A stretch of DNA of 64,000 nucleotides, taken from UHGV virus genome UHGV-0117634; one strand, written 5' to 3'. Below, in pieces: positions 1 to 64,000 of this stretch (positions are counted from its first letter, which is position 1; the number at the start of each line of letters is the position of its first letter). Below the pieces are notes generated by a model. That model was not told where the DNA came from, did no database searches, and worked only from the letters and a program-made list of their open reading frames with translations. The translations under genes were made by a program, and so were the position numbers. The stretch comes from a virus.

Positions 1-234
1 TAATAAAGCTCTTTATCTGGGGCTTAAGATACTACCTTTTAAACCCCATGTAAAGCACTTTATGAAATAATTTTTATAAAATCTTTCATGGTTATTTTGT
101 CGCCATTTGTTAGGGCTATGCAGTCATTGCCCATCACTGACTTGTAAAGGTAGAAAACCTTCCCAATTTTTGGATAACCATCTAAACCCTTGTAATGTAT
201 TACATCGCTTTCTTTAACCATTGTCAAGCCCTTT

Positions 235-441
235 TTAAACGTTGTAATAATAAATTGCTGTATGTCTTGTAAACTTTCTTGTGTGAGTTGTCAAGTAACA
301 ATCCGAATTAATTGATGTGTCAACATAATTATCATAATCCTTTTCTGATATTCTTTGCCAAACGTCGCAGATTAGCATATAAAAACGGCGTTTCTTTGTT
401 TTGTTGTTGTCAACAATCATTAATTCACGTTGATATAACAT
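235..441 (-). CDS. hypothetical protein (68 aa)
   Basis: ORF-track ORF downstream of the repeat-containing non-coding gap; no recognisable motif. Confidence 0.3.
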   Translation of the reverse strand: MLYQRELMIVDNNKTKKRRFYMLICDVWQRISEKDYDNYVDTSINSDCYLTTHTRKFTRHTAIYYYNV

Positions 442-696
442 CTTAGATTCTCCAGTTTAGGATTGTTGGGGCTTGCTTACCCCGTTGATGCAAATACTAC
501 AAAACTGGATTCATAGAGTCAACAAAATTTTTAAAAATATTTTTGGCATGTTGTGAATGAAACGCGTGTACGCAACTAACAGAAAACAGAAAACTAGTCA
601 AGAATTATTTTTTAGTTCTCTACAAATTTTTCTCTTGACTTTTGGGAGGAAGGGGAGTAAGAGGGGATGGTGGGGCTGGCTTCCTATAGCTACCTA

Positions 697-890
697 CCTG
701 CACAAATTGAAAATGAATTTTCCCTTTGGAGTCCAACTGCATCTGCACAGATTGAAAATGAAAAAGCTCTTTGGAGTCTAGACCTGCACAAATTGAAAAT
801 GAATTTTCCCTTTGGAGTTCAGCTAAAGAAATCTGTCCAGAGTTCTATGCAATTGCACCTGCACAAATTTGAAATGAAAAAGCCCTCCTT
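697..890. repeat. array of four ~37-bp direct repeats (unit ~CTGCACAAATTGAAAATGAA[TTTTCCC/AAAAGCT]CTTTGGAGT), period ~42-44 bp, in a ~500-bp non-coding gap
   Basis: Copies read at ~697, ~741, ~783 and ~857, alternating between two variants; the last copy abuts a long-loop hairpin (GCCCTCC...GGAGGGC) downstream of the macro-domain gene. Confidence 0.7.
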
Positions 891-948
891 ACCTGAGATT
901 TTAAACTCAAACTTTGGAGGGCTTGTCTATGTCTATTTAGGTAACTTA

Positions 949-1743
949 TTAGTTACGTGCTTCAACATAGTTAACATTCTCATGTGTGATATAATCCTCT
1001 GCAAACTCTTCTGTAGCAGCACCGATATACACACTTGCATCATCACCAAATGTTACGGCTCTGTGGCAATGGCCTTGTAACGGGTGGGTAACTTGAGCGT
1101 TACTTTGATTGTACTTCTCAACCGGAGGGTAACTGGTGTGTACCTTGCCATTACGCTTCACCTTGAGGGTAACTTTATCCTTGCCTACCACGGCAACACC
1201 ATCAAAGTATTGAGGTTCACTAAAGTTTTCCCAACCAGTAACCGGATTAGTCAACTGACTGTACATCTTATCTTCATAGACATACATATAAACGTCAACA
1301 TCTTTCATGGTCTGATTGATGATAGACAGCACAGCCATGCTGTCAAGACCACCAATCCCTGCACCAATCATAGGAAGTCCAACTTTCTTAAGCTGGTTCA
1401 CTTTGCAGTAGTTATTAAGACGCTGCAAAGCTGCTTCTAAAGCATTGTATCGTGCATCTTTACCAGTGATAACCTGAGTGTAAAGGTTAGCAATTCGACC
1501 CTGCTTAAAACGTGCTACAGAGATGTTACCAAGCATAAGATGCTTAGGTTTATGACCTTCACCACCAACTGTAGCATAAACTTCAGCGTCAGTCTCATAA
1601 GCTTTTGGATAACGTTTAGCAATTGTTGCTGCAATACCTGCACCCATTAAGTTCATGCAGTTACAACCGTGACCAATGATATCAAACTTCTTATTATCAA
1701 AGTCTTTAAAGATATCACCTTTAATAATTTTTATGATACCCAT
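949..1743 (-). CDS. macro-domain protein (TARG1/DarG-like ADP-ribose-binding/hydrolase fold) fused to a ~100-aa C-terminal domain of unknown function
   Basis: N-terminal GDIF...DIIGHGCNCMNLMGAGIAATIAKRYP and later GLPMIGAGIGGLD match the two glycine-rich ADP-ribose-binding loops of macro domains; C-terminal part (HPLQGHCHRAV...) unrecognised. Confidence 0.65.
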   Translation of the reverse strand: MGIIKIIKGDIFKDFDNKKFDIIGHGCNCMNLMGAGIAATIAKRYPKAYETDAEVYATVGGEGHKPKHLMLGNISVARFKQGRIANLYTQVITGKDARYNALEAALQRLNNYCKVNQLKKVGLPMIGAGIGGLDSMAVLSIINQTMKDVDVYMYVYEDKMYSQLTNPVTGWENFSEPQYFDGVAVVGKDKVTLKVKRNGKVHTSYPPVEKYNQSNAQVTHPLQGHCHRAVTFGDDASVYIGAATEEFAEDYITHENVNYVEARN

Positions 1744-1744
1744 G

Positions 1745-1945
1745 TTACCATTCCTCCCACGATTCTTTATCTTCAGAAGGTTTTACACGTTGCCCTTCAT
1801 GGTCTACCCAGATTCCACCACAACCTTCACAGAGTGTTGGCATAGCATAACCAGCTTTGAAATCATCTTCAGTGATAAGACCTTTCAAGTCTCCTGTATC
1901 ACGTCCAAACATTTCAATAGAACAACTCTTGCAGAAATCAGCCAT
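1745..1945 (-). CDS. small Cys-rich protein, possible zinc ribbon (66 aa)
   Basis: CKSC ... CEGCGG cysteine pairs; start abuts upstream gene. Confidence 0.4.
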   Translation of the reverse strand: MADFCKSCSIEMFGRDTGDLKGLITEDDFKAGYAMPTLCEGCGGIWVDHEGQRVKPSEDKESWEEW

Positions 1946-2159
1946 TTAAGATTACCTCTTGAGTGACTGTACGATTACTGGTGAAAGTCTGTTTAAAACT
2001 TTCAACGTTTGAACGTAAGAAGCCTTCATCCAAATAATATTTGAAGGTTTCTTTATGTGAGAAAACCTCGGTAAACGGGATTACTTCACTTCTCCCTACA
2101 TAGATACCAGATGCTATAATTTGCCGTGTCTTTTTATTTCTGACGATTAGAACTTTCAT
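1938..2159 (-). CDS. hypothetical protein (73 aa)
   Basis: ORF-track ORF in tightly packed leftward operon. Confidence 0.3.
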   Translation of the reverse strand: MKVLIVRNKKTRQIIASGIYVGRSEVIPFTEVFSHKETFKYYLDEGFLRSNVESFKQTFTSNRTVTQEVILNG

Positions 2160-2460
2160 ACATTACCTTTTCAGTTAGTTGATATAAGTCTACATGTTCA
2201 ATGCCAACAATGTCAATACCAATTTTAGCGTAACGCTCTTTGATATCATTATCGTTCATCCAAACGAGACACCAATGATTTCTAACAGACTCTTCGAGCT
2301 TATGTACACAATCTTGGAATGTTGGGGTATCGCCTCTTGTACCAATCATGGCGATTACACCATATAGAAACTCACCATTGCCATATGTCACTTGGGCTAC
2401 ACCAATATCTTTCTCATTATCTGAGAAGACGGCTACAATGGTTTTACCATTAAGTTCCAT
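2134..2460 (-). CDS. hypothetical protein (108 aa)
   Basis: ORF-track ORF; its start overlaps the stop of the upstream small ORF. Confidence 0.4.
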   Translation of the reverse strand: MELNGKTIVAVFSDNEKDIGVAQVTYGNGEFLYGVIAMIGTRGDTPTFQDCVHKLEESVRNHWCLVWMNDNDIKERYAKIGIDIVGIEHVDLYQLTEKVMYESSNRQK

Positions 2461-2620
2461 TATAGATTACCTCTTTAATTTGTTGTAAGATTGCTTCTGA
2501 AGCTTCTTCCCATAAGGTAGAGTTTTCAATTGAATCTTTAACCTGTGCAATACCAATATTAAAACGGGTATCACCATACTCTTCAATCAAGTTAAGAAGC
2601 TTCTGTTTGTCCACAATCAT
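2453..2620 (-). CDS. small hypothetical protein (~55 aa, not in ORF track)
   Basis: ATG preceded by GAGGA Shine-Dalgarno (minus strand AAAAACGAGGAAATG); stop overlaps start of 2134..2460; fills an otherwise empty gap. Confidence 0.4.
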
Positions 2621-2630
2621 TTCCTCGTTT

Positions 2631-2885
2631 TTAACGTTGCGTAGATTTCTTTGGAGTTTTCACCGAACCAGATGTAAGATTCGTGTTGATTTCAGGATGA
2701 TTGTCAACACGAATCTTACATTCTCTTCCAACATGTTTTAACTGTGCTGTAATACCCTGAATAAACAGGTGACACATTACATCATCCATGATAGTTGGTA
2801 AGAAATCAATTCTCATATAAGTGTTACTTGGTCTTGGAAGAAGTAAGTAACCTTCTACATAAAACGTTTCACTCTTTTCTGTCAT
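2631..2885 (-). CDS. hypothetical protein (84 aa)
   Basis: ORF-track ORF. Confidence 0.4.
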   Translation of the reverse strand: MTEKSETFYVEGYLLLPRPSNTYMRIDFLPTIMDDVMCHLFIQGITAQLKHVGRECKIRVDNHPEINTNLTSGSVKTPKKSTQR

Positions 2886-3151
2886 TGCTGTTTATTCCCT
2901 AACAAAATCATATCAATCAAATTGTTTGCCTTGATAGCACATTCATAGAATCCATCACGATAAAACTCCATAGCACTAGCAAGGTCTTCACCCTTAGTAC
3001 CCTTGACAGTGTACCTAGTCTCTTCCTGAGTGTACTTGTCACTCTCACTTACTTGGGAGTTTTTGAAGGTACTGTTCACTTTGTTGGTTGAACACCCCGA
3101 TATAAGGCTCAGTAGCACAAATATTATAAAACTCTGTCTTAGTTTTTTCAT
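2882..3151 (-). CDS. lipoprotein, candidate o-spanin (overlapped with upstream gene)
   Basis: Signal peptide with lipobox (LSLISG-C); starts inside the 3' end of 3045..3392 in another frame and extends beyond it (Rz/Rz1-like overlapped architecture). Not proline-rich, so uncertain. Confidence 0.4.
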   Translation of the reverse strand: MKKLRQSFIIFVLLSLISGCSTNKVNSTFKNSQVSESDKYTQEETRYTVKGTKGEDLASAMEFYRDGFYECAIKANNLIDMILLGNKQQ

Positions 3152-3392
3152 AGGTCAATACCTCTTTTGTGTGTTTGTTTTTAGCAAGCACATCTTTCAA
3201 ATCATTTTTATAATTAGCACTAAGATTTGCTAAACCTTCTTGGTAAGCATCCTTAGCAACACTAACAAGCTTCTGATTAGTCAACTCTTTCTCGTTAACT
3301 TGGCTAGTCTTGTAAGTGTAACCGCCCCAAGCACCTACACCTAACAGAAAAATGATTACAAAAGCTGCTTGACAAAATTCTTTAAATGTCAT
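3045..3392 (-). CDS. type-II membrane protein, candidate i-spanin
   Basis: N-terminal TMD (FVIIFLLGVGAWGG) followed by charged, coiled-coil-like periplasmic region; embedded lipoprotein ORF in +1 frame. Confidence 0.4.
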   Translation of the reverse strand: MTFKEFCQAAFVIIFLLGVGAWGGYTYKTSQVNEKELTNQKLVSVAKDAYQEGLANLSANYKNDLKDVLAKNKHTKEVLTYEKTKTEFYNICATEPYIGVFNQQSEQYLQKLPSK

Positions 3393-3411
3393 TTAACTTC
3401 TCCTATAAATG

Positions 3412-3433
3412 AAAAAGGCTCCCGAAGGAGCCT
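3412..3433 (-). terminator. rho-independent terminator (minus strand GGCTCC-TTCG-GGAGCC then T-run)
   Basis: Plus strand AAAAAGGCTCCCGAAGGAGCCT; perfect stem, tetraloop, T-run on minus strand; follows 3445..3909. Confidence 0.6.
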
Positions 3434-3444
3434 CTATATTAACC

Positions 3445-3909
3445 TTAACCTAGAACTTTAGCAAGCACATTTGCAGCCATTGTTGAGGCTTTAGCAGCAG
3501 CGTTAACCCCAGATTTAATGGTGCTGTCCTTGATAGCTGATACCGTTGCAGCATCAGTAAACAGATAAGTGGTAGTCTTTTCACCACTTGTGAAGGAAAG
3601 CATAAGAGCAGTTTCCAGATTGAAGGAACGGTATGGTGCTCCCTGTTTTACAATCCCTGCTGCACCAAGTTCTGAAGCCATACCCATATCATAGATGGTC
3701 ATCAGATTTTCTTTGTGAGCAGTTGTAGAACCAACACCTTTAACGTGTTTAGAAACATTCAGCAGAGCACGATACTCACGAATCTCTCCGTCAGCTTTGA
3801 CGTTTACTGCTCGGAAGATTTTACCTTCAAAGTTGTCTTTGATGATACGACGAACAACTTCAGATTTGTTTCCGGTTGCATCGATAGCTACTGTTATAAT
3901 ATTTTGCAT
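3445..3909 (-). CDS. hypothetical protein (154 aa)
   Basis: ORF-track ORF with GAGAGAG-containing leader and its own terminator. Confidence 0.5.
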   Translation of the reverse strand: MQNIITVAIDATGNKSEVVRRIIKDNFEGKIFRAVNVKADGEIREYRALLNVSKHVKGVGSTTAHKENLMTIYDMGMASELGAAGIVKQGAPYRSFNLETALMLSFTSGEKTTTYLFTDAATVSAIKDSTIKSGVNAAAKASTMAANVLAKVLG

Positions 3910-3920
3910 GGTTTTCTCTC

Positions 3921-4616
3921 TCAGTTTTTAACTAACATTGTTTTAATGTGTGGAAGGATTCTTTCGACCTTTGCCACGTTCTTTACTGTATCTTCTATAA
4001 AGCATACTACATCATAGTAAGGTAGAATGCAAGACTGAAGCATACGAACTTTCAAACTTTCTGCACTAATCTCATTGTCACCAAATCCACGCATAAACAG
4101 TAAGAAATCACTGTCTACATTTTCATTCAGGAAGAGATGAGTGACCACTCTCTGTGATTCACCACGAGCAGTTAAGAATCCTATATCAGCATTTTGTGAT
4201 ATCCCACACAGGATGTTAAAAACATAAGTTGGTTTAGCTCTGCGAGAGTCCACCAAGTTAGTGTACTGTGAGTAAGTACCATCATCTAACAGAGTTGCAT
4301 TAAGTTTCTTATCAAAACTTGTAAGAACACCATCAATATCTGCTAAGACCATTTTACGTTTTTCTTCCAAGTTCTTTGCAACCAAGATAAGACTATTACG
4401 ACCCACATATACAGTCTTACCTGTTAGCAAATCTTGACAAGGAATCTGTGTCTTTGTTGAATGAAAGTCTTCAAAGCTACATGCAACACATCTTGCTGTA
4501 TCTGCAAAGTCAGCTTTAGCAACGTCTGACCAGCTTGCATAACTGATATCTAAATCAAGTGGTTTGATATCATAAGCATGACACAGAACCGTATCAAATT
4601 GTTTTGATTCGCTCAT
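3921..4616 (-). CDS. HAD-like phosphatase-domain protein (putative nucleotidase), N-terminal region unknown
   Basis: LADIDGVLT matches HAD motif I (DxDG[TV]); later GFGDNE resembles motif IV. Confidence 0.35.
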   Translation of the reverse strand: MSESKQFDTVLCHAYDIKPLDLDISYASWSDVAKADFADTARCVACSFEDFHSTKTQIPCQDLLTGKTVYVGRNSLILVAKNLEEKRKMVLADIDGVLTSFDKKLNATLLDDGTYSQYTNLVDSRRAKPTYVFNILCGISQNADIGFLTARGESQRVVTHLFLNENVDSDFLLFMRGFGDNEISAESLKVRMLQSCILPYYDVVCFIEDTVKNVAKVERILPHIKTMLVKN

Positions 4617-5142
4617 ATTTTACCTTTTTAATGTTTGTTGCAAACTCACATTGAGCAAGCAATTTCATGTTATTGTACACATCTTGAGAATATTGTCTAG
4701 CCTTTGGAATCTTATATTTGTAACCAGCATTATAAGAAGCTAGGACACGCTTCATAGAGTACTTTCCATCTGGGTTACCGTGAACCTTTGTCCAGAATAG
4801 CAACTCTTTATGAGCCTCTTTTGCTGAGTAATGGAAGTCACTTACCAACTTCTTCTTAGCAACCTTTGGAGATATTTTGTTACGCTTTACAACAGTCTTC
4901 AAGTGATTCTGGAAAACACCATAATCATGAGTCCTTTTATTTTCTAACATGACACCTAATTGTGACTCTTGTAAGGCTATAGCTGCTAAAGGGATTCCCC
5001 AACCTTTTCCCATCTGTCCTTCGCCATAGTTATATGCTTTTAACATATTTACTTTCTGACTGATTGTAAGTTCTGGACAGTCAGATGCTGTAGCTAAATG
5101 TGCTGTAAAGAATAAGCACAAACCTAAAACAAATTTCTTCAT
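4594..5142 (-). CDS. signal-peptide lytic transglycosylase (candidate secreted/SAR endolysin)
   Basis: Start moved to MKKFVLGLCLFF (AGGAG RBS); signal peptide; Slt-like motifs ALQESQLG, GVFQ, SYNAGY. Confidence 0.55.
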   Translation of the reverse strand: MKKFVLGLCLFFTAHLATASDCPELTISQKVNMLKAYNYGEGQMGKGWGIPLAAIALQESQLGVMLENKRTHDYGVFQNHLKTVVKRNKISPKVAKKKLVSDFHYSAKEAHKELLFWTKVHGNPDGKYSMKRVLASYNAGYKYKIPKARQYSQDVYNNMKLLAQCEFATNIKKVKYERIKTI

Positions 5143-5206
5143 TTGCACTCCTATTTTGTTAAACATGCAGACAATTATACATCATCCTGCACATTTTTCA
5201 AATAAA

Positions 5207-5229
5207 AAAGGCTGCCGAAGCAGCCCTTT
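5207..5229 (-). terminator. rho-independent terminator after rIIB
   Basis: Plus AAAAAAGGCTGCCGAAGCAGCCCTTT; stem GGCTGC/GCAGCC with CGAA loop, flanking A/T runs. Confidence 0.55.
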
Positions 5230-5242
5230 AGGAATTTACTTA

Positions 5243-6364
5243 TTATACTTCACGTTTACGCTGAGAAATCAGTTCACCAGCAGTTCCTACAACTACATGA
5301 AGTGCTTCTGAACCATCCCACTCTTTGATGACTTCACGGCGACTATTCACAATCGCTGCAACTTCATAACGTGAAGCTCGCATTTTCATATCGTTGTAGT
5401 CAGTTGGTACTGAAACAACATCACGAGGATGAACACGAACTTTCAGGATAGTGTCGCCAGAGAAGCTAGTTACATAGTCCCAAGCCCCAACATGCAGACC
5501 CTGAGAGCATGTTACATGACGGTTATTATCAACCATCCAACGTGGCATCTCAACAATGTTACCCAAATCGTTTGGAACTTTGCAGGTACGAGAGTCAAAC
5601 AGTTTACCACTACGAGTTGTGACTTTCTTCCAACCGATGATATAACCTTCTTCATCGATTTCAACATCAAGGTGTGACACAAAGCCCCAAAGTTGTTCTA
5701 CAGAGTCTTTTGATGGGTTTTCCATCAGTTTTTCGAAGAATGCAATCAGACGGGTAAAGCCTTCATCACCTTTCTTCATCATGTCCAGAATACGGTCTAC
5801 CAGAGTTGAACGCATTTGAACAGCACCGTAGTACAGGTTATCACCTTTAATGGTCACAGCACCCTGAGTAAAGTTCTCAATGGATTTGCGAATATTCATC
5901 AGTTCAAAGGCTTTCTTGTACTCACCTGATACAACAGCCATAACAATTTCAGTGTAGTTAGGGTGAGTTGATTCAACAATCTCTGACTCTGCACCGAAAG
6001 TCATGATAACCGAGTCACCAGTAATCATGTATTCAATCTGACTATTATTCTGCATTGCTTCGTGCAGAGCATTTACAGGTTCTGCTTTGACTGCTTCTTT
6101 AACAGCTTTTGCAACAGGTTTCTGAGTAGCTACCTTTTTAGTTGCTTTAGCTTTCTTAGCACCCTTTGCAATATCCTTCAGAGTCCTCGCAGGTTTTGCT
6201 TTGGTTTTCCCTGTCAGTAAAGTTGCTTCATGACGCTCTACAGCACGACCTACAGAACGAGTTGAAGTATTGTACTTCAGAGCAATTGCAGTTTTGGTAA
6301 GTTTACCTTCTTTAACCAGTGCGTAGATTTCTGCGTCGATTTGTGCTTTAGTCTTAGTAGTCAT
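5243..6364 (-). CDS. rIIB: rIIB-like protein
   Basis: C-terminal region (RSTLVDRILD..., CSQGLHVGAW, VRVHPRDVVSVPTDYNDMKMR) matches T4 RIIB as I recall it; lies immediately downstream of rIIA as in T4. Confidence 0.85.
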   Translation of the reverse strand: MTTKTKAQIDAEIYALVKEGKLTKTAIALKYNTSTRSVGRAVERHEATLLTGKTKAKPARTLKDIAKGAKKAKATKKVATQKPVAKAVKEAVKAEPVNALHEAMQNNSQIEYMITGDSVIMTFGAESEIVESTHPNYTEIVMAVVSGEYKKAFELMNIRKSIENFTQGAVTIKGDNLYYGAVQMRSTLVDRILDMMKKGDEGFTRLIAFFEKLMENPSKDSVEQLWGFVSHLDVEIDEEGYIIGWKKVTTRSGKLFDSRTCKVPNDLGNIVEMPRWMVDNNRHVTCSQGLHVGAWDYVTSFSGDTILKVRVHPRDVVSVPTDYNDMKMRASRYEVAAIVNSRREVIKEWDGSEALHVVVGTAGELISQRKREV

Positions 6365-6407
6365 TTTAATATCTCTCTTTGTTGTTTAAAGTTACTTAGT
6401 GGTTCGT

Positions 6408-6436
6408 ATTCTAAGGGGCTTTTCAGCCCCTGTCAA
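6408..6436 (-). promoter_or_regulatory. sigma70-like promoter for rIIB (TTGACA-N17-TAGAAT) with a GGGGCTGAAAAGCCCC hairpin in the spacer
   Basis: Minus strand TTGACA, 17-nt spacer made almost entirely of a perfect 6-bp-stem hairpin, then TAGAAT ~40 nt upstream of the rIIB ATG. Confidence 0.45.
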
Positions 6437-6443
6437 ACTATTT

Positions 6444-8816
6444 TTATTCCCAACAGTTGGTATCTTCTGGCAGACCTCTAACATCAAACCCTAAGAATCT
6501 ACCAACTTCAACAGGTGACACTTTATTCCAATCCAGATTAGAAAGCAAGAAGTTTTCTTTACGGCGTTTTTCAAAGTAATCTTTGAACTTGCTTTCAAGA
6601 CGCTTCTTAGCATTGTCCAGAATCTTTCTTGGCTTACAAGAGCTTCTCATATTCCTGCGAATGGTGTCAAGAGTACTGTAGATTTCTTTGTAAGCAATTG
6701 GTGCAGCAGTGTATGCCAAGCGACCAAACATTGCTTCTACAGCGTCTTCGTTCCCTTCTAACAGGATTGTTGAGTCAAAGTCTTTGTTATATACATGACC
6801 CCTTGACTTCTTCTTACCAGCAAAGTTGAAGTTACGAGCAACAACATTACAATCTGTGATATCATGCTTATCAGTCATGTACTGATATGTCAAGTAACGA
6901 TGATACTCAATCCAGTGAGTGTTATCAATAAAATCTTTCATCACCTGTGCATTGACTTCTGTCCAATCTTCAGGAATCTTCTTCCAGTTTGCTTTACGGA
7001 AGACATAAACTGTTTGTCCAGTTAATTCTGTCATCAACGTTGCAGCACGTTCTGGTGAGCATGAGAAGATACCACCAAGAACTTCATCACTCTGTGCTTT
7101 GATATACAGTTGTGGTTCTTCAATCTCATCAAAGTTTTCCTTAACTTCCGTATAACGGATTATGCCGGAGTTTGGGCATATAAATGCTTTGTACAGCTTC
7201 ACCACTCCACGTACAATGGTACGTTTCTCATAGTGGTGCTCTTTAGATGACATTGTATGCACACTTAACAGAGTCTTGTCAAGCATATGCAGAGCTACAA
7301 ATTCATCAAATTGCTGCTGACTGCTGAACAAGAAAGCAATACCATTGTAGCGACGGAAGTTGGAATCTTCCTGTTCACGGTCACGGCAAGCTCCACGGAT
7401 AATCTGATTTTTACCAGTCGTCTTTTCAGACCCGTTCTTGTTTCGACGGTCATTGATAAGGAACAAATAGTTGCTCAACTTATCTTTACTCATTGCACCA
7501 AAGATACTAAACATGGCAGCATCTTGTGAATATGTTGCTGAAGTTGCTCGAATACGATTCTCCAGACTGCTGTACTTGTAATATGCTACAGGTTCATACA
7601 GATTACCAATATTAGGAACTGGATTACCGTCTTTGTCAAGCCTTAAGTTACCTGCATCATCTTTTAAGAATGATGGAGAACCATCTGCTTCAGTTAACTG
7701 ACCACGACGAATACCCAACAGCTTTTGTTCAAGCTTTTTCAAGTTCTGACCTTGCCACTCCAGAGAATCTTGGACGTGATTAAAGATTTCACGAGCCTCT
7801 TTCCTCATGGTATCATAAGCCTGAGCAGCATCAATCAGCGTTGGCTTATTAGCAATCTCTTTAACCACATCTTCAACGATTGTCTTAGTGATTTTCTTCA
7901 CGGCTTCAACAATCTTTGTCTTAGTGGTCTCATTCATCTGTAATGCTTCACGAGATGCAGCAATAGCCACTGAACCAATTGGCATGTAGATATTAACAAG
8001 GTCTACAGCACTACGGAAGAACTGAGGCAGAATACTTGTAAACTCTGAACCAAGCAACTCACCCATTTCAACAGGATAAGCAATATTACCCATGATTACG
8101 TTGAAATGGACACTATTACTATTTGAGCGCCAGTTCTCTTTGTACTTCATTGCATCATAGACACCATCTTCACGAGAAATGGAAGTCATTGCTTCAAGAA
8201 TGTCATAGTACTCAACATTACACTCTGGCTTAACTTTAAAGTACGAGTATACATTGCTCGCTTCTTCATGAAACTTGTTAATACGGTTATCAGATACCGC
8301 TACTCGAACAGCTAAACCATTTGGCTCTGTAGTTGGGTTAGTAGTCAACTTAGTGACTTGAGGGATACCATTCTCAAGATATACAGAGTACTTGTTAACA
8401 ACACCATCAACATAGCTTGATACAGTAAATGATTGAGCAATCGCAAACGGTGACTTTGAACCGATACCCATAGCACCGATGTAGTCATTTGAATCGTTCT
8501 TTGTAGATTCTCCATAGGTCATATAAAGCTTCATGACTTTTTCATGAGTCAGACCTGTACCAAAATCACGAACTTCAAAGAAAGGCTCAAAACGAGTTGG
8601 CAAGTGAACCAAGAAAGGCTTATCAACATTACCAGAATCAATGTGAGCATCTACTGCGTTACAAGATAACTCACGAATAACAGCACGTTCTTTGTATGTG
8701 TAAACACCTGAGCTTAGAAGACTGAACATTTCAGGTGTCATCTTAATCTGAGCCTGAGAGGTTTCCAGTGTACTTGAGCTTTTAATTACCGTTGCGTGGT
8801 CATTTACCATGCGCAT
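6444..8816 (-). CDS. rIIA: rIIA-like protein (GHKL/Bergerat-fold ATPase N-terminus)
   Basis: N-terminal YKERAVIRELSCNAVDAH...RDFGTGL...DYIGAMGIGSKSPF aligns with T4 RIIA ATPase-fold motifs from memory; 790 aa. Confidence 0.9.
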   Translation of the reverse strand: MRMVNDHATVIKSSSTLETSQAQIKMTPEMFSLLSSGVYTYKERAVIRELSCNAVDAHIDSGNVDKPFLVHLPTRFEPFFEVRDFGTGLTHEKVMKLYMTYGESTKNDSNDYIGAMGIGSKSPFAIAQSFTVSSYVDGVVNKYSVYLENGIPQVTKLTTNPTTEPNGLAVRVAVSDNRINKFHEEASNVYSYFKVKPECNVEYYDILEAMTSISREDGVYDAMKYKENWRSNSNSVHFNVIMGNIAYPVEMGELLGSEFTSILPQFFRSAVDLVNIYMPIGSVAIAASREALQMNETTKTKIVEAVKKITKTIVEDVVKEIANKPTLIDAAQAYDTMRKEAREIFNHVQDSLEWQGQNLKKLEQKLLGIRRGQLTEADGSPSFLKDDAGNLRLDKDGNPVPNIGNLYEPVAYYKYSSLENRIRATSATYSQDAAMFSIFGAMSKDKLSNYLFLINDRRNKNGSEKTTGKNQIIRGACRDREQEDSNFRRYNGIAFLFSSQQQFDEFVALHMLDKTLLSVHTMSSKEHHYEKRTIVRGVVKLYKAFICPNSGIIRYTEVKENFDEIEEPQLYIKAQSDEVLGGIFSCSPERAATLMTELTGQTVYVFRKANWKKIPEDWTEVNAQVMKDFIDNTHWIEYHRYLTYQYMTDKHDITDCNVVARNFNFAGKKKSRGHVYNKDFDSTILLEGNEDAVEAMFGRLAYTAAPIAYKEIYSTLDTIRRNMRSSCKPRKILDNAKKRLESKFKDYFEKRRKENFLLSNLDWNKVSPVEVGRFLGFDVRGLPEDTNCWE

Positions 8817-8849
8817 AAGAATATCTCCTTAGTTGTCGATGTGGCAAAC

Positions 8850-8877
8850 TATATAATTTTATAGATGCCACTGTCAA
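8850..8877 (-). promoter_or_regulatory. sigma70-like promoter upstream of rIIA (TTGACA-N16-TATATA)
   Basis: Minus strand TTGACAgtggcatctataaaatTATATA about 30 nt upstream of the rIIA ATG. Confidence 0.4.
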
Positions 8878-8878
8878 G

Positions 8879-9058
8879 TTACTTTTTAAATTTCTTTCCA
8901 GTTCCGTTGCAGTAAGGGCAACAATGTCCCATACCAGCTATACCAGAACCTTCACACTCATCACAAGGTTCTGTCTCTGAGAAGTACTTGCATAGTAGCA
9001 CTGCAATGGCAACAATACAACCTAATGATAGAACAATCTCTAACCAATAACTTTGCAT
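8879..9058 (-). CDS. small membrane-anchored protein with two CxxCxGxG (DnaJ-type zinc-finger) motifs (~59 aa, not in ORF track)
   Basis: Translation MQSYWLEIVLSLGCIVAIAVLLCKYFSETEPCDECEGSGIAGMGHCCPYCNGTGKKFKK: one TMD then CDECEGSG and CPYCNGTG. Confidence 0.4.
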   Translation of the reverse strand: MQSYWLEIVLSLGCIVAIAVLLCKYFSETEPCDECEGSGIAGMGHCCPYCNGTGKKFKK

Positions 9059-9375
9059 ACATTTTCTCCTACAGTTCTAAATAGAACAAAACTTCTGTCA
9101 TGAACAATACTCGAAGATACTGCAAAACTATTCTCAAGTATATTTTTATTTGGATTGTAGAATCCTTCTTGGAACAAATCAAGTGCCTCTTGATGATTTT
9201 GTGGCAGACCTTTGATGTAAACCTTCAAAGTGACCGTTGTATAAATCTCAGAAGCTAACTCTGACTGTGCTGCTTGAAACAGTTCGTTGATAAACTTGTG
9301 ACCATCTTCAGGACGCTGAATGTTTTCCCAACGTTCTTCAATGATTACATTGACATTCATCTGTTTAATTTTCAT
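9040..9375 (-). CDS. hypothetical protein (111 aa)
   Basis: ORF-track ORF downstream of the NAMPT-family gene. Confidence 0.4.
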   Translation of the reverse strand: MKIKQMNVNVIIEERWENIQRPEDGHKFINELFQAAQSELASEIYTTVTLKVYIKGLPQNHQEALDLFQEGFYNPNKNILENSFAVSSSIVHDRSFVLFRTVGENVCKVIG

Positions 9376-9599
9376 AGTCTGTTAATTCCTTTGCAAGTTT
9401 TACGAAACTCTCTGCGAAGCTTTCTAATCTGACGTTTAGTAGGTTTTGTAGGGAATTTGTAATCATCCACAAAAACCTGCATATCATCTCTGTAGTCTTC
9501 TGCAAACCATAACTGCCAAGATGCTACACAATATCCACCAAAGAATCCAGTACTATCTGTATAAAATAAATCAGTGTTAAATCTCATAACATTCTCCAC
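9372..9599 (-). CDS. hypothetical protein (75 aa)
   Basis: ORF-track ORF; GGAG RBS; overlaps next gene start. Confidence 0.4.
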   Translation of the reverse strand: MENVMRFNTDLFYTDSTGFFGGYCVASWQLWFAEDYRDDMQVFVDDYKFPTKPTKRQIRKLRREFRKTCKGINRL

Positions 9600-9604
9600 A
9601 AATT

Positions 9605-9627
9605 AAAAAGGCTCCCGTAGGAGCCTC
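9605..9627 (-). terminator. rho-independent terminator after NAMPT-family gene
   Basis: Plus AAAAAGGCTCCCGTAGGAGCC; stem GGCTCC/GGAGCC, tetraloop, T-run on minus strand. Confidence 0.6.
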
Positions 9628-9640
9628 TTATCATACTATT

Positions 9641-11458
9641 TTACAGTTGCTTGTCAATAACTTTTCGTACATCACGAAGGTTAACGTAACCATATGGTTG
9701 TGAGTCACAGAAGACAAGCTTCAAAGCACACTGAGGGTTGTCAATGACACCTTCAAACTCTGCAAATCCTAAGCCATCTACAGCTTCCAGCTTATCACCA
9801 TCCCACATAGGAATGACACCACCAAAAGCAGATTTCTTAAGACCACTATCTGTTTTAGGGTCTTTAGCCAGCATGATTTCTTTACCATCCATCTGTGCAA
9901 GAGTTGCTTTAACAGCAAATGCAAAGGTATCGCGAGTCAAGTACTGATAAGTGTATGAACCTACACCAAACACTACGTTAGAACTTGCAAAACCCTTATC
10001 AGCAAGACGTGACAGGATATCATTAGCTCTTTCCAGAGTGATAGAATCACCGTAGATTAATCCAATGTGCTCATCCAGTACTTTGTACCCTTTGGAGTTA
10101 ACAGTGCCACCAAAGATGTTATACAGCGTGTGGATAGCCCCATCAATCTCTGCTGTCAGCATACGCTTCACAGTAAACTGTCCAGTTTTCTGAGCGGTAA
10201 TCAGGTTGATTGTATCAGCAGATTCAAAATCTTCCTTATCAACAACCATCTCATAACCTTCAGAGATTAGCCAAGCAGAGAACCCAAAGCCAATATCAGA
10301 CATTTCACAATTCAAGATTGTGTCATGCAGATGTGTATTGTTCGGTGCAAGCTCTTTCATGTGCTTGTAGAACATTGACTTAGCAGTTTCCCACTCAATG
10401 GCTTTGTAACCAGTAACAATGTGAACAGGGTCTCCAGAGTCTGGACGGATTACCAACTTACCATCACGATTCAGAATCACATTACGTAGCTCTGGTAAAA
10501 TCTGTGTAACAGTTCTCCAGAAGTTGTAAGTATCTGATACAACACTTGCAATACCAGTTGGGTAGACTTCTGTCAGAAGACGTTGGAAAGTTTCTACCTC
10601 ACCACGCCAACGCATTGCATCTAACAAGTTGTCAGACTGTAGCAGATGCCAATCACTTACTTCTTTTGCACAACTATTCCATGAGATGTTTGCACACATC
10701 ACAGAGTGTTCAGTTGCTGGTACAGAGTTCCCGATATCACTTACAGTCATAAACTGACCATATGCACGTTTAGCTGTGTATACAGCAGGGAAGCTGTCAG
10801 TACCTTTAAAACTTGTCAGGTGACCTACTGCGTTAAACGCATCATCTGTGAATCCAGACATACCACGCATTGCAAAGTCATGACACTGCCAAGGAAGATG
10901 GAAGTCGTTATCACAGGTCAAATCTGACCACTTCTTACAAATACGTTTGTAATGTAGTGCAATAGTTGCAATTGTACAAGCTTTCCAGATTTCAGCAGAG
11001 AAAGCATCTTCGAGATAACCAGCTACCCAATGGAAGCCCTCTACAGTGTTTTTGAATATAATCATCGGGACACGCATAGGGACAATTGTACCTTCCTCTA
11101 CAGAGTAGACTTCAACAGGCAGATAACCTAAGTCATGAAGTTCTTCCCAATGTTGGCGACCAATAGCATCTGCACCAAGAACACCATTCATGATTTCCAA
11201 GATTTCGTCAATGGCTTCTTTCTTATCGCGTTCAAAGAACGTTGCATTCCAGTGGTCTACCAGATAGTCTTTTACAAAACGCTGAATACCAAATGCTACA
11301 ACACCATCAATTTCTAATGGAGAGTTAAACCATTTGTCTCCACGAGGTGTTAAGTTCAGCATAAGATACTGAGTAGCATCTGGATACTGGTAGATATGAC
11401 CAGCTTTGTAAGCATCTGCGTTAAGTCCTGCTGGTACTGCATAGATTGATTTAGTCAT
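9641..11458 (-). CDS. nadV: nicotinamide phosphoribosyltransferase-family protein (NAMPT/NadV-like; candidate Namat of an NAD+ reconstitution pathway)
   Basis: Clear NAMPT motifs: DAYKAGHIYQYP, FAMRGMSGF...SFKGTDS, SVPATEHS, VVSDTYNFW, IRPDSGDP, IYGDS, FGVGSY...LTRD. Confidence 0.9.
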   Translation of the reverse strand: MTKSIYAVPAGLNADAYKAGHIYQYPDATQYLMLNLTPRGDKWFNSPLEIDGVVAFGIQRFVKDYLVDHWNATFFERDKKEAIDEILEIMNGVLGADAIGRQHWEELHDLGYLPVEVYSVEEGTIVPMRVPMIIFKNTVEGFHWVAGYLEDAFSAEIWKACTIATIALHYKRICKKWSDLTCDNDFHLPWQCHDFAMRGMSGFTDDAFNAVGHLTSFKGTDSFPAVYTAKRAYGQFMTVSDIGNSVPATEHSVMCANISWNSCAKEVSDWHLLQSDNLLDAMRWRGEVETFQRLLTEVYPTGIASVVSDTYNFWRTVTQILPELRNVILNRDGKLVIRPDSGDPVHIVTGYKAIEWETAKSMFYKHMKELAPNNTHLHDTILNCEMSDIGFGFSAWLISEGYEMVVDKEDFESADTINLITAQKTGQFTVKRMLTAEIDGAIHTLYNIFGGTVNSKGYKVLDEHIGLIYGDSITLERANDILSRLADKGFASSNVVFGVGSYTYQYLTRDTFAFAVKATLAQMDGKEIMLAKDPKTDSGLKKSAFGGVIPMWDGDKLEAVDGLGFAEFEGVIDNPQCALKLVFCDSQPYGYVNLRDVRKVIDKQL

Positions 11459-11478
11459 CTTTTTATCTCTCTCAAAGT

Positions 11479-11494
11479 GGGGCTTTTCAGCCCC
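11479..11494 (-). promoter_or_regulatory. second copy of GGGGCTTTTCAGCCCC hairpin (intergenic, between PRPP-synthetase-family and NAMPT-family genes)
   Basis: Identical 16-mer to the one in the rIIB promoter spacer; here no good -35/-10 flank it. Confidence 0.4.
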
Positions 11495-11502
11495 TAAAGT
11501 TT

Positions 11503-12402
11503 TTATTCAATATTTACTACAGTCACTTGTGAGAAGTGTGAAAGTCCACGCCATTTAGCACTTCCTAATGAATCTGTAGTGTAGATATGGTCAATACCGT
11601 TGTCAAGAAGATTTTCAACACCTTTAGAGAAAATCCCATGAGTGACATATAGTTCTACATGTTCTGCACCAGCTTCACGAAGATACTTTGCAGCCTCAAT
11701 GAAGGTACGACCACCGTCACAGATATCATCCAGAATCATGACAGTCTTACCTGTTAAGTCTACATCATCAAGGATTCGCATACCAGTTATTTCACCAGTT
11801 TTTAGGTTGCGTACCTTAGCCATTGTGATATATGGCTTTTCAACATCCTTAGCAGCTTCTTCTGTCTTCTTAGCTGCACCTGCATCTGGAGCCACTAAGT
11901 AATCAATTCGTGGGTCACTTGCAAAGTGTGATGCAACGGCTTTTTGTGGAACATTATAGAAGCACTTGAACAAATTTTCTGCTACGTTGCTGTGAACATC
12001 CAGAGCACATACAGAATCAAATTCCATAGCATTTACCAGATTGGCAAACACTTTCAATGCTGCTGCATCTCCTTTAAACATGTGTCGGTCATATCTTGCA
12101 TTTGGTAAGAAACCAAATAACACTGACTTCATTGTTGTTTGTTGAGGTATAAGGTTGTCAATTGCTTCTTTAGCCAAAGCTAATGCAAATAAGGTGTCTT
12201 TGTCATAACCTTGTACCGTGAAGATTACGTTTTCAATTTTTCCAGCAGCATGTTTAGCAAAATCTACTAAGTCTTCTGAAAAGTTACCACCAATTTCCCC
12301 TGAAGGGAACTGAATAATGTTGAAGGTCTCTTGGTGTGAACCTTTTGAATTTGAATTAAGCAGAACTTGAATAGTAGTTTCCATAGTATTTCTCTCAGTC
12401 AA
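11503..12402 (-). CDS. ribose-phosphate pyrophosphokinase (PRPP synthetase)-family protein (candidate Adps)
   Basis: PRTase-type binding loop VMILDDICDGGRTF and overall Prs-like layout; immediately upstream of the NAMPT-family gene. Confidence 0.8.
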   Translation of the reverse strand: MTERNTMETTIQVLLNSNSKGSHQETFNIIQFPSGEIGGNFSEDLVDFAKHAAGKIENVIFTVQGYDKDTLFALALAKEAIDNLIPQQTTMKSVLFGFLPNARYDRHMFKGDAAALKVFANLVNAMEFDSVCALDVHSNVAENLFKCFYNVPQKAVASHFASDPRIDYLVAPDAGAAKKTEEAAKDVEKPYITMAKVRNLKTGEITGMRILDDVDLTGKTVMILDDICDGGRTFIEAAKYLREAGAEHVELYVTHGIFSKGVENLLDNGIDHIYTTDSLGSAKWRGLSHFSQVTVVNIE

Positions 12403-12421
12403 AAGTTACGTTTGTAAATTA

Positions 12422-12871
12422 TTATTCCCAAATAATTTTCTTTCTTTTTAATTTAATGATGTTCTTTTTACAATACTCAACTGCCTCATCCATTGTATCA
12501 AACATCATCTCACCAATAAAGTACTTAACATTTGGGTTTTGCTCTTGTATTATTTGGATTTCTGTAGTTTTTACTTGGTCTTTTACACCAGTAACCAGTC
12601 TTGCTAGTCGTGGTTCATTTTCCATAAATGGTTTGCTTAACTGGTTGATATAAAGAACTCCACCATTTTTGCTACCATGCTTGACAGTCACGAGAACCCC
12701 AACTTTACGCAACGCTGATAAGTAATACCTTGAATTAGCTATCGGCATTTTCTTAAGATAATCACAATTACTTCTTAGAGCTTTCACCGCTTCATTGGAA
12801 TCAAATTCCTTATCAGTCCCGAACTTTTCGTGTAGTATCTCAACAAGCGTTACATAAAATGAGCTAATCAT
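12422..12871 (-). CDS. hypothetical protein, tandem paralog B (149 aa)
   Basis: Same length as and about 45% identical to 12898..13347 (shared EIL..KFGT..FDSNEA...YL.ALR..GVL.TV and C-terminal YFI...MF.T..EAVE.CKK.IIK.KR.KIIWE). Confidence 0.6.
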   Translation of the reverse strand: MISSFYVTLVEILHEKFGTDKEFDSNEAVKALRSNCDYLKKMPIANSRYYLSALRKVGVLVTVKHGSKNGGVLYINQLSKPFMENEPRLARLVTGVKDQVKTTEIQIIQEQNPNVKYFIGEMMFDTMDEAVEYCKKNIIKLKRKKIIWE

Positions 12872-12897
12872 AACTTTGTCTCTTTAGCTAGTGTAAA

Positions 12898-13347
12898 TTA
12901 TTCCCAAATAATCTTTGCACGTTTAATCTTAATGATGTGTTTTTTGCAATGCTCAACAGCCTCTTCTAAGGTATTAAACATCGCACTTTCAATAAAGTAC
13001 CTTACGTCAGGGTCTGTGTCAACAATTTTGTTCTCATCTTTATTTTTAGGTTCTTCATGTGATTCATCCAATAATGGTGATAGCTGGATGTGCTTTTCCA
13101 TGAAGGATTTATTTAACTGGTTAATGCTCAGTCTACCTTTACTTTTTATCTGGCCTACAGTCATTAGTACACCAGTTTGTCGTAATGCTGTCAAGTAACC
13201 ACGAGCATTATTAATTGATTGACCTCTAATGTATAGGCTTTTCTTTCGAAGTACATCAATAGCCTCATTAGAATCAAATGTCCCCTCTGTTCCAAACTCT
13301 TTATACAAAATTTCTATTACATGTTTTTGTAAATTACAAAAAATCAT
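12898..13347 (-). CDS. hypothetical protein, tandem paralog A (149 aa)
   Basis: Paralog of 12422..12871; conserved GTAACTTTTGACTGAGAGAAA leader upstream. Confidence 0.6.
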   Translation of the reverse strand: MIFCNLQKHVIEILYKEFGTEGTFDSNEAIDVLRKKSLYIRGQSINNARGYLTALRQTGVLMTVGQIKSKGRLSINQLNKSFMEKHIQLSPLLDESHEEPKNKDENKIVDTDPDVRYFIESAMFNTLEEAVEHCKKHIIKIKRAKIIWE

Positions 13348-13358
13348 AATATTTTCTC

Positions 13359-13652
13359 TCAGTCAAAAGTTACAAATGTTACAGCCATAGCTGTTTTACA
13401 TTTCTTTGGGTCTACAGTGTGATAAATAACTAAACAGTTACCTGTTCCATCTGGTACTGGTTTTGTCCAAGTACGTTCAATATTTGGCTCTCCAAATTCT
13501 TTATAGAATCCGTTGGAGTAGTGGTCAATCATCTCAATAGCAAGTGCATCTGGGACGTGACCACGTATCATATACATCTCACTACCGTTTCCAGCTTCAC
13601 TAATAAGTTCTTTGATATCCCATTGTTCTCTAGACATGATAAGTTGCCTCAT
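13359..13652 (-). CDS. hypothetical protein (97 aa)
   Basis: ORF-track ORF. Confidence 0.4.
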   Translation of the reverse strand: MRQLIMSREQWDIKELISEAGNGSEMYMIRGHVPDALAIEMIDHYSNGFYKEFGEPNIERTWTKPVPDGTGNCLVIYHTVDPKKCKTAMAVTFVTFD

Positions 13653-14145
13653 AAACTTCCCTAAACTTCAACAAGAGAGATATTGCCAGAACTGCATAGC
13701 TCCTGTCAAGCATTGGTGGCATATTATTTTTAAGATATGCTTTCTGTTCTTCCCAAGTCATCTTAGGAGTCTCAGGAAGTTTCTCACCTTGCTTCTGATT
13801 ATCTTCTTGTGTCTGGATAAACCAGTTTGAGCAATGGTGCTCTCCACCTTTTGTCACAGGCTTATGGTGGCCTAATGTGAAAGCTTTCTTTCCAGAATAT
13901 CTACAAAGCTTATTAAGGGTTGCAATAGTGTTCTTGACAACGCAGTATTCATAGAGGTTGTCAATAGTGTAATGAGGGTAGTACTGGAACAAGGCACTAT
14001 CACGGAACTTACCACGATTCCAAAGCACCATGTGATTAGAATTTGAAGGGTCATACTTATGTGACTCGATGAACTCTTGACGCTCATCAAAATCAAGACG
14101 AAGAACAGACATTGCAGCAGCACGTTTCATATTTGAATGGTACAT
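13630..14145 (-). CDS. hypothetical protein with possible HNH-like nuclease motif
   Basis: LGHHKPVTKGGEHHCSNW resembles the HH..P..GG....N HNH core; weak. Confidence 0.35.
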   Translation of the reverse strand: MYHSNMKRAAAMSVLRLDFDERQEFIESHKYDPSNSNHMVLWNRGKFRDSALFQYYPHYTIDNLYEYCVVKNTIATLNKLCRYSGKKAFTLGHHKPVTKGGEHHCSNWFIQTQEDNQKQGEKLPETPKMTWEEQKAYLKNNMPPMLDRSYAVLAISLLLKFREVYEATYHV

Positions 14146-14164
14146 GATTTCTCCAAAATAAAAA

Positions 14165-14186
14165 AGGGAACCTTTTACAGTTCCCT
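14165..14186 (-). terminator. rho-independent terminator
   Basis: Plus AAAAAGGGAACCTTTTACAGTTCCCT; stem AGGGAAC/GTTCCCT, T-run on minus strand. Confidence 0.5.
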
Positions 14187-14198
14187 AATCATATACGT

Positions 14199-14510
14199 TT
14201 ACTGAGCTATTTTCAAGACTTTTAAGAAACCTCCCTCACCAATTGCATCATAAACGTTTTCAGTTGGCTTGATAAGGTTGTTCAAGCATACAATTTTCTT
14301 ACGCTTCTTGTCATAAGTAAGCTTCAGTTGTTTCAACTCTTTGTCATCTTCAGGGTGCTCGTTGTACATCTTCACAGCTTCTTTAAAGCTAATGTAGCCA
14401 CCACCTAAAGTAAGGAAACCTGTACCACAATAGTGGGAGTTGTGTTTATCAGCCATAAACTGGCACAGGATAGAAATCTGAATTTTACGAGTGTTATAAA
14501 TCTTTTCCAT
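14199..14510 (-). CDS. hypothetical protein (103 aa)
   Basis: ORF-track ORF; AAGGATTATTAAAATG leader. Confidence 0.45.
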   Translation of the reverse strand: MEKIYNTRKIQISILCQFMADKHNSHYCGTGFLTLGGGYISFKEAVKMYNEHPEDDKELKQLKLTYDKKRKKIVCLNNLIKPTENVYDAIGEGGFLKVLKIAQ

Positions 14511-14521
14511 TTTAATAATCC

Positions 14522-14779
14522 TTACTTGCTACGTTTGCGGTTGCGAGCTTTTTTAGCTGCACGTTTAATTGCTGCTGCACCAGTTTGGCGATGAGCTTGC
14601 TTCTTACCACCTTTACCACGTCCAACATGGATGTAAGGTTGCTGTTCAATCTGACTTGCAAGAACCTGTGCAACTGCTGAAGCATCTACACCAACTTGTT
14701 TACCAGTCATTGAAACGATAGCTGCTGCTTTCGCCAGAGCCGCTAAGAAACCTGCTTTCATGTTTGAAAAAATTCCCAT
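14522..14779 (-). CDS. small protein with Lys/Arg-rich C-terminal tail (85 aa)
   Basis: C-terminus KRAAKKARNRKRSK; leader AAAGAGAGATATTAAAATG identical to the rIIB leader. Confidence 0.45.
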   Translation of the reverse strand: MGIFSNMKAGFLAALAKAAAIVSMTGKQVGVDASAVAQVLASQIEQQPYIHVGRGKGGKKQAHRQTGAAAIKRAAKKARNRKRSK

Positions 14780-14794
14780 TTTAATATCTCTCTT

Positions 14795-15073
14795 TTAAAG
14801 TTTAATACAGAACTGGTCTAGTTCTTCTTTTTCTATGATAACCGTAACATTGTCATATGTTACATCTGTGAAAAGCATTTGTCCATCACCAAGCGTTGAT
14901 TTTTCATCAACTGTGAATGTAACCTGCTTAACAAGCGCAGCTAAAGCTGTTAAGCCACTTTCTCCAAACTTTTCATGAGTTTTCACCATCCACTCATCGA
15001 GTGAGTTAATGTTATAAGTCCACTTACCGGAGTAGCTACTCTGCTCTCCATTGACAGTCGCCTTGCCAGCCAT
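14795..15073 (-). CDS. hypothetical protein
   Basis: ORF-track ORF 14795..15151 trimmed to internal Met (MAGKATVNG) preceded by GGAGAAAAGAG RBS; overlaps nrdG 3' end. Confidence 0.35.
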   Translation of the reverse strand: MAGKATVNGEQSSYSGKWTYNINSLDEWMVKTHEKFGESGLTALAALVKQVTFTVDEKSTLGDGQMLFTDVTYDNVTVIIEKEELDQFCIKL

Positions 15074-15521
15074 ACTCTTTTCTCCACAGTATTTGATTGT
15101 CAGACCCACGATACGGTTTGTGTGTCGGTTTAGAAGCATCATACTTACCATCTACTACCACGTCAACATATTTCATCACTTCTAAGTGAATTTTTTCATG
15201 TAGCTGGTAACCTGTCCACAACCATATAGTTTTATCTGGATAGACAGTCTTAATCCGCTTACAGATATTTGTCACTTCCTGTACGTTTCGGTCATCAAGA
15301 GGTTCTCCACCTAATATAGAGAATCCACTGATAGCATCATCGTTCATTAGTTGCATAATGCCATAAAGGTTTGCATAAGTAAACTCCTTGCCAGCATTAA
15401 ACTTCCAAGACTCCCTGTTAAAGCATCCTTCACAGTGGTGTTTGCAGCCAGCTACAAAAAGACTAACACGAGCACCTTCACCGTTTGCTGTATCGAATTT
15501 TCGTATTTCCATGTAATTCAT
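15036..15521 (-). CDS. nrdG: anaerobic ribonucleotide reductase activating protein (radical SAM)
   Basis: CKHHCEGC radical-SAM cysteine motif; adjacent to nrdD. Confidence 0.8.
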   Translation of the reverse strand: MNYMEIRKFDTANGEGARVSLFVAGCKHHCEGCFNRESWKFNAGKEFTYANLYGIMQLMNDDAISGFSILGGEPLDDRNVQEVTNICKRIKTVYPDKTIWLWTGYQLHEKIHLEVMKYVDVVVDGKYDASKPTHKPYRGSDNQILWRKEYGWQGDCQWRAE

Positions 15522-15913
15522 TAAATCACCTCAACTTCAAACCTTACATGTTTTGTGACGTACTCTTCACAGTGTTCTTTAATAAATTCCTGAAGGAGTT
15601 CATCTTCCTGAGCACGAGTCATCAGAGCAACATACTTTGGATTCATCGTTTGTTCAATGCTGTAGAAGGATAGGTCACCAATCTCTGTGCCATATGAGTC
15701 TGACCATGTACCAGTTGCTACCAAAACTTTACCACATAGTGATGGAGGGATACTAATACCTTCTTCCTCAGATTCACCAATGACAGCTTCATCAATCATC
15801 AGTGTGCAAGTGAGGTAAAACTCTGAGTATTTTCTGTGAGTCTTCTCACAAGAACCGCACTCTAAAGCATAATCTTTAAGCCAATCTCTCTGAGCTTTAT
15901 TTAATTTAGTCAT
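15521..15913 (-). CDS. hypothetical protein (130 aa)
   Basis: ORF-track ORF between nrdD and nrdG. Confidence 0.45.
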   Translation of the reverse strand: MTKLNKAQRDWLKDYALECGSCEKTHRKYSEFYLTCTLMIDEAVIGESEEEGISIPPSLCGKVLVATGTWSDSYGTEIGDLSFYSIEQTMNPKYVALMTRAQEDELLQEFIKEHCEEYVTKHVRFEVEVI

Positions 15914-16007
15914 CTTTCTTTCCTTTCAATGTGTTGTATAAAAGACCTAACAAAAAGCCTAGTAGAACAGAACCTACTAAGGTAACTAATAAGAATGTCT
16001 TAATCAT
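15906..16007 (-). CDS. tiny hydrophobic peptide (~33 aa, not in ORF track)
   Basis: MIKTFLLVTLVGSVLLGFLLGLLYNTLKGKKDD; ATGA start/stop overlap with upstream gene and overlap with downstream ATG. Confidence 0.25.
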   Translation of the reverse strand: MIKTFLLVTLVGSVLLGFLLGLLYNTLKGKKDD

Positions 16008-16267
16008 TCGCCATACCACCATATAGTTTGGTTATTGTCACAAGTATATAGGTACTCTGTACCAATTTGAGGAACAACAATTGTCGTATTCCCTGAGATT
16101 ACTGTCATGTAGTACATGTATTCTCTACTTTGTGATGTTTGCTGACAATTGTTTGCATTCATCCAAATTCTTGTTTGATAAGTGTCATATATGAGTAATC
16201 CAACCATGATTGCTAATGCAATTCCAAGGAACCATAACCAAAATTTAGGCCAAAAATCGTAACTCAT
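16004..16267 (-). CDS. small membrane protein (87 aa)
   Basis: N-terminal hydrophobic helix (FWLWFLGIALAIMVGLLIY). Confidence 0.45.
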   Translation of the reverse strand: MSYDFWPKFWLWFLGIALAIMVGLLIYDTYQTRIWMNANNCQQTSQSREYMYYMTVISGNTTIVVPQIGTEYLYTCDNNQTIWWYGE

Positions 16268-16336
16268 ATTTTAATACTCTGCTCCAATAAAAAGGTGATG
16301 CAAGCCTATCAAGACCTACACCACCTTGTCAACTAC

Positions 16337-18478
16337 TTACATAGATTTTCTATCCTGAATCTCAGCAATTTTTGCATCGTTCATTCTGGAAGTGCCTTTA
16401 ATCTTAGTCCAGCCAAGATAACCACAAACACGGTTAATCACAGAGATATCGTGTGAGTTGCACTTAGTGCATAATTCAACATCTGCACTTGGACGGTGAC
16501 CACAATTTTCACAGATTGCTAAATCAAAGTTAACACCTTGATAGAAACCTTTACCCATACCTCTTGTCACACAAGCCCTGATAGCTTTATGGTTCTCTGG
16601 GTTAGCAATACGAACGTACTGGATATGACCACCATTACAAGAGTGGAAGAAAGGTTCTTCTAAGTCTTGCTTTTCAAACGGTGTAATGTCTGCACCAACA
16701 TTCATGTGGAAACTGTTTGTGAAGTATTCTTTATCAGAAACACCTTTAACAACTCCGAACATATTTCTAAACTGCTTCAATTGCGTACCACAAAGACTCT
16801 CAGCAGGTGTACCATAAAGTGCATACAGGAAGCCGTCTTCCTGCTTAAACTGCTCCAGCTTGCTATTCAGATAGCTTAAAACCTTGCTTGCAATATCACC
16901 ATCAGACTCATGCAATCTTCTACCTTGAGCAAGCACTGTTAATTCATCTAATGCAGTCACGCCAAAAGATGCTGTAAAAGACTTAACAGTATCCCAACCA
17001 ATCTTATCAGTTGGCTTCTTATGTCCTTTATACAATCCACCTTGTGTGAAAGCTAAAGGGTTAGAACTTGCTGGCATATTAGCAATCATCTCATATCGCT
17101 TCTTATGGAAGCTTCGAATCATTTCAAGGTATTTGTCAAGCTCTTTCCAGAAGTCTAAACCATTCTCTTCAGAGTATTTGTAAATCATCGGCAGATTAAG
17201 AGACACTGCACCGATGTTTGCTCTACCTGTGTAGAACTCTTTACCTTCCTCATCATAGTAAGGAGATAAGAAAGCCCTACAACCCATTGGAGAGATAACT
17301 GCACCTGAACGTTCAAAAGCTTCTGCAACAGAACCGTGACCAGACACACTTAAGAAGTCTGGATACATAGCTTTAGAGCAACACTCAATAGCTTTATCAT
17401 AAAGCTGCCCCTGCCAAGGGTCTAACATGTGTCTTGTTTCATCATAGATATAAACCAGTTTAGGGAACACAACAGGCTTCTTAGATTTACCTTGACCATT
17501 CATCCTAACATCTAGAATAGTCTTAGCAATCATAAATTGCAAACGGTTATCTCCACTAGCCATGTCTGGTTCAAGTAAACCAAATGTTAATGTTGTGAAT
17601 GCAAAGTCACCACGACTGCAAGGAACAGTGTTCAGTTTCATTTCCAGAGATTGGAATCCCTGAGTTAGTTCAATCTGAAGTTGCTCTTTAGCGTAGTGGT
17701 ATACTTCCTTGCTTGGAATATTGTATTGCTTTGCTTTTTCCAGATGATACTCAAAAGACTTCTTAGCATATGGCACAAGAACCTTGTCAATCTCTGGGAT
17801 AGTGAATCCACCAAACTGCTGTGCAGTTGCTGAGAGTACAACATCACCGATAACCTGTAAGGCTGATAGTACAGACTTAGGTTCACAGTATTCGATGCCG
17901 GACATTTCAAAACCACCTTCTAAGACACTCCCAATGTCAAATAAGCAGCAGTTAATACCACCGAAGATTAAGTCTCTTAAGTCATGGATATAAATGAATC
18001 CATCTTCAATAGCACTTGCTTCTTCTGGTGTCAAGTGATACTGCTTAAAGATTTCTTTTGTCAAATATCCACGGATGATTGAACCTTTTGTAGAGATTAA
18101 GCTGCTGTCAAAGTTAGCATTCTCACGGTCACCTAAGAAGAGTGTGTCTTTAGTTTTCTGGTAAAGTTCATCCCAATTCTGTGCAACCTCTTTACGATAG
18201 TTTCTGTAGGTTGAATATGACTCATAGATTTCATGGTTTACCTCTGCCAGAGTCCCTTCTACAATACTGTGAACATCATCTACAGAGATGAGCATAGCAT
18301 TCTGATTAGTTGCTCTGACAAGCAGTCTCATAAAGGCTGATTCAAGAGCATGGATAACTTCTAGTGGTAACTCTTTGTAGCCAACTCTATTAGCTGACTT
18401 GGTAACTGCTTCGACGATTTTATTTACGTTTGGCTTTTCCAGTGAACCGTCTTTCTTAATAATTTGTACTTTAACCAT
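16337..18478 (-). CDS. nrdD: anaerobic ribonucleoside-triphosphate reductase (class III)
   Basis: ATP-cone start (MVKVQIIKKDGSLEK), C-terminal glycyl-radical motif RVCGY and Cys-rich zinc site; start moved from 18568 to the Met with AGGAG RBS just downstream of a terminator. Confidence 0.85.
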   Translation of the reverse strand: MVKVQIIKKDGSLEKPNVNKIVEAVTKSANRVGYKELPLEVIHALESAFMRLLVRATNQNAMLISVDDVHSIVEGTLAEVNHEIYESYSTYRNYRKEVAQNWDELYQKTKDTLFLGDRENANFDSSLISTKGSIIRGYLTKEIFKQYHLTPEEASAIEDGFIYIHDLRDLIFGGINCCLFDIGSVLEGGFEMSGIEYCEPKSVLSALQVIGDVVLSATAQQFGGFTIPEIDKVLVPYAKKSFEYHLEKAKQYNIPSKEVYHYAKEQLQIELTQGFQSLEMKLNTVPCSRGDFAFTTLTFGLLEPDMASGDNRLQFMIAKTILDVRMNGQGKSKKPVVFPKLVYIYDETRHMLDPWQGQLYDKAIECCSKAMYPDFLSVSGHGSVAEAFERSGAVISPMGCRAFLSPYYDEEGKEFYTGRANIGAVSLNLPMIYKYSEENGLDFWKELDKYLEMIRSFHKKRYEMIANMPASSNPLAFTQGGLYKGHKKPTDKIGWDTVKSFTASFGVTALDELTVLAQGRRLHESDGDIASKVLSYLNSKLEQFKQEDGFLYALYGTPAESLCGTQLKQFRNMFGVVKGVSDKEYFTNSFHMNVGADITPFEKQDLEEPFFHSCNGGHIQYVRIANPENHKAIRACVTRGMGKGFYQGVNFDLAICENCGHRPSADVELCTKCNSHDISVINRVCGYLGWTKIKGTSRMNDAKIAEIQDRKSM

Positions 18479-18496
18479 TCTGACTCCTAATGCAAA

Positions 18497-18518
18497 AAAG
18501 GTCTCCGAAGAGACCCTT
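18497..18518 (-). terminator. rho-independent terminator upstream of nrdD
   Basis: Plus AAAAAAGGTCTCCGAAGAGACCCTT; stem GGTCTC/GAGACC, CGAA loop. Confidence 0.55.
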
Positions 18519-18527
18519 ATATTAATT

Positions 18528-18728
18528 CTACTTAGAAAACTTTTCAATAAGCTTTTTAAGCTTTCCACTCAAATCATGTTTGATATCTAATATCTCAAAG
18601 ATAACCCATACTAGCATAGCTCCAAAGAGAGCACCTTGTTTTAAATCAGTAAACAGGCTAGTAACCATGAATGCCAGAGCAATCATCGGAGCATCTTCAA
18701 CAAAACCATCCCATAAACGTTTAAGCAT
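18528..18728 (-). CDS. small membrane protein (66 aa, two predicted TM helices)
   Basis: Hydrophobic segments MIALAFMVTSLF and ALFGAMLVWVIF; GAGGTG RBS. Confidence 0.45.
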   Translation of the reverse strand: MLKRLWDGFVEDAPMIALAFMVTSLFTDLKQGALFGAMLVWVIFEILDIKHDLSGKLKKLIEKFSK

Positions 18729-18963
18729 TATTCACCTCTGCCATAAAGTTCTGTAGTGTTCCAACAGGTTTCATTTCATTGTCTTCAACCTTCATAATGA
18801 AAGGCATCTGACGAACAGGTATCTTTGCAATATCCATCAGGTCACTTAGCTCATAATCTTTCCCAAGCATTCTTACAACATGGTCTAAGCCACGAGCCTG
18901 AGCAAAGTTTTTAGCAGTCACACACTGTGGGCATCCATCTTTTGAGTAAATTACATAAGTCAT
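18721..18963 (-). CDS. nrdH: glutaredoxin-like protein NrdH
   Basis: CPQC redox motif near N-terminus, ~80 aa, next to nrdB. Confidence 0.7.
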   Translation of the reverse strand: MTYVIYSKDGCPQCVTAKNFAQARGLDHVVRMLGKDYELSDLMDIAKIPVRQMPFIMKVEDNEMKPVGTLQNFMAEVNNA

Positions 18964-20036
18964 TAAGGAACCTCTAAAAATCCTGAATTTAAATCATCAA
19001 CAACAGTATTCAAAAGATACGCACCATTTTGTTGTTCTTGGTTAGCGTTTTGCTCTTTATCAATTTCCATCTTCTTAATCATATATTTCAAAGGTGGTTC
19101 TTTAGGAGCTACGAAGTCTCTTGGAATACCAAACATATCATACAATGGAGCAGCATTGTAGTAAACCCATTCATGAAGAAGTTTTGTATTCAAGCCTACA
19201 ACAGCACGTCCTTCAGAGAAGATATAATAAGACCATTTCTCTTCACTTTCAACTACTTCATCCAGAATTACTTTAATCTCTGGGAGTACTTGACGGAAAG
19301 CTTCTTGCCACTCTTCATCTTTCAAAGTTTCTTTTAATGCTTCGATATCAATCTTTGTGTGAATGATTTCGTCAAGCATAATTTTCTGTACTGCTTGTGC
19401 AATCCCTTGGAATTTATCTTGTGCATCAAGTGCAAAGGTACATGCAAAGGATGCCATGAAGGAAATACCCTCAAGTGCTGTTACTGCAAAGAGACCTTTC
19501 AAGATTACTTTGTGGAAGTGTAAAGGGTCTTTCTCCATTAACTCTTGACGAACATAGTTTAAACGATAGTTAATACCTTCGTCAAGTAATTCTGCCAGTG
19601 CTCTGTTTACAGTCTTCAATCTGTCCTGAACAGCAGTGTTCTGGTTAATCTCATCAAGGATTGTTTCAGGGTTCTTGATACACTGACGAACAATCTCTGA
19701 ATAAGTTAGTGCATGAAGGTTCTCAATTTCTGATTGCTTCATGATAGCAGTTGCATAGATATCATCAGAGATGAATGGTGCAAATGCAAAAGCTAAACTC
19801 TTAGCAACCTGTGTATCTGCTTCCCATTGCCATTTCAGAATCTCAAGCATTACACCAGACATTGACTGAGGGACACTCTCAAAGTCTAAGCGTGATTGCT
19901 CAAATGGAAATTCCTCTTCAGACCAGTCTTGAGCTTTCTGCTGCTTATACAGTTCAAAGATTTTTGGATAGTGTTTATTAAGTGAATCAAAAGTCTTACG
20001 TTCTTCACCTAAGAAGATTGGATGTGAATTAATCAT
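18963..20036 (-). CDS. nrdB: ribonucleotide reductase class I small subunit
   Basis: Ferritin-like di-iron ligand pattern (e.g. LDEIIH), 357 aa, downstream of nrdA. Confidence 0.8.
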   Translation of the reverse strand: MINSHPIFLGEERKTFDSLNKHYPKIFELYKQQKAQDWSEEEFPFEQSRLDFESVPQSMSGVMLEILKWQWEADTQVAKSLAFAFAPFISDDIYATAIMKQSEIENLHALTYSEIVRQCIKNPETILDEINQNTAVQDRLKTVNRALAELLDEGINYRLNYVRQELMEKDPLHFHKVILKGLFAVTALEGISFMASFACTFALDAQDKFQGIAQAVQKIMLDEIIHTKIDIEALKETLKDEEWQEAFRQVLPEIKVILDEVVESEEKWSYYIFSEGRAVVGLNTKLLHEWVYYNAAPLYDMFGIPRDFVAPKEPPLKYMIKKMEIDKEQNANQEQQNGAYLLNTVVDDLNSGFLEVP

Positions 20037-20308
20037 TCTGGTAATTTTCCTGTTCTGAACATATCTCTCGCAGCTTGTCTTGTAAGGACTAGCCAGTTTT
20101 CCATATTAAATAACTCAGGTGCTCTAACATATTCTTTGCCGCCATTAAAGCAGTCAATATATCTCACACATTTCTTCCAAGAATCATCATCCTGCTTTAC
20201 CATTACCTCTGTACTGGCAACATAGTAAAGTGTATTTCTTGGCTTATACATCAGATAAACAGATTTACCTTCTGCTTTATTTCTTGCGGATTCTATTAAG
20301 TCTATCAT
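20033..20308 (-). CDS. hypothetical protein inserted between nrdA and nrdB (~91 aa)
   Basis: ORF-track ORF trimmed to internal Met with GGAGAG RBS and TAACTTT leader; longer version would overlap nrdA. Confidence 0.4.
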   Translation of the reverse strand: MIDLIESARNKAEGKSVYLMYKPRNTLYYVASTEVMVKQDDDSWKKCVRYIDCFNGGKEYVRAPELFNMENWLVLTRQAARDMFRTGKLPE

Positions 20309-20363
20309 AGACTCTCCAAAGTTAATTTTAGAGGGTCTTTTACGACCCTCATAGTTATTGAAA

Positions 20364-22598
20364 CTAAACACCACAACCTTCGCAGTAAGCATCTTGAAGT
20401 GCTGATTTACCAACACCAATACGACTGTTTAGGTAGTACATGGTTTTCATACCTACAGAGTTTGCATAAATCATGTACTTCAAAGCTTGCTCTAATGATA
20501 CCTTCTTAGACTTCGAGTAGTCAACATAGAAATCTGAAGAGATAGCTTGACCAGTGAATTTTTGAACAATTGCATAGCAATCAATCATATCAAATGTGTC
20601 AATATCCCAAGCAATTTCATAGACATACTTCAACTCTTCGTAGTCTGGTACGATAAACAGTACGTTACCAGTGGCAGACTTTTTAGTTAAAATAAAGTCA
20701 CGGATTGGGTACAAGCCATTTGTCGTATTAGTTGCTAGTGAAGAACTCTCGTTAGGCATGTAAGCTTCTAATACAGAGTTTCGGATTCCACCATTTTCTT
20801 TGATACGTTGTGCTAAGTCATCCCAATCATATCTTAGTTTTGCATCATGTTTTTCATCAATCTTCTTGTTAGCTGTCTTAGTTGGAACCCAACCATCAGG
20901 GTACTTAGTAAACTTCATGTACTCAGGCACACCACGCTCTTTAGACAGTCTCAGTGAAGCCTCATGCAGATAGAATGAGTGCATCTCTGCAAGTTCATGT
21001 AGCTTCGTTTTACCAGCCCTTGAAGAGTAGTTCACGTAGTTCTTTGCAAGGTAATGAGCCACATTTGTAAGGCCAATCCCAACAGAGCGACGTTTCTGTA
21101 CATGGTTACGCATCGACGGATACGGGTAGTCCATGAGGTCAATAACGGAGTCAACCATTGCAAGAGCATAATAAGCAACGTCAGCGTATTCATCTTCTGA
21201 AATTCTCCCTGCAACCAAACTAGCTAGGAAGCAAAGAGCTACTTCACCATCTTCTTTAGCAGCATTGTAGCTGTAAAGGTCTGTCTCTTTCTCAAATCCA
21301 TAAACTGGCAATATAATTTCCATGCACAGGTTAGACATTTTCAAAGGTTCTTTGAACGGCGTATGTGTGTTTGCGTTGTTCGTAAAGAACGGATAAACAC
21401 GACCAGTTGCATAACGTTGCTGGATAAACAACTTAGCAATCTCACGAGCTTTTACTCGCTTATGTTTAACACCAGTGTGAACCGCATGTCCAACAGCCAT
21501 TGCAAACTCATCTGCACTTGCTGTGTAGAACATATCATACAATTTTGGAGCGTCCTTGTAAGAGAATAGTAGCCAATCTGTATCGTACTGCACACATTGC
21601 CAGAAGTAATCGTTTGTTCCAAATGAGTAATCCATCTCATTAATACGCTTTGAAGTAACCGTTGTAGGGTGCTTCAGACGAAGTAAATCTTCAATCTGAG
21701 GGTCAAGAGCAGTGTAGAAGTTGTTCGCTGAACCACCACGACTCTTCTGCTTATTAGCCTCTACAGCAGCACGTACCAGCTTATAATAAGGGAGTTTTCC
21801 CATATGCTCAATAGTGTTTTGTCGGATACCGTCACCAATTGTTCTGGTCTCCATCAGCATACCAATACCTGCTTGCTTAGTGGTCATGTCATAAGCTACT
21901 TTTGTAGCAATGCCAAGAGATTCAGCAGTATCATTTGCTTTAATTAGGCAGCATGAAGCGTAGCCAGATTTTGTAGCTCTCAGACCATTCAGATACGGTG
22001 TAGGAGCATTAATCTTCAGGTCAGATAGATATGTGTAGAGCTTAATAACATCATCTAAACGCCGCTGTTTAGGCTGTCTTTCAAAGGCTTTCATAGCCAT
22101 ACCCATGAACATAAACTGTGGAGACTCAAACAGCTTACCACTTTTAATGTCACGGATTCCATACTTATCACGGAACTGCTTCAGCACTGCATACCCATAA
22201 GAGATATCTTTCGAATGTACGATGTGACCTTGTAAGTAGTCAATCTCTTCAGGTGTGTAATCCATGTGTTCCCAAAGTCCCATCTGCTCCATCTTCATCA
22301 CAAATGGAAGTAACTGAGGAACCTTTGTAAATCCACCAAAAGCTTCTTTGTAGATAATGCCAAGAAGTAGTCTCCCAGCCATATCAGAGTACTCTTGAGT
22401 TTGTTTATCAATACAAACGTCAATCATAGCTTGGTGCATTTCTTTTGTTGTACAACCTTCATAGACACGCTTCATAGCTTCCATTACAACTTCTGACCAG
22501 ATAATTCCTCTCTTGTCAGCCCATGAAGCCCATTTATTTAAACGTTCTGGTTCGAATGGTACGATTGTACCGTCTGATTTGCGAATAGTAGTAATCAT
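20364..22598 (-). CDS. nrdA: ribonucleotide reductase class I large subunit
   Basis: N-terminal ATP-cone (MITTIRKSDGTIVPFEPERL), 744 aa, C-terminal Cys pair (CEGCGV). Confidence 0.85.
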   Translation of the reverse strand: MITTIRKSDGTIVPFEPERLNKWASWADKRGIIWSEVVMEAMKRVYEGCTTKEMHQAMIDVCIDKQTQEYSDMAGRLLLGIIYKEAFGGFTKVPQLLPFVMKMEQMGLWEHMDYTPEEIDYLQGHIVHSKDISYGYAVLKQFRDKYGIRDIKSGKLFESPQFMFMGMAMKAFERQPKQRRLDDVIKLYTYLSDLKINAPTPYLNGLRATKSGYASCCLIKANDTAESLGIATKVAYDMTTKQAGIGMLMETRTIGDGIRQNTIEHMGKLPYYKLVRAAVEANKQKSRGGSANNFYTALDPQIEDLLRLKHPTTVTSKRINEMDYSFGTNDYFWQCVQYDTDWLLFSYKDAPKLYDMFYTASADEFAMAVGHAVHTGVKHKRVKAREIAKLFIQQRYATGRVYPFFTNNANTHTPFKEPLKMSNLCMEIILPVYGFEKETDLYSYNAAKEDGEVALCFLASLVAGRISEDEYADVAYYALAMVDSVIDLMDYPYPSMRNHVQKRRSVGIGLTNVAHYLAKNYVNYSSRAGKTKLHELAEMHSFYLHEASLRLSKERGVPEYMKFTKYPDGWVPTKTANKKIDEKHDAKLRYDWDDLAQRIKENGGIRNSVLEAYMPNESSSLATNTTNGLYPIRDFILTKKSATGNVLFIVPDYEELKYVYEIAWDIDTFDMIDCYAIVQKFTGQAISSDFYVDYSKSKKVSLEQALKYMIYANSVGMKTMYYLNSRIGVGKSALQDAYCEGCGV

Positions 22599-22610
22599 TA
22601 TATTAAATCC

Positions 22611-22634
22611 TACAGGTGAAAAAGGGTCTCCGAA
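22611..22634 (-). terminator. rho-independent terminator upstream of nrdA
   Basis: Plus AAAAGGGTCTCCGAAGAGACCCCTT; stem GGGTCTC/GAGACCC, CGAA loop, T-run on minus. Confidence 0.6.
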
Positions 22635-22649
22635 GAGACCCCTTAGAGA

Positions 22650-22985
22650 TTAAATGCTAAAAATCTTTTTACTTTCCCAGAGTTCAATGAACTTCTGTGA
22701 CACTTTTGTTAGTGAACCTTTAGACATTGTATTCATATACCAGTAACGTTTACCTTCATCGAATGCCATGTCAAGTTTCTCACTAATATCTTCTTCAAGT
22801 CTTGCAATTGAAAAGTTACCACGTACTTTGCAGACAACTCGTCCAAATTTGATATCGCTGCGGCCTTTGCAATCTTCAGTGTACATTACAAAGTCACCAT
22901 GATGTAATGTCTCACCAAACTTATCATTGCCTAGTTCTTCACCAGCTTTGATTTCTTCTTTAGTTAACTTTTTAATTTTAGACAT
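22650..22985 (-). CDS. hypothetical protein (111 aa)
   Basis: ORF-track ORF. Confidence 0.4.
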   Translation of the reverse strand: MSKIKKLTKEEIKAGEELGNDKFGETLHHGDFVMYTEDCKGRSDIKFGRVVCKVRGNFSIARLEEDISEKLDMAFDEGKRYWYMNTMSKGSLTKVSQKFIELWESKKIFSI

Positions 22986-23304
22986 GGTATCTATCCAAGT
23001 TTCGTTTCAAGTAAATCCACTGGTCATCTGTGCGCTCTACACCCATGAACAGGGGGGCTACAACAACTTTACCAAAAGTATTTCTGTGCTGGCAAATCTC
23101 GTAAGAGTACGGTTTATCAATATTTAAGCCATACTTATACAACACTGCTGCTAATACTTGTTCATTATCCAGAATCGTTTCTGGCTTCTCTCCGTACTTG
23201 TCTAACAGTGAATCATTCATAAACACTGTCATAGAGAGGTTGTAGTTGGAGAAGTGGCTTTTTGCCACCACTTCTTCACCTTTATTAATGTTCTGTGAAT
23301 CCAT
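22978..23304 (-). CDS. hypothetical protein (108 aa)
   Basis: ORF-track ORF. Confidence 0.4.
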   Translation of the reverse strand: MDSQNINKGEEVVAKSHFSNYNLSMTVFMNDSLLDKYGEKPETILDNEQVLAAVLYKYGLNIDKPYSYEICQHRNTFGKVVVAPLFMGVERTDDQWIYLKRNLDRYHV

Positions 23305-24040
23305 TATAACCGACTCCTTTCAACCACTGCTTGAGGTTGATTGCATCATAATTCAATTTCGGATATGAGGTTACATGGAACTTCTCACCATCATAGTACA
23401 CAATATCCGCAAGCCATAATCCATTCTCACGGCAGAAATCTTTATCTGCTTTTGAAGAGATTGGTTCAACTTTAGAAAAGTTTTTAATGCCAAGACTACC
23501 AAGACTTCCAATCAGTCCTTGGCAGATAACGCATGTGTCAGATGTTACCACAAATAATTCTTTTGCGTCAACTTCTGCAACAAAACTTTCAAGTTGAACT
23601 TTTGGAAGATTAGACTGTTTCATAACCTTACCATCAGACTTGCGAATAATTGCAAACCACTCTTTGCCTTCGATGATTGATTGGCGCAGGTAGCATTCAT
23701 CACCAGTACGTTTCTCAATATCAAACATTCGCTGTACAGCTTCTTGATAGTCATCTGTGTATTTGAGGTTGTTGTTTTCACAAACAGCCTTGATAGCACC
23801 ATCATGGTCATGCTGTGTTAGGAAAATTAAACCGTCAAGTACATACTGCAAATCAGCTTGAGCATCAAGAGTTTCAATGGGGTCTTTGGCTTCTACTGCT
23901 GCGACTAACTCTCTAGCTTCTTCAAGCATGCACAGAGATTGACTTTTCAGTGATTCCCAATACTCTGTGCTGTATGGCTCTTTTGGGTTATTGCCACAAC
24001 GTAGATTCCAATTTCTTACGGATTCTCTGGAATTAAACAT
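23285..24040 (-). CDS. hypothetical protein; N-terminal region weakly MazG-like (all-alpha NTP pyrophosphohydrolase)
   Basis: EEARELV...ETLDAQADLQYVLDG fits the ExxE...ExxD spacing of MazG/HisE-type pyrophosphatases; tentative. Confidence 0.3.
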   Translation of the reverse strand: MFNSRESVRNWNLRCGNNPKEPYSTEYWESLKSQSLCMLEEARELVAAVEAKDPIETLDAQADLQYVLDGLIFLTQHDHDGAIKAVCENNNLKYTDDYQEAVQRMFDIEKRTGDECYLRQSIIEGKEWFAIIRKSDGKVMKQSNLPKVQLESFVAEVDAKELFVVTSDTCVICQGLIGSLGSLGIKNFSKVEPISSKADKDFCRENGLWLADIVYYDGEKFHVTSYPKLNYDAINLKQWLKGVGYNGFTEH

Positions 24041-24270
24041 TAAGCCTCCTTATCTTCAAACAACTTTTGTTGAGACTCAATATATTCCATTCGTTCTTTG
24101 AGTTCAACACGTTTGCTTAACAGATGTTGAATTTGTGATTCCAGAGCATCCATCTCAGCTTCTGTAGCTGACTTAGCTTTACTGATAGTTTCCTTCAGTG
24201 CTGCTACGCCACTCTGGATTTTAGAAACATGGTCATTTTTGATTTTATTAAACATTTTAAACTCTCTCAT
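24040..24270 (-). CDS. small coiled-coil protein (76 aa)
   Basis: Heptad-like charged sequence. Confidence 0.4.
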   Translation of the reverse strand: MREFKMFNKIKNDHVSKIQSGVAALKETISKAKSATEAEMDALESQIQHLLSKRVELKERMEYIESQQKLFEDKEA

Positions 24271-24757
24271 TAAGTTTCATGATTTTAGTGATTCTCTTCT
24301 CAGCTTCATCATAAGTCTCTTTTGTAAGAAACTTGATTGCTGCAATGTTTGCATTGTAGAAGAGTCGAAGCTTAGAGTCAATCCTTTTTGTCATGACGTC
24401 AAACTTATGCTGTAGGTTAGCTTCGCCATAAACTAAGCCACCTCGCGTATAGTAAGTCTGGATGATGTAGAAGTCAAACTCTTTTTCACCAAAAGATTCA
24501 ATATCCTTCTTAATGTATTCAGAAGATGTTTGATAAGTCATCCAATCACTTTCTTTTGTCACGACTTTACGTCTGGTCTTTCCAGCAACCTTTCTCTTAG
24601 TGACATTATTAAATTGTTTCTTTCCAATATAATATTGCCCAGTTTTCTTACAGTATACTAAATAGACAAAACCAAAATAGTTAGCGGGGTCAATTTCCCC
24701 GCACAGTGAAATCCAATGTCCATAAACAGGGCAATTTCCAAATCCTTTAATCTTCAT
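24257..24757 (-). CDS. GIY-YIG domain protein (candidate homing endonuclease)
   Basis: FGFVYLVYCKKTGQYYIGKK matches the GIY-(x10)-YIG signature; basic linker follows. Confidence 0.45.
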   Translation of the reverse strand: MKIKGFGNCPVYGHWISLCGEIDPANYFGFVYLVYCKKTGQYYIGKKQFNNVTKRKVAGKTRRKVVTKESDWMTYQTSSEYIKKDIESFGEKEFDFYIIQTYYTRGGLVYGEANLQHKFDVMTKRIDSKLRLFYNANIAAIKFLTKETYDEAEKRITKIMKLNERV

Positions 24758-25814
24758 TCATAACTGGCTCCCAATTGTATTTTTTAAACGTAAAATCATC
24801 TTTAGGATTTCGTTCTTGATAAGCAATCCAGAAGTGCTGCTCCATTAGTTCTAGTGGAGTTCTTGTCACAATCTGACCATCCCACGATTCATAAGTATAT
24901 GACTCTTTCTTAGCATAAAGTTCATAGATTGCGTCTAAGCACTCTTTGTAGGTAGTTTTACCTTCCAGTGCATTCATCACTGCAACCTTACCAGCACCTT
25001 TTAAACCGAAGTAGTTATCTGCATTATCACCTGCTACAGCTTGATAGCAGAGGAATTTAAAACCTACTCCAACTGTCTTCTTAGCTTTCGGTTTAGATTT
25101 GATAGGGCAATCCCAAATCTCACCAACGTTATTATCTGCAATGAAAATTAATGGAGCTTTCTCATAAGTCATATCAATACAGTAAGTTCCTTCAGCTTGA
25201 CGAAGGTCTTTATCAATACTCATCAGAGCAGCTTTTTTACCCATCTTCTCAGCTTTTGCAATAACGATAGAGTCTGCTTCGAAGCCCCCCTTTAGGAGCT
25301 TAAACTCTGGTCGTGACAGAAGATACTCACGACAAGCAACTAGGTGTGTAGGTGTTACAGCTTCTTTTCTGTTACCTTGGTATTGGTGTTCAAGACCTTT
25401 GATATCCTTGTGTTTGTGAACACCTTTCTCAGTAAGGTAACCCATCCATTTGCGTTCTTTACCAACGACTTTCAACCACTCCTGAAGAACTTGCTGTGTA
25501 GCCATAATTGCTTCAGCTTCACTCTTAGCCTCCTTCCAAGTCTGTCTTTCCCATTCATCTTCATCAAAGTCAAGTCCTAACTCTTCAGTTAAAACTCTTT
25601 GGTCAGACAGCCATTGTGCTGCCAGTTTTGCACTATCAAAAGCGTCGGATTCTTCAGCAGTGATTTTATTCACATACTTGTACTTTGCTTTTTCAACTAC
25701 ACAAGCACCTTTGTAAGCAATGCTATCAGAGTCAATAAAGACGTGTGTAACGCTCTCTGGGAGCTTTGTTAAGGTGTATTGTTCCATTGTACTCTCCATA
25801 CGAAAAAGCCCCAT
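24747..25814 (-). CDS. 5'-3' exonuclease, T7 gp6-like
   Basis: Segments ALMSIDKDL, GDNADNYFGLKGAG, EIWDC align with T7 gene 6 exonuclease as recalled. Confidence 0.6.
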   Translation of the reverse strand: MGLFRMESTMEQYTLTKLPESVTHVFIDSDSIAYKGACVVEKAKYKYVNKITAEESDAFDSAKLAAQWLSDQRVLTEELGLDFDEDEWERQTWKEAKSEAEAIMATQQVLQEWLKVVGKERKWMGYLTEKGVHKHKDIKGLEHQYQGNRKEAVTPTHLVACREYLLSRPEFKLLKGGFEADSIVIAKAEKMGKKAALMSIDKDLRQAEGTYCIDMTYEKAPLIFIADNNVGEIWDCPIKSKPKAKKTVGVGFKFLCYQAVAGDNADNYFGLKGAGKVAVMNALEGKTTYKECLDAIYELYAKKESYTYESWDGQIVTRTPLELMEQHFWIAYQERNPKDDFTFKKYNWEPVMNED

Positions 25815-25831
25815 ACGTCTGTACAGGGCTT
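25804..25831 (-). terminator. terminator-like hairpin after SSB-like gene
   Basis: Plus AAAAGCCCCATACGTCTGTACAGGGCTTT; stem with longer loop, T-run on minus strand. Confidence 0.4.
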
Positions 25832-25849
25832 TGTAGTAGTTACTGACTA

Positions 25850-26710
25850 TTACTCGTCGTCAGTTTCGAAATCATCTTCGTCATCATCATCTGGGTTTGG
25901 CAGGTCGTCGTCATCGTCATCACCACCTTTACCTTCATCACCAGAATCTTTTGCATCTTCTTCAGTGATTTCGCCGTTGTCTTCAACACCTGCAAGACCA
26001 AGCATTGCCAGTTCATCTTCATCCAGTTCAGTCTCAGTAGCACCACCAGTACCACCAGTGTAAGGAACCAGAGTATCAATGATAAATTGTTCCTGAATTG
26101 GCTTGGTCAGAACGTTACCTTCAAATGTGTAGAAGTGAGTCGCCAGAATCACACTACCAAATGAGCCGTTACCAACTGCAATATCTGGATGAATTACATC
26201 GTAAGTCTTATCATCATCGTGCTTATCAGATTTTGCTGCCTTGATTTTCTTCATAGGCTGCTTAACTGCAACACGCTTACCGTTGATTTCTTCAACCAGC
26301 ATTACAGGGAAACTCTGTTTTGCTGACCACACAGCACCGTCTTTATATGCTGCTGAACGGCTAACCTTCAGGATGTGATAGGTGTCAGCTTCAAACGGAG
26401 GCTCACAACCAAACTTCTCTTCGAAGTCATCTGCATCAACAGCCTCTGTAGTAACTTTATCCCAACCTTCAGGACTCTTTTTAGACTTGGTGAACTCTTT
26501 AAAGAGCTTGTTACCATCTTTTGCCAGAATTGAAACGCTGTAGTTACAATCTTTGCCCGGAAAATGCTTATCCACAGATTTACCCTTTTGAGGACGTGGA
26601 ATAGTGTTCAGGTAATAGAACCAAACATCTTTCAGCAGGTAACGAAGAGTCTCACGTTCTTGACCATTGTACTTCTCTACCGGAGCTTTCATTTTAACAC
26701 CTTTAGACAT
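25850..26710 (-). CDS. putative ssDNA-binding protein with acidic C-terminal tail (T7 gp2.5-like architecture)
   Basis: ~40-residue Asp/Glu-rich tail (...DDDDDDLPNPDDDDEDDFETDDE) and position within the T7-like replication module; body not aligned. Confidence 0.45.
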   Translation of the reverse strand: MSKGVKMKAPVEKYNGQERETLRYLLKDVWFYYLNTIPRPQKGKSVDKHFPGKDCNYSVSILAKDGNKLFKEFTKSKKSPEGWDKVTTEAVDADDFEEKFGCEPPFEADTYHILKVSRSAAYKDGAVWSAKQSFPVMLVEEINGKRVAVKQPMKKIKAAKSDKHDDDKTYDVIHPDIAVGNGSFGSVILATHFYTFEGNVLTKPIQEQFIIDTLVPYTGGTGGATETELDEDELAMLGLAGVEDNGEITEEDAKDSGDEGKGGDDDDDDLPNPDDDDEDDFETDDE

Positions 26711-26761
26711 TTTAATACCTCTTTCTCAAATTAACTTTCAACTCAATTATCAAGGAGTACA

Positions 26762-26790
26762 ATCTTACAGACTTCGTACTCCATTGTCAA
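26762..26790 (-). promoter_or_regulatory. sigma70-like promoter upstream of SSB-like gene (TTGACA-N17-TAAGAT)
   Basis: Minus strand TTGACAatggagtacgaagtctgTAAGAT, ~50 nt upstream of the ATG. Confidence 0.4.
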
Positions 26791-26796
26791 ACATTT

Positions 26797-26934
26797 TTAA
26801 GCAGATTTTTTAGCTGCTTTACGAGCTGTCTTACCTGTGCGAACTCGCTTCTGTACATAGTGTTCAGCAGACTTACCAGCAGTTGCTTTCATGGAATCGC
26901 CAAATACTTTCTCAAATGCTTTAGAATGTTTCAT
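26797..26934 (-). CDS. small basic protein (~45 aa, not in ORF track)
   Basis: MKHSKAFEKVFGDSMKATAGKSAEHYVQKRVRTGKTARKAAKKSA; ATGA overlap with stop of 26931..27212. Confidence 0.35.
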   Translation of the reverse strand: MKHSKAFEKVFGDSMKATAGKSAEHYVQKRVRTGKTARKAAKKSA

Positions 26935-27212
26935 GAATCTCTCCGATATATTTCATATTCAAAATGTTTATTTGTCAAGGTAAACATGTAAACTGTGGAC
27001 AAATTATCAATTGCTAATGCAAACATCTCAACATTGTCTTTTGATATATGTTCAAACTTTACTTCATGTCCCTTGTTGATGAGTACTTTACCGAACTGTT
27101 CTATCTTAGTCAAGCACTCATTTACAAATTTTTCTCTACTTTTTTCTGAATAGAAGGGTGTAAAACACTCCTTCAGATAGCTATCAATCAGTTTCGAACG
27201 GACAGTCATCAT
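26931..27212 (-). CDS. hypothetical protein (93 aa)
   Basis: ORF-track ORF overlapping the 3' end of the primase-helicase gene. Confidence 0.4.
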   Translation of the reverse strand: MMTVRSKLIDSYLKECFTPFYSEKSREKFVNECLTKIEQFGKVLINKGHEVKFEHISKDNVEMFALAIDNLSTVYMFTLTNKHFEYEIYRRDS

Positions 27213-29175
27213 TATCCTCGTTAATCACAGGTGGAATGGTGGAACTTTCACGTTGTTCTTGTGTGTAAATCTCTCCAGATTCACGGTCAAAATCAACATC
27301 TTCATAGTGTGGCATAGAGTCATCGTAATGGTCTTCAGCCTCACCAATACCAAACTGCTGACGAATATTCTCTGCTGCACCATCAATATCAACACCACAT
27401 CCAGCAGCCTTTACAAGACGACCTGTATCTGGATTATACCAAGTGTGACCAGCAATACCAGTTGACTTACCATGACGGCGACATTTTGTTAGCTTGATTT
27501 TTGTCAAGTTCTTTTTAACAGGGTCTGGGTCAACCTTGTTACGCATAAGCAAAATGTTGTTCATGGAAATCTGGAAGTATGCACCAGAACCCTTGATATC
27601 TTCTTCAGAAATATCACCACCTTCAGAGTTGGCCTTTTGACCACCTGCACTCTTACGAACGTGACATACGTTTACCTGAGCATACTGATAACGCTTACAG
27701 CGACGAAGTAACTCAGACAGAACTTCTTCTTCATCTGTATCAGAGCGTGACAGTGCCAATGTAATAGGGTCAAGGATGATAATCTTACAATCGAGACTGT
27801 TAACAAGATAGTCAACAAACTCCAGCAGGTTATCTTGGTCAATTGCCCCTTGGTGGTCTACGATGTGAATACGACGACCTTTTGATAACTCAGCATGTGC
27901 AACCTTAATCTCATCCCAATTACGCTCATCGTAAGGAATCTCTGAAATCTGCTTACTAAGATGGATTGCACAGAGCATTTCCATAAGTTCTTCGTAAGTA
28001 TCCTCTACAGGAATCACACCGATGTTGTACTCAGTATCTTTCCATGCTTTGTAAATCATCTCACGAGTATATGCAGATTTACCTACAGATGAAGGTGCAG
28101 CAAGGGTTGTAATCTCGCCTAAACCATACCCGCCATAAGTCAGCTTATTCAAATCCCCGAAAGAATCTGGGAAAGGAATTAAAGGAATCTGACCACGATT
28201 CTTCATAGCATCGAAACCGTCTGCAAAGTTCTTGATACCAGCAGGACAGTAACGAGGTGCATTGTAGATTCGTTGTTTAAATCCTTCTAAGACTGTATCT
28301 TTGTCTTTGAAGAACTTAGTCCACCACTCACTAAGGTCTTTAATACCTTCAGGATACTGGAACAGTCTTACTTTCTCAATAGGTAAGATACCAGCAGCTT
28401 CCTTAGTTGCTTTAGCCCCTGCTTCATCATTATCAAAGCACAGGTAGATTTCATCAAAGGAAGTAATATACTGATAGTTCTCTTTGATAGACTTAACATT
28501 AGCACCAGATGGTACAGAAACGTGGCAGTAATTCTTACGTCTAGACTTATCTTTAATTGCTAAAGAAGTCATGTAGATTGCTGTAGCACATTCCATCTCA
28601 CCTTCCCAGATGAAAAGACGGTTACCACCTTCTGGAGCAATCCATGAACCGAACATAGCCAGTTCACCTTTAATATCTCCGACACCACCAGAAAAGTCTT
28701 TCAACTTCCCACGTAAGTGCTCTTTGTGATAGTCATCTGGATATTTGTGACGAACACGATAACCTACATGTTGCAACTTACCATCTTCATCTTTTTTGTA
28801 TGTTGGATAGAAATGTGCATCAATGTCGCCATTATCGTCAATATCAACTTTAATACCAAGACGCTCAAGGACTTTTGCAGGAATCTTCCTGTCTTTTAAA
28901 TCCATTGCTTCTAGGTTTTCTTTCACATCATCCAAATCCATACCACGAAATGTACGGTTTTTATTCTCTGAACCTGAAGTATGAGTACTCACAATCTGCC
29001 CTTTATCAAAATCCCACTCTGGAAAACCTTTTCCACAACTGAAACATGTCATTGAATATGAACCGTCATCATGACGATATATAGAACCTGCATCTGAAGA
29101 TAAACATTGAGGGCGTGGACATGCACAGTGACCTACAAATGTTCCAGCATCTTTCAGTTTTCTCTGTTTAGCCAT
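27184..29175 (-). CDS. DNA primase-helicase (T7 gp4-like)
   Basis: N-terminal Cys4 zinc finger (CACPRPQC...CFSCGKG), primase core, DnaB-type helicase with Walker A (AAPSSVGKS). Confidence 0.85.
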   Translation of the reverse strand: MAKQRKLKDAGTFVGHCACPRPQCLSSDAGSIYRHDDGSYSMTCFSCGKGFPEWDFDKGQIVSTHTSGSENKNRTFRGMDLDDVKENLEAMDLKDRKIPAKVLERLGIKVDIDDNGDIDAHFYPTYKKDEDGKLQHVGYRVRHKYPDDYHKEHLRGKLKDFSGGVGDIKGELAMFGSWIAPEGGNRLFIWEGEMECATAIYMTSLAIKDKSRRKNYCHVSVPSGANVKSIKENYQYITSFDEIYLCFDNDEAGAKATKEAAGILPIEKVRLFQYPEGIKDLSEWWTKFFKDKDTVLEGFKQRIYNAPRYCPAGIKNFADGFDAMKNRGQIPLIPFPDSFGDLNKLTYGGYGLGEITTLAAPSSVGKSAYTREMIYKAWKDTEYNIGVIPVEDTYEELMEMLCAIHLSKQISEIPYDERNWDEIKVAHAELSKGRRIHIVDHQGAIDQDNLLEFVDYLVNSLDCKIIILDPITLALSRSDTDEEEVLSELLRRCKRYQYAQVNVCHVRKSAGGQKANSEGGDISEEDIKGSGAYFQISMNNILLMRNKVDPDPVKKNLTKIKLTKCRRHGKSTGIAGHTWYNPDTGRLVKAAGCGVDIDGAAENIRQQFGIGEAEDHYDDSMPHYEDVDFDRESGEIYTQEQRESSTIPPVINEDNDDCPFETD

Positions 29176-29368
29176 TCACACCTCTTCGTTGTAGTTCTGC
29201 CTTAAGACCGTTTTCAATCTTATCAAGCTCATGGATTTCTTCTGCAATCTCTTTCCTTCTTGAAGCGACCCTTTCAAGTCGCTCCATCATAACTTCTTTG
29301 GAAAGAGATGAGAGTTCCACTGTACGGTGGTCAATTACTTTAAAGTTATTCTCTCTCATCTTCAACAC
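29168..29368 (-). CDS. small coiled-coil protein (66 aa)
   Basis: ORF-track ORF. Confidence 0.4.
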   Translation of the reverse strand: MLKMRENNFKVIDHRTVELSSLSKEVMMERLERVASRRKEIAEEIHELDKIENGLKAELQRRGVNG

Positions 29369-29371
29369 CTT

Positions 29372-30112
29372 TTACAGATTGATAATGGTTTTAAGTTTAC
29401 TCTCTAATTCTTCCATCGTTCCATTATTCTGGATAATATCACGAGAGAAGTTAGTGGAAATACCACGTTCAGAGCTATGGGAAGCCACCTGAATAGCATC
29501 TTTTCTTGTAATCTCAATTATCTGGCTATCATAGCTTTGAAGGAACTCAGCTTCAATATCAAACCTTAAATCACATATCAGTGCAATACCTATGTGACTT
29601 TTCTTAACACAATCACCATAGAATTTTTCAATACGTTCTGCTAAGTCTGTAATCCAGAAACGCTCTCCAAGAATTTTACGGATAACCTCACTACCCCAGA
29701 CTTGCTGTATTTGTCTTGAGGAAATCATATATTCATTTTTCAAACCAAGCTTTGTAAGCAATGTTGGCTTACCAACTTTCTTTAACTCTTTGATAAGTCT
29801 GTCTGTGATTTCCCCACAAAGTTTTGCATCATCTTGTATACCCTTGCTTTTCATGTTTATATTGAAAGCCCATGCCACACGAGAGTTAAGGTTGTCAAAA
29901 TCTAAGCTAAACTTTTTAGGCGTTTCTTTCGTATCACCATATAGGTCGTGCCAGTTTAAGTCAAAGATAAACCCAGCAGTTGCTTTTAAGTTATCGGCAA
30001 ACGCAAACACTTTAACAGTGTATCCAGCCTCATTCAATAGATTTTTTACAATGCTGCAAGACGTATCCTTTCCAGAACGAGCTTTTCCAGTAAATGCAAT
30101 AACACTTTTCAT
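29372..30112 (-). CDS. deoxynucleoside monophosphate kinase (T4 gp1-like)
   Basis: MKSVIAFTGKARSGKDT P-loop and C-terminal GTMEELESKLKTIINL match T4 dNMP kinase ends; start trimmed to internal Met. Confidence 0.75.
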   Translation of the reverse strand: MKSVIAFTGKARSGKDTSCSIVKNLLNEAGYTVKVFAFADNLKATAGFIFDLNWHDLYGDTKETPKKFSLDFDNLNSRVAWAFNINMKSKGIQDDAKLCGEITDRLIKELKKVGKPTLLTKLGLKNEYMISSRQIQQVWGSEVIRKILGERFWITDLAERIEKFYGDCVKKSHIGIALICDLRFDIEAEFLQSYDSQIIEITRKDAIQVASHSSERGISTNFSRDIIQNNGTMEELESKLKTIINL

Positions 30113-30169
30113 ATAAGTCACTCCATAATAAAAAGCCCCCAATTAAGGAGGCTGAAGGGTATGCCACAA

Positions 30170-30964
30170 TTATTGTAGTTGAGAACCAGTGAGTTCACGC
30201 TCAGACATTGCTTCTAGCTGCTGAACAAACTCTTCACCGAAGTTGATTGCAATTTTGGTGCTAAGAACTGCTGCACCAGTTTGACTAAATACTTCTCCGA
30301 GTGCTGCTGTATGAGCACCTTGTGACATGCTCTCTACAAAGCTTGGGTCAGACTCTAACATTTTTGACACTTCAAGTAAAGCATGAATACCCATGATACT
30401 AAAGATGGCATTTAACATTGAAGTTACTTTAACCTGAATAGGGTCTAGAGAGAGACCATTAGTAATCTCTGACAGCTTATTCATTGTCTCATCAGCATAC
30501 TGAATTGCCTTGTCAGATACTTCATCAAAGCCCCAATCCAGTTTTACATAACGTGGTGACTTATCATTCATACGCTTCTCTAGTGATGCCATTACAGCAG
30601 CAACTGGCGTACAAATACCTTTCAGAAGGTCTTCATCACTCATGTTATCAAGCTCTTTAATACCCTGCTCAGTAATCTGGATGTATCCACCTGAATACAT
30701 TTCATCAAAGATATATGTTGCAAAAGCATCAACACCAATGAGGATGGTTTTCAGAGCATCAGTCTTATTAGATAGCAGGTATTCAACCTCTTTACGGAAA
30801 TCTTCGTCATTCTCTACAGCGTTTTTTACAACACGCAGAGATTCAGGGATAAATTTTCCTGACAGTGAGTTGCTACGCATAATGATAGCAAGAGTCTCAA
30901 CAGTGTTCAGCATGAATGCTTCGTCAATACCTTTTTCTTCCAGAATCTCATTTACAGTTTTCAT
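30170..30964 (-). CDS. hypothetical protein (264 aa)
   Basis: ORF-track ORF. Confidence 0.45.
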   Translation of the reverse strand: MKTVNEILEEKGIDEAFMLNTVETLAIIMRSNSLSGKFIPESLRVVKNAVENDEDFRKEVEYLLSNKTDALKTILIGVDAFATYIFDEMYSGGYIQITEQGIKELDNMSDEDLLKGICTPVAAVMASLEKRMNDKSPRYVKLDWGFDEVSDKAIQYADETMNKLSEITNGLSLDPIQVKVTSMLNAIFSIMGIHALLEVSKMLESDPSFVESMSQGAHTAALGEVFSQTGAAVLSTKIAINFGEEFVQQLEAMSERELTGSQLQ

Positions 30965-31388
30965 CTTTAATCTCTCTCATTTTGTTAATAGTAAGTCGTG
31001 ATAATCTTAAGCTTTCTTGTGAAGAGAAGTCAAGTCCTTTTTCAGACCGTGGGAAGTAATTTCTGTCCCACGTATTCTCTGCATCCTGAAGCAGTTGGGA
31101 TAGACTATCTAAGTCCGTTCCATTTTGCAACTTATTTTTTAAGGTATCTATCAAAAAGATTGTGTCTTTCGCTTTACGTCTTTCTGAAGATATCTCTTTC
31201 ATGTGCTCAAATACCGAGCACTTTAAACCTTCGTCGTATCCACTTGATAGTTCTATCTCATGCTGAACATCAACCATTCGACGATGTTGATAAGCATACT
31301 CCTTCTGAGCCTCAATGTAAAGTGCTTCAACTCTTTCTAAAGCTTGGACAAGGTTATTGATATCTGGGTGAACGTACATCCTCTGCAT
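30948..31388 (-). CDS. hypothetical protein (146 aa)
   Basis: First gene of the leftward block next to the divergent control region. Confidence 0.45.
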   Translation of the reverse strand: MQRMYVHPDINNLVQALERVEALYIEAQKEYAYQHRRMVDVQHEIELSSGYDEGLKCSVFEHMKEISSERRKAKDTIFLIDTLKNKLQNGTDLDSLSQLLQDAENTWDRNYFPRSEKGLDFSSQESLRLSRLTINKMREIKDENCK

Positions 31389-31648
31389 AATTGCCTCTGT
31401 TAAGTATCTATAAAGATTTTAATCTCTTATCTTTATGTATGTTATACATATAACTTTAAAGCTTTTTTAAAAGCTATTAAAAATCTTTTGAGACTTTTAA
31501 AGAAACTGTATAGTTAATCTATAAAGGGAGTCTATTAAGATAAAACCCACTTCGAAAAGACTAACACCTTGTCAAGCAGTTTGTCAACTTGCTTTTTGCA
31601 GAAAATTGCTGTAGGGTATTATCCAGAATGATTTGAGAGGGAGTAAAA
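31389..31648. promoter_or_regulatory. divergent AT-rich control region with palindromes (AGCTTTTTTAAAAGCT; TATGTATgttATACATA) and TTGTCAA direct repeats
   Basis: 260-bp gene-free gap between oppositely oriented blocks; a 16-bp perfect palindrome at ~31466..31481; candidate operators and promoters, exact -35/-10 not resolved. Confidence 0.45.
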
Positions 31649-34348
31649 ATGGACAATGTAGATTTCGAAAAATTACATTTGGTTGGTGATACAGAAACTG
31701 ATGGGTTGCTCCTTGAGTTTACAAAAGCACACGTAATGGCTTTCGCAGACTATAAAGATGACAGTGATGAACCTGCTGTGTGGGTTTTCACTGATGAGCC
31801 TATTCTTGGTCACAAGTATACAAAATACATCAAAGGTGGTCTGCGTGAAGGTGTTGAGTTTGCACTGAAAGCTAAACGTCTTTGTATCCACAATGGTCTT
31901 GGTTATGACTGGTGGGTGTTTAATCACATTGCACCTGACCTGTGGAACTTTGAGAATCCTAAGTGTAAGCCTTGGAGTGACTTCTTTCAGGATTCACTTA
32001 TCCAATCTCGCGTACAGTGGATGGATAGAACTACACCAAAAGGTTACAAAGGTGCTCATGGTTTGGCTGCATGGGGTGCTCGTGTTGGTGTTCGTAAACC
32101 AGAGATTGAAGAGTGGGGTGTCTGGAATGCAGAGATTCTTACTCGTGTTGTAGAAGATATTAAGATTAACGCCAAAACTAAACGTGCTCTTGACAATGAG
32201 TATCTCAAGCTTAAGAAGTGTGGCGTGGATACTTATGAAACCTACATGCGAGCTAAAGAAACATCTTTCTGGATGAGTCAGCAAGCTATCAACGGTTGGA
32301 AAGCTGATGTAGAGCTTATGCAGTTCCACGTTAAAGAGCTTGACAAGTTAACTAATGAGTTGGCTGCTGAGGTTGAACCACACCTTCCACCAACTATTAA
32401 GACAAAAGGTAAAGTCACAGGTGAAGAATTTGCCAAGTCTTGGAACGAGTATGTAGATACATTTGGTCACGTTGACGGCTTAAAAAGGATTACCAAGTAC
32501 CCTAAGACAAAGTATCGTGAACAGATGCGTGAAGGTGAGTTGAAGCAGTACCCTATTAAGCCATATGGTAAGCCAACTACAAAGATTTTTAATGTTGAGA
32601 AACGCAACTGCTACACTCCAACTAACACGGTCACAAAAGAAGAGTACCCTGAAGGTTTTGTAGCAATGAAAGATGCTCGTGCAGTTTGTAATGAACTGAA
32701 TGAGAAGATTGGCAAGAAGTGTAAAGATTGGAAGCCAGTTAAGACTGTGAAAACTGTGAAGTACTACAATGTTCACGTTGTTAATCACTTTGAGTTAGAG
32801 TCTAGTCGCTACACTGGTTTGATTGATGCACCATTTACACCAATTGAGTTTGAAGTTTCACGAATGACTCAGGTAGCTGTGGTGAAGGATTACTTAAAAT
32901 CTGTTGGTTGGATTCCTGATGATTGGAACTATAAAAAAGATTCTGATGGTCGTCCTATCAAGGTTTGCAGATTCAAAGACAACAAAAAGATGATTCGCAA
33001 ACATCCTAAGTGGGATGAGATGGTTGAGCGTTGTGGGTTGAACTATATTGAGCATGAAGGTGTCTATTACATCGAGCATAACTGGTCTGTTAAGAAGTAC
33101 ACAGATGTGCTTGAACCTTGCTTGATTAGGACTTCACCAAAGCTTACAGAGTCTTCTTATGATACAATCGAAGGTGAGCTTGGACAGAAGATTGCGAAGT
33201 ACTATACTTTGATGCACCGACGCAGGACTATTGAGAACTCAAAGGATGATGAGAAAGGTTGGCTGAACCAGATTCGTCCAGATGGTCGTTTGAGTGCAGG
33301 TGCAATGGTGTTTGGTACTTCTACTGGACGTATGACTCAGTATGGTATTGTAAACGTACCTTCTGGTGCTGCTGTTTACGGTGAGCCAATGAGGGCAGTG
33401 TGGATTTGTGAAGAGGGAACCAACGTAGTATCTGTTGATATGAACTCTGCACAGCTTGTACTACTCTGTAACTTCATGGGTGATAAAGACTTCACCAAAG
33501 CGGTAACAGAGGGTAAAGAAGAGATTGAGTTTGTTCGTCAAGAGGATGGAAGATACTACTGCAAACACTTTGACCAGTATCTGAATCCAGAGATTGACAA
33601 GTATCTGCGTTATGACTCTGAAAACGATTTGTACGTAGTTTACTCAGGGACTGATGCTCACACTCTGAACAGTATCTACTTCAGCCTTAATGATGAGCAA
33701 GATATCTTGACTTGTCGTGCTACTCAGGATGAGAATCTTCTTCATGAGATTAGCAAGGGACGTAAGAAAGCTAAGAATGGTATCTATGCCCTGTTGTTCG
33801 GTGCAGGTGATGAGAAGTTTGCTAAAACAATTAAAGCAGCAACTACTCAGGAAGGTGCATTGACTAAGCAGACTTACTTTGTGCGTTTACCGAAGATTAA
33901 GAAACTGTTAGACAACTTGGAAGCTGATTTCAAAGCAACTAAGAAAGCACTTGAAGAGGTGTTTGGTAAGACTGCTGCAATCTCTAAAGGTGGTTTTGTG
34001 AAGGTTGCTGGGGCTTGGCTGTGGTGTAAGTCTCCACACAAACTCTTGAACTATTTGTTAATGGGTTCAGAAGCACAAGTTCAGAATGAAGCAATCAACC
34101 TTGCATGTCGTCGTATGATTGATGAGGGTTTGATGAAGTTGAATGGTCGTAAACCAGCTATTGGTGCTCGCTTACTCTGTGCTTACCACGATGAAACAAG
34201 CTGGGAATGTCCAGAGAGCATGACAGCAGATGTGAAAGCAGTAACTGACTGGTATTATGGTCAAGCATCTAAGAACCTTGGACTAAGAAAAGAGACACTA
34301 GTCACAGGTGCAGGGAAAGTTGGTAAATCGTGGCTTGAAGTCCACTAA
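31649..34348 (+). CDS. DNA polymerase, family A, with 3'-5' exonuclease domain
   Basis: Exo I motif DTETDGLL; Pol A motif B RKKAKNGIYALLFG and motif C YHDE; 899 aa. Confidence 0.9.
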   Translation: MDNVDFEKLHLVGDTETDGLLLEFTKAHVMAFADYKDDSDEPAVWVFTDEPILGHKYTKYIKGGLREGVEFALKAKRLCIHNGLGYDWWVFNHIAPDLWNFENPKCKPWSDFFQDSLIQSRVQWMDRTTPKGYKGAHGLAAWGARVGVRKPEIEEWGVWNAEILTRVVEDIKINAKTKRALDNEYLKLKKCGVDTYETYMRAKETSFWMSQQAINGWKADVELMQFHVKELDKLTNELAAEVEPHLPPTIKTKGKVTGEEFAKSWNEYVDTFGHVDGLKRITKYPKTKYREQMREGELKQYPIKPYGKPTTKIFNVEKRNCYTPTNTVTKEEYPEGFVAMKDARAVCNELNEKIGKKCKDWKPVKTVKTVKYYNVHVVNHFELESSRYTGLIDAPFTPIEFEVSRMTQVAVVKDYLKSVGWIPDDWNYKKDSDGRPIKVCRFKDNKKMIRKHPKWDEMVERCGLNYIEHEGVYYIEHNWSVKKYTDVLEPCLIRTSPKLTESSYDTIEGELGQKIAKYYTLMHRRRTIENSKDDEKGWLNQIRPDGRLSAGAMVFGTSTGRMTQYGIVNVPSGAAVYGEPMRAVWICEEGTNVVSVDMNSAQLVLLCNFMGDKDFTKAVTEGKEEIEFVRQEDGRYYCKHFDQYLNPEIDKYLRYDSENDLYVVYSGTDAHTLNSIYFSLNDEQDILTCRATQDENLLHEISKGRKKAKNGIYALLFGAGDEKFAKTIKAATTQEGALTKQTYFVRLPKIKKLLDNLEADFKATKKALEEVFGKTAAISKGGFVKVAGAWLWCKSPHKLLNYLLMGSEAQVQNEAINLACRRMIDEGLMKLNGRKPAIGARLLCAYHDETSWECPESMTADVKAVTDWYYGQASKNLGLRKETLVTGAGKVGKSWLEVH

Positions 34349-34409
34349 TAGTGTTGACAAGGTGCTCATGGAAGAGTACCTTATACTATATATTATATAG
34401 GAGACTTGT

Positions 34410-34610
34410 ATGACTATTTCAGAAATTGAAGTTCAACTGCAATGTGCTGGATATTCTCAAAGTGAGATTGAGGCTATGTGCATCATCATTTGCAGTAGCC
34501 ATAAGCACCTCAAGCTTTCTAATGAAAATCTTCGCAAGGTTGATATTTTTATTGCTGGAGGTAAGATTATCAAGGATAAGACAGGATACCTTAAAGGTGA
34601 ACGTCTATGA
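34410..34610 (+). CDS. hypothetical protein (66 aa)
   Basis: ORF-track ORF with RBS. Confidence 0.4.
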   Translation: MTISEIEVQLQCAGYSQSEIEAMCIIICSSHKHLKLSNENLRKVDIFIAGGKIIKDKTGYLKGERL

Positions 34611-34816
34611 GCCATCGTGGAAGAACTCATCTCGCTATGATGCAAGGTGCTTCAAAAGAGACTATCAAGAATCGGAAGAAAACTCTTTTTGACAGAATGA
34701 ATAGACTCATTGATAATGCGAGCCTACCTAACTCTGAAAAGGTTTTCTTGAAAGGAAATCTGAAGAGTATTGCACAGGAACTTATTGACATTGAATTTTG
34801 GAGACACCAAAAATGA
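34607..34816 (+). CDS. hypothetical protein (69 aa)
   Basis: ATGA overlap with upstream gene. Confidence 0.4.
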   Translation: MSHRGRTHLAMMQGASKETIKNRKKTLFDRMNRLIDNASLPNSEKVFLKGNLKSIAQELIDIEFWRHQK

Positions 34817-35070
34817 GCAGCAAAGAAGAAGAAGGTTTAGCAATAATCCGTCACAAAAACCCTCAGATATCATTCGTTTCTGAAGCATGGTGTCGTGGTT
34901 TAGACTATCAATGGTACTTAGATTTGTGTAAAATGAAATCTGTAGAGCCAGTAAAAGAAGGGACTTTCAAGGAACTTTACAAGACCGTCCAAGAAGGTTA
35001 CGAAGAAAACTGTGAAAAAGGAAATCAACTATGTGGAAAACAATCATTGCACTTGGAGTGCTTTTTCTAA
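34813..35070 (+). CDS. hypothetical protein (~85 aa)
   Basis: Start moved to second Met (GGAGA RBS, ATGA overlap with the upstream stop). Confidence 0.4.
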   Translation: MSSKEEEGLAIIRHKNPQISFVSEAWCRGLDYQWYLDLCKMKSVEPVKEGTFKELYKTVQEGYEENCEKGNQLCGKQSLHLECFF

Positions 35071-35276
35071 CTGGCTGTAACCCAAGCTACGATAACAAAG
35101 AAGGGAGCTACACACTACCTCCAGAGATGAGAGATTGCTCAATCTATCGGCTGAATGGTTCCATGATTAATAGGGACTTGGTAGTTGTTCGTTGTCCAAA
35201 TTCACAGACTACAACTACCTCTAAAGTTGGTAGAAGTAGTACCCAAAGTGTAACAGTTATCAACGAAGGATATTAA
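35031..35276 (+). CDS. small lipoprotein (candidate superinfection-exclusion protein)
   Basis: Signal peptide plus lipobox (VLFLTG-C), ~60-aa mature part with two further Cys. Confidence 0.45.
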   Translation: MWKTIIALGVLFLTGCNPSYDNKEGSYTLPPEMRDCSIYRLNGSMINRDLVVVRCPNSQTTTTSKVGRSSTQSVTVINEGY

Positions 35277-35277
35277 G

Positions 35278-35484
35278 ATGCAAGTACTGGTAAACTTTAT
35301 TCACCTATATGACGTTATACACTCAACTACTACAGTTGCCCAACGTAACCCTATCGTACCACGAGAAGGTGAGTGGGTAAGGATTGATGGTTGGACTTAC
35401 ACTGTAGAAAATGTCATTCACAAGTTTGATGTTTGTGGAGACACTCAAGTTATCGACGTAGAAATTGGTGGTAAGAGAAAATGA
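35278..35484 (+). CDS. hypothetical protein (68 aa)
   Basis: ORF-track ORF; overlaps ligase start. Confidence 0.4.
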   Translation: MQVLVNFIHLYDVIHSTTTVAQRNPIVPREGEWVRIDGWTYTVENVIHKFDVCGDTQVIDVEIGGKRK

Positions 35485-36581
35485 CAATTCTGTACAAACA
35501 AAACAAAGATGGTTCTTTCAACGTTTGGTCATGTGTTGCTGTAGGTGATAAAGTTGTTACAACCTACGGTAAAGAAAATGGCAAGATGATGTTCGAAGAG
35601 TACACAGCAGAACCAAAGAACATTGGTAAGAAGAATGAGCGTAATGCTGAACAGCAAGCTCTCTTTGAAGTTGCTGCTAAGTACAAGAAGCAAGTTGACC
35701 GTAAAGGATACGCTTACACAAAATCTGAAGCAGAGAATGTTGAGAAGGTTGGTGTACAGCTTGCTCAAGATGCTTCCAAGATAAGTCATAAGAAATATTT
35801 GAAGTTCCCTGCTGACGCTCAACCAAAACTTGATGGTGTTCGTTGCAGGATTTCAAGGAATACTGATACTGTAAGCTTCACAGCTTATTCTCGTGAGAAT
35901 ACGGTATATAGCATACCTGAAGAGTTAATTCCTGATGTTCTTCTCATGTTGAAGCTTCACAAAGATGTTAAAGACTTCGATGGTGAGATTTATGCTCATG
36001 GTTGGGACTTAGAAGATATTGTTTCGATGATTAAGAATGCTGACAATCCAGACCGTCACCTTCTTAAATTCTACTGGTATGATATCTGTGACAAGACCAA
36101 ATCTTGGCCTGAGCGTCGTGAAGTTATTGACAATTCGCCAATCGTTGAACTCGGTGATGCTTGCAGGGTTGTACCTGTTCAGACAATACGTGTCAACTCT
36201 TGGGAAGAGTTTGATACTGCTCATGACAATTGGGTTAAGCTTAAGTTTGAAGGGGCAATGTATCGCTCAATCTCACCAGATTCGTTCTATGAGTGTAGTC
36301 ACCGTTCATACTTCCTGATTAAGCATAAGAAGATGCACACACAGGAATTTAAAGTAACTGGTGTAAAGACTGATAAGCGTGGTCATGGCAAGTTCGTTGT
36401 AGAAACACTTCCTAATGTCTTTGTAGATGTTTCATGGAAGACTACACACGAGAAGAAACAGTATCTTGCTGAACATCCTGAAGAGTTTATCGGGAAACCT
36501 TTGACTGTTCAGTTCCAGAAGATGACTCGTAAGGGTTCTTTACAGTTCCCTGTTGGGCTAGTAATTCGAGACTATGAATAG
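35481..36581 (+). CDS. ATP-dependent DNA ligase (T7-like)
   Basis: Adenylation motif I KLDGVR; size 366 aa. Confidence 0.85.
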   Translation: MTILYKQNKDGSFNVWSCVAVGDKVVTTYGKENGKMMFEEYTAEPKNIGKKNERNAEQQALFEVAAKYKKQVDRKGYAYTKSEAENVEKVGVQLAQDASKISHKKYLKFPADAQPKLDGVRCRISRNTDTVSFTAYSRENTVYSIPEELIPDVLLMLKLHKDVKDFDGEIYAHGWDLEDIVSMIKNADNPDRHLLKFYWYDICDKTKSWPERREVIDNSPIVELGDACRVVPVQTIRVNSWEEFDTAHDNWVKLKFEGAMYRSISPDSFYECSHRSYFLIKHKKMHTQEFKVTGVKTDKRGHGKFVVETLPNVFVDVSWKTTHEKKQYLAEHPEEFIGKPLTVQFQKMTRKGSLQFPVGLVIRDYE

Positions 36582-36589
36582 AGGCCAGT

Positions 36590-36739
36590 ATGTTTAGTGC
36601 AATTGTTCTGTTTATATTTGTTGTTTTATCATTGGCTTACTTCACAAGTAAACTCTTAAGTATAACATACAAAGCAGCCTTAGCCTTTACTCTGTTGTCA
36701 TTTGTAGTAAATGCAGTAGTCAGAGAATTTTTAGTATAA
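36590..36739 (+). CDS. small hydrophobic protein (~49 aa, not in ORF track)
   Basis: MFSAIVLFIFVVLSLAYFTSKLLSITYKAALAFTLLSFVVNAVVREFLV; GAGG RBS. Confidence 0.35.
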   Translation: MFSAIVLFIFVVLSLAYFTSKLLSITYKAALAFTLLSFVVNAVVREFLV

Positions 36740-36744
36740 AGTTG

Positions 36745-36772
36745 TTGACATGAAGAATCTGACGGGTATACT
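36745..36772 (+). promoter_or_regulatory. sigma70-like promoter (TTGACA-N16-TATACT)
   Basis: Near-consensus hexamers ~50 nt upstream of 36823 ORF; inverted repeat TCTGACGGG...CCCGTCAGA brackets the -10 and leader. Confidence 0.55.
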
Positions 36773-36822
36773 GCCTATATAGAAAATTATATATTAACCC
36801 GTCAGAAATCTCGGAGGTAGTT

Positions 36823-37203
36823 ATGAAAAAGTTACTTGTTGGTGTCATTGCTCTTGGTATGAGTTTTAGTGCAGTGGCTATGAAGATGCCTGAAGCAAAC
36901 TTTAATGGTGTTGCTTTAGAGTCTTGTAAGATTGTACAGAAAATTGCATCAAATGCTGGAGAGTTAACTAAACCGTTATCTGCTCCAACTGTTCAAGAAA
37001 TGACTGATAAGATGGTTGACTACAATTACCATTTTATGGGTGATTACTATGACAGATTAGCAGATGAGATGGTCACCCAGAATGTCGATGTTCTTGACAG
37101 CAAAGGTATCGAAACTGTAGAAGATGTGAAAGATAATTTTATGCGTGAGTCTTTCAAAGGTGTCCAATATTTTATTGAAAATCGTAACTGCATAGGTTTA
37201 TAA
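36823..37203 (+). CDS. secreted/periplasmic protein (signal peptide), function unknown
   Basis: MKKLLVGVIALGMSFSAVA signal peptide; GGAGG RBS. Confidence 0.5.
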   Translation: MKKLLVGVIALGMSFSAVAMKMPEANFNGVALESCKIVQKIASNAGELTKPLSAPTVQEMTDKMVDYNYHFMGDYYDRLADEMVTQNVDVLDSKGIETVEDVKDNFMRESFKGVQYFIENRNCIGL

Positions 37204-37205
37204 TC

Positions 37206-37409
37206 ATGAAGAAGAACATCTGTAGAACAGACTATGGTGAAGTGGTCGATGATGACGGAGTAGTTATTTACAGAGTTTGGGCTAATGATTTTTCAACCCT
37301 TGTAGAGTCTTTAGATAACTACATCAACGGGACTCGTGAAAACGTCAGAGCAACTAATCTTGATTCGTTAATAGACACTTCTCGAAAGCGGAGAAAGAAA
37401 GATGAATGA
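37206..37409 (+). CDS. hypothetical protein (67 aa)
   Basis: ORF-track ORF. Confidence 0.4.
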   Translation: MKKNICRTDYGEVVDDDGVVIYRVWANDFSTLVESLDNYINGTRENVRATNLDSLIDTSRKRRKKDE

Positions 37410-37701
37410 AGTCTTCGACCCTTATGCACCTCAAGATTCTTGGGAGGCTGATAGAGAGGCTGAAATGGAGAGTTATGTCTGTCCAATGGATATAGAAGAG
37501 ATGAAAGACTTTGTATCTTTCAGATTCTCTAAAGAGATTGAGAAGCTAAAACTTTCTCAGGCTCAAGTAGCAACTGTTTGTGAAATCTCACAGAGTCGTG
37601 TATCAAATATCATTAACGACCCTCAAAAGATTTCTTTAGAGTACATGCTTAATGCTTGTACAAAACTTGGTGTAAATTTTAACTTAAGGCTGGCAGATTA
37701 A
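37402..37701 (+). CDS. helix-turn-helix (XRE/Cro-like) DNA-binding protein with acidic N-terminus
   Basis: LSQAQVATVCEISQSRVSNI resembles XRE-family HTH. Confidence 0.45.
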   Translation: MNEVFDPYAPQDSWEADREAEMESYVCPMDIEEMKDFVSFRFSKEIEKLKLSQAQVATVCEISQSRVSNIINDPQKISLEYMLNACTKLGVNFNLRLAD

Positions 37702-37702
37702 T

Positions 37703-38062
37703 ATGAAACGTGAAAATGCAATCTTTAACGATAACTTTGCAATTGGCTTCTATGGTAAACCAACTCCAGCAGAGAAGCTTTATGGTAATGCAATTCTGGA
37801 GACCTTGAAAGAGGTTTACACAACTGGTGGTATGAAGCATACTGAAGCAAACCGTGTAAGAGGTTATATGGCAATTGGCTCTGCAATCTCTAACATCAAA
37901 CTTGAAACCACCAGTGCCAAAAAGGTACGAGACCACTTCATCAAAGAGTTGTCAGAGAATCTAGATGGTGTTGATGTTAAGGCTGTCTGGTTAGATGTTG
38001 ATGGTCACAACTACACAACTTTTGTGTTTAAAAATGAGGATATCAAATGTCTCTTCCCTTAA
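37703..38062 (+). CDS. hypothetical protein (119 aa)
   Basis: ORF-track ORF. Confidence 0.4.
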   Translation: MKRENAIFNDNFAIGFYGKPTPAEKLYGNAILETLKEVYTTGGMKHTEANRVRGYMAIGSAISNIKLETTSAKKVRDHFIKELSENLDGVDVKAVWLDVDGHNYTTFVFKNEDIKCLFP

Positions 38063-38550
38063 AACTCGATTTATACTTTGGGTACAGTGTATTGCAAGGC
38101 AGCATACTATCACTACCAAAGTCAGATTATCGTTGTGATTTAGGTTCTGTGAAACGTGCATCACACTTTAACAACAACATCTTAGGCTTGCAGACACTTC
38201 ACAGGTGGCTTGAGGAAGATGGACGGTTGAATGAGTATCTTCACCAACTCGAACTAGCCAAAGAAGAAGGTCATATGGGCTATGAAATGCTTCCACGTCT
38301 TTACAAACCTGTAAGCCCAAATGAGATTCGTTGGAATGAGCAAGCTGTTGAGAGCTATAATAAATTTAATATAACTATTTGCTCCAGAGCTTGGAAGGAG
38401 TATATGAAACTCCGTGAAATCATCATACAGACTATTGGAAAGCGTGTAGCAAAAGGTCTTGCTTATGATGAAAAGGTTGACTGGAATACACAAAAGTGTA
38501 TAAAATTCTTCAAGTACGATAATGACAAGGATACTTTTGTAGAGGTTTAA
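38047..38550 (+). CDS. hypothetical protein (167 aa)
   Basis: ORF-track ORF. Confidence 0.4.
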   Translation: MSLPLKLDLYFGYSVLQGSILSLPKSDYRCDLGSVKRASHFNNNILGLQTLHRWLEEDGRLNEYLHQLELAKEEGHMGYEMLPRLYKPVSPNEIRWNEQAVESYNKFNITICSRAWKEYMKLREIIIQTIGKRVAKGLAYDEKVDWNTQKCIKFFKYDNDKDTFVEV

Positions 38551-38551
38551 C

Positions 38552-39067
38552 ATGAAAATTGGAATTACCCTTTGCCAGCCTGAAGCAGAGTTCTTGAAAT
38601 CAATGTTGTCTGAGCATATGAAAGCTACAAATCATACTGAGAAGACATTCTTGATTGATACAAACTATGATGCAGGAACTATTGAGTTCATCGATGAAGA
38701 CACTGCTGACTCTCTGTGTGTTCTTCCTGCTCACTTATTTACTCCAGAGCTACGGGATAGTCGTTCTATTGAAGTTAATCTGGAGCCAAGTATTGAACTG
38801 TACTCAGATACACAGTATCCAAGAAGTTTTAAAGCATTGCTAAACATCTTCATAGCTGATATTGTAGAGATTGTTAAGCAGACTGAAGGTGGTCATGTAG
38901 TAACTGCTGAGTATGAACAAGGAACTATCAAACTGACAGGTGACTTTGGTTCTATGAGTTTCTTAGACTTTGTGCCAAAACACTTTGAAGATTTTCTGTC
39001 AAGTGAAGTTGATGACCTTGATTTCATACTAAAATTTGAACGCACTTTTAAGGTAAACAAAAAATGA
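38552..39067 (+). CDS. acidic hypothetical protein (171 aa)
   Basis: Strong Asp/Glu excess; no motif recognised. Confidence 0.4.
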   Translation: MKIGITLCQPEAEFLKSMLSEHMKATNHTEKTFLIDTNYDAGTIEFIDEDTADSLCVLPAHLFTPELRDSRSIEVNLEPSIELYSDTQYPRSFKALLNIFIADIVEIVKQTEGGHVVTAEYEQGTIKLTGDFGSMSFLDFVPKHFEDFLSSEVDDLDFILKFERTFKVNKK

Positions 39068-39336
39068 AAATCTTAAGCGGAGTATCACAGTGTTACATGA
39101 ATAATGGTGAGCCAGTTAAATGCTGCCATTGTGGAGGTGAGAACTTCCAAGGTGAAGTTTCAGAGATTGTCTCTGGCAATATCGCTGAAGAGTACACCCG
39201 TTGCTGTGGATGTGGAAAGATTTTATCTTTTTGGGCTTATGGAAGTTATGAACCACAGCCTCACCTTATTTACCATCCGAACAGGATTGTGAAGCGTGTT
39301 CTAAACTGGTTCATTATCAAAGGATTTACAAAATGA
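39064..39336 (+). CDS. small Cys-rich protein (zinc-binding?)
   Basis: CCHCGG and CCGCGK cysteine clusters. Confidence 0.4.
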   Translation: MKILSGVSQCYMNNGEPVKCCHCGGENFQGEVSEIVSGNIAEEYTRCCGCGKILSFWAYGSYEPQPHLIYHPNRIVKRVLNWFIIKGFTK

Positions 39337-39878
39337 TTAAGTTAATTTTTGCAAGTGGTATTAACGGGGAGTTTGGCACAGCTACTGGAATGCCTTGGCC
39401 TCGTAATAAACAAGATATGGCAGAGTTTAAGAAGCAGACTGTTAACCAGTTAGTCTTGATGGGTAGCGAAACTTGGAAGACTCTTGGGAGCAAACCTTTG
39501 CCAAACCGTGAGAACCTTGTCTTAACAAACTCTCTTGACTTTTATGGTCTGGACTTTAAAGATGACTCTCATTGCAAAGCAAGAGTTAAGTCTGAAGCTT
39601 TTGGGGCTTTCCTAAAGTATATTGATAGTTCTATTGAGGAAGATGTTTTAGTAATCGGTGGAGCCAATATCTTAATCTCAGCTTTGCCGTATGCTGACGT
39701 AGTTTTCCACAGTGTTATTAAGGAAGTTACTGAAGAGGCTACTGTCAAGCTACCTTATGAGGGTTTCTTCCAGTGCTTGTATGACACAGAGTTATTTGCT
39801 AAAGTACAGTCCAAACCCTCAGAAGATAAGTCTGTGGTGTTTGATACCTATGTTCCACAAGTAAGAGGACGTTTCTAA
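39333..39878 (+). CDS. folA: dihydrofolate reductase
   Basis: MIKLIFASG...TGMPWPR...LVLMG DHFR N-terminal motifs; directly upstream of thyA. Confidence 0.8.
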   Translation: MIKLIFASGINGEFGTATGMPWPRNKQDMAEFKKQTVNQLVLMGSETWKTLGSKPLPNRENLVLTNSLDFYGLDFKDDSHCKARVKSEAFGAFLKYIDSSIEEDVLVIGGANILISALPYADVVFHSVIKEVTEEATVKLPYEGFFQCLYDTELFAKVQSKPSEDKSVVFDTYVPQVRGRF

Positions 39879-39879
39879 T

Positions 39880-40779
39880 ATGTCACAAGCAGATGTAAGC
39901 TACAAAGCTATTTTAAACCATGTTTTATCAGTTGGTGAGTTGCGTAAAACCCGAACTGGCTCAGTGATTTCGACCTTTGCTCCACCTGAGTTCCGTTTTG
40001 ATATGCGTAGTGGATTCCCATTAATCACCTCAAAACAAACATTTATGCGTCAAGTCCTCGGTGAAGCATTATGGTTTATGAACGGTGAAAACCAACTAGG
40101 CCATTTGCGTTACAGAACTTGGGGGGAGAACGACGGAGAGCGTTGGACTATCTGGACAGATGATTTTAAACGTTGGTTGAAAACAACCTATGCTACAGAG
40201 AATGATTGGCTGGAGGACGCTGGAGGAAGAATCTATGGGGTCCAATGGAGAGCCTACGAAGGTCATGGTGGCGTTGTTGTAGACCAGTTGAGTAATCTTG
40301 TAGAGAAGATGAGAAAGTCCCCTACAGACCGTTACATGCTCGTTAACGCATGGAATGCAGCAGATATCTCAAGTAACTCTATGGCATTAGCACCTTGTCA
40401 TGTACTTTTTCAGATTTATATCTCGAATACTAATGAGGTGGATTTAAAATGGTATCAGCGTTCTTGTGATACGTTCTTAGGGTTACCGTTTAACATCGCT
40501 TCCTATGCCTTTATCTTGGAAGTGTTGTGTAAACTGACGGGATATACACCGAGATATCTGATAGGTACTTATGGTGATACTCAAATCTACCAGAACCATA
40601 TGTCGCAGGTTTTTCAACTTCTTGGTAATGAAGAGTTTCCAGCACCTAAGTTTGAAATTCATCAAGATTTGAAGTCTCTTGAAGACTTGAGACATATGAC
40701 AGCAGATGACTTTCTAGGTGGGTTGAAAGGGTATAAACATGCTGGTAAGATTGAAGCGCCTTTATCAGTAGGTAAGTAG
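39880..40779 (+). CDS. thyA: thymidylate synthase
   Basis: Catalytic-Cys context LAPCHVLFQ, 299 aa. Confidence 0.9.
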   Translation: MSQADVSYKAILNHVLSVGELRKTRTGSVISTFAPPEFRFDMRSGFPLITSKQTFMRQVLGEALWFMNGENQLGHLRYRTWGENDGERWTIWTDDFKRWLKTTYATENDWLEDAGGRIYGVQWRAYEGHGGVVVDQLSNLVEKMRKSPTDRYMLVNAWNAADISSNSMALAPCHVLFQIYISNTNEVDLKWYQRSCDTFLGLPFNIASYAFILEVLCKLTGYTPRYLIGTYGDTQIYQNHMSQVFQLLGNEEFPAPKFEIHQDLKSLEDLRHMTADDFLGGLKGYKHAGKIEAPLSVGK

Positions 40780-40785
40780 AAACAA

Positions 40786-40812
40786 AAAAGGCTCCCGTAA
40801 AAAGGAGCCTTA
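40786..40812. terminator. bidirectional rho-independent terminator between converging operons
   Basis: AAAAAAGGCTCCCGTAAAAAGGAGCCTT flanked by A-run and T-run; lies between thyA (+) and 40816..41190 (-). Confidence 0.65.
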
Positions 40813-40815
40813 TAG

Positions 40816-41190
40816 TTATTTCTTTTTAGTGCTTTGGGTATTTTGTTCTGTAATTGCCTGCAAAGCTGATACAGATTGTGCTAAGTTGTTAACACTGTCA
40901 GAGAACTTATCAAGGGTCTTAGTCAACTTAGCGTTTTCTCCCTTAACATTCTCTAGCTGAACTTTCTGGTTCTCCATCCCTAATTGTAGGAGCTTCATAT
41001 CAGATTGTAAGTCACGAATAGCTGAATAGTTACCTTTTGAGTAACCATCCAACTGCTGTAACTTATTTGTGATAGACACTTCCTGTTTACCATCAGAGAC
41101 CTGCATTGTAGTGTACATACCAATTACACTGAAAATACCTACAACGATTGCACCAATATTATTCTTAAAAGCATCTTCAAGCCACTTCAT
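40816..41190 (-). CDS. membrane-anchored coiled-coil protein (124 aa)
   Basis: N-terminal TMD (IGAIVVGIFSVIGMY) then heptad-rich region; no embedded lipoprotein ORF seen. Confidence 0.45.
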   Translation of the reverse strand: MKWLEDAFKNNIGAIVVGIFSVIGMYTTMQVSDGKQEVSITNKLQQLDGYSKGNYSAIRDLQSDMKLLQLGMENQKVQLENVKGENAKLTKTLDKFSDSVNNLAQSVSALQAITEQNTQSTKKK

Positions 41191-41384
41191 TATTTCTCAC
41201 CTTTAAAAGCCTTTTCCAAGGTATCTACAAATTCATCATCAATAGGTGTATCTGTTTTACTCGCAAGGTATCTTGCAAGCTTAAAGAACACTTTTTCAAT
41301 CATGTATTCGCTAAGAAGAGAAAGTAGAAGCTTCCAGAAGAATGCCCCAAGATTTTTCAAGAGGATTGCTAGAATGGTTGGCAT
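41190..41384 (-). CDS. small single-TMD protein (64 aa), holin-like
   Basis: Hydrophobic N-terminus, charged C-terminus; located after tail fiber genes with its own promoter. Confidence 0.4.
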   Translation of the reverse strand: MPTILAILLKNLGAFFWKLLLSLLSEYMIEKVFFKLARYLASKTDTPIDDEFVDTLEKAFKGEK

Positions 41385-41433
41385 TTAATCACCTTACTTC
41401 TTGAGCCAAGATGGTGAGAATACCTACTAAGAA

Positions 41434-41462
41434 ATATTAACACCATCTTGACAGTTAGTCAA
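41434..41462 (-). promoter_or_regulatory. sigma70-like promoter (TTGACT-N17-TAATAT) for 41384..40816 genes
   Basis: Minus strand hexamers with 17-nt spacer; overlaps palindrome TTGACagttaGTCAA. Confidence 0.4.
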
Positions 41463-41470
41463 CAAGGTAA

Positions 41471-43846
41471 TTATGCAGTTCTTACCCAAGCCATTAGTTT
41501 AATGTAAGTGTTAAGAACACTGAATGCTGCACCAGAACCAGTTGCCCTAGTGTTACCACTGAATGTGTGGTTGTGTCTACCAATACCTACACCGTGACCA
41601 TGAGCACCTACCCAACTAGTTCTACCTGTCCAAGTTCTGGAAGCATAGAAGTTAACTGGCGCACCATAAGTGAAGTTAGAACCAGTGAAACTATGACCAC
41701 CTTGGCTACCACTCATTGCAAAAGCACCGTCTGCAAGGTAAAATGACTCATTATCACTTCTAAACCATCCAAAGTTACCAGAGATTTCCATATTACCTCT
41801 GTCGTGGTCGTGAGCACCATTAACATCTGTGTACTTAGTACCATAGTCAAACCAAGAAGTTGTTCCAGAGAAGCTGTGAGTGTGTGCAGGGATGTGACCA
41901 ACACTTAATGCAACCGTATCAGCACCACCAAGACCCTTCACATCAGAACCATTTTCAGAACCAATCCTAATAGTTCTGTTTGCACCCTCAGTTAAGTAAG
42001 TCCAAGTAGTGCCTGGGAAAGCTGTATTTGGGTTGACATTAGAAGCAAAGAACGCCACAATACCAACCGGATACACTTTCTTAAGGTCTGTAGCATCAGT
42101 TACAGCGGAAGCAATACGTTGGTCCACTTCAGCCTTGGTGTAAGCACCAAGTTCAGAGGGTGTAGGTTTGTCTTTGTCGGTGTAGATTTTAGCCCAAGCC
42201 TCTTCAAAACCAAACCCATCCCTTGCTGTTCTATAATAGATTCCAGTATTCTTGTAGTTAAATTTAAACTGTGCAGTTGGTGTAGATGCACCAACTCCAA
42301 GGTACATTTGGTAAACTAAGTGAGTAGACCCACCAGTTGAATTTGTAACACTGTACAAACCTGTTTTTGCATCCCAAGCAACACCTGTGCCATCACCTAC
42401 TTCTGTTCCAGTTCCAGATACACCAGACAACATATATCTTGAGTTTGCAGCAGATTGTGTGTAGTATCTTGAGTCAAAGTTTGACCAATCGCTTGGTCTT
42501 ACTTGTCCAACAATATTCATATGTGTATTCACATCTAAATCAGTACCAATATTGATTGCCTTTCCTGTTACATCATTGTTAAGTACCACATTGTTTTGAC
42601 CAGCATCACCAATACCCAACCACCATCTCCTGCTCCCATTAGCATTATGTGCAGACATGTAGATTCCAGAGTCTTGTACTGTTGCCTGTAGTCTAAAAGG
42701 ATTGTCGCTGTCAGTATTGATAGTCTGTGGACTAGTAAAAACGTTTGCAGCATTAGTTCTTGCAAGAACGTTCGTCAAAGAGCTTGGAACATATCTTGTA
42801 TCAAAGTTAGAAAAGTCACTTGGTTTTACCTGACCAGCTACATTGATAGCTTTGTTAAATGAAAACTCTGTAGCAATTTTCAAGTTAACATTTGTCATCT
42901 GGTTTGCTAAAACAATCTCAGACTGCGTACCATCTGGTTGACCTACATACCAAGCACCTGTCCCAGCACTGTTGTAACCACGCATAAATAATGCAGCATT
43001 CTCTGAAGCCGCTCTTAAGTTAAGTGCATTCCTATCTGCAATAACATAAGTCTTCCCGTTGAAGTTGTTAACCCCAACAAAGTTATTACTTGCATTAAGT
43101 CTTGCAAATCTCTGGTCAGCAGCAGTCTGTGTAAAGAATCTTGCATCAAGGTTGTTCCAGTTATTAGGCTGAACCTGACCATTGATTTTAAAGTTCTTGT
43201 CAACACTAACAGAGTTTGTACCAAGAGTCAACGTAGCACCTTTGCTGTTAACTAATGTAACATCAGTCCCAGAAGTCAAGTTACCAACTGTGAATCTCAA
43301 AGCATTATTTGAGTCTCTTGCTTCAATATATGCTCCACCATCTGGTAAGATGCTTTTAAGTGTCAAACCAACACCGTTGATATTAATGATTTGTCTTGCC
43401 AAGAAGGTATTTTCAGTTTCCTTCATAGCGTATCTTGCATCATTTTCAGTATTAGTTCTCATACCTAATTCATTAGGAGATGGTTTATTAAGTGTGTGAT
43501 AAACTGTTGCAGACCTTGTGGCATCATTTACAGTTAATCTTAAAGCACTTGCATTAATTCTAAAGGTCTTGGCAGTGTCACCGAGAATAACCTCAGAAGA
43601 ACCTGTTGGGTCTAATAAGTCTTTTCCACCGTATCTTAATTTGACGATGCCAAGATTCCCTGTCATATCCCCACCAGTTAGTTGTAAGAATCTTTCTAGT
43701 TTGAAAGAGGCAAGGAAATTTGCATAGGTCATTTTACGGTCTTCATCACCTAGCATATCAGACCTTTTGATAATTCTTAGGTGAAGTAAATCTTCTGAGC
43801 GAACTGTATCAATACTGTTTAGCTCACTTAGCTTATATTCAGCCAT
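41471..43846 (-). CDS. tail fiber protein (long) with C-terminal HxH-motif domain
   Basis: 791 aa; C-terminal HTHSF..FDYGTK..GAHDHD..GAHGHGVGIGRHNHTF; N-terminus similar to the adjacent fiber. Confidence 0.65.
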   Translation of the reverse strand: MAEYKLSELNSIDTVRSEDLLHLRIIKRSDMLGDEDRKMTYANFLASFKLERFLQLTGGDMTGNLGIVKLRYGGKDLLDPTGSSEVILGDTAKTFRINASALRLTVNDATRSATVYHTLNKPSPNELGMRTNTENDARYAMKETENTFLARQIININGVGLTLKSILPDGGAYIEARDSNNALRFTVGNLTSGTDVTLVNSKGATLTLGTNSVSVDKNFKINGQVQPNNWNNLDARFFTQTAADQRFARLNASNNFVGVNNFNGKTYVIADRNALNLRAASENAALFMRGYNSAGTGAWYVGQPDGTQSEIVLANQMTNVNLKIATEFSFNKAINVAGQVKPSDFSNFDTRYVPSSLTNVLARTNAANVFTSPQTINTDSDNPFRLQATVQDSGIYMSAHNANGSRRWWLGIGDAGQNNVVLNNDVTGKAINIGTDLDVNTHMNIVGQVRPSDWSNFDSRYYTQSAANSRYMLSGVSGTGTEVGDGTGVAWDAKTGLYSVTNSTGGSTHLVYQMYLGVGASTPTAQFKFNYKNTGIYYRTARDGFGFEEAWAKIYTDKDKPTPSELGAYTKAEVDQRIASAVTDATDLKKVYPVGIVAFFASNVNPNTAFPGTTWTYLTEGANRTIRIGSENGSDVKGLGGADTVALSVGHIPAHTHSFSGTTSWFDYGTKYTDVNGAHDHDRGNMEISGNFGWFRSDNESFYLADGAFAMSGSQGGHSFTGSNFTYGAPVNFYASRTWTGRTSWVGAHGHGVGIGRHNHTFSGNTRATGSGAAFSVLNTYIKLMAWVRTA

Positions 43847-43890
43847 TTATAAATCCTCTTTCTAGGGGCTGTGTAGCCCCTTATAAATAA

Positions 43891-45066
43891 TTACGCAGTT
43901 CTCTTCCAAACATATACAACATAAGAAGGTTGCTCAATATTAAATGCTTGTCCAGCACCAAATGCACCAGTTGTACCTGAGTGAGTGTGCTCAGAAGATT
44001 GAACTGTCACAGTACCTGAGTGTCCATGTGAACCAATTGCAACGCTGTGTCCATGTGCTCCGATATACACACTGTGAGAGTGGTTACCACCAACTGAAGA
44101 GTTAACGTTGAAGGTATGTGTGTGAACCCCATCAAAGTCTGTATATGACGCATTACCAACACCTGCATCAGCCGTTGCCGTAATAGCGTTTACACCACCC
44201 CTGTCAGAACCCCTCAATGGAATCCTGTGGCTGTGACTACCAGCACTGCTTACAGAACCATTAACATTATGAGCGTGGCTTCCAGAGTCGTTTGTGGCCT
44301 TAGAACCATAATCAAAACTTGATGTGCTCTTAGTCCCATAGTCAAAGCTAGAAATTACTACTGTTGCATTATGGGAGTGTCCACCACCAGTTAACAACAC
44401 AGAGTGTGTGTGACTTGGAATGTTATTTTGTGTAAGTGTTACAGTAGCAGAACCAAATACTGATTCTACAGGTCTTGTATCTGTGTCATAACCGACAAGA
44501 GACCTTCCTTTAGAAACTAACTCCCAAGTACCACCACAAAGTAAATATGTAGATGGGTTTGCAGGGTTAACTGACAAATGAATAGTACCAATTGGATAGC
44601 TATTCTGGATAGCTCTATATAAAGCATTCACAGCTTTTGCAGTAGCATACTTATCAGCATCTTCAGAGTAAGAGTTTGAATATGTCCAGTTTTGAATATT
44701 AGACAAACCTACTTGAATCTTGTTAGTGTTGTGAGGGTTATTCTTGTCATTAATGTGATTTTGAATAAGGGCATTAACTTCATCACTTGATAGAATATTA
44801 AGGTTCTGTCTAGCCTCTTCAACACTAACCACGTCTGACAAGTTATTAGCAGCCACTAATTGGAGTGCGTTAACAACATTACCAAGTTCTACGTGAACCT
44901 TTGTAACACCGTGTGGGTTATTTCTTAAAGATGCGTGTGGAGCAAGTAATTGCTCAAGTGTGCATCGTTTATCCTCAATACCTTGCTTCAGGTGAAAGAT
45001 ATCACTTAAATCAATCGGTAATGAGGCTTGAGGCAATGCACTAATTTGAATTTCACCGACTGCCAT
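43891..45066 (-). CDS. tail fiber protein with HxH-repeat receptor-binding domain
   Basis: Repeated HTHS, GHSHN, SHAHN, SHSHR, HTHTF, NHSHS, AHGHS, SHGHS, HTHS motifs; FDYGTK repeats. Confidence 0.65.
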   Translation of the reverse strand: MAVGEIQISALPQASLPIDLSDIFHLKQGIEDKRCTLEQLLAPHASLRNNPHGVTKVHVELGNVVNALQLVAANNLSDVVSVEEARQNLNILSSDEVNALIQNHINDKNNPHNTNKIQVGLSNIQNWTYSNSYSEDADKYATAKAVNALYRAIQNSYPIGTIHLSVNPANPSTYLLCGGTWELVSKGRSLVGYDTDTRPVESVFGSATVTLTQNNIPSHTHSVLLTGGGHSHNATVVISSFDYGTKSTSSFDYGSKATNDSGSHAHNVNGSVSSAGSHSHRIPLRGSDRGGVNAITATADAGVGNASYTDFDGVHTHTFNVNSSVGGNHSHSVYIGAHGHSVAIGSHGHSGTVTVQSSEHTHSGTTGAFGAGQAFNIEQPSYVVYVWKRTA

Positions 45067-45068
45067 TA

Positions 45069-45368
45069 TTAGCTCCCTTTATATTCATATGTGTAAAGGT
45101 TAGTCGTGCTGGTGTGTGCAGTTCCTGTTACTGTTTCAATTAATTCCCAACCATTGGAAACTAAATCAGGTTGCTCCGTAGCAAATGAACGAACCTCTCC
45201 AACCGTACCATTTACTTTGTTAAGCAAATAGTTGATAATATAGTTAAACCACTGACGACCCATAGGTTCACCCCTTAATAGGCCAGTGGCTTGAATTTCT
45301 GGAGGTGGTAAAACTTTAAGCTGGTTACCGTCAGCATCAACTGTATCTGTAGACCATGAAAGAGACAT
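45069..45368 (-). CDS. small tail/baseplate-associated protein (99 aa)
   Basis: Position between baseplate genes and fibers. Confidence 0.35.
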
Positions 45369-46264
45369 TATGAACTTCCTTCTTGTTGAGATTTATCTTT
45401 TCTGCCTTTGACGATTTGGGCGACTTCTGCCATAATCCCATAATCACCACCTGCTACTGTTTCTTTACCAGCAATGAAATAGTCGTTGCTATTGTTTGTT
45501 TTGCTGACTTTTAAATAATCTTTACTGGTACTTCCACCAGTTTTATCCACTCTTACATAACCATCCCTTACACCTGCATCTGCAAAACTACCTAATTTGT
45601 TTGCTTCTAGAGAGCCACCTGTGTTGTTCGTAATAAGACCCTTGTTAGTGTTTGTTACAAACCAGTTATTGTTCTCATCAGTAATTGCCAGAGATGAATC
45701 AGCAACCTCTACAGGAGTCCAAGCAGTACCATTTAAGGTAACATCTCTAAGGATAACTGCTGAACCAATAGTTGTTGCAGCAATCTTAGAAAGTGTGTAT
45801 GCTGTATCTAACACGTTATTACGAGTGTTTACACGGATAACAATTCCACCAGTCATTGGCGTAATGTGCTCAAAAATCTGACTGAATGATGCGTTGTAAA
45901 GGGTCATAACAGCCCTTTGTAAGAAGCTTGGTGTGGTGTCAGAACGTCTTAAGAAAATTTGAATGTAGAGGATAGCTCTGTAAGTGTCATCATCAGCACC
46001 AATAGGTCTAGGGACTTTAATCAAAGCCCCGATGTTATCAAGTTGTGTGCCAACACCTACACGAATATTCCTTTCAGTATATAACTGATTACTGATATCC
46101 TCTAATAATTGTAACTCATCTGTGATAGATTTCAATAGACTTGTGTAAATAAACTTATCTTTGAATTGAGTTACAGTTCTTTCGTCCAATGTTTTCTCAT
46201 AAAAGTTTTCAATCTTTTTAAACATTGTTACTCCTTGGTAATTGTATACTGTGAGCTTTCCCAA
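45368..46264 (-). CDS. baseplate protein (P2 gpI-like position)
   Basis: Synteny only. Confidence 0.35.
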
Positions 46265-47697
46265 ACAGTGTACTGGTCACCATCAATAGTGATTCTTGAA
46301 GTTGTGTACTGCCCCTCAGCAGGTGGAATTGCTTGGTTATTTGAAAGTGCAACCTTAATCTCATTAATCTCGATACCTTGAATCACATCATAGATATGTC
46401 CATAGATTCTGTTAGGGATTACATCATTACCAACTTTCAAAGTTCTACCGTAGGCATTAATACCTTGAACAATTCTGTCATGAATATCCTGTTCAGGGAT
46501 GTTAAGAGTTTCTTCATCGTAAAGAGAGTAAGTAACCTTGACAAAAACGTATTTAGGCATTGGTCTACTAAAGTAAACGTCGTGAGGAAGAGAACCTAAG
46601 TCATATGCAGTACCAAAGATTGTACCAAATGGGCGAATACCAGCAGGTTTCGTGTCCCAGATTGCCTGTGCAATATTATCATTCTGACCACCAACTACAA
46701 CAATCTTAAAAGACTTCGGAGGAAGACCGTCAGCGTTTGTTGTCTCAGTATCATTTTCTACACCAGAAGCATCAGACACACCTTGCACTCTCTTGACAGC
46801 AGCTACAATAGCATCTAGAGTACCTACACCAGTAACAGCCAGAGATTCTAAGTAACGCTGTCTCAGTTCTGTGTCAGTTTCCTCATCACGACCTGTTGTC
46901 AAGTCATATCTGTTGAAAACACTATCAAGACCATCTACAGTTGTTTCAATCTCAATCAAGGTTCCTGCAAGAGTCTGGATAGCTCCAGTTTCATCTGCTA
47001 CAACGTCACTGATTGAAGTAATCTTTGTAAATGTTAAGAATGTCGTTGCAGTAACAACCATAGGGTTAGTTCTGGCAATGATATCTCCAGTGTCTTTATA
47101 GATTCTTAGGACTGAACCATCATTAATAACTTCAGCCTTTGCAATAATACCACCATTGATAGCATCTGCAAGTTTCTGTAGCAATGTTGTAATGGTGTCA
47201 GAGCTAGTCGGCTGATATGAATACTCAATGTTGTCAATGATAATAACATAGTTTGCATCTGTTCGTAAAGAGTTAACTTCTAAGTTTGCCTCTACACAGT
47301 AAGATGGAGTCAGCGTGAAAGTTGACACAGGGTAAAAGATGTTACCTGCTGTGCTTCTTAGTCTTGTAGTGGCTGGTACAGGAGCACCAGAATTACCAGT
47401 GAACTCAGCTTGACCTCTTGTAGCCTGCGCCACATATCTGTATACAGCATTCAAAGCTGTTACATCATCTAAACTGAATCCTTCAGCTTTGTCAATAGTA
47501 CCACCGTCATAAATTTCTGACAAGATTTCATGAACGTCTGCAAGACCTCGGCAAACAGAAGCTAAGAATAACCCAAGTTCGCTATCTTCAGAAACATCAA
47601 GGTTTGGTGAGATATCTCTATACAGACTTGCTTTAACATCATCCAAGATTTCTTGATATCTTTTTGTTTGTAAACCTGTAGTTGTTAATCCAGCCAT
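46228..47697 (-). CDS. baseplate J-like protein
   Basis: Synteny (V-W-J-I order), 489 aa. Confidence 0.4.
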
Positions 47698-48112
47698 TAA
47701 ATGTTTACCTCTGTATTAATTTCAACATCGTCAGCAGTTGTCGTTGCATTAAATCTTACTGACACTTTCCTCATTGCATTATCCATTGTTGAAGAGTAGT
47801 TGTAGATGTTTGTTACATCTCTCGTTTCAACAAGGTAACCTTTCATATAATTATCAAAAATAGAGGTCTTCTGCTTGAACTTAGCAAGCTGTAAATAAGG
47901 GAATCCAGCAGATGTATTAAAGAATACCTCTCCAGCCCTTAGAAGACACCTAATATGTAATCTTTGAGCTACCTGAGTAGCTTTATCGTCTTCTGGGATA
48001 ATTCTAATCTGATTACCCGTAATTTTTAAATCTCCGTGAGCAACGTATACAGAATCATTTCCTAATTTAGCTACGTAGTCACCACCAAGATTAATTGCAA
48101 AATCTGTTTTCA

Positions 48113-48113
<1 letters not shown>
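47697..48113 (-). CDS. baseplate wedge protein (gpW/gp25-like)
   Basis: 138 aa, position between spike-like and J-like genes. Confidence 0.4.
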
Positions 48114-50874
<2,761 letters not shown>

Positions 50875-50875
<1 letters not shown>

Positions 50876-53112
50876 TATTCATCCTCTGGGTAGCTAGAGT
50901 TTAACAGAATATCTTCCTGACTCTTATCAGTGATATCCACCATCTTAGTAGCAATCTGCTTACCATCCAGATTAAAGGAAACGTTAAGCGTCTGCTTAGT
51001 TTGCAATGGTAGTCCAGAAGGAGTCATCATCATAGGTGTCTGGTTAAACTTGTTTGCAAAGTTATTTAGAGACTCAGACAGGTTGTTCATGATAATATCC
51101 CAATTTGACAAACCATTATCAACTCTCTGAATATTTCCAGAAGTGTCTGTGGTATATTGTGCAAACTGAAGTTGCCCATTCTGGTCAAAGAACATTGGAC
51201 GTTTTGGATTAGTGATTCCTGAGATAGCTTCATTGAAAGGATTAGGTGTGTTAACCTCGTTAAATCTCTTTCCAGCATTCTTGTCAACTGAACCAGATAA
51301 CATTAATGCAGAACCACCTACACCAAGAGCCATTCTGGTTGCTGATACACCAGCCGTTGTAGCTGCTGTTTCTGCTGCTGTAGTTAACCCAAACTTCTGT
51401 GCAATCTTAGCTAAGATACCTTCTTCAAAAATACTCTTGACAAATGCTACAGTACCACCAAAGATTTTAGCAACTTTTGTAATAGCTGCAATTGAGACAC
51501 CAATAGCAGTGAACGTAGCAACTAACTCAGCAGAATCCTTGATTAGTTTCTGTTGACTAGCATCTAATTCCTTGAAATAGCCCATTGAGGTATAGTACAA
51601 TGAAGAAATGCGGTACATGATATCTGTCACGAAGTCTAGAAGGTTACTAGCACCTTTTAAAAGGTAACCAATACCTGTACCAAGTGCTTCAGATGTACCA
51701 AGGGAACCTTGCAAGAACATTGCAACTGAGTTAGAGAGTTGTGAGATACCTTCACTAGAGTTGTTAAACAAAGCTACAAGGGTGTTATCCCACATTGCCT
51801 TTGCTTGACCCATAGAGGTAGCTGTCTGCTTAGAAACTGCATTCATACCACCTGCTGCTTCAACAAGCTCTCTCATTTTTTCTGAGACTTTTGGTAGAAC
51901 GTCTTTTGCAAGAAGCTGACCATCTTTCATCATCTTGTCAAGTTCTTGTGGAGTTTTACCAATAGCATCAGCAAATAACTGAACAGCACCTGCCAAACGG
52001 TCACCTAACTGTCCACGAAGTTCTTCAGCCTGAATCTTACCTTTAGATGCCATTTGCTGGAAAGCAACCATGATACCTTTCAAGTCTTCATCAGAAGCAC
52101 CACGAATACGTGAGAACATAGCAGCATTCTTATAGAACTCTTGAGTTCCTTTAAAACCTAACTCTGGTTGAGCACCAGCAGCGAAGTTTGAGTACTGCTT
52201 CATAGTGTCTGTGTAGTTCTGACCAATCTGGTGAGAGAACGTAGCAGCGAACATTCTAGCTTGCTGTGTATCCCCTCCAAAGATAGCTGTTGAGGCTAAC
52301 TGTGCAGACTGTCTCTTTACACCTGCATCAATAGTCTTCTGAGCTAATTCCAGCATAGCATACGCTGAAACAAAACCACCTACAAGCTGTCTTAGTGAAG
52401 AGTTTGCTCTGTCTTGTAACCAAGCTGACTCTCTGACTGCCTTAAGTCTAGCATTTTCTGCAATAACCCAACGTTTGGTAGTGTCAATGAGTTTCTTGAC
52501 TTCCATCTCATACTCACCAACTTTACCACTACCTTTGTACTTATTATAGATTCCTTGTAAGCTTCCTCTGAAGGAAGTAGCCATTTGGTTACCTTGTCCA
52601 CCAATTGTTTCAAGACGACGAGTCAAACCAGAATAGAAGTTGTTATTAAACATTCTTTCCATTTGTCTTTGAGCAATATCAGGTCTAACTCTAGGTGAAC
52701 CACCACCTCCAACCGGAGGGATAGTATTACCACGGCCTCTACCAACTCCACCACGAACATTGACTTTACCTTCAACATTCATAGCTTGTCTTAGAGCCTT
52801 ATTAATTTCTTTGGCTGTTTTCTTACCCTGTGTTTCTAATCTACGAAGTGATTTTACACCTTGTGAATCTAAATTCATAGCATTGTTTAGGGATTTATTG
52901 ATTCTGCCTGAAGCAGTCTGAGCGTTTTTTACAAGTCTGTTTAGAGCGTCTTGTGAACTTCTATTAGGCTTCACATCAAAGGCTTTATTGATATTGCGTT
53001 CGATACGTTGAGCAGACTGCATAGCCATTTTCTCAACTCTTTGCAAACCCTTAATAACCTTTTCACTGAATCCAAGTTCAACAACAAAACTATCAACTGT
53101 ATATTGTGCCAT
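50875..53112 (-). CDS. tail tape measure protein
   Basis: 745 aa, N-terminal coiled-coil-like charged repeats, central Gly/Ala-rich hydrophobic segments, located after the chaperone pair. Confidence 0.7.
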
Positions 53113-53339
53113 TAAATTTTACCTGCTTTTCTGAGTTCGTTGTAAGCCATTTCTTCTTTATATGACTTCTGGATTTCTAAATATTGACGTAGAGATAATA
53201 AATCAACGAAGGTCATATCAAAAAGTTGGTTGAGTGTTTCTTTACACCCATCCATACCATAAATAGCAAGCACAAATTTCATCTCATCTGCTTCATCATA
53301 AGTTGCCTTTACAGCCCCGTCAGTCAGCGGGGTCTGCAT
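53112..53339 (-). CDS. tail assembly chaperone, frameshift-extension ORF (GT-like)
   Basis: Frame is open ~30 codons upstream of its ATG, overlapping the 3' end of 53348..53749 in the -1 frame. Confidence 0.5.
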   Translation of the reverse strand: MQTPLTDGAVKATYDEADEMKFVLAIYGMDGCKETLNQLFDMTFVDLLSLRQYLEIQKSYKEEMAYNELRKAGKI

Positions 53340-53347
53340 AGAATAAC

Positions 53348-53749
53348 TTAAGCTTCCTGCTGAGAAGTTAGGCTTTTGAAAATGCTTGCCTCGAAAAAAC
53401 TTCCGAAGTTTGCCTCCAAAGCAAAAGCTAAGAAGTCAATAAATTCACCGTAGTTCGCTTGGAAGTAACTATCAATTTTCAGTGGGAAGTCATTAACTGT
53501 TGCCCCCTGAAATAGTGTCTCTGCCATTGCATCAATATCTAGTTCGTCAACCTTTTCAAAGCAAGCTTCAACGAGTTCTTTAAATGGAATTTTAGCTTCC
53601 CCATCTTTAGAGGTTAAACCAGAGAGCATCTGTGCAAATGCTGGTACAACTGCTTTACCAAGTTTCATAGAGATACGGATACCATCTCTTGCTCCAAGAA
53701 GAATAATAGTTACCTTCTTGCCATTAATCATTTTAGTTTCAGTCTTCAT
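53348..53749 (-). CDS. tail assembly chaperone (G-like)
   Basis: 133 aa acidic protein between tube and tape measure genes; contains slippery heptamer near its 3' end. Confidence 0.55.
   Translation of the reverse strand: MKTETKMINGKKVTIILLGARDGIRISMKLGKAVVPAFAQMLSGLTSKDGEAKIPFKELVEACFEKVDELDIDAMAETLFQGATVNDFPLKIDSYFQANYGEFIDFLAFALEANFGSFFEASIFKSLTSQQEA
53393..53400 (-). other. candidate -1 programmed ribosomal frameshift site (T_TTT_TTC slippery heptamer)
   Basis: In the chaperone frame ...GGA AGT TTT TTC GAG...; a -1 slip reads TTT TTT CGA GGC AAG... which is the frame of 53112..53339. Confidence 0.45.
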
Positions 53750-53782
53750 TGTGATTCCTTAAAAGTTATGCTATAAAAACAC

Positions 53783-53815
53783 AAAAGGGGAAGACCTTTT
53801 ACAGTCTCCCCCTTA
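53783..53815 (-). terminator. terminator-like hairpin after tail tube gene
   Basis: Plus AAAAGGGGAAGACCTTTTACAGTCTCCCCCTTATT; stem with one bulge, T-rich tail on minus strand. Confidence 0.4.
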
Positions 53816-53825
53816 TTAGGATTTG

Positions 53826-54272
53826 TTAAACGCTTGACGCAGGGATTGTTGAAGTGTAGTCTAACTTCTCACAACCGAAAATCCAAGTTTTCGAGTTCTG
53901 GTCACGACCTAGCTCAATCTGTGGAAGCTCTTGCAACCAAGCATTAATACCTGTTGCCAGAACTGAACCAGATGGGTCGTAAATTACAAAGTTAGATGAG
54001 ATATCTTCTTCAAGTTCCATGTCATCTTGTTTAGCTTGAATTGCAGAAAGCATCTGGTTTGATAGAGAAGTCTGCATTAGCTCAATCTCAATCGTACCTG
54101 TCTTGTCTGCATTTCTTGTCAGAGCTACTTGACCACCTGCACCTACAACTGGCGTAACAAGTGGAGAAGTTCTCTGAAGACGCAAGAATGAGTCTGGTGC
54201 AAAACCTTCAATGGCAATGCCATTCCAGCTACAAACTACATCTTTAGGGGAATATTGCTGATACATAGCCAT
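53826..54272 (-). CDS. tail tube protein
   Basis: 148 aa, immediately after the sheath-like gene. Confidence 0.5.
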   Translation of the reverse strand: MAMYQQYSPKDVVCSWNGIAIEGFAPDSFLRLQRTSPLVTPVVGAGGQVALTRNADKTGTIEIELMQTSLSNQMLSAIQAKQDDMELEEDISSNFVIYDPSGSVLATGINAWLQELPQIELGRDQNSKTWIFGCEKLDYTSTIPASSV

Positions 54273-54286
54273 TCCTAATTACTCCT

Positions 54287-55639
54287 TTATTCGTAAGCCA
54301 CTGTGCCTTTCAAGTCAACATCCAAGATAGCCCCTGCAAGAATACCGTGGAAGGTAACGTCTTTCAGGATACGTGCTTTCTTATCTGCCAATGCAACTTG
54401 TGAGGCTTTAGGAACAGTAACAGTGTAAGTTGACAAAAAGTTTCTGTTAACTGCTCGCTGAAGAGATGTTTCAATGACCTGACGAATACGGGTAATACCA
54501 GTATCATCATAAGTAATCTTACCACCCTTCTGATTAATTAGCAAGTCTCTCAGAGATGTTTTCAAATCAGATTCAAGCCAATCAACACCACGTACAATAT
54601 CAATCCATTCACCACCAGAAGTGATACCTCTACGCACTACAGGAACCCCACCATCGAGGTCAATGAAATTACAGCTACGGGTATCCAAAGCTGACTTCTG
54701 AATGCTTGTCAGTGGTCTCTGGTTAGCAGGTTGTAGAGATGCTGCAACACCAGTTAATTGAGCGTTACCCCAAGCAATTGAACCTGCATCATATGGAGCA
54801 CCATATGCGATGTAAGCCATTTCTGGGTAGTCATACTCGGCTGTGTGATGCCACAAGCAAACTGTACGAGTGTACTTTCTCTTAGCTAACTGTGCCGGAA
54901 CATCTGTTGCAGAGGTCAAATCAGTGCCTTGCAGAGCCTTAACGTCAGCATTAGCTGTGAAGAAAATCTTCTTACGAGCCTGAATCTCTGAAGCCATTGC
55001 CAAGACAAACTGTTGAGTTCTGTCTTCTGCTGAGATGAAGTACCAATCTGTTGAATATGCTTCAATGGATGCCAGAGCAGCGGAAGCCGTGTCAGCAGTT
55101 GTTGCTGCAATAGATGTTGTAGGTGTAATAGACGTTACTTTTACGAAGTCATTATCACCAGCTTTAGTAATAATCATCGTCGCAGAAGCACCAGTACCTG
55201 TTACACTAACATTAACACCATCTTTAATTGTTGGGCTTGCTTCAATCTGTGATTTAAACTCATTCAAGACAATAAGTGCTGTGTCGTTTTCTTTTGCAGT
55301 GTACTGGAATGGCTGAGAAACACCACCACCGATAGCAACTGTCAATGAATATTCATTTCCTTCAGCCACTGTGTCAGGAATAGAAACAGTATATTGCATA
55401 GTTCTTCTACCAATATACAGTTGAGTTACTTTTGGAGTTTGGCTCCATAGCTGTTTTGCAGCTTTATACGCAGCAGTACTTTCATCAAAGTCTTCAGCTA
55501 CTTCTGTTAATGAAGTATAACCACGGATTCTTTCTTCAAAGTTATCTGTTGAAGCAAGGAATAATGGTAAACCAAAACCTTCTCTTGTAGTTCCTGCTGT
55601 GTTCAATGTAATATCTACATTAACAATTGGATTCCACAT
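54287..55639 (-). CDS. tail sheath protein
   Basis: 450 aa, position between head-completion genes and tube gene. Confidence 0.55.
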   Translation of the reverse strand: MWNPIVNVDITLNTAGTTREGFGLPLFLASTDNFEERIRGYTSLTEVAEDFDESTAAYKAAKQLWSQTPKVTQLYIGRRTMQYTVSIPDTVAEGNEYSLTVAIGGGVSQPFQYTAKENDTALIVLNEFKSQIEASPTIKDGVNVSVTGTGASATMIITKAGDNDFVKVTSITPTTSIAATTADTASAALASIEAYSTDWYFISAEDRTQQFVLAMASEIQARKKIFFTANADVKALQGTDLTSATDVPAQLAKRKYTRTVCLWHHTAEYDYPEMAYIAYGAPYDAGSIAWGNAQLTGVAASLQPANQRPLTSIQKSALDTRSCNFIDLDGGVPVVRRGITSGGEWIDIVRGVDWLESDLKTSLRDLLINQKGGKITYDDTGITRIRQVIETSLQRAVNRNFLSTYTVTVPKASQVALADKKARILKDVTFHGILAGAILDVDLKGTVAYE

Positions 55640-56239
55640 TTATTTTACCCCTTTGGAGTCTACATCTAGATGGATAGTATATTCTGGTGGCTCCTGTCCT
55701 TCCTCGTAAACCAATTCACCATCCACAATGACACGTTCAATAATACTTCCACGTTCATCTTTTAATACTGAATTTTTTACAAGGGTTACAACAAGAGGTG
55801 CAGAATTTTCAAAATCTGTGTTGAGATAAGTATAATCATTTGGGATAGCCCCTGTATCAAGTACTGAAGCACCTGTCATGTCAGCTAGATAATCTCTTGT
55901 AGTACTCATCTCTAATCTTTGTTTTAGCTCAAGCATAATACTGTGAGCACCTTTACCATTTACAGTAATCAGTACAGGAATCTGAAAAGCAATTCTATAA
56001 CAAACTACATCATCTTCCACGAACTTATCAAGAACCCAACCATAAGGTGTGGTAGCATCTTGACAGTATACTGTAATAAAAGGCTGGTCTGGTTTTAGAC
56101 CTTTATCATTGGAATTATCTGAAGGGTAAGCCCTAATAACATTTGGTCTGTTATTCTTGTCTCTCGCTAAACGGTGACCAATAACATCAACCAAAACTCG
56201 GACAATACCTTTCTCAAGTTCTGCTGTTTCTAACTGCAT
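55640..56239 (-). CDS. head-tail joining / tail terminator-like protein
   Basis: Synteny between head and sheath genes. Confidence 0.35.
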   Translation of the reverse strand: MQLETAELEKGIVRVLVDVIGHRLARDKNNRPNVIRAYPSDNSNDKGLKPDQPFITVYCQDATTPYGWVLDKFVEDDVVCYRIAFQIPVLITVNGKGAHSIMLELKQRLEMSTTRDYLADMTGASVLDTGAIPNDYTYLNTDFENSAPLVVTLVKNSVLKDERGSIIERVIVDGELVYEEGQEPPEYTIHLDVDSKGVK

Positions 56240-56615
56240 TCATCTTATCCCTTCTAATAATGATATACTCATAATGGGATGTGTGAGCTAATTGTTCAGA
56301 CCAATCCATTGTCATAAAGACTTCGTATTCGTGTCCCTTAATCATGACAATATCCGCTTCAGTCCAATCAACATCATCAGACGTTCTTAACTCAGCTACA
56401 GTGAAAAGGATTCTTGTATCTGTCAATCTGATACCTTCAGGTAAAACAATCTGTGTACCATTCTTTACAGAACCCTTAATATAAGGTTGAATATTACCTT
56501 TACAGTTAATTGATACAATATCCTGTGAAGCTACCCAATCACCATCTTCATTGTAATAACCATCTTCAGATACCTTTCTTTTAACTACAAAGCTGTGTCT
56601 ATTTAAGAGTCTCAT
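56214..56615 (-). CDS. head-tail connector protein (133 aa)
   Basis: Synteny. Confidence 0.35.
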   Translation of the reverse strand: MRLLNRHSFVVKRKVSEDGYYNEDGDWVASQDIVSINCKGNIQPYIKGSVKNGTQIVLPEGIRLTDTRILFTVAELRTSDDVDWTEADIVMIKGHEYEVFMTMDWSEQLAHTSHYEYIIIRRDKMNAVRNSRT

Positions 56616-57094
56616 TTTTTAATACCTTTCTTAGTAGAGATTTTATAAGCAAGGTTATCTCGTAAATCTCCAGTTTCCACAAGAGGGGCATTGAAGCCTT
56701 TCTTTTTAACTGTAGATGGAGCGTTAGGAGGCAATATAGCCGTATTACCAAAACCTCTTTTAATTGCTTTCTGAGCACTCTTTGCAAATGCTTCTAAAGT
56801 ATCTGAGGGGTCAGTATTAAGACTGTTTAATTGCTTATAGAGATTCTTCTTAGTCTGCTCTAACAAGGTCTGTCTGTGTAACATCATAGTAATTTCAAAC
56901 AACCTACGATATACTTTACCTGAAGCTGCTGGTACACCAATAACTTCATGCAAGTACATTAAAGCAGAGTAAGAAAAACCAGAGCTATGTTGACCTTGTT
57001 CCTGAAAATACCCAACTTGAGCATTAGCCGTATGCAAGTTCTTCATAGCCCCGACTAATTTAGCTCTAGCGGGGTGAATAACCCTTTTAACCAT
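56612..57094 (-). CDS. head completion / minor head protein (160 aa)
   Basis: Synteny. Confidence 0.35.
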   Translation of the reverse strand: MVKRVIHPARAKLVGAMKNLHTANAQVGYFQEQGQHSSGFSYSALMYLHEVIGVPAASGKVYRRLFEITMMLHRQTLLEQTKKNLYKQLNSLNTDPSDTLEAFAKSAQKAIKRGFGNTAILPPNAPSTVKKKGFNAPLVETGDLRDNLAYKISTKKGIKK

Positions 57095-57543
57095 TATTCA
57101 TCTCGCTCGATAATAAATACACCATTGACACGTTCACAGTAATCTCTACCATTGTATCTAACAGCATCGCCATATTCAGTATATTTCTTGACAGAGCAAG
57201 GATTTTGACGACGCATATTAATATCACACTGGTTAATACCACCCGCATAAGGGAGGCCACTAACAGAGCTTTTAACTAGGTCGTCATAGACAGCTTTCAG
57301 AGATTTGAATCTGGAAGAGTTTCGTAAATAAACACCACCAACTTTCTCATCTCCCATCTTGGCTACTTGAAAGAGTAAATATTTAAGAGCTTTGATGGCT
57401 GCTTTCTTTTCATCCTTTCCAGATTCTTGGTAGAACCACTCTAGCACCGATTGGTCAATGAGGATTTCATTGTTGTCAGTATCGGTGCAGAGGATTCGAA
57501 CTCTATCAAGAGGGTTATTAGCGGGGTCGCCTGTATAACACAT
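57094..57543 (-). CDS. head completion protein (149 aa)
   Basis: Synteny; ATGA overlap with next gene. Confidence 0.35.
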   Translation of the reverse strand: MCYTGDPANNPLDRVRILCTDTDNNEILIDQSVLEWFYQESGKDEKKAAIKALKYLLFQVAKMGDEKVGGVYLRNSSRFKSLKAVYDDLVKSSVSGLPYAGGINQCDINMRRQNPCSVKKYTEYGDAVRYNGRDYCERVNGVFIIERDE

Positions 57544-57565
57544 TTATAACCCTCCTTTCAAGTTA

Positions 57566-58669
57566 TTACTCAGCGTCTGAACGAACGTCAACAAGCAGTT
57601 GAGGACGTGTGCAGTATGGCAGCATGTAAGAGTGGGCTTCGAAGTCAATACCTTCGTCACGGTCTTTCTCATATTCGAACACATACAGTTCCTGACCCAG
57701 AGTGTTTGCATAACCCATCTTAGGACATGGAGCGTAAGCAACTTCGAAGATGTTGTTAGCTTCACCCAACATTGCTACGTTAGGGAATGCGTGACCTACA
57801 CCAATATTAGTGTCAGATACACCGTCAATGCTAACCAGAGTATGAGTCTTACCACGCTTGTCTTTGAACTTACCGTTGTACTGTACGAATACAACACCAC
57901 CGTAGTAGAAGCGGTTCATGTGAGCCTGAACACCATCAGTACCACCAGTTCTCAGAGAACCAGTAATCTGTTGCCAAGCCAGCGGAGTCTGCTGTGCAAG
58001 GTATGCGTCACGAATCTTAGGATGCTTGATAAGCTTGCTGAAAAAAGTTCTGTCAACAACGATGTGAATTTCTTCACCGTTAATTACAGTACCTGTCTTA
58101 GCTTCATCTTCCATGTGCATACGCAGGTCTTCAATGTGCGCATCGATATCAGAGTTCGGGTTGTCCAAGTCGAAGTAGATAGTCTTCTTAGTTACATCGA
58201 ACTGCTTGTACAGGTCTGCGTACAGAACACCGTTAGCGTCGATAACTTTACCCTTCAGGGCTTGCATAAACAAGAACTCACGAGTAATATCAAACTTGGT
58301 ACGAATCTTCATCAGCTTCTTAGCACGTACAACTGCTTCAGTAGTCAGTTCATTTGCAGTGCCTGGCTGACGAACACCCTGAATCTCATCAGGAGTGATG
58401 CTTTCAACTTCCTTGAAGTACATCATCGGGAAGCTAATCTGACGAACACGCTCAGGAGCGCTAGTCTCAGCTTTACGGCTGGTACGGTCTACCGCATCCA
58501 GTAAGCTGATATCCCAATCAGTCAAGTCCATCAGGAAAGTAGTCTGTGTTTGTGGGGCAGAACGGAACAGTCCCAGACCAGAGATATATCCGTAAGTATT
58601 TGGAATAGACTGGACTTCACCAGTTAAGTCAGCAAGGAAAAATCTGCTTTTTTCAGAATTAGTCAACAT
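57566..58669 (-). CDS. major capsid protein (lambda gpE-like)
   Basis: 367 aa; local similarity to lambda E as recalled (e.g. ...MQALKGK...); position after protease and decoration-like genes. Confidence 0.7.
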   Translation of the reverse strand: MLTNSEKSRFFLADLTGEVQSIPNTYGYISGLGLFRSAPQTQTTFLMDLTDWDISLLDAVDRTSRKAETSAPERVRQISFPMMYFKEVESITPDEIQGVRQPGTANELTTEAVVRAKKLMKIRTKFDITREFLFMQALKGKVIDANGVLYADLYKQFDVTKKTIYFDLDNPNSDIDAHIEDLRMHMEDEAKTGTVINGEEIHIVVDRTFFSKLIKHPKIRDAYLAQQTPLAWQQITGSLRTGGTDGVQAHMNRFYYGGVVFVQYNGKFKDKRGKTHTLVSIDGVSDTNIGVGHAFPNVAMLGEANNIFEVAYAPCPKMGYANTLGQELYVFEYEKDRDEGIDFEAHSYMLPYCTRPQLLVDVRSDAE

Positions 58670-58700
58670 TGTAAAATTCTCCAGAATGTCTTATTATTAA

Positions 58701-59078
58701 TTACAGGCCAGTTGGGACGAAATCAATACCTTTCGCCTTAAGAGCAGACTTGACAGCAGCAGCATCAACGCCACTCTCTAGCTTCAGCAAGTCTTTCAGT
58801 TCAGCGTCACGGTAGATACCAACGACTTTCAACTGACCATGATAAGACAGTTGTAGGTCTGCATAGAAGTTAACGATACATACAGAATCTGCCTGAGCTT
58901 CTTGACCAGCAGCTACTTTAGAGCCGTCAGCCTTCAGAACTTCACCAACACGGTATTCTGTGCTTGCTACTGGAGCATACTCTTTACGAGAGTGACCAGT
59001 TGGGGTAATTTCTTCCCAAAGGATGATATCGTTAAGAGGTTCTCTTTCACCTAATTTAGTAAAACCTTGATATGCCAT
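58701..59078 (-). CDS. head decoration-like protein
   Basis: 125 aa, between protease-scaffold and major capsid genes as for lambda D. Confidence 0.45.
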   Translation of the reverse strand: MAYQGFTKLGEREPLNDIILWEEITPTGHSRKEYAPVASTEYRVGEVLKADGSKVAAGQEAQADSVCIVNFYADLQLSYHGQLKVVGIYRDAELKDLLKLESGVDAAAVKSALKAKGIDFVPTGL

Positions 59079-59090
59079 TATTTGTGTTCC

Positions 59091-60440
59091 TTATTTCTTG
59101 ATAAGAGTATTCAAAGCATTCTGGAGAGCCAGTTTGCGTTGGTCAGCGTTAGCATTAACATTTGCTTCTGGAGTGGTATCTTTACCATCATCCACTTCTG
59201 CTTCGCCGTCATTGCCAAGTTCTTCCATAGCGTTTGAGTGTTCCAGAACAGCACCAGCAGCTTCTTTCAGCTTAGTGATTTCAGAATCCTTCTCAGACAT
59301 GGCAGAAGCATGGGACGCGATAGTTTCATTAAGTTTCTGGTTAGCACCTTCCATAGCATTCATAAACAGAACACTCAGAGGGTTGTCAAGACCAGCACCT
59401 AAAATAGCTGTTGCAGCTTCTTTTGCATCAAACCCAAAAGCTTCAGCAGATGCAGAAATCTTACCAGTTAAATCTGTAAGAACTGTTTCCTGTTCCTTAG
59501 CTTTCATTTGAGCAACCTGAAGACGCAGAGCTTCTAGTTCTTGCTTTTCTTGTTCAGTCATTTCTTCACCTGAATTGTTTGTGTTTAAACTTACAGGAGC
59601 TTCTTCAGAACCTTGTAAGTAATTTAAGAAATCATCTTGAGACATGATAGAGTTAATTAAACCAAGTTCAAGAGCTTCCTGAGCAGAATAAACATTCGCC
59701 TCAGTATTCTTTACAGCTTCTTCAGAGATATTACGTGAGTCTGCAACAAAACTAGTAAAAGTCTTGTAAGTGTCATCAATTCTCTTTTGAAGTCTATTCT
59801 TGCTTTCTTCTGATAATGCTTGGAATGGGGAACCCATACCTTTAAATTCACCAGCTTTAATAACGTTAATAGTTACGCCATTCTTTTCAAATGCTTTAGT
59901 TAATTCTTGGTGAACCATAATCACACCAATTGAACCAACATCTGCATCTGGTGATGCAATAATTTCTTCAGCGGAAGATGCAAGAGCGTATGCAGCAGAG
60001 CAAGCAAACTCATCTACATAAGCAATAATTTTCTTTTGGCCTCTTGAAGCCATGATGTGACGTGCCAACTCAAAACAACCTGACGCTTCACCACCACCTG
60101 AATCAACGTGCAGCACGATAGTCTTAATAGACTCATCTGCTAGGGCTTCGTCAAAGCCTCTGCGTAAACCTTCATAAGAACTTAGTCCACCAGTACACAT
60201 TGCATCCATGAAGGTCATACGATGTGTTAGGCCACCCATAATAGGGATGATAGCAATGTCTTCTTTAACTTTTAAAAGACTCCTTGCTTCACCTTTTGGC
60301 TTATCGAAGTTTACTGCTGCTTGTACCTCACCTAACAAGCGGTTATTAACATAAGTCGCTGCTGAGTGGGCTAATGATTCTGTAGCTAGTAAAGGTTGGT
60401 TGAATAATCTGTCAGCAAGTCTGAAGATATTCGAACTCAT
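59091..60440 (-). CDS. head maturation protease (S49/ClpP-like) fused to scaffold-like C-terminal domain
   Basis: IVLHVDSGGGEASG and CSAAYALAS resemble S49 peptidase oxyanion and Ser-nucleophile regions; C-terminal charged coiled coil. Confidence 0.75.
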   Translation of the reverse strand: MSSNIFRLADRLFNQPLLATESLAHSAATYVNNRLLGEVQAAVNFDKPKGEARSLLKVKEDIAIIPIMGGLTHRMTFMDAMCTGGLSSYEGLRRGFDEALADESIKTIVLHVDSGGGEASGCFELARHIMASRGQKKIIAYVDEFACSAAYALASSAEEIIASPDADVGSIGVIMVHQELTKAFEKNGVTINVIKAGEFKGMGSPFQALSEESKNRLQKRIDDTYKTFTSFVADSRNISEEAVKNTEANVYSAQEALELGLINSIMSQDDFLNYLQGSEEAPVSLNTNNSGEEMTEQEKQELEALRLQVAQMKAKEQETVLTDLTGKISASAEAFGFDAKEAATAILGAGLDNPLSVLFMNAMEGANQKLNETIASHASAMSEKDSEITKLKEAAGAVLEHSNAMEELGNDGEAEVDDGKDTTPEANVNANADQRKLALQNALNTLIKK

Positions 60441-60451
60441 TTTTACTCACC

Positions 60452-60784
60452 CTATTTATTTAAGTCAATGGATACTGAAGAGATAACATAAATTCCTTCT
60501 TCAGCAAAGAACTGAGGGCTACTTAGAGCACCTGTTGCCACGCACTTAGAGTTGTCATCCCATAAGCTAAAATGAGAAACTGTAGCAGAAGCCGGAACAG
60601 TAATATTAACTGTGTCTTCTGAGGCAATTAATCCATTATTAGGTTCTGAGAAGAAGATAGCCACTGGCTGAGTAACCTTGTTTGCTGTAGGGTCTGCCGT
60701 TGGGTCTACATTGTGTAATACAATAGTTGTCGGGGTTAGTGTGGCTAGGATTTTATTCTTACCATCAATCGTTAATGTTCCCAT
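60452..60784 (-). CDS. hypothetical protein (110 aa) between portal and protease
   Basis: ORF-track ORF; Thr/Pro-rich N-terminal half. Confidence 0.4.
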   Translation of the reverse strand: MGTLTIDGKNKILATLTPTTIVLHNVDPTADPTANKVTQPVAIFFSEPNNGLIASEDTVNITVPASATVSHFSLWDDNSKCVATGALSSPQFFAEEGIYVISSVSIDLNK

Positions 60785-61284
60785 TAATTAAACCTTACTT
60801 TTTGTTTAAGGATTGTTGAATGGTTACCAGATTCATCTACCACATTTACAATCATATCATAAACTTTACCTTTGACAAGTACTTTGTAATCATTTTGTGA
60901 AAAAATGTACTCAAGTCTGTTAGACTCTTTATTTACTGTCATTGGAGATTGAAATGCTGTATCAATGGTAATGAATGCAGCTTCAACACTATTAACGTTA
61001 ACACGTTTATTCTCACAGTTATATAACTTTACACCCAAAAGGCATGAACTGTCAAATGGAATTTTAACAATTTCGTTACAATTGTTTGAAATAAACTGTT
61101 TTCCGCTCATTGGAGCATCAAGTAACCTGCAAATAGTGAAAACGTCAGAGGTTCCACCATCACTAACATACCCTGAAAGGCTGACCCTTGAGCCAGCCTC
61201 TACAGTTAATTCATCAGTGATAATTAAGACACCTCTATAAGAATGCACTCGCGTAGCATTGGAAATAGAGATAACTTCTGCCAT
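60784..61284 (-). CDS. hypothetical protein (166 aa) between portal and protease
   Basis: ORF-track ORF. Confidence 0.4.
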   Translation of the reverse strand: MAEVISISNATRVHSYRGVLIITDELTVEAGSRVSLSGYVSDGGTSDVFTICRLLDAPMSGKQFISNNCNEIVKIPFDSSCLLGVKLYNCENKRVNVNSVEAAFITIDTAFQSPMTVNKESNRLEYIFSQNDYKVLVKGKVYDMIVNVVDESGNHSTILKQKVRFN

Positions 61285-62750
61285 TATTTGTTTGCCTTAT
61301 TAGCTGTACTTGGGTCTTTAGCTGAAGGAGTATTAGCAGTCCCTTCTCCAGCAGTTTTATAACCATCACCAGAACGACTTTGAGTGTTTGGAGATAGTTT
61401 CTCAGATACTGGTTTAGACTCATCAGCAGGTTCAAGGTCAAGATATTCTCTAAGCTTGTCAGACAATGGCTTGTCAACTTCCAGAGCACCAACTGCAACT
61501 GTTTTCTGAATGAATGATGCAATAGCTTCAAGGTCTGGTGTCTCAATATCATCATACACAATTTCTACGTGTTCTTCATCATCCCACATATTTAGTGCAT
61601 AAGTCTGAGCAACCAAATCACGGTTAATTACATTCTTCACTTGCTTCAGAAGAATATCAACTGACATTGCCAGTAAGCTTGTCTTAGAATCTGCCAGAGA
61701 GAATGAGCCATACTTTGACTGTCCCATAGCAAGAACATCAGACATAAACGCCATCATAATTTGCTTAGAGTATCTATCAATGATAGAACCTGTATCATAA
61801 GCTTTAGCACCCTGTCGAGAAACTAATGAGAACTCAAAGATATCTTCTTTAGTTTCTGGGTCGATAAATCTAGGCCAAATTAAACCTGCTCTGTCATTAG
61901 CAATTAAATCATTTACTACTTCTTGGCAGTATTTAACAAAAGCTTTCTTTTCAGGTTCTGCATCTTCACCTAAGTAATCAGGTGGAAGACCAATCTTTGG
62001 CATACCTACTAAGTCTCTGGAAACACCAACTGCTTCAAACTCTTCAATTTGAACTTTGTATTTCCAAGGAACATAAGCATTAAGTAATGGTGAACGTCCC
62101 TCTGGGTTACCATATTCATCGTCATACTTGAACAATAAGAATTTACTTCTAGGAAGCTTTCTTGTCAATGGTTGTTCACCAAGATTAATTGCTCCTGCAA
62201 TATGGGAAACATTACGCAGGTTCTGTCTAACACCAATGACTTTTCTATAGTCAGAGTCAAAGTACCATTTGTCTAATGTAGTCTGATTACGGATTGGTAA
62301 TTTAGCCCAACCAATTAAACCATCATTATATTTTGAAGGGTACTTACCTTTCTTGCCTTGACGTTTCTTATAAACTTTTTCGTTTACACAGAAACCGTAA
62401 GTACAGAATGACATTACAGAGTTAATAAAGTCAGCCCAATCGTGCTCCATGTCATTCATTAGTGAGTTAAAGAAATTAGCCCTTTCAATCATCTTGGCAT
62501 CTTTCTCTTTTCCCTTCGGTGGTACGAATCTCCAGTTAACCTTTCTGACAAACATCTTAATAATATTTACAGAGGCTGCTACTGAAGGGTCTCTCATCAT
62601 AAGTTGGAAAGTCTTAATACTTTCTGGGAATCTTAAAGCCTGTCTAGGTTCTTCATAGATTCTTCCTGAGCGAACTTTAAGGCCAAGACTCCCAACCTCA
62701 CCCATTCTGAATGGAGGAAGGCTTTCTTGTGTTTCTGTGATATCTGCCAT
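61284..62750 (-). CDS. portal protein
   Basis: 488 aa, immediately downstream of the terminase large subunit gene; disordered basic C-terminus. Confidence 0.6.
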   Translation of the reverse strand: MADITETQESLPPFRMGEVGSLGLKVRSGRIYEEPRQALRFPESIKTFQLMMRDPSVAASVNIIKMFVRKVNWRFVPPKGKEKDAKMIERANFFNSLMNDMEHDWADFINSVMSFCTYGFCVNEKVYKKRQGKKGKYPSKYNDGLIGWAKLPIRNQTTLDKWYFDSDYRKVIGVRQNLRNVSHIAGAINLGEQPLTRKLPRSKFLLFKYDDEYGNPEGRSPLLNAYVPWKYKVQIEEFEAVGVSRDLVGMPKIGLPPDYLGEDAEPEKKAFVKYCQEVVNDLIANDRAGLIWPRFIDPETKEDIFEFSLVSRQGAKAYDTGSIIDRYSKQIMMAFMSDVLAMGQSKYGSFSLADSKTSLLAMSVDILLKQVKNVINRDLVAQTYALNMWDDEEHVEIVYDDIETPDLEAIASFIQKTVAVGALEVDKPLSDKLREYLDLEPADESKPVSEKLSPNTQSRSGDGYKTAGEGTANTPSAKDPSTANKANK

Positions 62751-62762
62751 TCTTTCTACCTA

Positions 62763-64000
62763 TTAGCGTCTTAGCCCCTGATATGGATTACTCTTCATAA
62801 TATCTGTATGAGCACCCATTGAAGGTGGCTTGAATAGTTTAACTTCGTTTAGACTGTTGAAAGCATCACTGGTAGCATCCACTTGGTCATCCTTAGTACG
62901 ACCATCGCCACAAAAACCTTCTAGTTCTTGGAAATATGCTTCATTCCAAGAGCCTCTAACAATTTTGACAAGTCCTGCCTCAGAAGCAGCAGAGAAACCC
63001 GCAAAACGGGTGACTTTATCTTTATTTGTTGGTTTAGCTCTTGCTCGGAAACCTTTCTCAGCAAGTTTTCTAATAAGGGAGGTTGCGTAGGATTTACCAG
63101 CAGCGCCGGGGTCTTGAGGGATAAAAATACCTGTGCGCTTACCATCACCTTCAGCAGTTTGGTTAATTTGTGTTTCAACTCCAGAAGGTCTATCTCTAAA
63201 TCTTACTACGTTAATCACATAATAGCAACCATCTTTTTTAGATTTACCCATTTTAACACCTGCTGTCCAGTCAGGGTTAGGGTTAACCTCAGAAGGTAAT
63301 GTTGCTGCTAAGTCCCATGCTCTTACGTCAAATACGTCTGCTGGAACACTATCAACAATTTCACACCATTGTCTTTGCCAGTAGTTTGAACCTTCAGCAC
63401 GAGCTTTCCAGTTACCAAAACGTAAACGTGCAACGTTAACTGGTGTGTTGTTTTCTAATTTACCACGATACTTAGGTTCAAGGAAATCTAGAATAGGGTT
63501 GTCATCAATTGTACCGGAAATAAAGGTATATGTTTGAGGAATCTCAAGAGGGAACATTTCAAGAATTTTATCCCTATCCCAATCAGAAACCATGACACCA
63601 TCATTCATAACATACCAACGAATCCTACCGCACTTCTCTGGGTCTGGATATCCAGCATCATCTAGGAAAGGTTCTACCCAATCATAAATAAAGTGGTCTC
63701 TATCTGGGTTCATTGAGATTTTCATATATGAGTCACCTTCAGCACCAGAACGTAAACGTGTCTGAAGATATGAAATCTGTGAAGCCGAGAAGTGTGTACC
63801 TTCGTCGAAATAAATAGCTGAGTATTCGATACCTTGGTGACCTTCTGAGTGTTTCTCAAGTTCCAAATAAGTAAACTTGATAGTTGCTCCAGAAGGGAAA
63901 GTGATAGTCATTTTCTGTTCATGTGGAACTCCACCAAACTTACCAAATAACTTCTTAGCCGCAGGCCACAGACCACCTTGTAACTGTGTTGTATTTCGAC
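62763..64000 (-). CDS. terL: terminase large subunit (partial; 5' end beyond window edge)
   Basis: Open frame runs to the window edge; C-terminal nuclease-like region (...KDDQVDATSDAFNSLN); first gene of the head operon. Confidence 0.75.
   Translation of the reverse strand, partial: RNTTQLQGGLWPAAKKLFGKFGGVPHEQKMTITFPSGATIKFTYLELEKHSEGHQGIEYSAIYFDEGTHFSASQISYLQTRLRSGAEGDSYMKISMNPDRDHFIYDWVEPFLDDAGYPDPEKCGRIRWYVMNDGVMVSDWDRDKILEMFPLEIPQTYTFISGTIDDNPILDFLEPKYRGKLENNTPVNVARLRFGNWKARAEGSNYWQRQWCEIVDSVPADVFDVRAWDLAATLPSEVNPNPDWTAGVKMGKSKKDGCYYVINVVRFRDRPSGVETQINQTAEGDGKRTGIFIPQDPGAAGKSYATSLIRKLAEKGFRARAKPTNKDKVTRFAGFSAASEAGLVKIVRGSWNEAYFQELEGFCGDGRTKDDQVDATSDAFNSLNEVKLFKPPSMGAHTDIMKSNPYQGLRR

Follow-up and report, generated by a model that had tools for sequence, protein, structure and literature searches.

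The adjacent adps and namat genes described here very probably form the NARP1 counter-defence operon of a Mooglevirus-like phage of the Ounavirinae, a reading to which we assign a probability of about 0.93. They lie in UHGV virus genome UHGV-0117634, of which a stretch of 64,000 nucleotides (the window) was analysed, and the window phage is itself a Mooglevirus-like member of the Ounavirinae. A preliminary description of this DNA had put forward the pair as a candidate NARP1 system (Adps plus Namat), and this was borne out by orthology and synteny with the operon of Bas63 (Escherichia phage JohannRWettstein, MZ501086; bas63_0079/0080), whose products gp79 and gp80 are 79 and 76% identical to the window proteins over their full lengths. 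The system is already known and not new, near-identical orthologues being present in the published Adps/Namat tables. For the window proteins, both catalytic activities and the counter-defence effect are predicted from orthology.

In the proposed mechanism, a host NADase defence (type I Thoeris, DSR1/2, SIR2-HerA, SEFIR, or similar) would split NAD+ into ADP-ribose and nicotinamide. Adps would then produce ADPR-PP by an ATP-dependent pyrophosphorylation of ADP-ribose at its terminal ribose, and Namat, by Nampt-type chemistry, would convert ADPR-PP and nicotinamide directly to NAD+. An adenine-stacking clamp, made up of a K42-W43 loop together with Tyr502 and Tyr506, would favour ADPR-PP over PRPP. 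The two genes would be co-transcribed from the minus strand, with the unit closing at the terminator at 9606-9629. The defences that the preliminary description had named (Thoeris, DSR, SIR2, and SEFIR) match those in the abstract of the source paper (Osterman 2024, bioRxiv 10.1101/2024.02.11.579819).

The genes and the RNA elements of the locus are as follows.

11503..12384, minus strand: adps, Prs-family, encoding a putative ADP-ribose pyrophosphokinase of 293 aa (ORF, Pfam/NCBIfam models, Bas63 orthology).
9641..11458, minus strand: namat, Nampt-family, encoding a putative nicotinamide ADP-ribose transferase of 605 aa (ORF, PHROG/Pfam, Bas63 orthology, PDB and fold matches).
11479..11494, minus strand: GC hairpin between adps and namat (spacer of 44 nt), GGGGCU-GAAA-AGCCCC, -12.8 kcal/mol, z = -3.6; kept in Bas63 and HP1.
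9600..9629, minus strand: intrinsic terminator 3' of namat (stem plus U-tract, 9606-9629), AAGAGGCUCC-UACG-GGAGCCUUUU followed by U; -16.6 kcal/mol, z = -3.7.

By ORF calling, both genes are intact and on the minus strand, with the start of namat 44 nt past the stop of adps. Their homologies were far above chance. The longest Prs-like ORF (299 aa) matched PHROG 619, "ribose-phosphate pyrophosphokinase," with E = 2e-98, and Pfam Pribosyl_synth and Pribosyltran; the 605-aa protein matched PHROG 448, "nicotinamide phosphoribosyl transferase," with E = 6e-198, and Pfam NAPRTase and NAMPT_N. The earlier claim of a Prs-like gene with a NAMPT homolog directly downstream of it was therefore confirmed. 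The extent first given for the pair, 9641-12402, does contain both ORFs, but its upper boundary is the TTG at 12402 to which the 299-aa ORF reaches, and this is most likely not the start of adps. Translation more plausibly begins at the ATG at 12384, because a GAGAGA Shine-Dalgarno-like motif resembling that of namat precedes this codon and because the resulting 293 aa equal the length of the annotated orthologues of Bas63 and HP1.

On the sense strand, the sequence after the spacer hairpin is ACUUUGAG, with no U-tract, and in a terminator scan it was terminator-like on the opposite strand only. As a sense-strand U-tract is missing, it is not considered a canonical terminator. Downstream of namat, a 10-bp stem and UUUUU, identical in Bas63 and HP1, form a canonical intrinsic terminator; the terminator noted earlier for this locus was thus upheld for the NAMPT-like gene but not for the space between the two genes. 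A sigma-70 promoter was sought just upstream of adps, where the 17 promoter-like sites counted in the region were in line with a shuffle expectation of 15.8. Probably, adps-namat is part of a longer minus-strand transcription unit.

The gene order is nrdG ... adps-namat ... rIIA-rIIB, as in Bas63. Uncharacterised small genes flank the pair, and directly upstream of adps lies a tandem two-gene paralogous cassette (149 aa), which is of sporadic occurrence, is always found at that site, and is absent from Bas63.

NARP1 was defined by deleting the operon formed by genes 79-80 of Bas63 (Osterman 2024, bioRxiv 10.1101/2024.02.11.579819), a deletion that makes the phage sensitive to SIR2-HerA. ADPR-PP was formed in vivo only with the Bas63 operon, and rescue did not depend on host pncC/nadR, the operon being functional in a pncC nadR double-deletion host (Osterman 2024). 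Bas63, Fado, and the operon of SPbetaL1 are the cases in which rescue from NAD+-depleting defences has been demonstrated (Osterman 2024). With Bas63, the window shares the subfamily, the position of the operon between the nrdG block and rIIA/rIIB, a spacer of 44-45 nt with the same hairpin, the same terminator, an Adps of 293 aa, a Namat with both of the insertions described below, and a K-W clamp loop with a GSYTYQY(L/M)TRD helix. The two differ in lineage (Felixounavirus for Bas63, Mooglevirus-like for the window), in the upstream cassette, and in the length of Namat, which is 12 aa longer in the window because insertion 1 is longer.

Other relatives are more similar still in sequence: Moogle Namat is 98% identical to window Namat, and orthologues of window Adps reach 92% identity by tblastn. 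Proteins of Moogle, Michonne, phiSUSP1, and FelixO1 have been tabulated as Adps or "Adps-associated" Namat, and the Moogle, Michonne, and phiSUSP1 entries in the Prs/Adps table carry "Namat within 10 genes: Yes," as holds for a Namat homologue in 97% of the Adps clade (Osterman 2024).

The alternative that survives best, although we rate it as improbable, is classical salvage, whereby Prs turns ribose-5-phosphate into PRPP, NadV combines PRPP with nicotinamide to give NMN, and host NadR or PncC/NadD/NadE complete the synthesis of NAD+. Such a pathway would raise NAD+/nucleotide supply in infection, with no specific link to ADP-ribose. These are the names carried by database annotations and family models, and the preliminary description had been unable to separate Adps/Namat from classical Prs/NadV by eye. 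Alignments, the clamp motif, and scores against Prs models now favour NARP1, and the orthologous Bas63 operon, which works in a pncC nadR host and yields ADPR-PP in vivo, also argues against salvage. The Adps residues that bear on this question are listed first.

11815..11817, minus strand: Lys190 of Adps, within the KVRN sequence of the flexible catalytic loop, at the alignment position of SPbetaL1 Adps K162.
11704..11730, minus strand: DDICDGGRT of Adps, which aligns with the ribose-5-phosphate/PRPP loop of Prs (DDMIDTGGT in E. coli Prs).

Window Adps passed the generic model TIGR01251 (126 bits, cut-off 113), which favours salvage; on the same model, the control sequences Bas63 Adps and SPbetaL1 Adps scored 138 and 106, respectively. 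TIGR01251 was the only Prs model passed. Window Adps fell below every Prs equivalog cut-off (95.7 on NF002320, against a cut-off of 297), whereas the E. coli Prs control scored 423-533 on the best-matching Prs models, the value of 533 being that for NF002320. Across every Prs model, the score of window Adps was 3-4-fold under that of E. coli Prs, contrary to what salvage would lead one to expect. Identity to E. coli Prs (b1207) was 27% by BLAST local alignment and 25% in the multiple alignment; for SPbetaL1 Adps, the corresponding values were 31 and 33%.

The Prs catalytic scaffold is kept in window Adps (R97, D99, R100, H131, and the DD motif), a point for salvage. Lys190 corresponds to the SPbetaL1 Adps residue whose replacement (K162A) gives an inactive enzyme (Osterman 2024, bioRxiv 10.1101/2024.02.11.579819); relative to E. 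coli K194, the alignment register is off by one. Inspection of the substrate loops, suggested earlier as a check, revealed DDICDGGRT in place of the Prs sequence DDMIDTGGT, as well as the clamp in Namat that is considered below. The DGGRT of the window, where housekeeping Prs has DTGGT, speaks against salvage, and DDICDGG(R/A/M/G)T was found repeatedly among catalogued phage Adps sequences. In SPbetaL1 Adps, the equivalent loop differs again, reading DDLSSFGGT.

On these grounds, the Prs-like gene appears to belong to the Adps clade and not to housekeeping Prs. That clade, which is phage-restricted and apart from housekeeping Prs, was set by phylogeny (Osterman 2024), and placement in it here is by identity and model scores. 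No published sequence or structural rule splits Adps from Prs, so the gene is assigned as adps from its orthology, its clade behaviour, and the adjacent namat. The purified enzymes studied so far are those of SPbetaL1, at just 31-45% identity, Bas63 Adps having purified poorly; SPbetaL1 Adps gave no product with ribose-5-phosphate as substrate, and SPbetaL1 Namat offered both donors formed NAD+ alone (Osterman 2024), both of which count against salvage. In vitro, Namat does make NMN from PRPP (PMC12774641; Osterman 2024), and some flux along that route is possible.

For Namat, the residues and motifs considered were the following.

9929..9961, minus strand: selectivity-clamp helix (SCH), GSYTYQYLTRD, aa 500-510; motif defined in PMC12774641, with Tyr502 and Tyr506 at the adenine-stacking positions.
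11309..11347, minus strand: selectivity-clamp loop (SCL), PRGDKWFNSPLEI, aa 38-50; K42-W43 arrangement as in Bas63 Namat.
10439..10447, minus strand: catalytic Arg338-Pro-Asp340, equivalent to SPbetaL1 R306 and D308.

The top PDB sequence matches of window Namat were the Namat crystal structures 9W5W/9W5X (420 bits), followed at lower scores by HdNadV (336 bits), Xcc Nampt (171), and human NAMPT (about 140). An AF2 model, from an alignment built without an SPbetaL1 row, had a pLDDT of 91.8, and its closest folds were again 9W5X/9W5W, with a TM-score of 0.95 on the target and 36-37% identity in the structural alignment, making SPbetaL1 Namat the best structural match. The Nampt-type core is complete in window Namat (D15, Y17, F195, R198, D221, H251, R338, D340, G470, and D471; for reference, D13, Y15, F189, R192, D215, the catalytic His, R306, D308, G360, and D361 in SPbetaL1 numbering) and is invariant over 31 aligned homologues. 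Changing R306 of SPbetaL1 Namat to Gly or Ala abolished activity (PMC12774641; Osterman 2024). In the window protein, each of the 21 positions that contact ligand in the SPbetaL1 Namat-NAD+ structure is either unchanged or carries a conservative substitution.

The adenine clamp carried by window Namat, which true Nampts are without, is a further point against salvage. At the position of the clamp helix, HdNadV has GAQTYQRNTRD, Xcc Nampt has GGALLQKVDRD, and the phage Nampts of KP27 and K491 have GGGLLQ..., the clamp motif being absent from each. The adenine-stacking residue of the SCL has been described as Arg at loop position 3 or as the residue following a Lys/Tyr at position 3, and in the published AF3 model of Bas63 Namat, stacking was given to the fourth SCL residue. 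At alignment level, the window sequence GDKW (K42-W43) compares with SDKW in Bas63. The model NF006629, a "nicotinate phosphoribosyltransferase" equivalog, was also passed by window Namat (463, against a cut-off of 405) and was weighed as support for a classical Nampt. It was rejected as such, as bona fide SPbetaL1 Namat scores higher (594); a model that accepts bona fide Namat too is uninformative on Namat versus Nampt.

In sum of likeness, the window operon and that of SPbetaL1 share the two-gene order, the catalytic residues, and the adenine-clamp motif; they differ in sequence (31-33% identity for Adps, 41-48% for Namat), in the clamp loop (Arg40 in SPbetaL1, Lys42-Trp43 in the window), and in the insertions, neither of which is present in the 491-aa SPbetaL1 Namat. 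Housekeeping E. coli Prs and the true Nampt/NadV enzymes (H. ducreyi NadV, 9KE8; Xanthomonas Nampt, 7YQO; and human NAMPT) have folds, core catalytic residues, and Pfam families in common with the window proteins. They are set apart from them by the low identity and much higher Prs model scores of E. coli Prs and, in NadV/Nampt, by an SCH whose third and seventh residues are not aromatic and by the lack of an extended clamp loop.

An extended form of NARP1, coupled to a Macro-domain Adpp (an ADPR-1''-phosphate phosphatase; NARP1-AP) or to a RyR cADPR glycosidase (RyDEP), would in addition be able to overcome aRES or to draw on Thoeris signals. A Macro-domain gene occurs in 15% of NARP1 operons, and the small flanking genes of the window, including the sporadic upstream cassette, are uncharacterised, but we regard this form as very improbable here. 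No Macro (PF01661, PF14519, or PF20016) or RyR domain was matched in 10 flanking ORFs by hmmscan (E ≤ 0.1), a search less sensitive than the HHpred used for the published Macro criterion, and so no Macro gene was seen within two genes of the pair, the position that defines NARP1-AP. The spacer is only 44 nt and therefore holds no third gene within the operon. The lack of a flanking Macro/RyR accessory gene in this search points to a plain two-gene NARP1. A NARP2-type arrangement, in which a PRPP-preferring Nampt would act with a phage NMN adenylyltransferase (cf. Vibrio phage KVP40), the Prs-like enzyme being needed for PRPP supply only, has next to no probability. It draws on the same protein family, about 20% of phage Namat homologues fall in this second clade, and the Nampts of T4-like and KVP40-like phages, such as Klebsiella phage KP27 and Vibrio phage K491, are likewise phage Nampt-family proteins implicated against NAD+ depletion. 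But the KP27 and K491 Nampts are 29-32% identical to window Namat and have GGGLLQ..(T/D)RD in place of the clamp, and members of the clade by definition lack Adps (none lies nearby in the KP27/K491 regions examined, whereas it is adjacent to namat in the window). No Nmnat, NadR, or Nudix gene was found in the 10 ORFs that flank the pair, nor in the portions of the Bas63/HP1 annotation examined.

With NARP1 as the preferred reading, the window phage has an apparently functional copy of a counter-defence pathway that is already in the literature. The assignment is useful for annotation because the public records of its relatives still read "ribose-phosphate pyrophosphokinase" and "nicotinate/nicotinamide phosphoribosyltransferase," and it may aid host-range prediction on strains with SIR2, TIR, SEFIR, or DSR-type NADases. 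As the operon is without an Adpp phosphatase, the phage is predicted to be still sensitive to aRES-type defence. The mechanism, distribution, and structural determinants of NARP1 are already published, and no new question is raised by this copy.

The NAMPT homolog had been described as about 120 aa longer than canonical enzymes. It is indeed longer, the figure being 114 aa relative to SPbetaL1 Namat (605 and 491 aa), and the difference is made up of two insertions and small loop differences.

10610..10687, minus strand: Namat insertion 1, aa 258-283 (about 26 aa); predicted helical, with no equivalent in SPbetaL1 Namat or in the human and Xcc Nampts.
10163..10405, minus strand: Namat insertion 2, aa 352-432 (about 80 aa); predicted small alpha/beta subdomain, with pLDDT >90 in the full-length model.

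At E ≤ 10, a Pfam hmmscan matched nothing in Namat aa 351-440 or around insertion 1, and a 16-sequence profile of insertion 2 returned only chance matches against all PDB sequences (E = 0.33 and 0.99). In the literature examined, no discussion of either insertion was found. ADPR-PP is labile, which is the premise of one idea for their role, namely docking of Adps and channelling of ADPR-PP. That the insertions add a function of this kind, or one in allosteric control or in evasion of host counter-measures, or else that the 149-aa cassette is an anti-defence module coupled to NARP1, we consider doubtful. Modelled alone from its single sequence by AF2, insertion 2 gave a poor model (pLDDT 64.8); it is common to Bas63 and many Namats of Gram-negative phages.

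The interval 9641-12402 is occupied by two long minus-strand ORFs:

11503-12402, minus strand, upstream Prs-like ORF (299 aa from TTG)
9641-11458, minus strand, downstream NAMPT-like ORF (605 aa)

The upstream product matched Pfam Pribosyl_synth and Pribosyltran and PHROG 619 ('ribose-phosphate pyrophosphokinase', E=2e-98); the downstream product matched NAPRTase and NAMPT_N and PHROG 448 ('nicotinamide phosphoribosyl transferase', E=6e-198). Because these matches lie far above chance, the Prs-family and NAMPT-family gene pair recognized in the preliminary description is real. Translation of the Prs-like gene most probably begins at the ATG at 12384, giving 293 aa, the length annotated in relatives; a GAGAGA motif lies 5' of this codon, and a similar one precedes the downstream gene.

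The pair had been proposed to be NARP1, which rebuilds NAD+ from ADP-ribose and nicotinamide by means of Adps and Namat, and this reading is borne out by orthology, synteny, residue conservation and fold shared with the characterized systems of phage Bas63 and SPbetaL1. NARP1 was defined in Escherichia phage JohannRWettstein (Bas63, MZ501086) through deletion of genes 79-80, which left the phage sensitive to SIR2-HerA; ADPR-PP was seen only with the operon present, and host pncC and nadR were dispensable for rescue (bioRxiv 10.1101/2024.02.11.579819). Bas63 is a Felixounavirus and shares its subfamily with the window. Window Adps is 79% identical to Bas63 gp79 without gaps (293 aa each), and window Namat is 76% identical to gp80 over its full length. 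The gene neighborhood is also common to both, running nrdD/nrdG, small ORFs, adps, namat, three small ORFs, rIIA and rIIB. In supplementary tables of the same study, proteins of Moogle, Michonne, phiSUSP1 and FelixO1 are entered as homologues of Prs/Adps that have a Namat no more than ten genes away, and their Namats as 'Adps-associated' (bioRxiv 10.1101/2024.02.11.579819); the Moogle Namat is 98% identical to that of the window.

By analogy with in vivo data on Bas63 and with in vitro and structural data on SPbetaL1, a host NADase would yield ADP-ribose and nicotinamide, Adps would convert ADP-ribose and ATP to ADPR-PP, and Namat would combine nicotinamide with ADPR-PP to give NAD+; the same analogy predicts the phenotype. 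The probability that this is the mechanism of the window pair is put at about 0.93.

Classical Prs/NadV salvage could not be separated from NARP1 by eye, and alignment to characterized proteins places both genes on the NARP1 side. There is no published residue rule separating Adps from housekeeping Prs, and the Adps evidence is comparative. Beyond its likeness to Bas63 Adps, the window protein is 40% identical to a Klebsiella chromosomal Adps-like protein adjoining a Namat, 31-33% to the biochemically characterized SPbetaL1 Adps, and only 25-27% to E. coli Prs. On NCBIfam Prs models it fell below every equivalog cut-off and scored 126 bits on the generic TIGR01251, near Bas63 Adps (138) and SPbetaL1 Adps (106), with E. 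coli Prs at 423 (533 on NF002320). K190 aligns with the essential K162, and the 5-phosphate-binding loop, DDMIDTGGT in Prs, reads DDICDGGRT, a type of variant repeated among many catalogued Adps sequences.

For Namat versus Nampt, a two-part sequence-structure criterion has been published, one part being a variable loop that adds one further stacking residue (NAR 2026, PMC12774641). Window Namat carries the clamp motif GSYTYQYLTRD at aa 500-510, and its clamp loop, PRGDKWF, has the K-W arrangement described for Bas63. The same-position motif differs in H. ducreyi NadV (GAQTYQRNTRD), Xanthomonas Nampt (GGALLQKVDRD) and the phage Nampts of KP27 and K491 (GGGLLQ...). Each of the 21 residues that contact NAM or NAD+ in the structure of SPbetaL1 Namat is retained or conservatively substituted in the window protein, including R338/D340 (SPbetaL1 R306/D308) and the catalytic His251. 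Sequence scores were 420 bits against Namat 9W5W/9W5X, 336 against HdNadV, 171 against Xcc Nampt and ~140 against human NAMPT. An AlphaFold2 model built from a 30-sequence alignment (pLDDT 91.8, pTM 0.90) was likewise nearest to 9W5X/9W5W (TM 0.95 on target), followed by HdNadV and mammalian NAMPT. The sole result favoring classical salvage was the NCBIfam 'equivalog' NF006629, which window Namat passed with 463 bits (cut-off 405); since a bona fide Namat scores higher still (594), this model is uninformative. Classical salvage is very improbable.

Namat had been noted as ~120 aa longer than canonical enzymes; it is indeed longer, by 114 aa relative to SPbetaL1 Namat. The excess comprises insertion 1 (aa 258-283, predicted helical), insertion 2 (aa 352-432, predicted to form a small alpha/beta subdomain, pLDDT above 90) and a slightly longer clamp loop. 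Both insertions are present in Bas63 Namat (593 aa), and variable-length versions occur in Namats of many phages of Gram-negative hosts, so the length is a lineage trait of the characterized protein and no hint of a different enzyme. Homologues from Bacillus, Staphylococcus and enterobacterial chromosomes (~495 aa) are without them. Searches with the insertions found no family match or solved-structure similarity, and they go undiscussed in the structure paper (PMC12774641).

Two hairpins were found at the operon:

9606-9629, canonical intrinsic terminator 3' of namat (-16.6 kcal/mol, z=-3.7)
11479-11494, conserved GC hairpin in the 44-nt adps-namat spacer, no sense-strand U-tract

Lacking that tract, the spacer hairpin is terminator-like only on the opposite strand; the terminator described earlier thus belongs to the pair and not to the first gene alone. 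Both elements are kept in Bas63 and Citrobacter phage HP1, and the layout fits the published two-gene operon. Promoter-like matches were no commoner than in shuffled sequence.

Later work described NARP1-AP operons with a Macro-domain ADPR-1''-phosphate phosphatase, which counters aRES, and NARP1 operons linked to RyR-domain cADPR glycosidases. Among the ten ORFs flanking the pair no Macro, RyR or Nmnat family match was found, and the spacer is too short for another gene. Such an extended NARP1 is accordingly most unlikely, as is NARP2, a PRPP-preferring Nampt with an Nmnat. The window pair is a plain two-gene NARP1, predicted to be unable to rescue phage from aRES. The system is already known, its mechanism, structural basis and distribution (859 phage genomes, 4.3% of the set; bioRxiv 10.1101/2024.02.11.579819) being published and near-identical orthologues appearing in the original catalogue. 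The finding is of value as a correct re-annotation, and leaves over only the uncharacterized insertions in Namat and a two-gene cassette that occurs sporadically beside the operon.

Neighboring minus-strand ORFs include:

12422-12871 and 12898-13347, minus strand, tandem 149-aa paralogues directly upstream of adps
13630-14145, minus strand, 171-aa ORF (PHROG 3500, unknown function)
9372-9599, minus strand, 75-aa ORF just past the namat terminator (DUF7279, E=1e-18)

The paralogues are 48% identical to each other and belong to PHROG 29478 (unknown function), with no Pfam match; their N-terminal halves look like candidate winged-helix domains. Absent from HP1 and Bas63, they are confined to 16 phage records, all from two genera of Ounavirinae, and are always paired; in each of four records checked (Mordin, KMM2, Pr103Blw and the window) they share one position, right upstream of adps. 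The 171-aa ORF, also upstream of NARP1 in HP1 and Bas63, is weakly similar to HNH endonuclease PHROGs (E=2e-5, 4e-4). The HP1 counterpart of the 75-aa ORF is a 71-aa protein whose 'DNA polymerase' label looks like a mis-annotation. In Citrobacter phages Moogle and Mijalis, Escherichia phage phiSUSP1 and Salmonella phage S.Kent 1-2-1, ~470 extra bases, missing from the window, split the adps-namat match; where annotated, they are labelled an HNH homing endonuclease, which in Moogle would, from the gene numbers, fall after namat (gene 5) and before adps (gene 7). Mobile or accessory genes would thus seem to settle preferentially at the operon borders.

Over the 2.76-kb interval, identity is 94.5% to Citrobacter phage vB_CbrM_HP1 (Ounavirinae, Mooglevirus) and 90-94% to Moogle, Mijalis, Michonne, Mordin, phiSUSP1 and many Shigella phages. 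As the first 25 kb reach at best 95% identity to any record, the window represents a new isolate of a well-sampled genus. GC skew turns from negative to positive at ~31 kb and reverts at ~41 kb, which suggests a plus-strand gene block (~30000-41000) within an otherwise minus-strand window, matching the divergent replication-gene block of Bas63.

Chromosomal proteins of ~496 aa in Klebsiella, Cronobacter, Phytobacter, Kosakonia and Erwinia billingiae share 43-45% identity with window Namat, and the clamp motif, as GS[YF]TYQYNTRD, is present in the representatives aligned (E. billingiae, Klebsiella michiganensis, Cronobacter malonaticus). In K. michiganensis (contig L010, 4211-7491) the Namat-like gene lies 3' of a Prs-like gene whose product is 40% identical to window Adps, with a divergently transcribed NrtR-type regulator (NUDIX + WHD_NrtR) upstream and the core genes crp, prkB, yheS, kefB and slyD flanking the locus. 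NrtR is an ADP-ribose-responsive repressor. Given the clamp motif, the Adps-like neighbor and NrtR, enterobacterial operons annotated 'prs-nadV' may be a bacterial NARP1 induced by ADPR. Non-prophage copies were mentioned in the original study (bioRxiv 10.1101/2024.02.11.579819), and there is a report of bacterial NARP1 in Paenibacillus (PMC12774641).

Follow-up and report, generated by a model that had tools for sequence, protein, structure and literature searches.

The closest described system at this locus is NARP1, which was defined experimentally in the Felixounavirus Bas63 as a two-gene operon in which Adps makes ADPR-pyrophosphate and Namat turns ADPR-pyrophosphate into NAD+, and which counters NAD+-depleting defences (bioRxiv 10.1101/2024.02.11.579819). 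Homologues of both genes were found in the DNA analyzed here, a stretch of 64,000 nt from the virus genome UHGV-0117634 (the window), where they are the immediate downstream neighbors, on the same strand and with no terminator-like site between, of a cassette of two tandem 149-aa genes, termed B (upstream copy) and A (downstream copy). Two further kinds of system invite comparison. Anti-defence operons frequently come with a helix-turn-helix (HTH) regulator, as in the case of the Aca proteins, classical HTH repressors that lie beside acr genes with promoter operators. The hyperplastic regions of T4-type phages, as described by Arbiol et al. in 2010, reportedly contain optional ORFan cassettes flanked by repeated regulatory motifs (PeSL). 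Like the Aca regulators, A and B are small proteins of the HTH class inside an operon with anti-defence genes; however, they lie upstream, form sets of two to four paralogues, can be absent, and lack an identifiable operator. The T4-type cassettes are similar in that (i) they consist of dispensable early genes at a fixed site between conserved genes; and (ii) they are bracketed by short repeated expression signals and vary in presence between close relatives. Here, by contrast, the repeated element (21-37 nt) combines the upstream gene's tail with a ribosome-binding site and is not a promoter-stem-loop, and the cargo is a paralogue array of a single family.

Megablast comparison placed the window among the Mooglevirus-like Ounavirinae (Felix O1-like myoviruses), with the closest matches being the Mooglevirus phages Citrobacter phage BSwM KMM2 (93%), Mordin, and Shigella phage Henu11. 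The genes around the cassette are ordered nrdD, nrdG, small genes, the 171-aa gene, the 92/97-aa gene, B, A, the Prs-like gene, the NAMPT-like gene, a 111-aa gene, and rIIA, and this order from nrdD to rIIA is that of a conserved early region in Felix O1-like phages (Table 1). An earlier note on this DNA had located the gene pair just upstream of the Prs- and NAMPT-like genes, and in the sense of transcription the pair was indeed found directly upstream of them. The true start of the Prs-like gene was assigned to the ATG at 12384 and not to the TTG at 12402, and Felixounavirus phages carry a homologue of this gene that belongs to the Prs family. The structures that best matched the NAMPT-like gene, 9W5W and 9W5X, are crystal structures of the SpbetaL1 Namat (PMC12774641). 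When the coding strand was scanned with a simple consensus, no terminator-like site was detected between 14165 and 9629, from which co-transcription of the cassette with the NARP1 genes is predicted; the putative transcription unit would run from the 171-aa gene through the 92-aa gene, B, A, and the Prs-like gene (Adps) to the NAMPT-like gene (Namat). No Rfam or tRNA features were found in the window.

Table 1. Cassette, neighboring genes, and predicted signals in the window, in the order of transcription
Feature	Position	Strand	Evidence or remark
Terminator-like hairpin closing the preceding unit	14165-14186	minus	Consensus scan; the Mordin record annotates a terminator there
171-aa gene, PHROG 3500	13630-14145	minus	Weak HNH-like similarity; first in the predicted transcription unit
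92/97-aa gene, PHROG 4726, unknown function	13359-13652	minus	3′ end repeated beyond the other end of the cassette
Direct repeat copy 1, 21 nt	13353-13373		TTTCTCTCAGTCAAAAGTTAC on the + strand; 100% identity, spacing 964 nt
Paralogue B (upstream copy), 149 aa	12898-13347	minus	ORF
B/A spacer, 26 nt	12872-12897	minus	Contains the ribosome-binding site of A, AAAGAGACAAAGTT ahead of the ATG
Paralogue A (downstream copy), 149 aa	12422-12871	minus	ORF; PHROG 29478 match, E 2e-82
Direct repeat copy 2, 21 nt	12389-12409		Immediately upstream of the adps/prs ATG (12384)
Prs-like gene, Adps homologue of NARP1	11503-12384	minus	TIGR01251, E 2e-36; PDB Prs matches
NAMPT-like gene, Namat homologue of NARP1	9641-11458	minus	Best PDB matches 9W5W and 9W5X, E 1e-124
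Terminator-like hairpin after the Namat gene, predicted unit end	9606-9629	minus	Consensus scan

Comparison of A and B by BLASTP revealed 48% identity and 70% positives over 141 of the 149 residues, with one gap (E = 3e-36), and global alignment gave an identity of 46-47%. This likeness is far beyond chance and, as judged from the alignments, A and B are true paralogues; the earlier description of two 149-aa ORFs that are about 45% identical over their full length thus stands. Identity was unevenly distributed, being highest in the last 36 residues (67%), intermediate in the N-terminal domain (47% over the first 80 residues), and lowest in the linker (26%). The near-identical basic C-terminus that had been pointed out (KK.IIK.KR.KIIWE) is present as part of a common ending, ...EAVE[HY]CKK.IIK.KR.KIIWE. 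Direct reading of the sequences showed the spacer between B and A to be kept in KMM2, Mordin, and Henu11, and no third copy of the family was found within the window. A and B are considered real genes because they are intact in 14 of 14 carrier phages and because the dN/dS values between orthologues are 0.05-0.28.

Both proteins matched the profile of PHROG 29478, a phage orthologous group of unknown function, from end to end (1-149 versus 1/2-150 of 150) with E-values of about 1e-82 to 2e-82 and 4e-84, and are thus members of this family. The PHROG entry shares the full-length profile but is without functional or structural annotation, and domain architecture, copy-number polymorphism, and cassette boundaries are likewise not part of it. 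Searches of Pfam, NCBIfam, PADLOC, and PDB sequences (the latter with single queries and with a profile) using A, B, and the 16 family members returned only sub-threshold matches, in agreement with the earlier statement that the function is unknown and with no sign of the characterized family that would have contradicted it. A fold search of BFVD recovered only family members and generic winged helices, and a word-index search using a C-terminus-only profile gave no matches and was uninformative. No homology of A or B to a known defence inhibitor, or to anything characterized, was found, and the literature yielded nothing on these genes. The family was found to be small: it forms 17 clusters at 90% identity among 5.8 billion proteins, and an exhaustive HMM search of 1.84 billion representatives returned five matches, consisting of three family proteins, a distant member (P0018), and P0019. 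The latter, a repeat protein of 1152 aa, was judged a spurious homologue, as its six short matches resemble a chance beta-beta-alpha pattern. P0018 (125 aa) has the C-terminal module of the family and an N-terminal half without detectable sequence similarity, and its gene, present in one copy, occupies another early locus, not beside NARP1, on a distant Ounavirinae-like contig. Even at E <= 1, the family was detected in only 16 of 50,697 phage records, all of them Ounavirinae; it was not found in a scan of IMG/VR, and no relatives were found in 185,579 bacterial and archaeal species genomes (GTDB). Two family loci were present in 241 million metagenome records, one of which is a further four-gene array. 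Bas63 was not among the 16 family-holding phage records.

An AlphaFold2 model was built on the 16-sequence alignment. Residues ~5-75 were predicted to form a winged helix (H1, b1, H2, H3, and a beta-hairpin wing) with a pLDDT of 83-86, followed by a helix at 77-93 and a disordered stretch with a pLDDT of <50 over residues 95-110. The C-terminal tail (114-149) was modeled as a beta-hairpin (117-124) and a helix (127-144), ending with KIIWE in B, and this beta-beta-alpha C-terminus was predicted both in the full-length model and for the tail alone. In B the acidic disordered linker lies at ~94-113, and A has the same architecture. The calculated pI is basic for the N-terminal domain (9.5-9.8) and acidic for the linker (4.6-5.0), and the tail is again basic. 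With a three-helix bundle and a beta-hairpin wing after the recognition helix, the model has the features of the winged-helix superfamily, so that what had been a guess for the N-terminal half is now a confident prediction. Through this domain, A and B probably bind nucleic acid. The paralogue-specific fixed differences between A and B were scattered and did not cluster in the recognition helix; thus, no claim of divergent DNA specificity is made. Conservation points to the C-terminal tail as the most conserved and family-defining part of the proteins: F118, F124, A130, C134, I139, K142, W148, and E149 are invariant, the tail always ends with WE across the family, and the module is constant across the five clades and in the distant member P0018. 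Neither zinc ligands nor HNH catalytic residues were identified in this module.

The predicted fold was compared with that of characterized proteins. Fur/PerR (5nl9), MecI (1okr), MarR (5h3r), and STIV F93 (2co5) share 6-14% sequence identity with A and B and gave no profile matches, and, unlike these proteins, A and B have no metal-sensing or known dimerization domain. What distinguishes them from generic winged helices is an acidic linker together with a basic beta-beta-alpha tail of 36 residues that ends with WE. A weak local match to the AbiEi antitoxin (Pfam AbiEi_4) was confined to the recognition helix (residues 47-66, E 0.24); at 12 bits it fell below the gathering score of 25, it was obtained for 2 of the 16 members, and the AbiEi C-terminal domain is missing. 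The neighbors of the cassette are the 92-aa PHROG 4726 gene and the Prs-like gene, with no nucleotidyltransferase that could represent an AbiEii toxin. The resemblance to AbiEi is therefore one of fold class only. Membership of the tail in the HNH or beta-beta-alpha-Me nucleases was likewise not indicated, as invariant catalytic residues are absent and His 133 is replaced by Tyr in A-type copies, and no nuclease profile or fold match was found for the C-terminal module. On the basis of the model, A and B would be classed as small phage accessory winged-helix proteins.

The cassette spans 964 bp and is bracketed by a perfect 21-nt direct repeat, for which the chance expectation within 3.2 kb is about 1e-6 by simple arithmetic. 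This repeat is made up of the terminal codons and stop codon of the 92/97-aa gene upstream, together with the ribosome-binding site that serves B. A longer form (~36-37 nt), which takes in the ATG, brackets the cassette in Henu11 and Mordin, the duplication in Pr103Blw and finno is limited to the part with the ribosome-binding site and ATG, and the empty sites of Sf13 and Felix O1 have exactly one copy of the repeat junction. Given this geometry, a recombination event joining the two repeats would remove the cassette exactly, with adps left in its proper place behind its ribosome-binding site. A palindrome at the start of B was also considered as an operator or RNA hairpin and was rejected, as it is not conserved in the Felixounavirus orthologues.

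Examination of the 257 phage records that matched the flanks revealed that 16 (~6%) have the family, while 241 (~94%) have the Prs/NAMPT genes next to a clean empty site, the latter spanning ~1,018-1,039 nt compared with the 2,001-nt query (964 nt shorter). Thus, the cassette is not part of NARP1, as the published operon has two genes and most Ounavirinae with Adps/Namat are without the cassette. The two-gene array of the window was also identified in KMM2, Mordin, and Henu11 of the genus Mooglevirus and in Pr103Blw of the genus Felixounavirus. In all, four to five relatives carry two copies and ten carry four; these ten are Felixounavirus phages (e.g., finno, fBSPA4, Seyj1-1, RPN213, and CECAV_041), in which the array looks like a duplication of a long-plus-short gene pair. 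In enterobacterial Ounavirinae carriers, the diverged paralogues always number either two or four and occupy a single fixed position between the 92-aa gene and adps, and the 28 family genes examined fall into five clades and are all intact. This presence/absence polymorphism at a fixed locus, with a copy number of 0, 2, or 4 across related phages, is what is expected of phage accessory genes, as the earlier note had termed them. KMM2 has the cassette and KMM4, presented in the abstract of one preprint as a fellow BSwM isolate, does not. The cassette is dispensable.

The age of the paralogues and the selection acting on them were estimated from substitution patterns. Synonymous sites are saturated between A and B (dS 2.9 overall and infinite in the N-terminal domain), with a dN/dS of 0.15 that rises to a near-neutral 0.76 in the linker. 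Between orthologues, dN/dS was 0.05-0.12 for the B type and 0.19-0.28 for the A type. A is the faster-evolving copy; its orthologues are 89-90% identical at the amino acid level in KMM2, Mordin, and Henu11 and 58% identical in Pr103Blw, compared with 77% for the B orthologue in the latter phage, a member of another genus. These values indicate that A and B are functional genes held by purifying selection, and the data provide no sign of the diversifying selection that was implied when the pair was first described. The cassette and its flanking genes are similarly diverged from Pr103Blw (72% and 74-75% nucleotide identity, respectively). As A and B each have their own orthologue in Pr103Blw and the divergence equals that of the flanks, both paralogues probably predate the split between Mooglevirus and Felixounavirus. 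The proposal of tandem duplication followed by divergence is therefore upheld with respect to the paralogy (E 3e-36) but not as a recent event, given the saturated dS and the separate orthologues in Pr103Blw. Within Mooglevirus, the flanks of carriers are no closer to the window than those of the non-carrier Sf13, and Henu11 is mosaic. The scattered occurrence of the cassette is explained no less well by repeated loss, together with recombination, than by recent gain. Gene conversion was also considered as a cause of the conserved 3′ ends and was rejected, since paralogues within a genome are no more alike in this region than paralogues from different genomes.

A role in host range or immunity, as put forward in the earlier note, is suggested by the genomic neighborhood, and A and B are candidates for anti-defence proteins. 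The reading we favor, tentatively and with a confidence that falls a little short of even, is that they are dispensable early nucleic-acid-binding accessory factors with a tail for association or docking, aimed at the host, its defences, or competitors. According to this proposal, A and B would be expressed early together with NARP1, the basic winged helix would bind nucleic acid or a nucleic-acid-like surface, and the beta-beta-alpha/WE tail would serve self- or hetero-association or docking on a constant partner; an association role fits the finding that no enterobacterial carrier has fewer than two paralogues. The targets would belong to the host, its defences, or competing phages (possibly for counter-defence) instead of the phage core programme, as near-identical phages dispense with the cassette. 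The cassette itself would be precisely deleted by recombination between its bracketing repeats and moved between co-infecting relatives by homologous recombination in the conserved flanks. Counted against this explanation are that (i) adjacency to NARP1 may be incidental, with most relatives having NARP1 without the cassette and P0018 located elsewhere; and (ii) purifying selection on old paralogues is unlike the usual signature of an arms-race gene. A bolder version, which we regard as unlikely, is that hetero-oligomers of the diverged winged-helix paralogues, joined through the conserved beta-beta-alpha/WE module, represent a new counter-defence class that silences a host immune component and adds a second protective layer beside NARP1; the target would then be a DNA/RNA ligand, operator, or sensor, perhaps of an NAD+-depleting system that NARP1 also counters. 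It is equally unlikely that A and B are phage-intrinsic transcription regulators, such as Aca-like autoregulators, which tune their own operon including NARP1 through phage operators. The winged-helix fold, the basic surface, and the predicted transcription unit common to A/B and Adps/Namat are consistent with regulation, yet ~94% of the relatives, some of them ~93% identical in the flanks, run the operon without A and B, and an autoregulator would not need two to four diverged paralogues. In addition, a search around the genes revealed neither a conserved palindrome nor an operator, the sole palindrome (5′ end of B) being absent from the orthologues, and P0018 does not adjoin NARP1.

The winged helix could instead bind protein, making A and B stoichiometric inhibitors or decoys of host defence proteins, e.g., mimics of AbiEi-type antitoxins. 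This appears quite unlikely, since the AbiEi matches fall well short of the curated cut-offs and extend over nothing but a generic recognition helix, the AbiEi C-terminal domain and an AbiEii partner are both absent, and the N-terminal domain, being basic, resembles a nucleic-acid binder more closely. Weapons of phage-phage competition or superinfection-exclusion factors, whose binding targets would be the DNA or early proteins of cassette-free relatives in a co-infection, are suggested by the restriction of the family to one phage subfamily, by the adjoining conflict genes (NARP1 and rII), and by the presence/absence polymorphism among phages with common hosts and, as far as the preprint abstract describes the isolates, even common samples (KMM2 with and KMM4 without). 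We nonetheless consider this improbable, as an effective exclusion weapon should be more frequent than the 6% of carriers observed, and purifying selection and old age would suit any function. Least credible, and highly improbable in our estimate, is a selfish or neutral passenger, in which DNA-binding modules left from homing-endonuclease-type elements persist by recombination with no benefit to the phage. The clean indel with its bracketing repeats, the C-terminal beta-beta-alpha topology as in HNH cores, and the nearby HNH-like genes (the 171-aa ORF and a DUF7390 gene annotated as homing endonuclease) are compatible with such an origin. However, these HNH-like genes are equally present in non-carriers, nuclease residues are not conserved (His, Asn, and Asp are not among the invariant polar residues of the tail, which are only C134, K142, and E149), and no sequence or significant fold similarity to nucleases was detected. 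Moreover, purifying selection acts across genera and no pseudogene was found in 14 phages, which argues for a selected function.

The sequences of A and B are not new, as they are already in GenBank as hypothetical proteins and have been grouped as a PHROG. What is added here is the domain architecture, the cassette boundaries, the copy-number polymorphism of 0, 2, or 4, evidence on how old the paralogues are, and the connection with the NARP1 operon. Overall, the cassette is a reasonable but ordinary candidate for an accessory or counter-defence module. If our reading is right, an uncharacterized, subfamily-specific family would join the known phage accessory nucleic-acid-binding proteins, and the site upstream of NARP1 would be a place where Felix O1-like phages, a group in wide use for the biocontrol of Salmonella and E. 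coli, exchange optional early genes. The natural polymorphism of 0, 2, or 4 copies among otherwise near-identical phages provides a ready-made experiment on the role of these genes, and the cassette is a tidy candidate for anti-defence screening. The surroundings of the cassette form a neighborhood of conflict genes, with NARP1 adjoining it and rIIA further downstream.

Directly downstream of the cassette of two winged-helix paralogues, copies B and A, lie the two genes that the earlier note had described as a NAMPT/Prs pair. By sequence similarity, their products are homologous to Namat and Adps, which together make up NARP1, a two-enzyme pathway by which phages reconstitute NAD+. The top PDB match of the NAMPT-like protein was SpbetaL1 Namat (9W5W/9W5X, E-value 1e-124). 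Automatic ORF calling placed the start of the Prs-like ORF at TTG 12402; the real start is instead ATG 12384, from which the gene spans 882 nt, the same length as in its relatives. In Citrobacter phage BSwM KMM2 (locus L004, 3467-4347), the adps homologue is annotated as two abutting CDS (3467-3955 and 3955-4347), and this split suggests a frameshift or sequencing error in the NARP1 gene of that phage.

Upstream of the cassette, the 171-aa ORF was also matched to PHROG 2214 (E-value 2e-5) and to the HNH region of IscB (E-value 6e-4), and phages with and without the cassette alike contained both this ORF and the 103-aa ORF. In Salmonella phage fBSPA4, a single 166-aa gene (locus L008, 1108-1608) was detected in place of the 171-aa and 92-aa genes, and despite this replacement the four-gene winged-helix array was complete. 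Thus, the array is independent of these neighbours, and the entire region upstream of adps is plastic.

Features in the vicinity of the winged-helix cassette
Feature	Position	Strand	Remark
Namat and Adps homologues	9641-12384	minus	
Palindrome	13315-13351		overlaps first codons of copy B
171-aa ORF, PHROG 3500	13630-14145	minus	weak HNH-like similarity
Terminator-like hairpin	14186-14165	minus	
Promoter-like site TTGAAA-17-TATGAT	14216-14188	minus	upstream of 171-aa gene
103-aa ORF, DUF7390	14199-14510	minus	annotated in relatives as 'putative HNH homing endonuclease'

At the start of copy B, TTTTTGTAA-T-TTACAAAAA forms a nearly perfect palindrome that was identical among the Mooglevirus carriers. 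Its function as an operator or RNA hairpin is disfavoured, as the palindrome is broken in the Felixounavirus orthologues; based on this comparison of orthologous sequences, the palindrome probably arose by chance. No tRNA genes were found in the 64-kb window (1-64000), and no Rfam matches were detected across it at gathering thresholds. The terminator-like hairpin immediately follows the promoter-like site (14165-14216, minus strand), an odd order before the 171-aa gene.

The distant family member P0018 (125 aa) is encoded as a single copy in the genome of a divergent Ounavirinae-like phage (locus L003, 8001-8378; Logan contig SRR31815898_117897), where it is not adjacent to NARP1. Instead, the gene is flanked by PNKP-like and WYL_2-like genes, with a Macro-domain gene about 2 kb downstream of it, and therefore belongs to a different group of clustered genes that may be involved in conflict.

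Follow-up and report, generated by a model that had tools for sequence, protein, structure and literature searches.

The GIY-YIG and HNH-like genes in the nucleotide-metabolism region of UHGV-0117634 are, with a probability of roughly 0.78, fixed and vertically inherited in the Felix O1-like lineage and not currently mobile homing endonuclease genes. They most likely encode fixed DNA-metabolism nucleases, possibly domesticated ones. The window, by which we mean the whole stretch of 64,000 nucleotides that was analysed, comes from a Mooglevirus-like phage within the Ounavirinae (Felix O1 group). The original prediction had read both genes, together with a small insert between nrdA and nrdB, as candidate free-standing homing endonucleases. 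All three features were recovered, each on the minus strand and at or close to its predicted position, and the nuclease domains of the two genes held up (certain for GIY-YIG, probable for the HNH fold); their reading as mobile homing endonucleases did not.

The GIY-YIG gene lies directly beside an exonuclease gene:
24257-24757, minus strand: Seg-type GIY-YIG nuclease domain protein of 166 aa; core gene of the Ounavirinae, without a C-terminal DNA-binding extension.
24747-25814, minus strand: 5'-3' exonuclease (FEN/RNase H-like) gene; PHROG 107 exonuclease, E 6e-64.

A profile HMM search placed the GIY-YIG signature far beyond chance, with a match to Pfam PF19835 (SegE_GIY-YIG) at E 9.3e-28 and 97.4 bits (cut-off 25 bits). 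The protein matches PHROG 447 over its full length (E 7e-48), and hhalign aligned it with the N-terminal domain of T4 SegE (residues 2-118; probability 84%, E 8e-6). It belongs to the catalytic-domain family of T4 SegE and SegD and has the Y, Y-I-G, Y..S, E and N positions in common with them. The GIY-like 'GFVY' and the 'YYIG' motifs are invariant in alignments that include both T4 proteins, as are Y32, Y43, I44, G45, Y75, S78, E112 and N135 in the alignment of the protein, and the predicted active-site residues Tyr32, Tyr43, Glu112 and Asn135 are intact. Its structure model was moderate (pLDDT 70, below 50 in the C-terminal third); Foldseek's best meaningful match was to the catalytic domain of I-TevI and was not significant (E 0.5). 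Two stretches of the protein have no counterpart in SegE: an N-terminal 'YGHW' segment and a basic insertion of 19 residues. It is also shorter than the T4 proteins (166 versus 205-223 aa) and lacks their C-terminal DNA-binding region entirely: T4 SegE, T4 SegD and a 298-aa relative from Aeromonas phage 65 each have more than 100 additional C-terminal residues, whereas this protein ends about 30 residues past the catalytic Asn. It is therefore without the DNA-binding half on which the site specificity of true Seg endonucleases depends. Product names for the gene vary among GenBank and RefSeq records, from 'GIY-YIG homing endonuclease' to 'NAD synthetase' and 'HNH endonuclease'.

Contrary to its description as free-standing, the GIY-YIG gene overlaps both neighbours. 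The final 11 bp of the exonuclease gene, labelled exodeoxyribonuclease in relatives, overlap its start codon region, and 14 bp are shared with the next gene; the arrangement suggests translational coupling to the exonuclease. Both belong to an operon-like run that also contains the genes for MazG, NrdAB, glutaredoxin, NrdDG, Prs and NadV. For the HNH-like gene, which is preceded by a terminator-like hairpin, the description was apt:
13630-14145, minus strand: probable HNH nuclease (H-N-N type, beta-beta-alpha-metal) of 171 aa, from motif, AF2 model and weak HMM matches.
14165-14186, minus strand: terminator-like hairpin found by scan, separating the HNH-like gene from the DUF7390 gene; Mordin has an annotated terminator at the matching position.

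The HNH-like motif is real and conserved within its family, and since the protein itself had no match in a Pfam search, calling it 'weaker' was fair. The family alignment keeps 'GH[HW]xPxxxGGxHxxxNWxIQxxxxN', with no variation at H93, G100, G101 or N107 and almost none at N116. In the AlphaFold model (pLDDT 95.4) the motif residues lie on a beta-beta-alpha unit (E89-93, E108-112, H113-119). All sub-threshold matches were HNH (PHROG HNH families at 2e-5 and 4e-4, the IscB HNH region at 6e-4), as were viral-library matches outside the family and ranks 1-25 of a Foldseek search against the PDB (Cas9 HNH, Gme HNH 4h9d, ScoMcrA; each E about 1-5), and Pfam HNH was matched by 3 of 16 family members. 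Motif, model and these many matches, none of them singly significant, make an HNH nuclease the probable product. Its His-Asn-Asn beta-beta-alpha-metal core resembles the HNH domains of Cas9 and IscB and Gme HNH (PDB 4h9d), which head the structural and the weak HMM matches. It differs from them in having no significant match, no zinc-binding Cys4 and unique helical N- and C-terminal decorations. The family (PHROG 3500) is tiny and phage-restricted, comprises only 17 clusters among 1.84 billion representatives, and is called 'hypothetical protein' in every record. If other HNH nucleases are a guide, His93 would act as general base and Asn107 and Asn116 would complete the motif.

It is very unlikely that one or both proteins are non-cleaving, their nuclease folds exapted for DNA binding or regulation. 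By inspection of the sequence, the Arg found after YIG in enzymes of the I-TevI/EndoII type is absent from the GIY-YIG protein, and the C-terminal third of this protein is modelled poorly; the 171-aa protein has Asn for the last His and no zinc-binding cysteines. However, every residue that the GIY-YIG protein has in common with the active T4 enzymes SegE and SegD is invariant. Known enzymes with an H-N-N motif, I-HmuI among them, are active, and His93, Asn107 and the GG turn are invariant although the 171-aa family diverges to about 23-26% identity.

Presence/absence polymorphism in related phages had been named as a check on mobility, and both genes turned out to be near-universal at the same site. 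The flanking exonuclease occurs in about 302 phage records of Ounavirinae type; the GIY-YIG gene was found in 298 at no less than 60% identity, and additionally in Pectobacterium phages at about 52%. The HNH-like gene is missing or replaced in only about five records, where a DNA methyltransferase stands in its place and a 35-codon remnant is left, with no clean empty site. Both genes keep their sites in Mooglevirus, Suspvirus, Felixounavirus, Kolesnikvirus and an unclassified Hafnia phage (synteny genomes: Sf13, Mordin, Henu12, SUSP1, wV8, S19cd, phiEa21-4 and Zyzzx). Across relatives, amino-acid identity of the GIY-YIG protein (100/95/87/62/98/94/63/87%) tracks that of the exonuclease (100/95/88/53/99/92/59/88%). 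Strong purifying selection acts on both genes, which evolve at the rate of core enzymes: dN/dS is 0.04-0.05 for GIY-YIG and 0.07-0.12 for HNH-like, while the exonuclease has 0.01-0.06 and nrdA 0.04-0.05. Thus, same-site conservation in essentially every relative marks the two genes as ordinary residents and not as mobile homing endonucleases.

That they are nevertheless active free-standing homing endonuclease genes, which cut gene-less cognate sites and spread by double-strand-break repair, is very unlikely. Both products have nuclease folds with intact catalytic residues, and the GIY-YIG domain falls in the Seg clade of known T4 homing endonucleases. The 298-aa relative of Aeromonas phage 65 lies beside nrdA and is annotated as a homing endonuclease, and several GenBank records use that name for the gene studied here. 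RNR regions are classic hot spots for such genes, with T4 mobE between nrdA and nrdB. However, the distribution already largely refutes this reading: some 300 relatives lack presence/absence polymorphism, synteny is kept over deep divergence, and dN/dS is as low as in core enzymes, whereas T4 seg genes are patchy. The missing target-recognition domain and the probable coupling of the GIY-YIG gene to its neighbours also stand against it, as does the fact that the sole replacement of the HNH-like gene is the rare methyltransferase swap with its remnant. Conceivably, though improbably, they are homing endonucleases that were fixed by a long-ago sweep and are kept because they still win mixed infections.

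The premise that phages of this kind bear free-standing homing endonucleases in the region was correct, but sequence comparison identifies the true ones as patchy HNH+AP2 genes (wV8 gp114, Henu12 gp36, SUSP1 agp076). These proteins occur in 762 records from many phage families, including T5-like and several other unrelated groups. We looked for an HNH+AP2 gene in the window and found none; its insertion site is unoccupied:
24752-24779, minus strand: unoccupied HNH+AP2 insertion site at the exonuclease/GIY-YIG junction; insertion point between 24771 and 24772.

Aligned to the window, wV8 and Henu12 carry a clean 491-bp insertion between ...TACAATTG and GGAGCC..., and feature names under matches place an HNH+AP2 gene at this junction in several other Felixounavirus records as well. 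The 130 nt upstream of the Henu12 insert are 72% identical to the window and 91% to Felixounavirus S19cd, which marks them as a co-conversion tract. In contrast, no co-conversion signature was seen flanking the GIY-YIG or the HNH-like gene. The HNH+AP2 genes thus give the picture of a real mobile endonuclease in the Felix O1-like lineage, and the two resident genes, although they share the region, do not match it.

As a resident of DNA metabolism, the GIY-YIG protein would be a metal-dependent DNA endonuclease with low intrinsic sequence specificity, whose nicks or breaks the adjacent exonuclease could then enlarge. The pair might break down the host chromosome for nucleotide salvage, like T4 EndoII, or process replication and recombination intermediates. 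The gene may trace back to a Seg-type homing endonuclease through loss of the DNA-binding domain and domestication. EndoII (DenA) is likewise a small GIY-YIG-only protein in a nucleotide-metabolism block, its gene denA, for a host-DNA nuclease, lying directly beside nrdB, and our working analogy starts here. Since the two proteins have no detectable sequence relationship (hhalign probability 0.6%), the analogy extends only to function and position. DenA, with its classical YIG...R motif, starts host DNA breakdown, whereas the protein in the window is Seg-type and its host-DNA role a proposal. Several hundred T4-like cyanophage records have a domain-only homologue as a single-copy gene; that of S-SM1 lies 2 kb downstream of nrdA-nrdB. 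Anaerobic RNR genes are found close to the HNH-like gene in two phage subfamilies; in phapecoctavirus ESCO5 its neighbours are a UvrD-type helicase gene and nrdD/nrdG. Together with denA, these neighbourhoods support a DNA-metabolism role by analogy. We know of no modification of Felix O1-type DNA, which leaves the sparing of phage DNA by a low-specificity nuclease unaccounted for. A literature search found no biochemical or expression report on either protein.

The third feature, the insert between nrdA (20364-22598) and nrdB (18963-20036), is present as an ORF within a recombinant patch:
20033-20308, minus strand: 91-aa ORF between nrdA and nrdB; PHROG 2652 (unknown function), rare divergent allele in the window.
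19850-20950, no strand assigned: recombinant patch of nrdA 3' end, small ORF and nrdB 5' end, common to Shigella phage ESh21.

The mechanical ORF spans 20033-20419; GGAG and ATG point to 20033-20308 as the likely gene, the stop of which overlaps the nrdB start. It sits where T4 has the HNH homing endonuclease MobE, but is not similar to MobE or nrdB.1. Searches of Pfam, NCBIfam and PADLOC gave no nuclease-domain match, PHROG 2652 being the sole match. With no HNH or other nuclease signature and a near-universal distribution (294 phage records), it was rejected as a homing nuclease and is, judging from its sequence, a conserved small protein. Only 6 of these records share at least 95% identity with it, and 288 fall below 60%. 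Identity to ESh21, taken in 50-nt bins, is 98-100% over most of the patch (92-94% at 20350-20499) and 86% in the flanks; against Sf13 and Mordin, the ORF part reaches only 50-68%, though the flanks are 92-95% identical. The window carries a swapped allele. Outside the patch, ESh21 is more distant from the window.

The region's true presence/absence polymorphism is an accessory cassette:
12389-13373, minus strand: 964-bp cassette (12410-13373) with its left repeat; two genes and 21-bp direct repeats.

Its genes (12422-12871 and 12898-13347) are tandem paralogues of 149 aa each (PHROG 29478), and the repeat GTAACTTTTGACTGAGAGAAA lies at 12389-12409 and 13353-13373. The cassette is present in Mordin and absent from Sf13, Henu12 and SUSP1; its genes occur in only 16 phage records, every time paired.

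Such recombination around the two nuclease genes (HNH+AP2 site, nrdA-nrdB allele swap, cassette) would suit resident conflict weapons, as opposed to housekeeping enzymes, that cut the DNA of co-infecting phages (marker exclusion) or host defence elements. They would be fixed through their benefit to the phage and have specific foreign targets, with specificity possibly supplied by a partner protein. Universal retention under purifying selection fits such a benefit, T4 Seg and Mob proteins are reported to act in the exclusion of markers from related phages, and the methyltransferase that replaces the HNH-like gene in five relatives is a typical conflict gene. We nevertheless consider this unlikely: we identified neither a specificity domain nor an obvious partner, PADLOC gave no match, and conflict genes are usually fast-evolving and patchy, whereas these are slow and universal. 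The polymorphic elements of the region in the window are the 964-bp cassette and the swapped nrdA-nrdB ORF allele.

When nucleotides 13000-25900 of the window were used as a megablast query, 262 phage records matched. The best matches were Mooglevirus phages of Shigella and Citrobacter (ESh19, SFPB, Sf13 and Mordin, 92-96% identity), and the remaining ones were Felixounavirus, Suspvirus and other Ounavirinae. The minus strand carries the genes from about 9.6 to 31 kb, and Rfam, searched over 9-30 kb, matched neither a group I intron nor any other RNA family there. The features of this region are:

9641-11458, minus strand, nadV
11503-12402, minus strand, prs
12422-13347 (12422-12871 and 12898-13347), minus strand, two paralogous 149-aa genes
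13359-13652, ORF of 97 aa
13630-14145, minus strand, HNH-like candidate (171 aa)
14199-14510, minus strand, DUF7390 gene (103 aa)
15036-15521, minus strand, nrdG
16337-18568, minus strand, nrdD
18721-18963, minus strand, glutaredoxin
18963-20036, minus strand, nrdB
20033-20308, minus strand, small ORF (mechanical ORF to 20419)
20364-22598, minus strand, nrdA
23285-24040, minus strand, MazG
24257-24757, minus strand, GIY-YIG candidate (166 aa), ORF overlapping both neighbours
24747-25814, minus strand, 5'-3' exonuclease
27184-29175, minus strand, primase/helicase

The original prediction had read the GIY-YIG and HNH-like genes as free-standing homing endonucleases. For the former, the nuclease signature was borne out by profile search: the protein matched Pfam SegE_GIY-YIG (PF19835) with 97.4 bits (E 9.3e-28, profile positions 11-123 of 123), against a gathering threshold of 25 bits. 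It also matched PHROG 447 over its full length. That family is labelled 'NAD synthetase', but Pfam detects no NAD-synthetase domain in the protein, and we therefore take the label as an annotation artefact. We aligned the Ounavirinae proteins with a cyanophage homologue, with T4 SegE and SegD, and with a Seg-like protein of 298 aa from Aeromonas phage 65. Y32, Y43-I44-G45, Y75, S78, E112 and N135 were invariant. In profile comparison, the family aligned with the catalytic domain that forms the N-terminal part of T4 SegE (probability 84%, E 8e-6). The GIY-YIG protein ends about 30 residues past the catalytic Asn and lacks the more than 100 additional residues of DNA-binding sequence present in SegE, SegD and the protein of Aeromonas phage 65.

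The structure model of the GIY-YIG protein was moderate (pLDDT 70, with residues 106-147 below 50), and its sole meaningful Foldseek match was the I-TevI catalytic domain (1mk0 and 1ln0, target-normalised TM 0.51-0.53, E 0.5-2.4). At the sequence level, hhalign gave no significant match between the family and I-TevI. Neither hhalign with the family (probability 0.6%) nor BLASTP with the protein indicated homology to T4 EndoII (DenA). Direct PDB sequence searches with both candidate proteins and the HNH-family profile returned spurious, repeat-driven protein A matches, and word-indexed homologue searches recovered close relatives only. The GIY-YIG gene product and its Sf13 counterpart are 100% identical. 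Domain-only homologues of about 150 aa (T4-like gene cluster 213) occur as single copies in several hundred T4-like cyanophage records; in Synechococcus phage S-SM1 (positions 3947-4408 of the fetched region) nrdA-nrdB precede the gene by about 2 kb. The routine naming of these cyanophage proteins as 'NAD synthetase' looks like propagated mis-annotation.

For the HNH-like protein, the weaker motif of the original prediction gained from family alignment and from a confident model, although Pfam returned no match for the 171-aa protein itself. HMMER, run exhaustively against 1.84 billion representative proteins, yielded a family of only 17 clusters, nearly all of about 170 aa. Its alignment displays the motif GH[HW]xPxxxGGxHxxxNWxIQxxxxN with H93, G100, G101 and N107 invariant and N116 at least 90% conserved. 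In the AlphaFold model (pLDDT 95.4) the motif residues sit on a beta-beta-alpha-metal unit whose strands (89-93 and 108-112) and helix (113-119) have a pLDDT of at least 95. Foldseek against the PDB placed HNH proteins at all of ranks 1-25 (Cas9 HNH domains, Gme HNH and ScoMcrA), each with an E value of about 1-5 and so individually not significant; in the viral library, the matches beyond the protein's own family were HNH endonucleases, that of Aeh1 with E 0.03. Sequence profiles gave fainter signals. PF01844 (Pfam HNH) matched 3 of 16 family members (best E 0.0085), PHROG HNH families matched the protein weakly at 2e-5, and the HNH region of IscB gave a weak HMM match of 6e-4, far below cut-off. 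A PDB search with the family profile retrieved 4h9d non-significantly (E 0.73), and hhalign against T4 MobE was not significant, though the expected motifs were paired. Judged from alignment and model, an HNH fold is thus probable, and the helical decorations seen in the model could bind DNA. The HNH assignment of this 'hypothetical protein' family appears to be absent from Pfam, PHROGs and the GenBank records examined, and it enlarges a known superfamily modestly.

The adjacent DUF7390 gene at 14199-14510 is labelled 'putative HNH homing endonuclease' in Felix O1, wV8, Sf13 and Henu12. We rejected this candidate, for which Pfam matched only DUF7390 and inspection revealed no HNH motif. We also considered that the DUF7390 and HNH-like proteins form a split endonuclease. 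Their genes are neighbours in most Ounavirinae, in swapped order in Hafnia phage Zyzzx, and a rare metagenomic contig encodes both as a single fused protein of 259 aa; a VpaE1_ev78 protein of 261 aa may represent another such fusion. In phiEa21-4 and ESCO5, DUF7390 is missing beside the HNH-like gene, which in the phapecoctavirus ESCO5 adjoins a UvrD-type helicase and nrdD/nrdG.

To follow both candidates across relatives, we fetched the region from eight phages of five lineages (Sf13, Mordin, Henu12, SUSP1, wV8, S19cd, phiEa21-4 and Zyzzx) and applied tblastn with every window ORF. Both genes occupy the same position in all of them except S19cd. Over the eight relatives, in one common order for both proteins, identities were 100, 95, 87, 62, 98, 94, 63 and 87% for the GIY-YIG protein, closely paralleled by 100, 95, 88, 53, 99, 92, 59 and 88% for the exonuclease; across relatives, the identity of both candidates tracks that of the exonuclease and nrdA. 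The presence/absence polymorphism that was to be looked for in related phages did not emerge. With the 302 phage records that encode the exonuclease as denominator, the GIY-YIG gene was found with at least 60% identity in 298, and additionally near 52% in Pectobacterium phages. The HNH-like gene showed the same numbers in every host group, except for four fewer Salmonella phages, and is missing from only about 5 records. Among the relatives examined, none lacked a gene and retained an intact site.

In five Felixounaviruses (S19cd, SEP1, SP2/SP4 SHa-2019 and GEP101) the HNH-like gene is swapped for an N6-adenine DNA methyltransferase about 75% identical to a Salmonella siphovirus enzyme of the S100/S102 group. 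S19cd (methyltransferase at 14163-15077 of the fetched region) has kept a 35-codon remnant of the HNH-like gene; tblastn with its methyltransferase over the whole window gave nothing. This swap is a rare replacement and not a homing polymorphism.

Nei-Gojobori estimates against Mordin, SUSP1 and wV8 gave dN/dS values of 0.04-0.05 for the GIY-YIG gene and 0.07-0.12 for the HNH-like gene, alongside 0.01-0.06 for the exonuclease and 0.04-0.05 for nrdA. Neither candidate is surrounded by a local dip in identity to Sf13 or Mordin. The nuclease of the GIY-YIG protein is not joined to a DNA-binding or target-recognition domain, as is characteristic of homing endonucleases, and neither gene evolves decoupled from its flanking genes. 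BLASTP of all ORFs of the region against the T4 Seg, Mob, DenA and nrd-adjacent proteins returned nothing, and PADLOC matched no defence family. Distribution, selection and architecture thus reveal none of the testable defining features of a selfish homing endonuclease gene. The predicted nuclease domains hold for the GIY-YIG protein and are probable for the HNH-like one, whereas the predicted mobility is not supported by distribution, dN/dS and architecture. We put the chance that both are fixed, non-mobile nuclease genes at nearly four in five. Overall, the finding is an ordinary one, of phage nuclease genes that are conserved and were wrongly labelled as mobile elements. Their names in public records are inconsistent ('GIY-YIG homing endonuclease', 'NAD synthetase', 'HNH endonuclease', 'hypothetical protein'); public genomes already carry an annotation of the GIY-YIG gene, of which the interpretation alone changes.

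That mobile homing endonucleases are typical of such phages is correct for the relatives, but the genes concerned differ from those flagged here. Felix O1 was described with six HNH homing-endonuclease-like copies, or five by the count of the Mordin authors, and Mordin with one (PMC3185647, PMC4611695). In the fetched relatives, we found HNH+AP2 proteins of 163-178 aa and one MobE-like protein of 187 aa. SUSP1 carries an HNH+AP2 gene between nadV and prs and the MobE-like gene beside nrdD, while in wV8 and Henu12 an HNH+AP2 gene lies between the exonuclease and GIY-YIG genes. When four of the relatives' homing endonucleases were compared with the whole 64-kb window by tblastn, no homologue was detected. 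HNH+AP2 genes are patchily present and have precise empty sites: relatives of the wV8-type protein occur in 762 phage records of many unrelated groups, with the same allele in only about 27, and other Felixounaviruses have a second allele (53-56% identical) annotated at their exonuclease/GIY-YIG junction.

Alignment showed a clean 491-bp insertion in Henu12 and wV8 between ...TACAATTG and GGAGCC..., a site that is uninterrupted in the window (24752-24779, minus strand). In Henu12 (positions 14125-14661 of the fetched region) and wV8 (positions 3090-3614) the insertion alters the final exonuclease codons. The overall identity of Henu12 to the window, about 93%, falls to only 72% in the 130 nt upstream of the insert, where the local identity profile likewise dips, a stretch that is 91% identical to the Felixounavirus S19cd; from these sequence identities, we interpret it as a one-sided co-conversion tract from a Felixounavirus-like donor. 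With HNH+AP2 genes in the relatives and an uninterrupted site here, the mobile genes are others than the two candidates, and this genome represents the empty allele. The window consequently offers a clean, unoccupied target site of a real HNH+AP2 homing endonuclease that is usable for a cleavage test.

The original prediction also listed a small insert between nrdA and nrdB among the candidate homing endonuclease genes. The ORF is real, but it carries no nuclease signature and is near-universal (294 phage records). Its likely gene (20033-20308, minus strand) has a GGAG 7 nt before the ATG and a stop codon that overlaps the nrdB start, and is preceded by a conserved hairpin (20331-20350). Pfam, PHROGs, NCBIfam and PADLOC assign it to no nuclease family, and it has no similarity to mobE or nrdB.1, which T4 carries at the corresponding position. 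Two deeply divergent alleles with less than 60% amino-acid identity exist across the subfamily; that of the window is shared at 95% identity or more by only 6 of the 294 records, the other 288 being below 60%. A patch of about 1.1 kb (approximately 19850-20950) comprises the 3' end of nrdA, the small ORF and the 5' end of nrdB. Its identity to Shigella phage ESh21 is mostly 98-100%, with 92-94% just downstream of the nrdA stop, versus 86% in the flanks, while Sf13 and Mordin are 92-95% identical to the window in the flanks and 50-68% in the small ORF. On these comparisons, we read the patch as recombination that exchanged one allele of a small, conserved gene for another, and neither as an insertion nor as a nuclease.

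The GIY-YIG gene is translationally coupled to the 5'-3' exonuclease gene inside the nucleotide-metabolism block. Its product would be a low-specificity or structure-specific DNA endonuclease acting with the adjacent exonuclease, either in host-DNA breakdown for nucleotide salvage or in the processing of replication or recombination intermediates. T4 EndoII, whose gene also lies beside nrdB, is proposed as a functional analogue; by this analogy, a role in host-DNA degradation is conceivable but rather doubtful. The protein may be a domesticated Seg-type enzyme whose DNA-binding half was lost, and the HNH-like protein would be a second small resident nuclease. Only tentatively do we propose a widespread, unrecognised class of domesticated Seg-type GIY-YIG enzymes of core DNA metabolism, with the 171-aa HNH family as a second such nuclease. 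Such a class would extend to all Felix O1-like phages and, near nrdAB, to several hundred T4-like cyanophage records, and would at present go under the mistaken names 'NAD synthetase' or 'homing endonuclease'. The literature searched held no functional data on either protein, just genome descriptions that count HNH genes of Felix O1-like phages.

The value of the analysis is mainly corrective: finding a nuclease signature within the nucleotide-metabolism genes of a phage does not suffice to call a homing endonuclease. If the domain-only GIY-YIG protein is a domesticated nuclease that Felix O1-like phages have in common with marine cyanophages, it would illustrate, on a modest scale, the recruitment of a selfish-element enzyme to housekeeping, and would be a candidate for host-DNA degradation in phages applied to the biocontrol of Salmonella and E. 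coli.

The region does contain a real accessory or mobile-looking element. Between the 97-aa ORF (13359-13652) and prs, a cassette of 964 bp holds the two tandem paralogous 149-aa genes, which are 47% identical to each other and belong to PHROG 29478, of unknown function. At both of its ends (12389-13373 in all) stands the 21-bp sequence GTAACTTTTGACTGAGAGAAA as a perfect direct repeat; where a relative lacks the cassette, this sequence is present once and nearly unchanged, with one mismatch in Sf13. The genes occur in only 16 phage records, always paired and scattered across Mooglevirus and Felixounavirus.

Two further sequence elements were observed. About 55 nt past the start of the GIY-YIG ORF lies a G+C-rich hairpin (24684-24702, minus strand; GCGGGG-AAATTGA-CCCCGC with a T-rich tail) that a scan picked out for its resemblance to a terminator. 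Mooglevirus, Suspvirus and Felixounavirus have conserved it, with one compensatory pair change in wV8 and S19cd (GTGGGG...CCCCAC), but Zyzzx and phiEa21-4 have not; the hairpin may act as an attenuator behind the exonuclease gene or may have arisen by chance. Finally, one exact copy of CCAACAATCCTAAACTGGAGAATCTA, a 26-bp repeat of the 'start-associated sequence'-like kind that was reported from phage Mordin (PMC4611695), lies at 444-469 (minus strand); by chance, no copy would be expected.

Follow-up and report, generated by a model that had tools for sequence, protein, structure and literature searches.

A conserved divergent gene junction in a Felix O1-like phage with predicted back-to-back host-type promoters and a three-copy tandem-box module

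The virus genome UHGV-0117634 was analysed over a stretch of 64,000 nt (hereafter the window), and a simple ORF map of this stretch contains a single divergent gene junction, the 260 nt at 31389-31648; the next strand switch, at ~40.8 kb, is convergent. What this gap does for the two gene blocks that lead away from it, and which of its sequences do so, is the question addressed here. It had been described as a divergent control region and as the only large gap between oppositely transcribed blocks, holding two palindromes and TTGTCAA direct repeats that were offered as candidate operators of an early/middle switch. The statement on large gaps holds for divergent junctions, but same-strand gaps of 220-350 nt are present as well.

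A 1.1-kb query spanning the gap matched the Shigella phages Henu11, Henu12 and Sf16 at 99% identity and Sf14 at 98.5%, with more than 220 Felix O1-like phages as more distant matches, and by these matches the source of the window is a Felix O1-like phage of the Ounavirinae, genus Mooglevirus. In Sf14 the left flank encodes on the minus strand a 146-aa hypothetical protein, a so-called minor tail protein, dNMP kinase, primase/helicase and exonuclease, and the right flank encodes on the plus strand DNA polymerase, small unknown genes, DNA ligase and a Cro/C1-type HTH protein. The gap is orthologous to the gap between genes 96 and 97 of Felix O1, for which divergent early promoters were assumed and no promoter-like sequence was found (Whichard et al. 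2010, PMC3185647). In Felix O1, transcripts of ORFs 96 (the polymerase), 101 and 105 appear within 5 min (PMC3185647). At the level of titles and abstracts, we found no transcription-start mapping in the literature for any Ounavirinae phage.

Across six relatives, identity within the gap was 77-93% vs 56-83% at the third codon positions of both flanking genes, and since the intergenic sequence is the more conserved of the two, the comparison indicates purifying selection on the gap. An alignment of 23 unique sequences, drawn from Mooglevirus, Suspvirus, Sf13-like phages and Felixounavirus, showed 167 of the 260 positions to be invariant, and conservation was lowest at 31598-31636; a metagenome scan for gap variants returned 13 loci and hardly any added diversity. 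A hidden small gene was considered and rejected because the alignment has one-base indels in several places, and the internal AGGGAGT has no start codon after it. As the sole divergent junction of the window, conserved beyond its flanking synonymous sites and equivalent to the Felix O1 96-97 gap, the locus is well described as a divergent control region.

The two TTGTCAA copies are where they had been placed, at 31569 and 31581, and both are invariant across relatives; as direct repeats, however, they would have been read on the wrong strand; on the minus strand (TTGACAA-ACTGC-TTGACAA) they are better explained by a leftward promoter, P_L, of which they would be TTGACA -35-type boxes. The second copy supplies, on the opposite strand, the predicted -35 of P_L, TTGACA at 31582-31587, invariant in 22 sequences, and an 18-nt spacer, ungapped in 22/22 sequences, separates it from the predicted -10, TAGTCT at 31558-31563 (TAATCT in Felixounavirus), which has TGT just before it in the manner of an extended -10. 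This -10 shares three of six positions with TATAAT, with T-12, A-11 and T-7 all retained, and the whole site scores 9.6-10.1 bits by PWM in every lineage. The first copy forms a second TTGACAA box inside the spacer (31569-31575, minus strand), 12 nt downstream of the -35 box and likewise invariant. It is part of the 11-mer TTGACAAGGTG, of which the window has three exact copies, each forming the -35 region of a PWM promoter match. No -10 follows this second box at 16-18 nt in the window sequence; among the relatives, L025 alone has such a -10, as TTGACA-16-TGCAGT at 8.0 bits, below the 10.1 bits of P_L in the same sequence.

P_L is the top minus-strand sigma-70 PWM site, at the same alignment columns, in 7/7 representative lineages. 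We also compared the orthologous gaps of more distant relatives whose polymerases are 61-68% identical, namely Pectobacterium phage Wc4, Erwinia phage phiEa21-4, phi63_307 and L029, an 85-kb IMG/VR contig. There the top minus-strand site is TTGACA-17-TAGGCT (Wc4), TTGACA-17-TACATT (phiEa21-4 and phi63_307) or TTGACA-17-TAATGT (L029). The site thus combines a -35 close to TTGACA and a spacer within 16-18 nt with an orthologous position in distant relatives. From this conservation and layout we infer a start at 31550-31552, near 31551, and a leader of ~163 nt that is 80% A+T. A more proximal leftward candidate, ATAACA-18-TAAAAT, was rejected as it is not conserved in Felixounavirus.

Back-to-back with P_L, one base away from its -35, lies the predicted -35 of a rightward promoter, P_R: TTGCTT at 31589-31594 on the plus strand (invariant CTTGCTTTTT, at the same columns in all lineages). 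A spacer of 17 nt, fixed in length without gaps and variable in sequence, leads to the predicted -10, TAGGGT at 31612-31617, which reads TAATGT, TAAGGT or TAGTGT in relatives with its T, A, G and T positions conserved. Conserved hexamers around a variable spacer of fixed length are the classic footprint of a promoter, and it is as such that we predict P_R. The match itself, TTGCTT-17-TAGGGT, is weak at 5.5-6.7 bits. Stronger equivalents, both adjoining the TTGACA box, were found in L029 (TTGCAA-17-TACTAT) and Wc4 (TTGACC-17-CATACT), and phi63_307 has TTGACT-17-TACTAT ~25 nt further right than the P_R position. The back-to-back layout recurs in five lineages, as far as Erwinia and Pectobacterium phages. 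In the window sequence a rightward TTGAGA-15-TATAGT (31488-31514) scores above P_R at 8.6 bits, and its -35 is not conserved.

The predicted P_R start, ~31624, would lie 25 nt ahead of the polymerase ATG at 31649, whose Shine-Dalgarno GAGGGAG is at 31637-31643 on the plus strand (invariant AGAGGGAGT). A translational operator on the polymerase leader of the kind known for T4 gp43 was rejected, the predicted 5' UTR being ~25 nt and the segment from the -10 to the Shine-Dalgarno the least conserved in the gap. T4 middle promoters usually have 11-13 nt between the MotA box and the -10; CTTGCTTTTT taken as a MotA box would have 15 nt here, and was also rejected. So was a DnaA-box-like TTATCCAGA at 31618-31626, which is not conserved in relatives.

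In a single sequence the score of P_L is not significant by itself, because equally good sites occur about once per 2 kb: 59 PWM sites of at least 9.5 bits were counted in the window (128 kb, both strands), and P_L falls inside the range of the other promoter-like sites. In the non-structural blocks these sites follow the genes, 31 of 36 being in the sense (minus) orientation up to and including P_L and 6/6 on the plus strand in 31.6-41 kb; within the structural block there is no sense bias. Other intergenic regions of the phage contain clear host-type promoters with perfect TTGACA boxes. A standard promoter scan missed both P_L and P_R, since it needs at least 4/6 matches in each hexamer, and the -10 of P_L (TAGTCT/TAATCT) and both hexamers of P_R are far off consensus.

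We think it probable that the gap is where host sigma-70 RNA polymerase starts divergent early transcription in this Felix O1-like phage. P_L would fire leftward from ~31551, giving a transcript with the long leader followed by the leftward block (146-aa protein, dNMP kinase, primase/helicase and exonuclease), and P_R would fire rightward from ~31624 into the DNA polymerase gene. Of the TTGTCAA copies, one would then serve as the P_L -35, and the other would be a further box in its spacer, conserved to the same degree. Back-to-back divergent sigma-70 promoters form a familiar class, and the gap resembles it in opposite-strand -35s one base apart, 17-18 nt spacers, TAnnnT -10s and a position between early genes. 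It differs, as far as the predicted promoters go, in the second perfect -35-like box in the spacer and the non-consensus -10s, and also in the long, highly conserved AT-rich leader on the leftward unit. The gap is real and functional, yet ordinary, host-type divergent early promoters being what would be expected at such a place.

The P_L leader also has a motif array. Three 8-mers, CTGTATAG, CTATAAAG and CTATTAAG, stand at 13-nt spacing at 31506-31539 on the plus strand, reading CTWWANAG in the leftward sense at about +12 to +45. Two further 8-mers, CTTTATAG and CTTAACAG in sense, are found together with the Shine-Dalgarno AGAGGC of the first leftward gene at 31393-31415 (minus strand). The pattern CT[GA]T[AT][AT]AG, a motif defined post hoc from the same data, has five copies in the gap, none of them on the minus strand; it is ~31-fold denser there than in the window, and relatives conserve its C, T, T, A and G. 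Comparable arrays with 11-13 nt spacing are present in Wc4, phiEa21-4 and L029, and in both paralogous copies of what appears to be one module. Its layout is TTGACAA, 5 nt, TTGACAA, 3-5 nt, TAnnnT, ~20 nt, and then two to four sense-oriented CTWWANAG 8-mers 11-14 nt apart.

Sf14 has one paralogous copy ahead of gp001 (33-112) and another ahead of gp024 and the tRNA cluster (11971-12089), the latter in the second divergent junction of the genome. An nhmmer profile made from P_L and the first ~60 nt of its leader matched Sf14 at 33-110 (E 1e-5) and 11969-12056 (E 0.011), with no further match in the window besides those two places, and matched Felix O1 at 11264-11346 (E 1.5e-5) and 21513-21600 (E 6e-6). 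The last of these is promoter P41 of Whichard et al. (21515-21543), a paralogue of the P_L module that resembles P_L in its tandem TTGACAA boxes and TAGGCT -10. Whichard et al. 2010 (PMC3185647), in contrast, paired the first P41 box with TATAGG at 15 nt, and described neither the tandem-box/8-mer layout nor the three-fold paralogy. By these matches a genome has three copies of the module, and every one of them precedes the start of a gene. When folded, the three 5' leaders showed neither a structure in common nor a shared boxA/boxB-like hairpin. It is a tentative idea, which we put forward with some doubt, that the tandem boxes act together with the phased CTWWANAG array as a common cis-regulatory unit, the target of a phage or host factor. 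If this were true, early transcription might be switched off by binding of the factor to the spacer box and the 8-mers, or the factor might load onto RNA polymerase there and bring about read-through of the many terminators inside the operons concerned. Either would explain how Felix O1, with neither a phage RNA polymerase nor a known sigma modifier, times its transcription, a question that the 2010 genome paper left open (Whichard et al. 2010, PMC3185647). The three-copy module is the one feature of the gap that deserves experiment.

The same leader contains both palindromes. The one described as a perfect 16-bp palindrome, AGCTTTTTTAAAAGCT, is present at 31460-31475, but it is not perfect: its reverse complement is AGCTTTTAAAAAAGCT, so that it is an inverted repeat with 7-nt arms around a TT spacer, and its length varies. 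Its run of six T is private to the window sequence (five T in 21 relatives and in L066, a near-identical metagenome contig), and an extra G breaks the symmetry in L005 and L027. It is contained in a longer imperfect inverted repeat of conserved sequence at ~31455-31481, TTTAAAGCTTTT-TT-AAAAGCT(A)TTAAA, with TTTAAAGCTTTT/AAAAGCTATTAA as arms, a loop of TT or T, and a break in two lineages. The second palindrome fared better, being an exact 7+3+7 inverted repeat, TATGTAT-GTT-ATACATA, at 31434-31450. In 21 distinct sequences from relatives it is 100% paired, with a loop of GTT or TCT and two compensatory pair changes (TACGTAT/ATACGTA and AACGTAT/ATACGTT), and pairing drops to 4-63% in slid controls, from which its symmetry appears to be kept by selection. 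Two palindromes with 7-nt arms are borderline for such an AT-rich 260 nt (mean 0.27 and P(>=2)=0.058 in dinucleotide shuffles), and the case that they matter is made by the comparative evidence of conserved pairing, not by single-sequence composition.

Counted from the predicted starts, the palindromes occupy about +75 to +117 in the P_L leader and -149 to -190 of P_R, and neither overlaps a predicted promoter. They may then be features of the P_L leader, such as an RNA hairpin, a protein site or an origin element, and the 17-nt palindrome in particular is probably either a hairpin in the leader RNA or a dimer-binding site in the transcribed region. Its left arm, together with the flank, repeats the 8-mer in inverted orientation, and its substitutions also fit pairing with the 8-mer at 31519-31526, a pairing that lies within a long plus-sense hairpin of 31 pairs (99% paired). 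This long hairpin was rejected as the decisive structure, being made of near-palindromic repeats and sharing its two covarying columns with the local hairpin. Both repeats fall in the most AT-rich 150 nt of the window (31396-31545, GC 20.7% vs 25.3% for the next lowest). The 103-nt centre of this core, as single-stranded DNA, folds better than 200/200 shuffles on either strand (z -3.3 and -3.1), and z-scores for the whole leader are weak. RNAalifold gave similar energies and covariation terms on both strands with different structures, and consensus folding of both strands showed no decisive covariation outside the 17-nt hairpin. In Rfam 15 at permissive thresholds the best score for the gap was 20.4 bits, for Histone3 (threshold 34) and by chance resemblance to the AT hairpin, all other families staying below half their thresholds. 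There is no intrinsic terminator in 30800-32200, the palindrome stems holding one or two G-C pairs, and a tandem repeat finder returned nothing on the gap.

Three accounts of these elements were weighed beside the promoter reading. That one or both palindromes bind a dimeric phage repressor, e.g., the Cro/C1-type HTH protein encoded at 37402-37701, which would shut off or re-time the early promoters, gains from the symmetry of 31434-31450 being preserved through two double changes. Its 7+3+7 geometry is that of HTH-dimer operators and within the 14-18 bp of a palindromic Cro/CI-type operator. The rightward block does encode an HTH_3 protein (99 aa, 72% identical between Mooglevirus and Felixounavirus), and phage records with this protein number 259, as do those with the gap sequence. 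However, the palindromes overlap no predicted -35, -10 or start and stand 75-190 nt off, with 31434-31450 at +101 to +117 from the predicted P_L start and at -174 to -190 from that of P_R. Neither has a second copy in the 64 kb of the window, where sites with up to three mismatches number 6 vs 5.8 expected, and the spacer length of the 16-nt repeat differs between close relatives. Moreover, the recognition helix SQ(S/A)RVSNI is near-invariant while the half-site changes (TAT/TAC/AAC), a weak test given the few lineages; the S/A change does not track the half-site, SUSP having S with TACGTAT. With no promoter overlap, no second copy and no tracking by the helix, the proposal that the palindromes are operators of an early/middle switch has lost ground, and we now consider it unlikely. 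Such a switch may yet work at the gap, but none of the results singles out the palindromes as the sites it would use. Lambda early control (OL/OR and nut sites) is alike in its divergent early units, leaders with conserved cis elements and a phage Cro/C1-type HTH protein. The gap differs in that its palindromes are off the promoters, single-copy and not co-varying with the HTH helix, no boxA/boxB-like hairpin is common to the three leaders, and the phage is virulent.

An AT-rich palindromic core beside a promoter also recalls a T7-type replication origin, in which P_L transcription would enter the melted stretch and primase/helicase and polymerase would start from there. A predicted promoter directly upstream of the lowest-GC 150 nt of the window is the arrangement of such an origin, the core has excess self-complementarity on both strands, and it is located between the primase/helicase and polymerase genes. 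Felix O1 gp96 and gp101 resemble the T7-group polymerase and gp4 (PMC3185647). A GC-skew turning point coincides with the gap; the skew changes sign both here and at the ~40.8 kb switch, and the change at the gap is fully accounted for by the switch of gene strand. A 1.6-kb non-coding region elsewhere (1572-3170 in Sf14 and 12306-13927 in Felix O1), packed with TGTTAAG, TTGTTAG and CTATAYAG repeats, is at least as good a candidate, and the module is triplicated, its other copies having no comparable AT-rich core. Next to the T7 primary origin, with its tandem promoters and AT-rich stretch, the phage is alike in a promoter followed by the most AT-rich stretch and in a T7-like primase/helicase and family A polymerase. 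It differs in that the predicted gap promoter is host-type and not for a phage RNA polymerase and in the larger repeat-rich non-coding region elsewhere. Origin mapping for Felix O1 was not found in the literature at the level of titles and abstracts, and we regard an origin at this place as improbable. The remaining account gives the palindromes no palindrome-dependent function at all: the leader would be built of near-palindromic AT-rich 8-mers (~CTATATAG) in both orientations, kept, e.g., for DNA curvature, host nucleoid-protein binding or as translation-enhancer-like sequence. The borderline result for composition alone (P 0.058) agrees with this, as do the left arm and flank of 31434-31450 being an inverted 8-mer, the 16-nt repeat tolerating a change of loop length and a bulge, and the covariation, which is not specific to one structure since pairing with the 8-mer at 31519 survives the same substitutions. 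In contrast, without selection on symmetry it is hard to explain two independent double-sided changes alongside complete pairing in all 21 distinct sequences, and slid controls are paired at 4-63% only, so that this account, too, seems rather unlikely to us.

Felix O1-like phages serve in Salmonella typing and are candidates for biocontrol and therapy. The reading of the gap as host-type divergent early promoters adds testable promoter coordinates for both early blocks and places the predicted leftward promoter within a three-copy module, which may be of use for annotation and for engineering of these phages, e.g., in the choice of insertion sites and early expression signals. Downstream of P_L, the first leftward gene (30948-31388, minus strand) encodes the 146-aa product. 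A PDB fold search with this protein gave no match at E<0.1, Pfam had none and PHROGs lists it as 'unknown function'; its predicted structure is all-helical (pLDDT 70.5). Ahead of its ATG, CTTAACAGAGG resembles CTTAAAAGAGG ahead of the ATG at the paralogous module of Sf14. On the other side of the gap, the 906-aa version of the polymerase, which some annotations begin at an upstream ATG, meets a stop codon in the window sequence.

The predicted leftward sigma-70-type promoter of the divergent gap, P_L, has two promoter-leader paralogues, which lie at 33-112 and 11971-12089 in Sf14 (L074) and at 11264-11346 and 21513-21600 in Felix O1 (L076). At the second divergent junction the leader of the paralogue carries a conserved palindrome, AGATATC-TTTCTG-GATATCT, and the paralogue is opposed by a promoter, TTGACT-17-TACCAT, that points leftward at a distance of about 35 nt. 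When two or fewer mismatches were allowed, tandem boxes were observed 6 times, where 2 were expected. A set of three TTGAMAA-like boxes spaced 12 nt apart, followed by TACACT, occupies the minus strand of the window at 11578-11618, within the 3' end of one gene and upstream of the next.

Counting sigma-70-like sites that score 9.5 bits or more, we found that 31 of 36 and 6 of 6 were sense-oriented in the non-structural blocks (window 1-41000), many of them intragenic, whereas the strand bias was absent among sites at this cut-off in the structural-gene block (41000-64000). Many intergenic promoters of the window have an inverted repeat directly after TTGACA (e.g., TTGACAGGGGCTGAAAAGCCCCTTAGAAT), its 5' arm beginning immediately past the -35 element and the -10 element sitting within the loop. 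Such units are found on the minus strand at 6365-6443, 8817-8878, 16268-16336, 26711-26930 and 41385-41470, and on the plus strand at 34349-34425 and 36582-36822; they look like overlapping terminator-promoter cassettes. A further repeated motif was seen in the 500-nt non-coding region at window 442-948, where, in minus-strand sense, a sequence close to TTTTCATTTTCAATTTGTGCAGGT plus a CT-rich stretch occurs in four copies. The terminator at 5167-5242, read in the same sense, is followed by TGTGCAGG, and several terminators in the window end in TTTTTCATTT. Promoter activity or a role in processing, specific to the phage, is possible for this motif.

A non-coding region of 1.6 kb that lies beyond the window (1572-3170 in Sf14; 12306-13927 in Felix O1) is dense in short repeats in both orientations, namely TGTTAAG (present 10 times in Sf14, 16 times in Felix O1), TTGTTAG, CTATAYAG and CTTAAAAG. 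The 8-mers of the divergent gap, CTWWANAG, are similar to motifs of this region, which is a candidate site for an origin, for packaging or for protein loading.

The leftward block opens with a gene (window 30948-31388, minus strand) for a conserved 146-aa protein, a member of PHROG 4039, annotated as of unknown function. It matched no Pfam family; the predicted structure is all-helical with a long helical hairpin (pLDDT 70.5) and returned no significant structural match. On the rightward side, some database records take an upstream ATG as the polymerase start (906 aa in Felix O1; ATGATTTTAGAGGGAG...). Because that frame meets a TGA after two codons in the window (ATG ATT TGA, within 31627-31651), the conserved start is the ATG at 31649, behind GAGGGAG. 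In Kolesnikvirus phages the divergent control region is separated from the polymerase gene by an inserted HNH endonuclease gene, at approximately 974-1517 in locus coordinates in phiEa21-4, phi63_307 and ST-3 (L034, L035 and L036).
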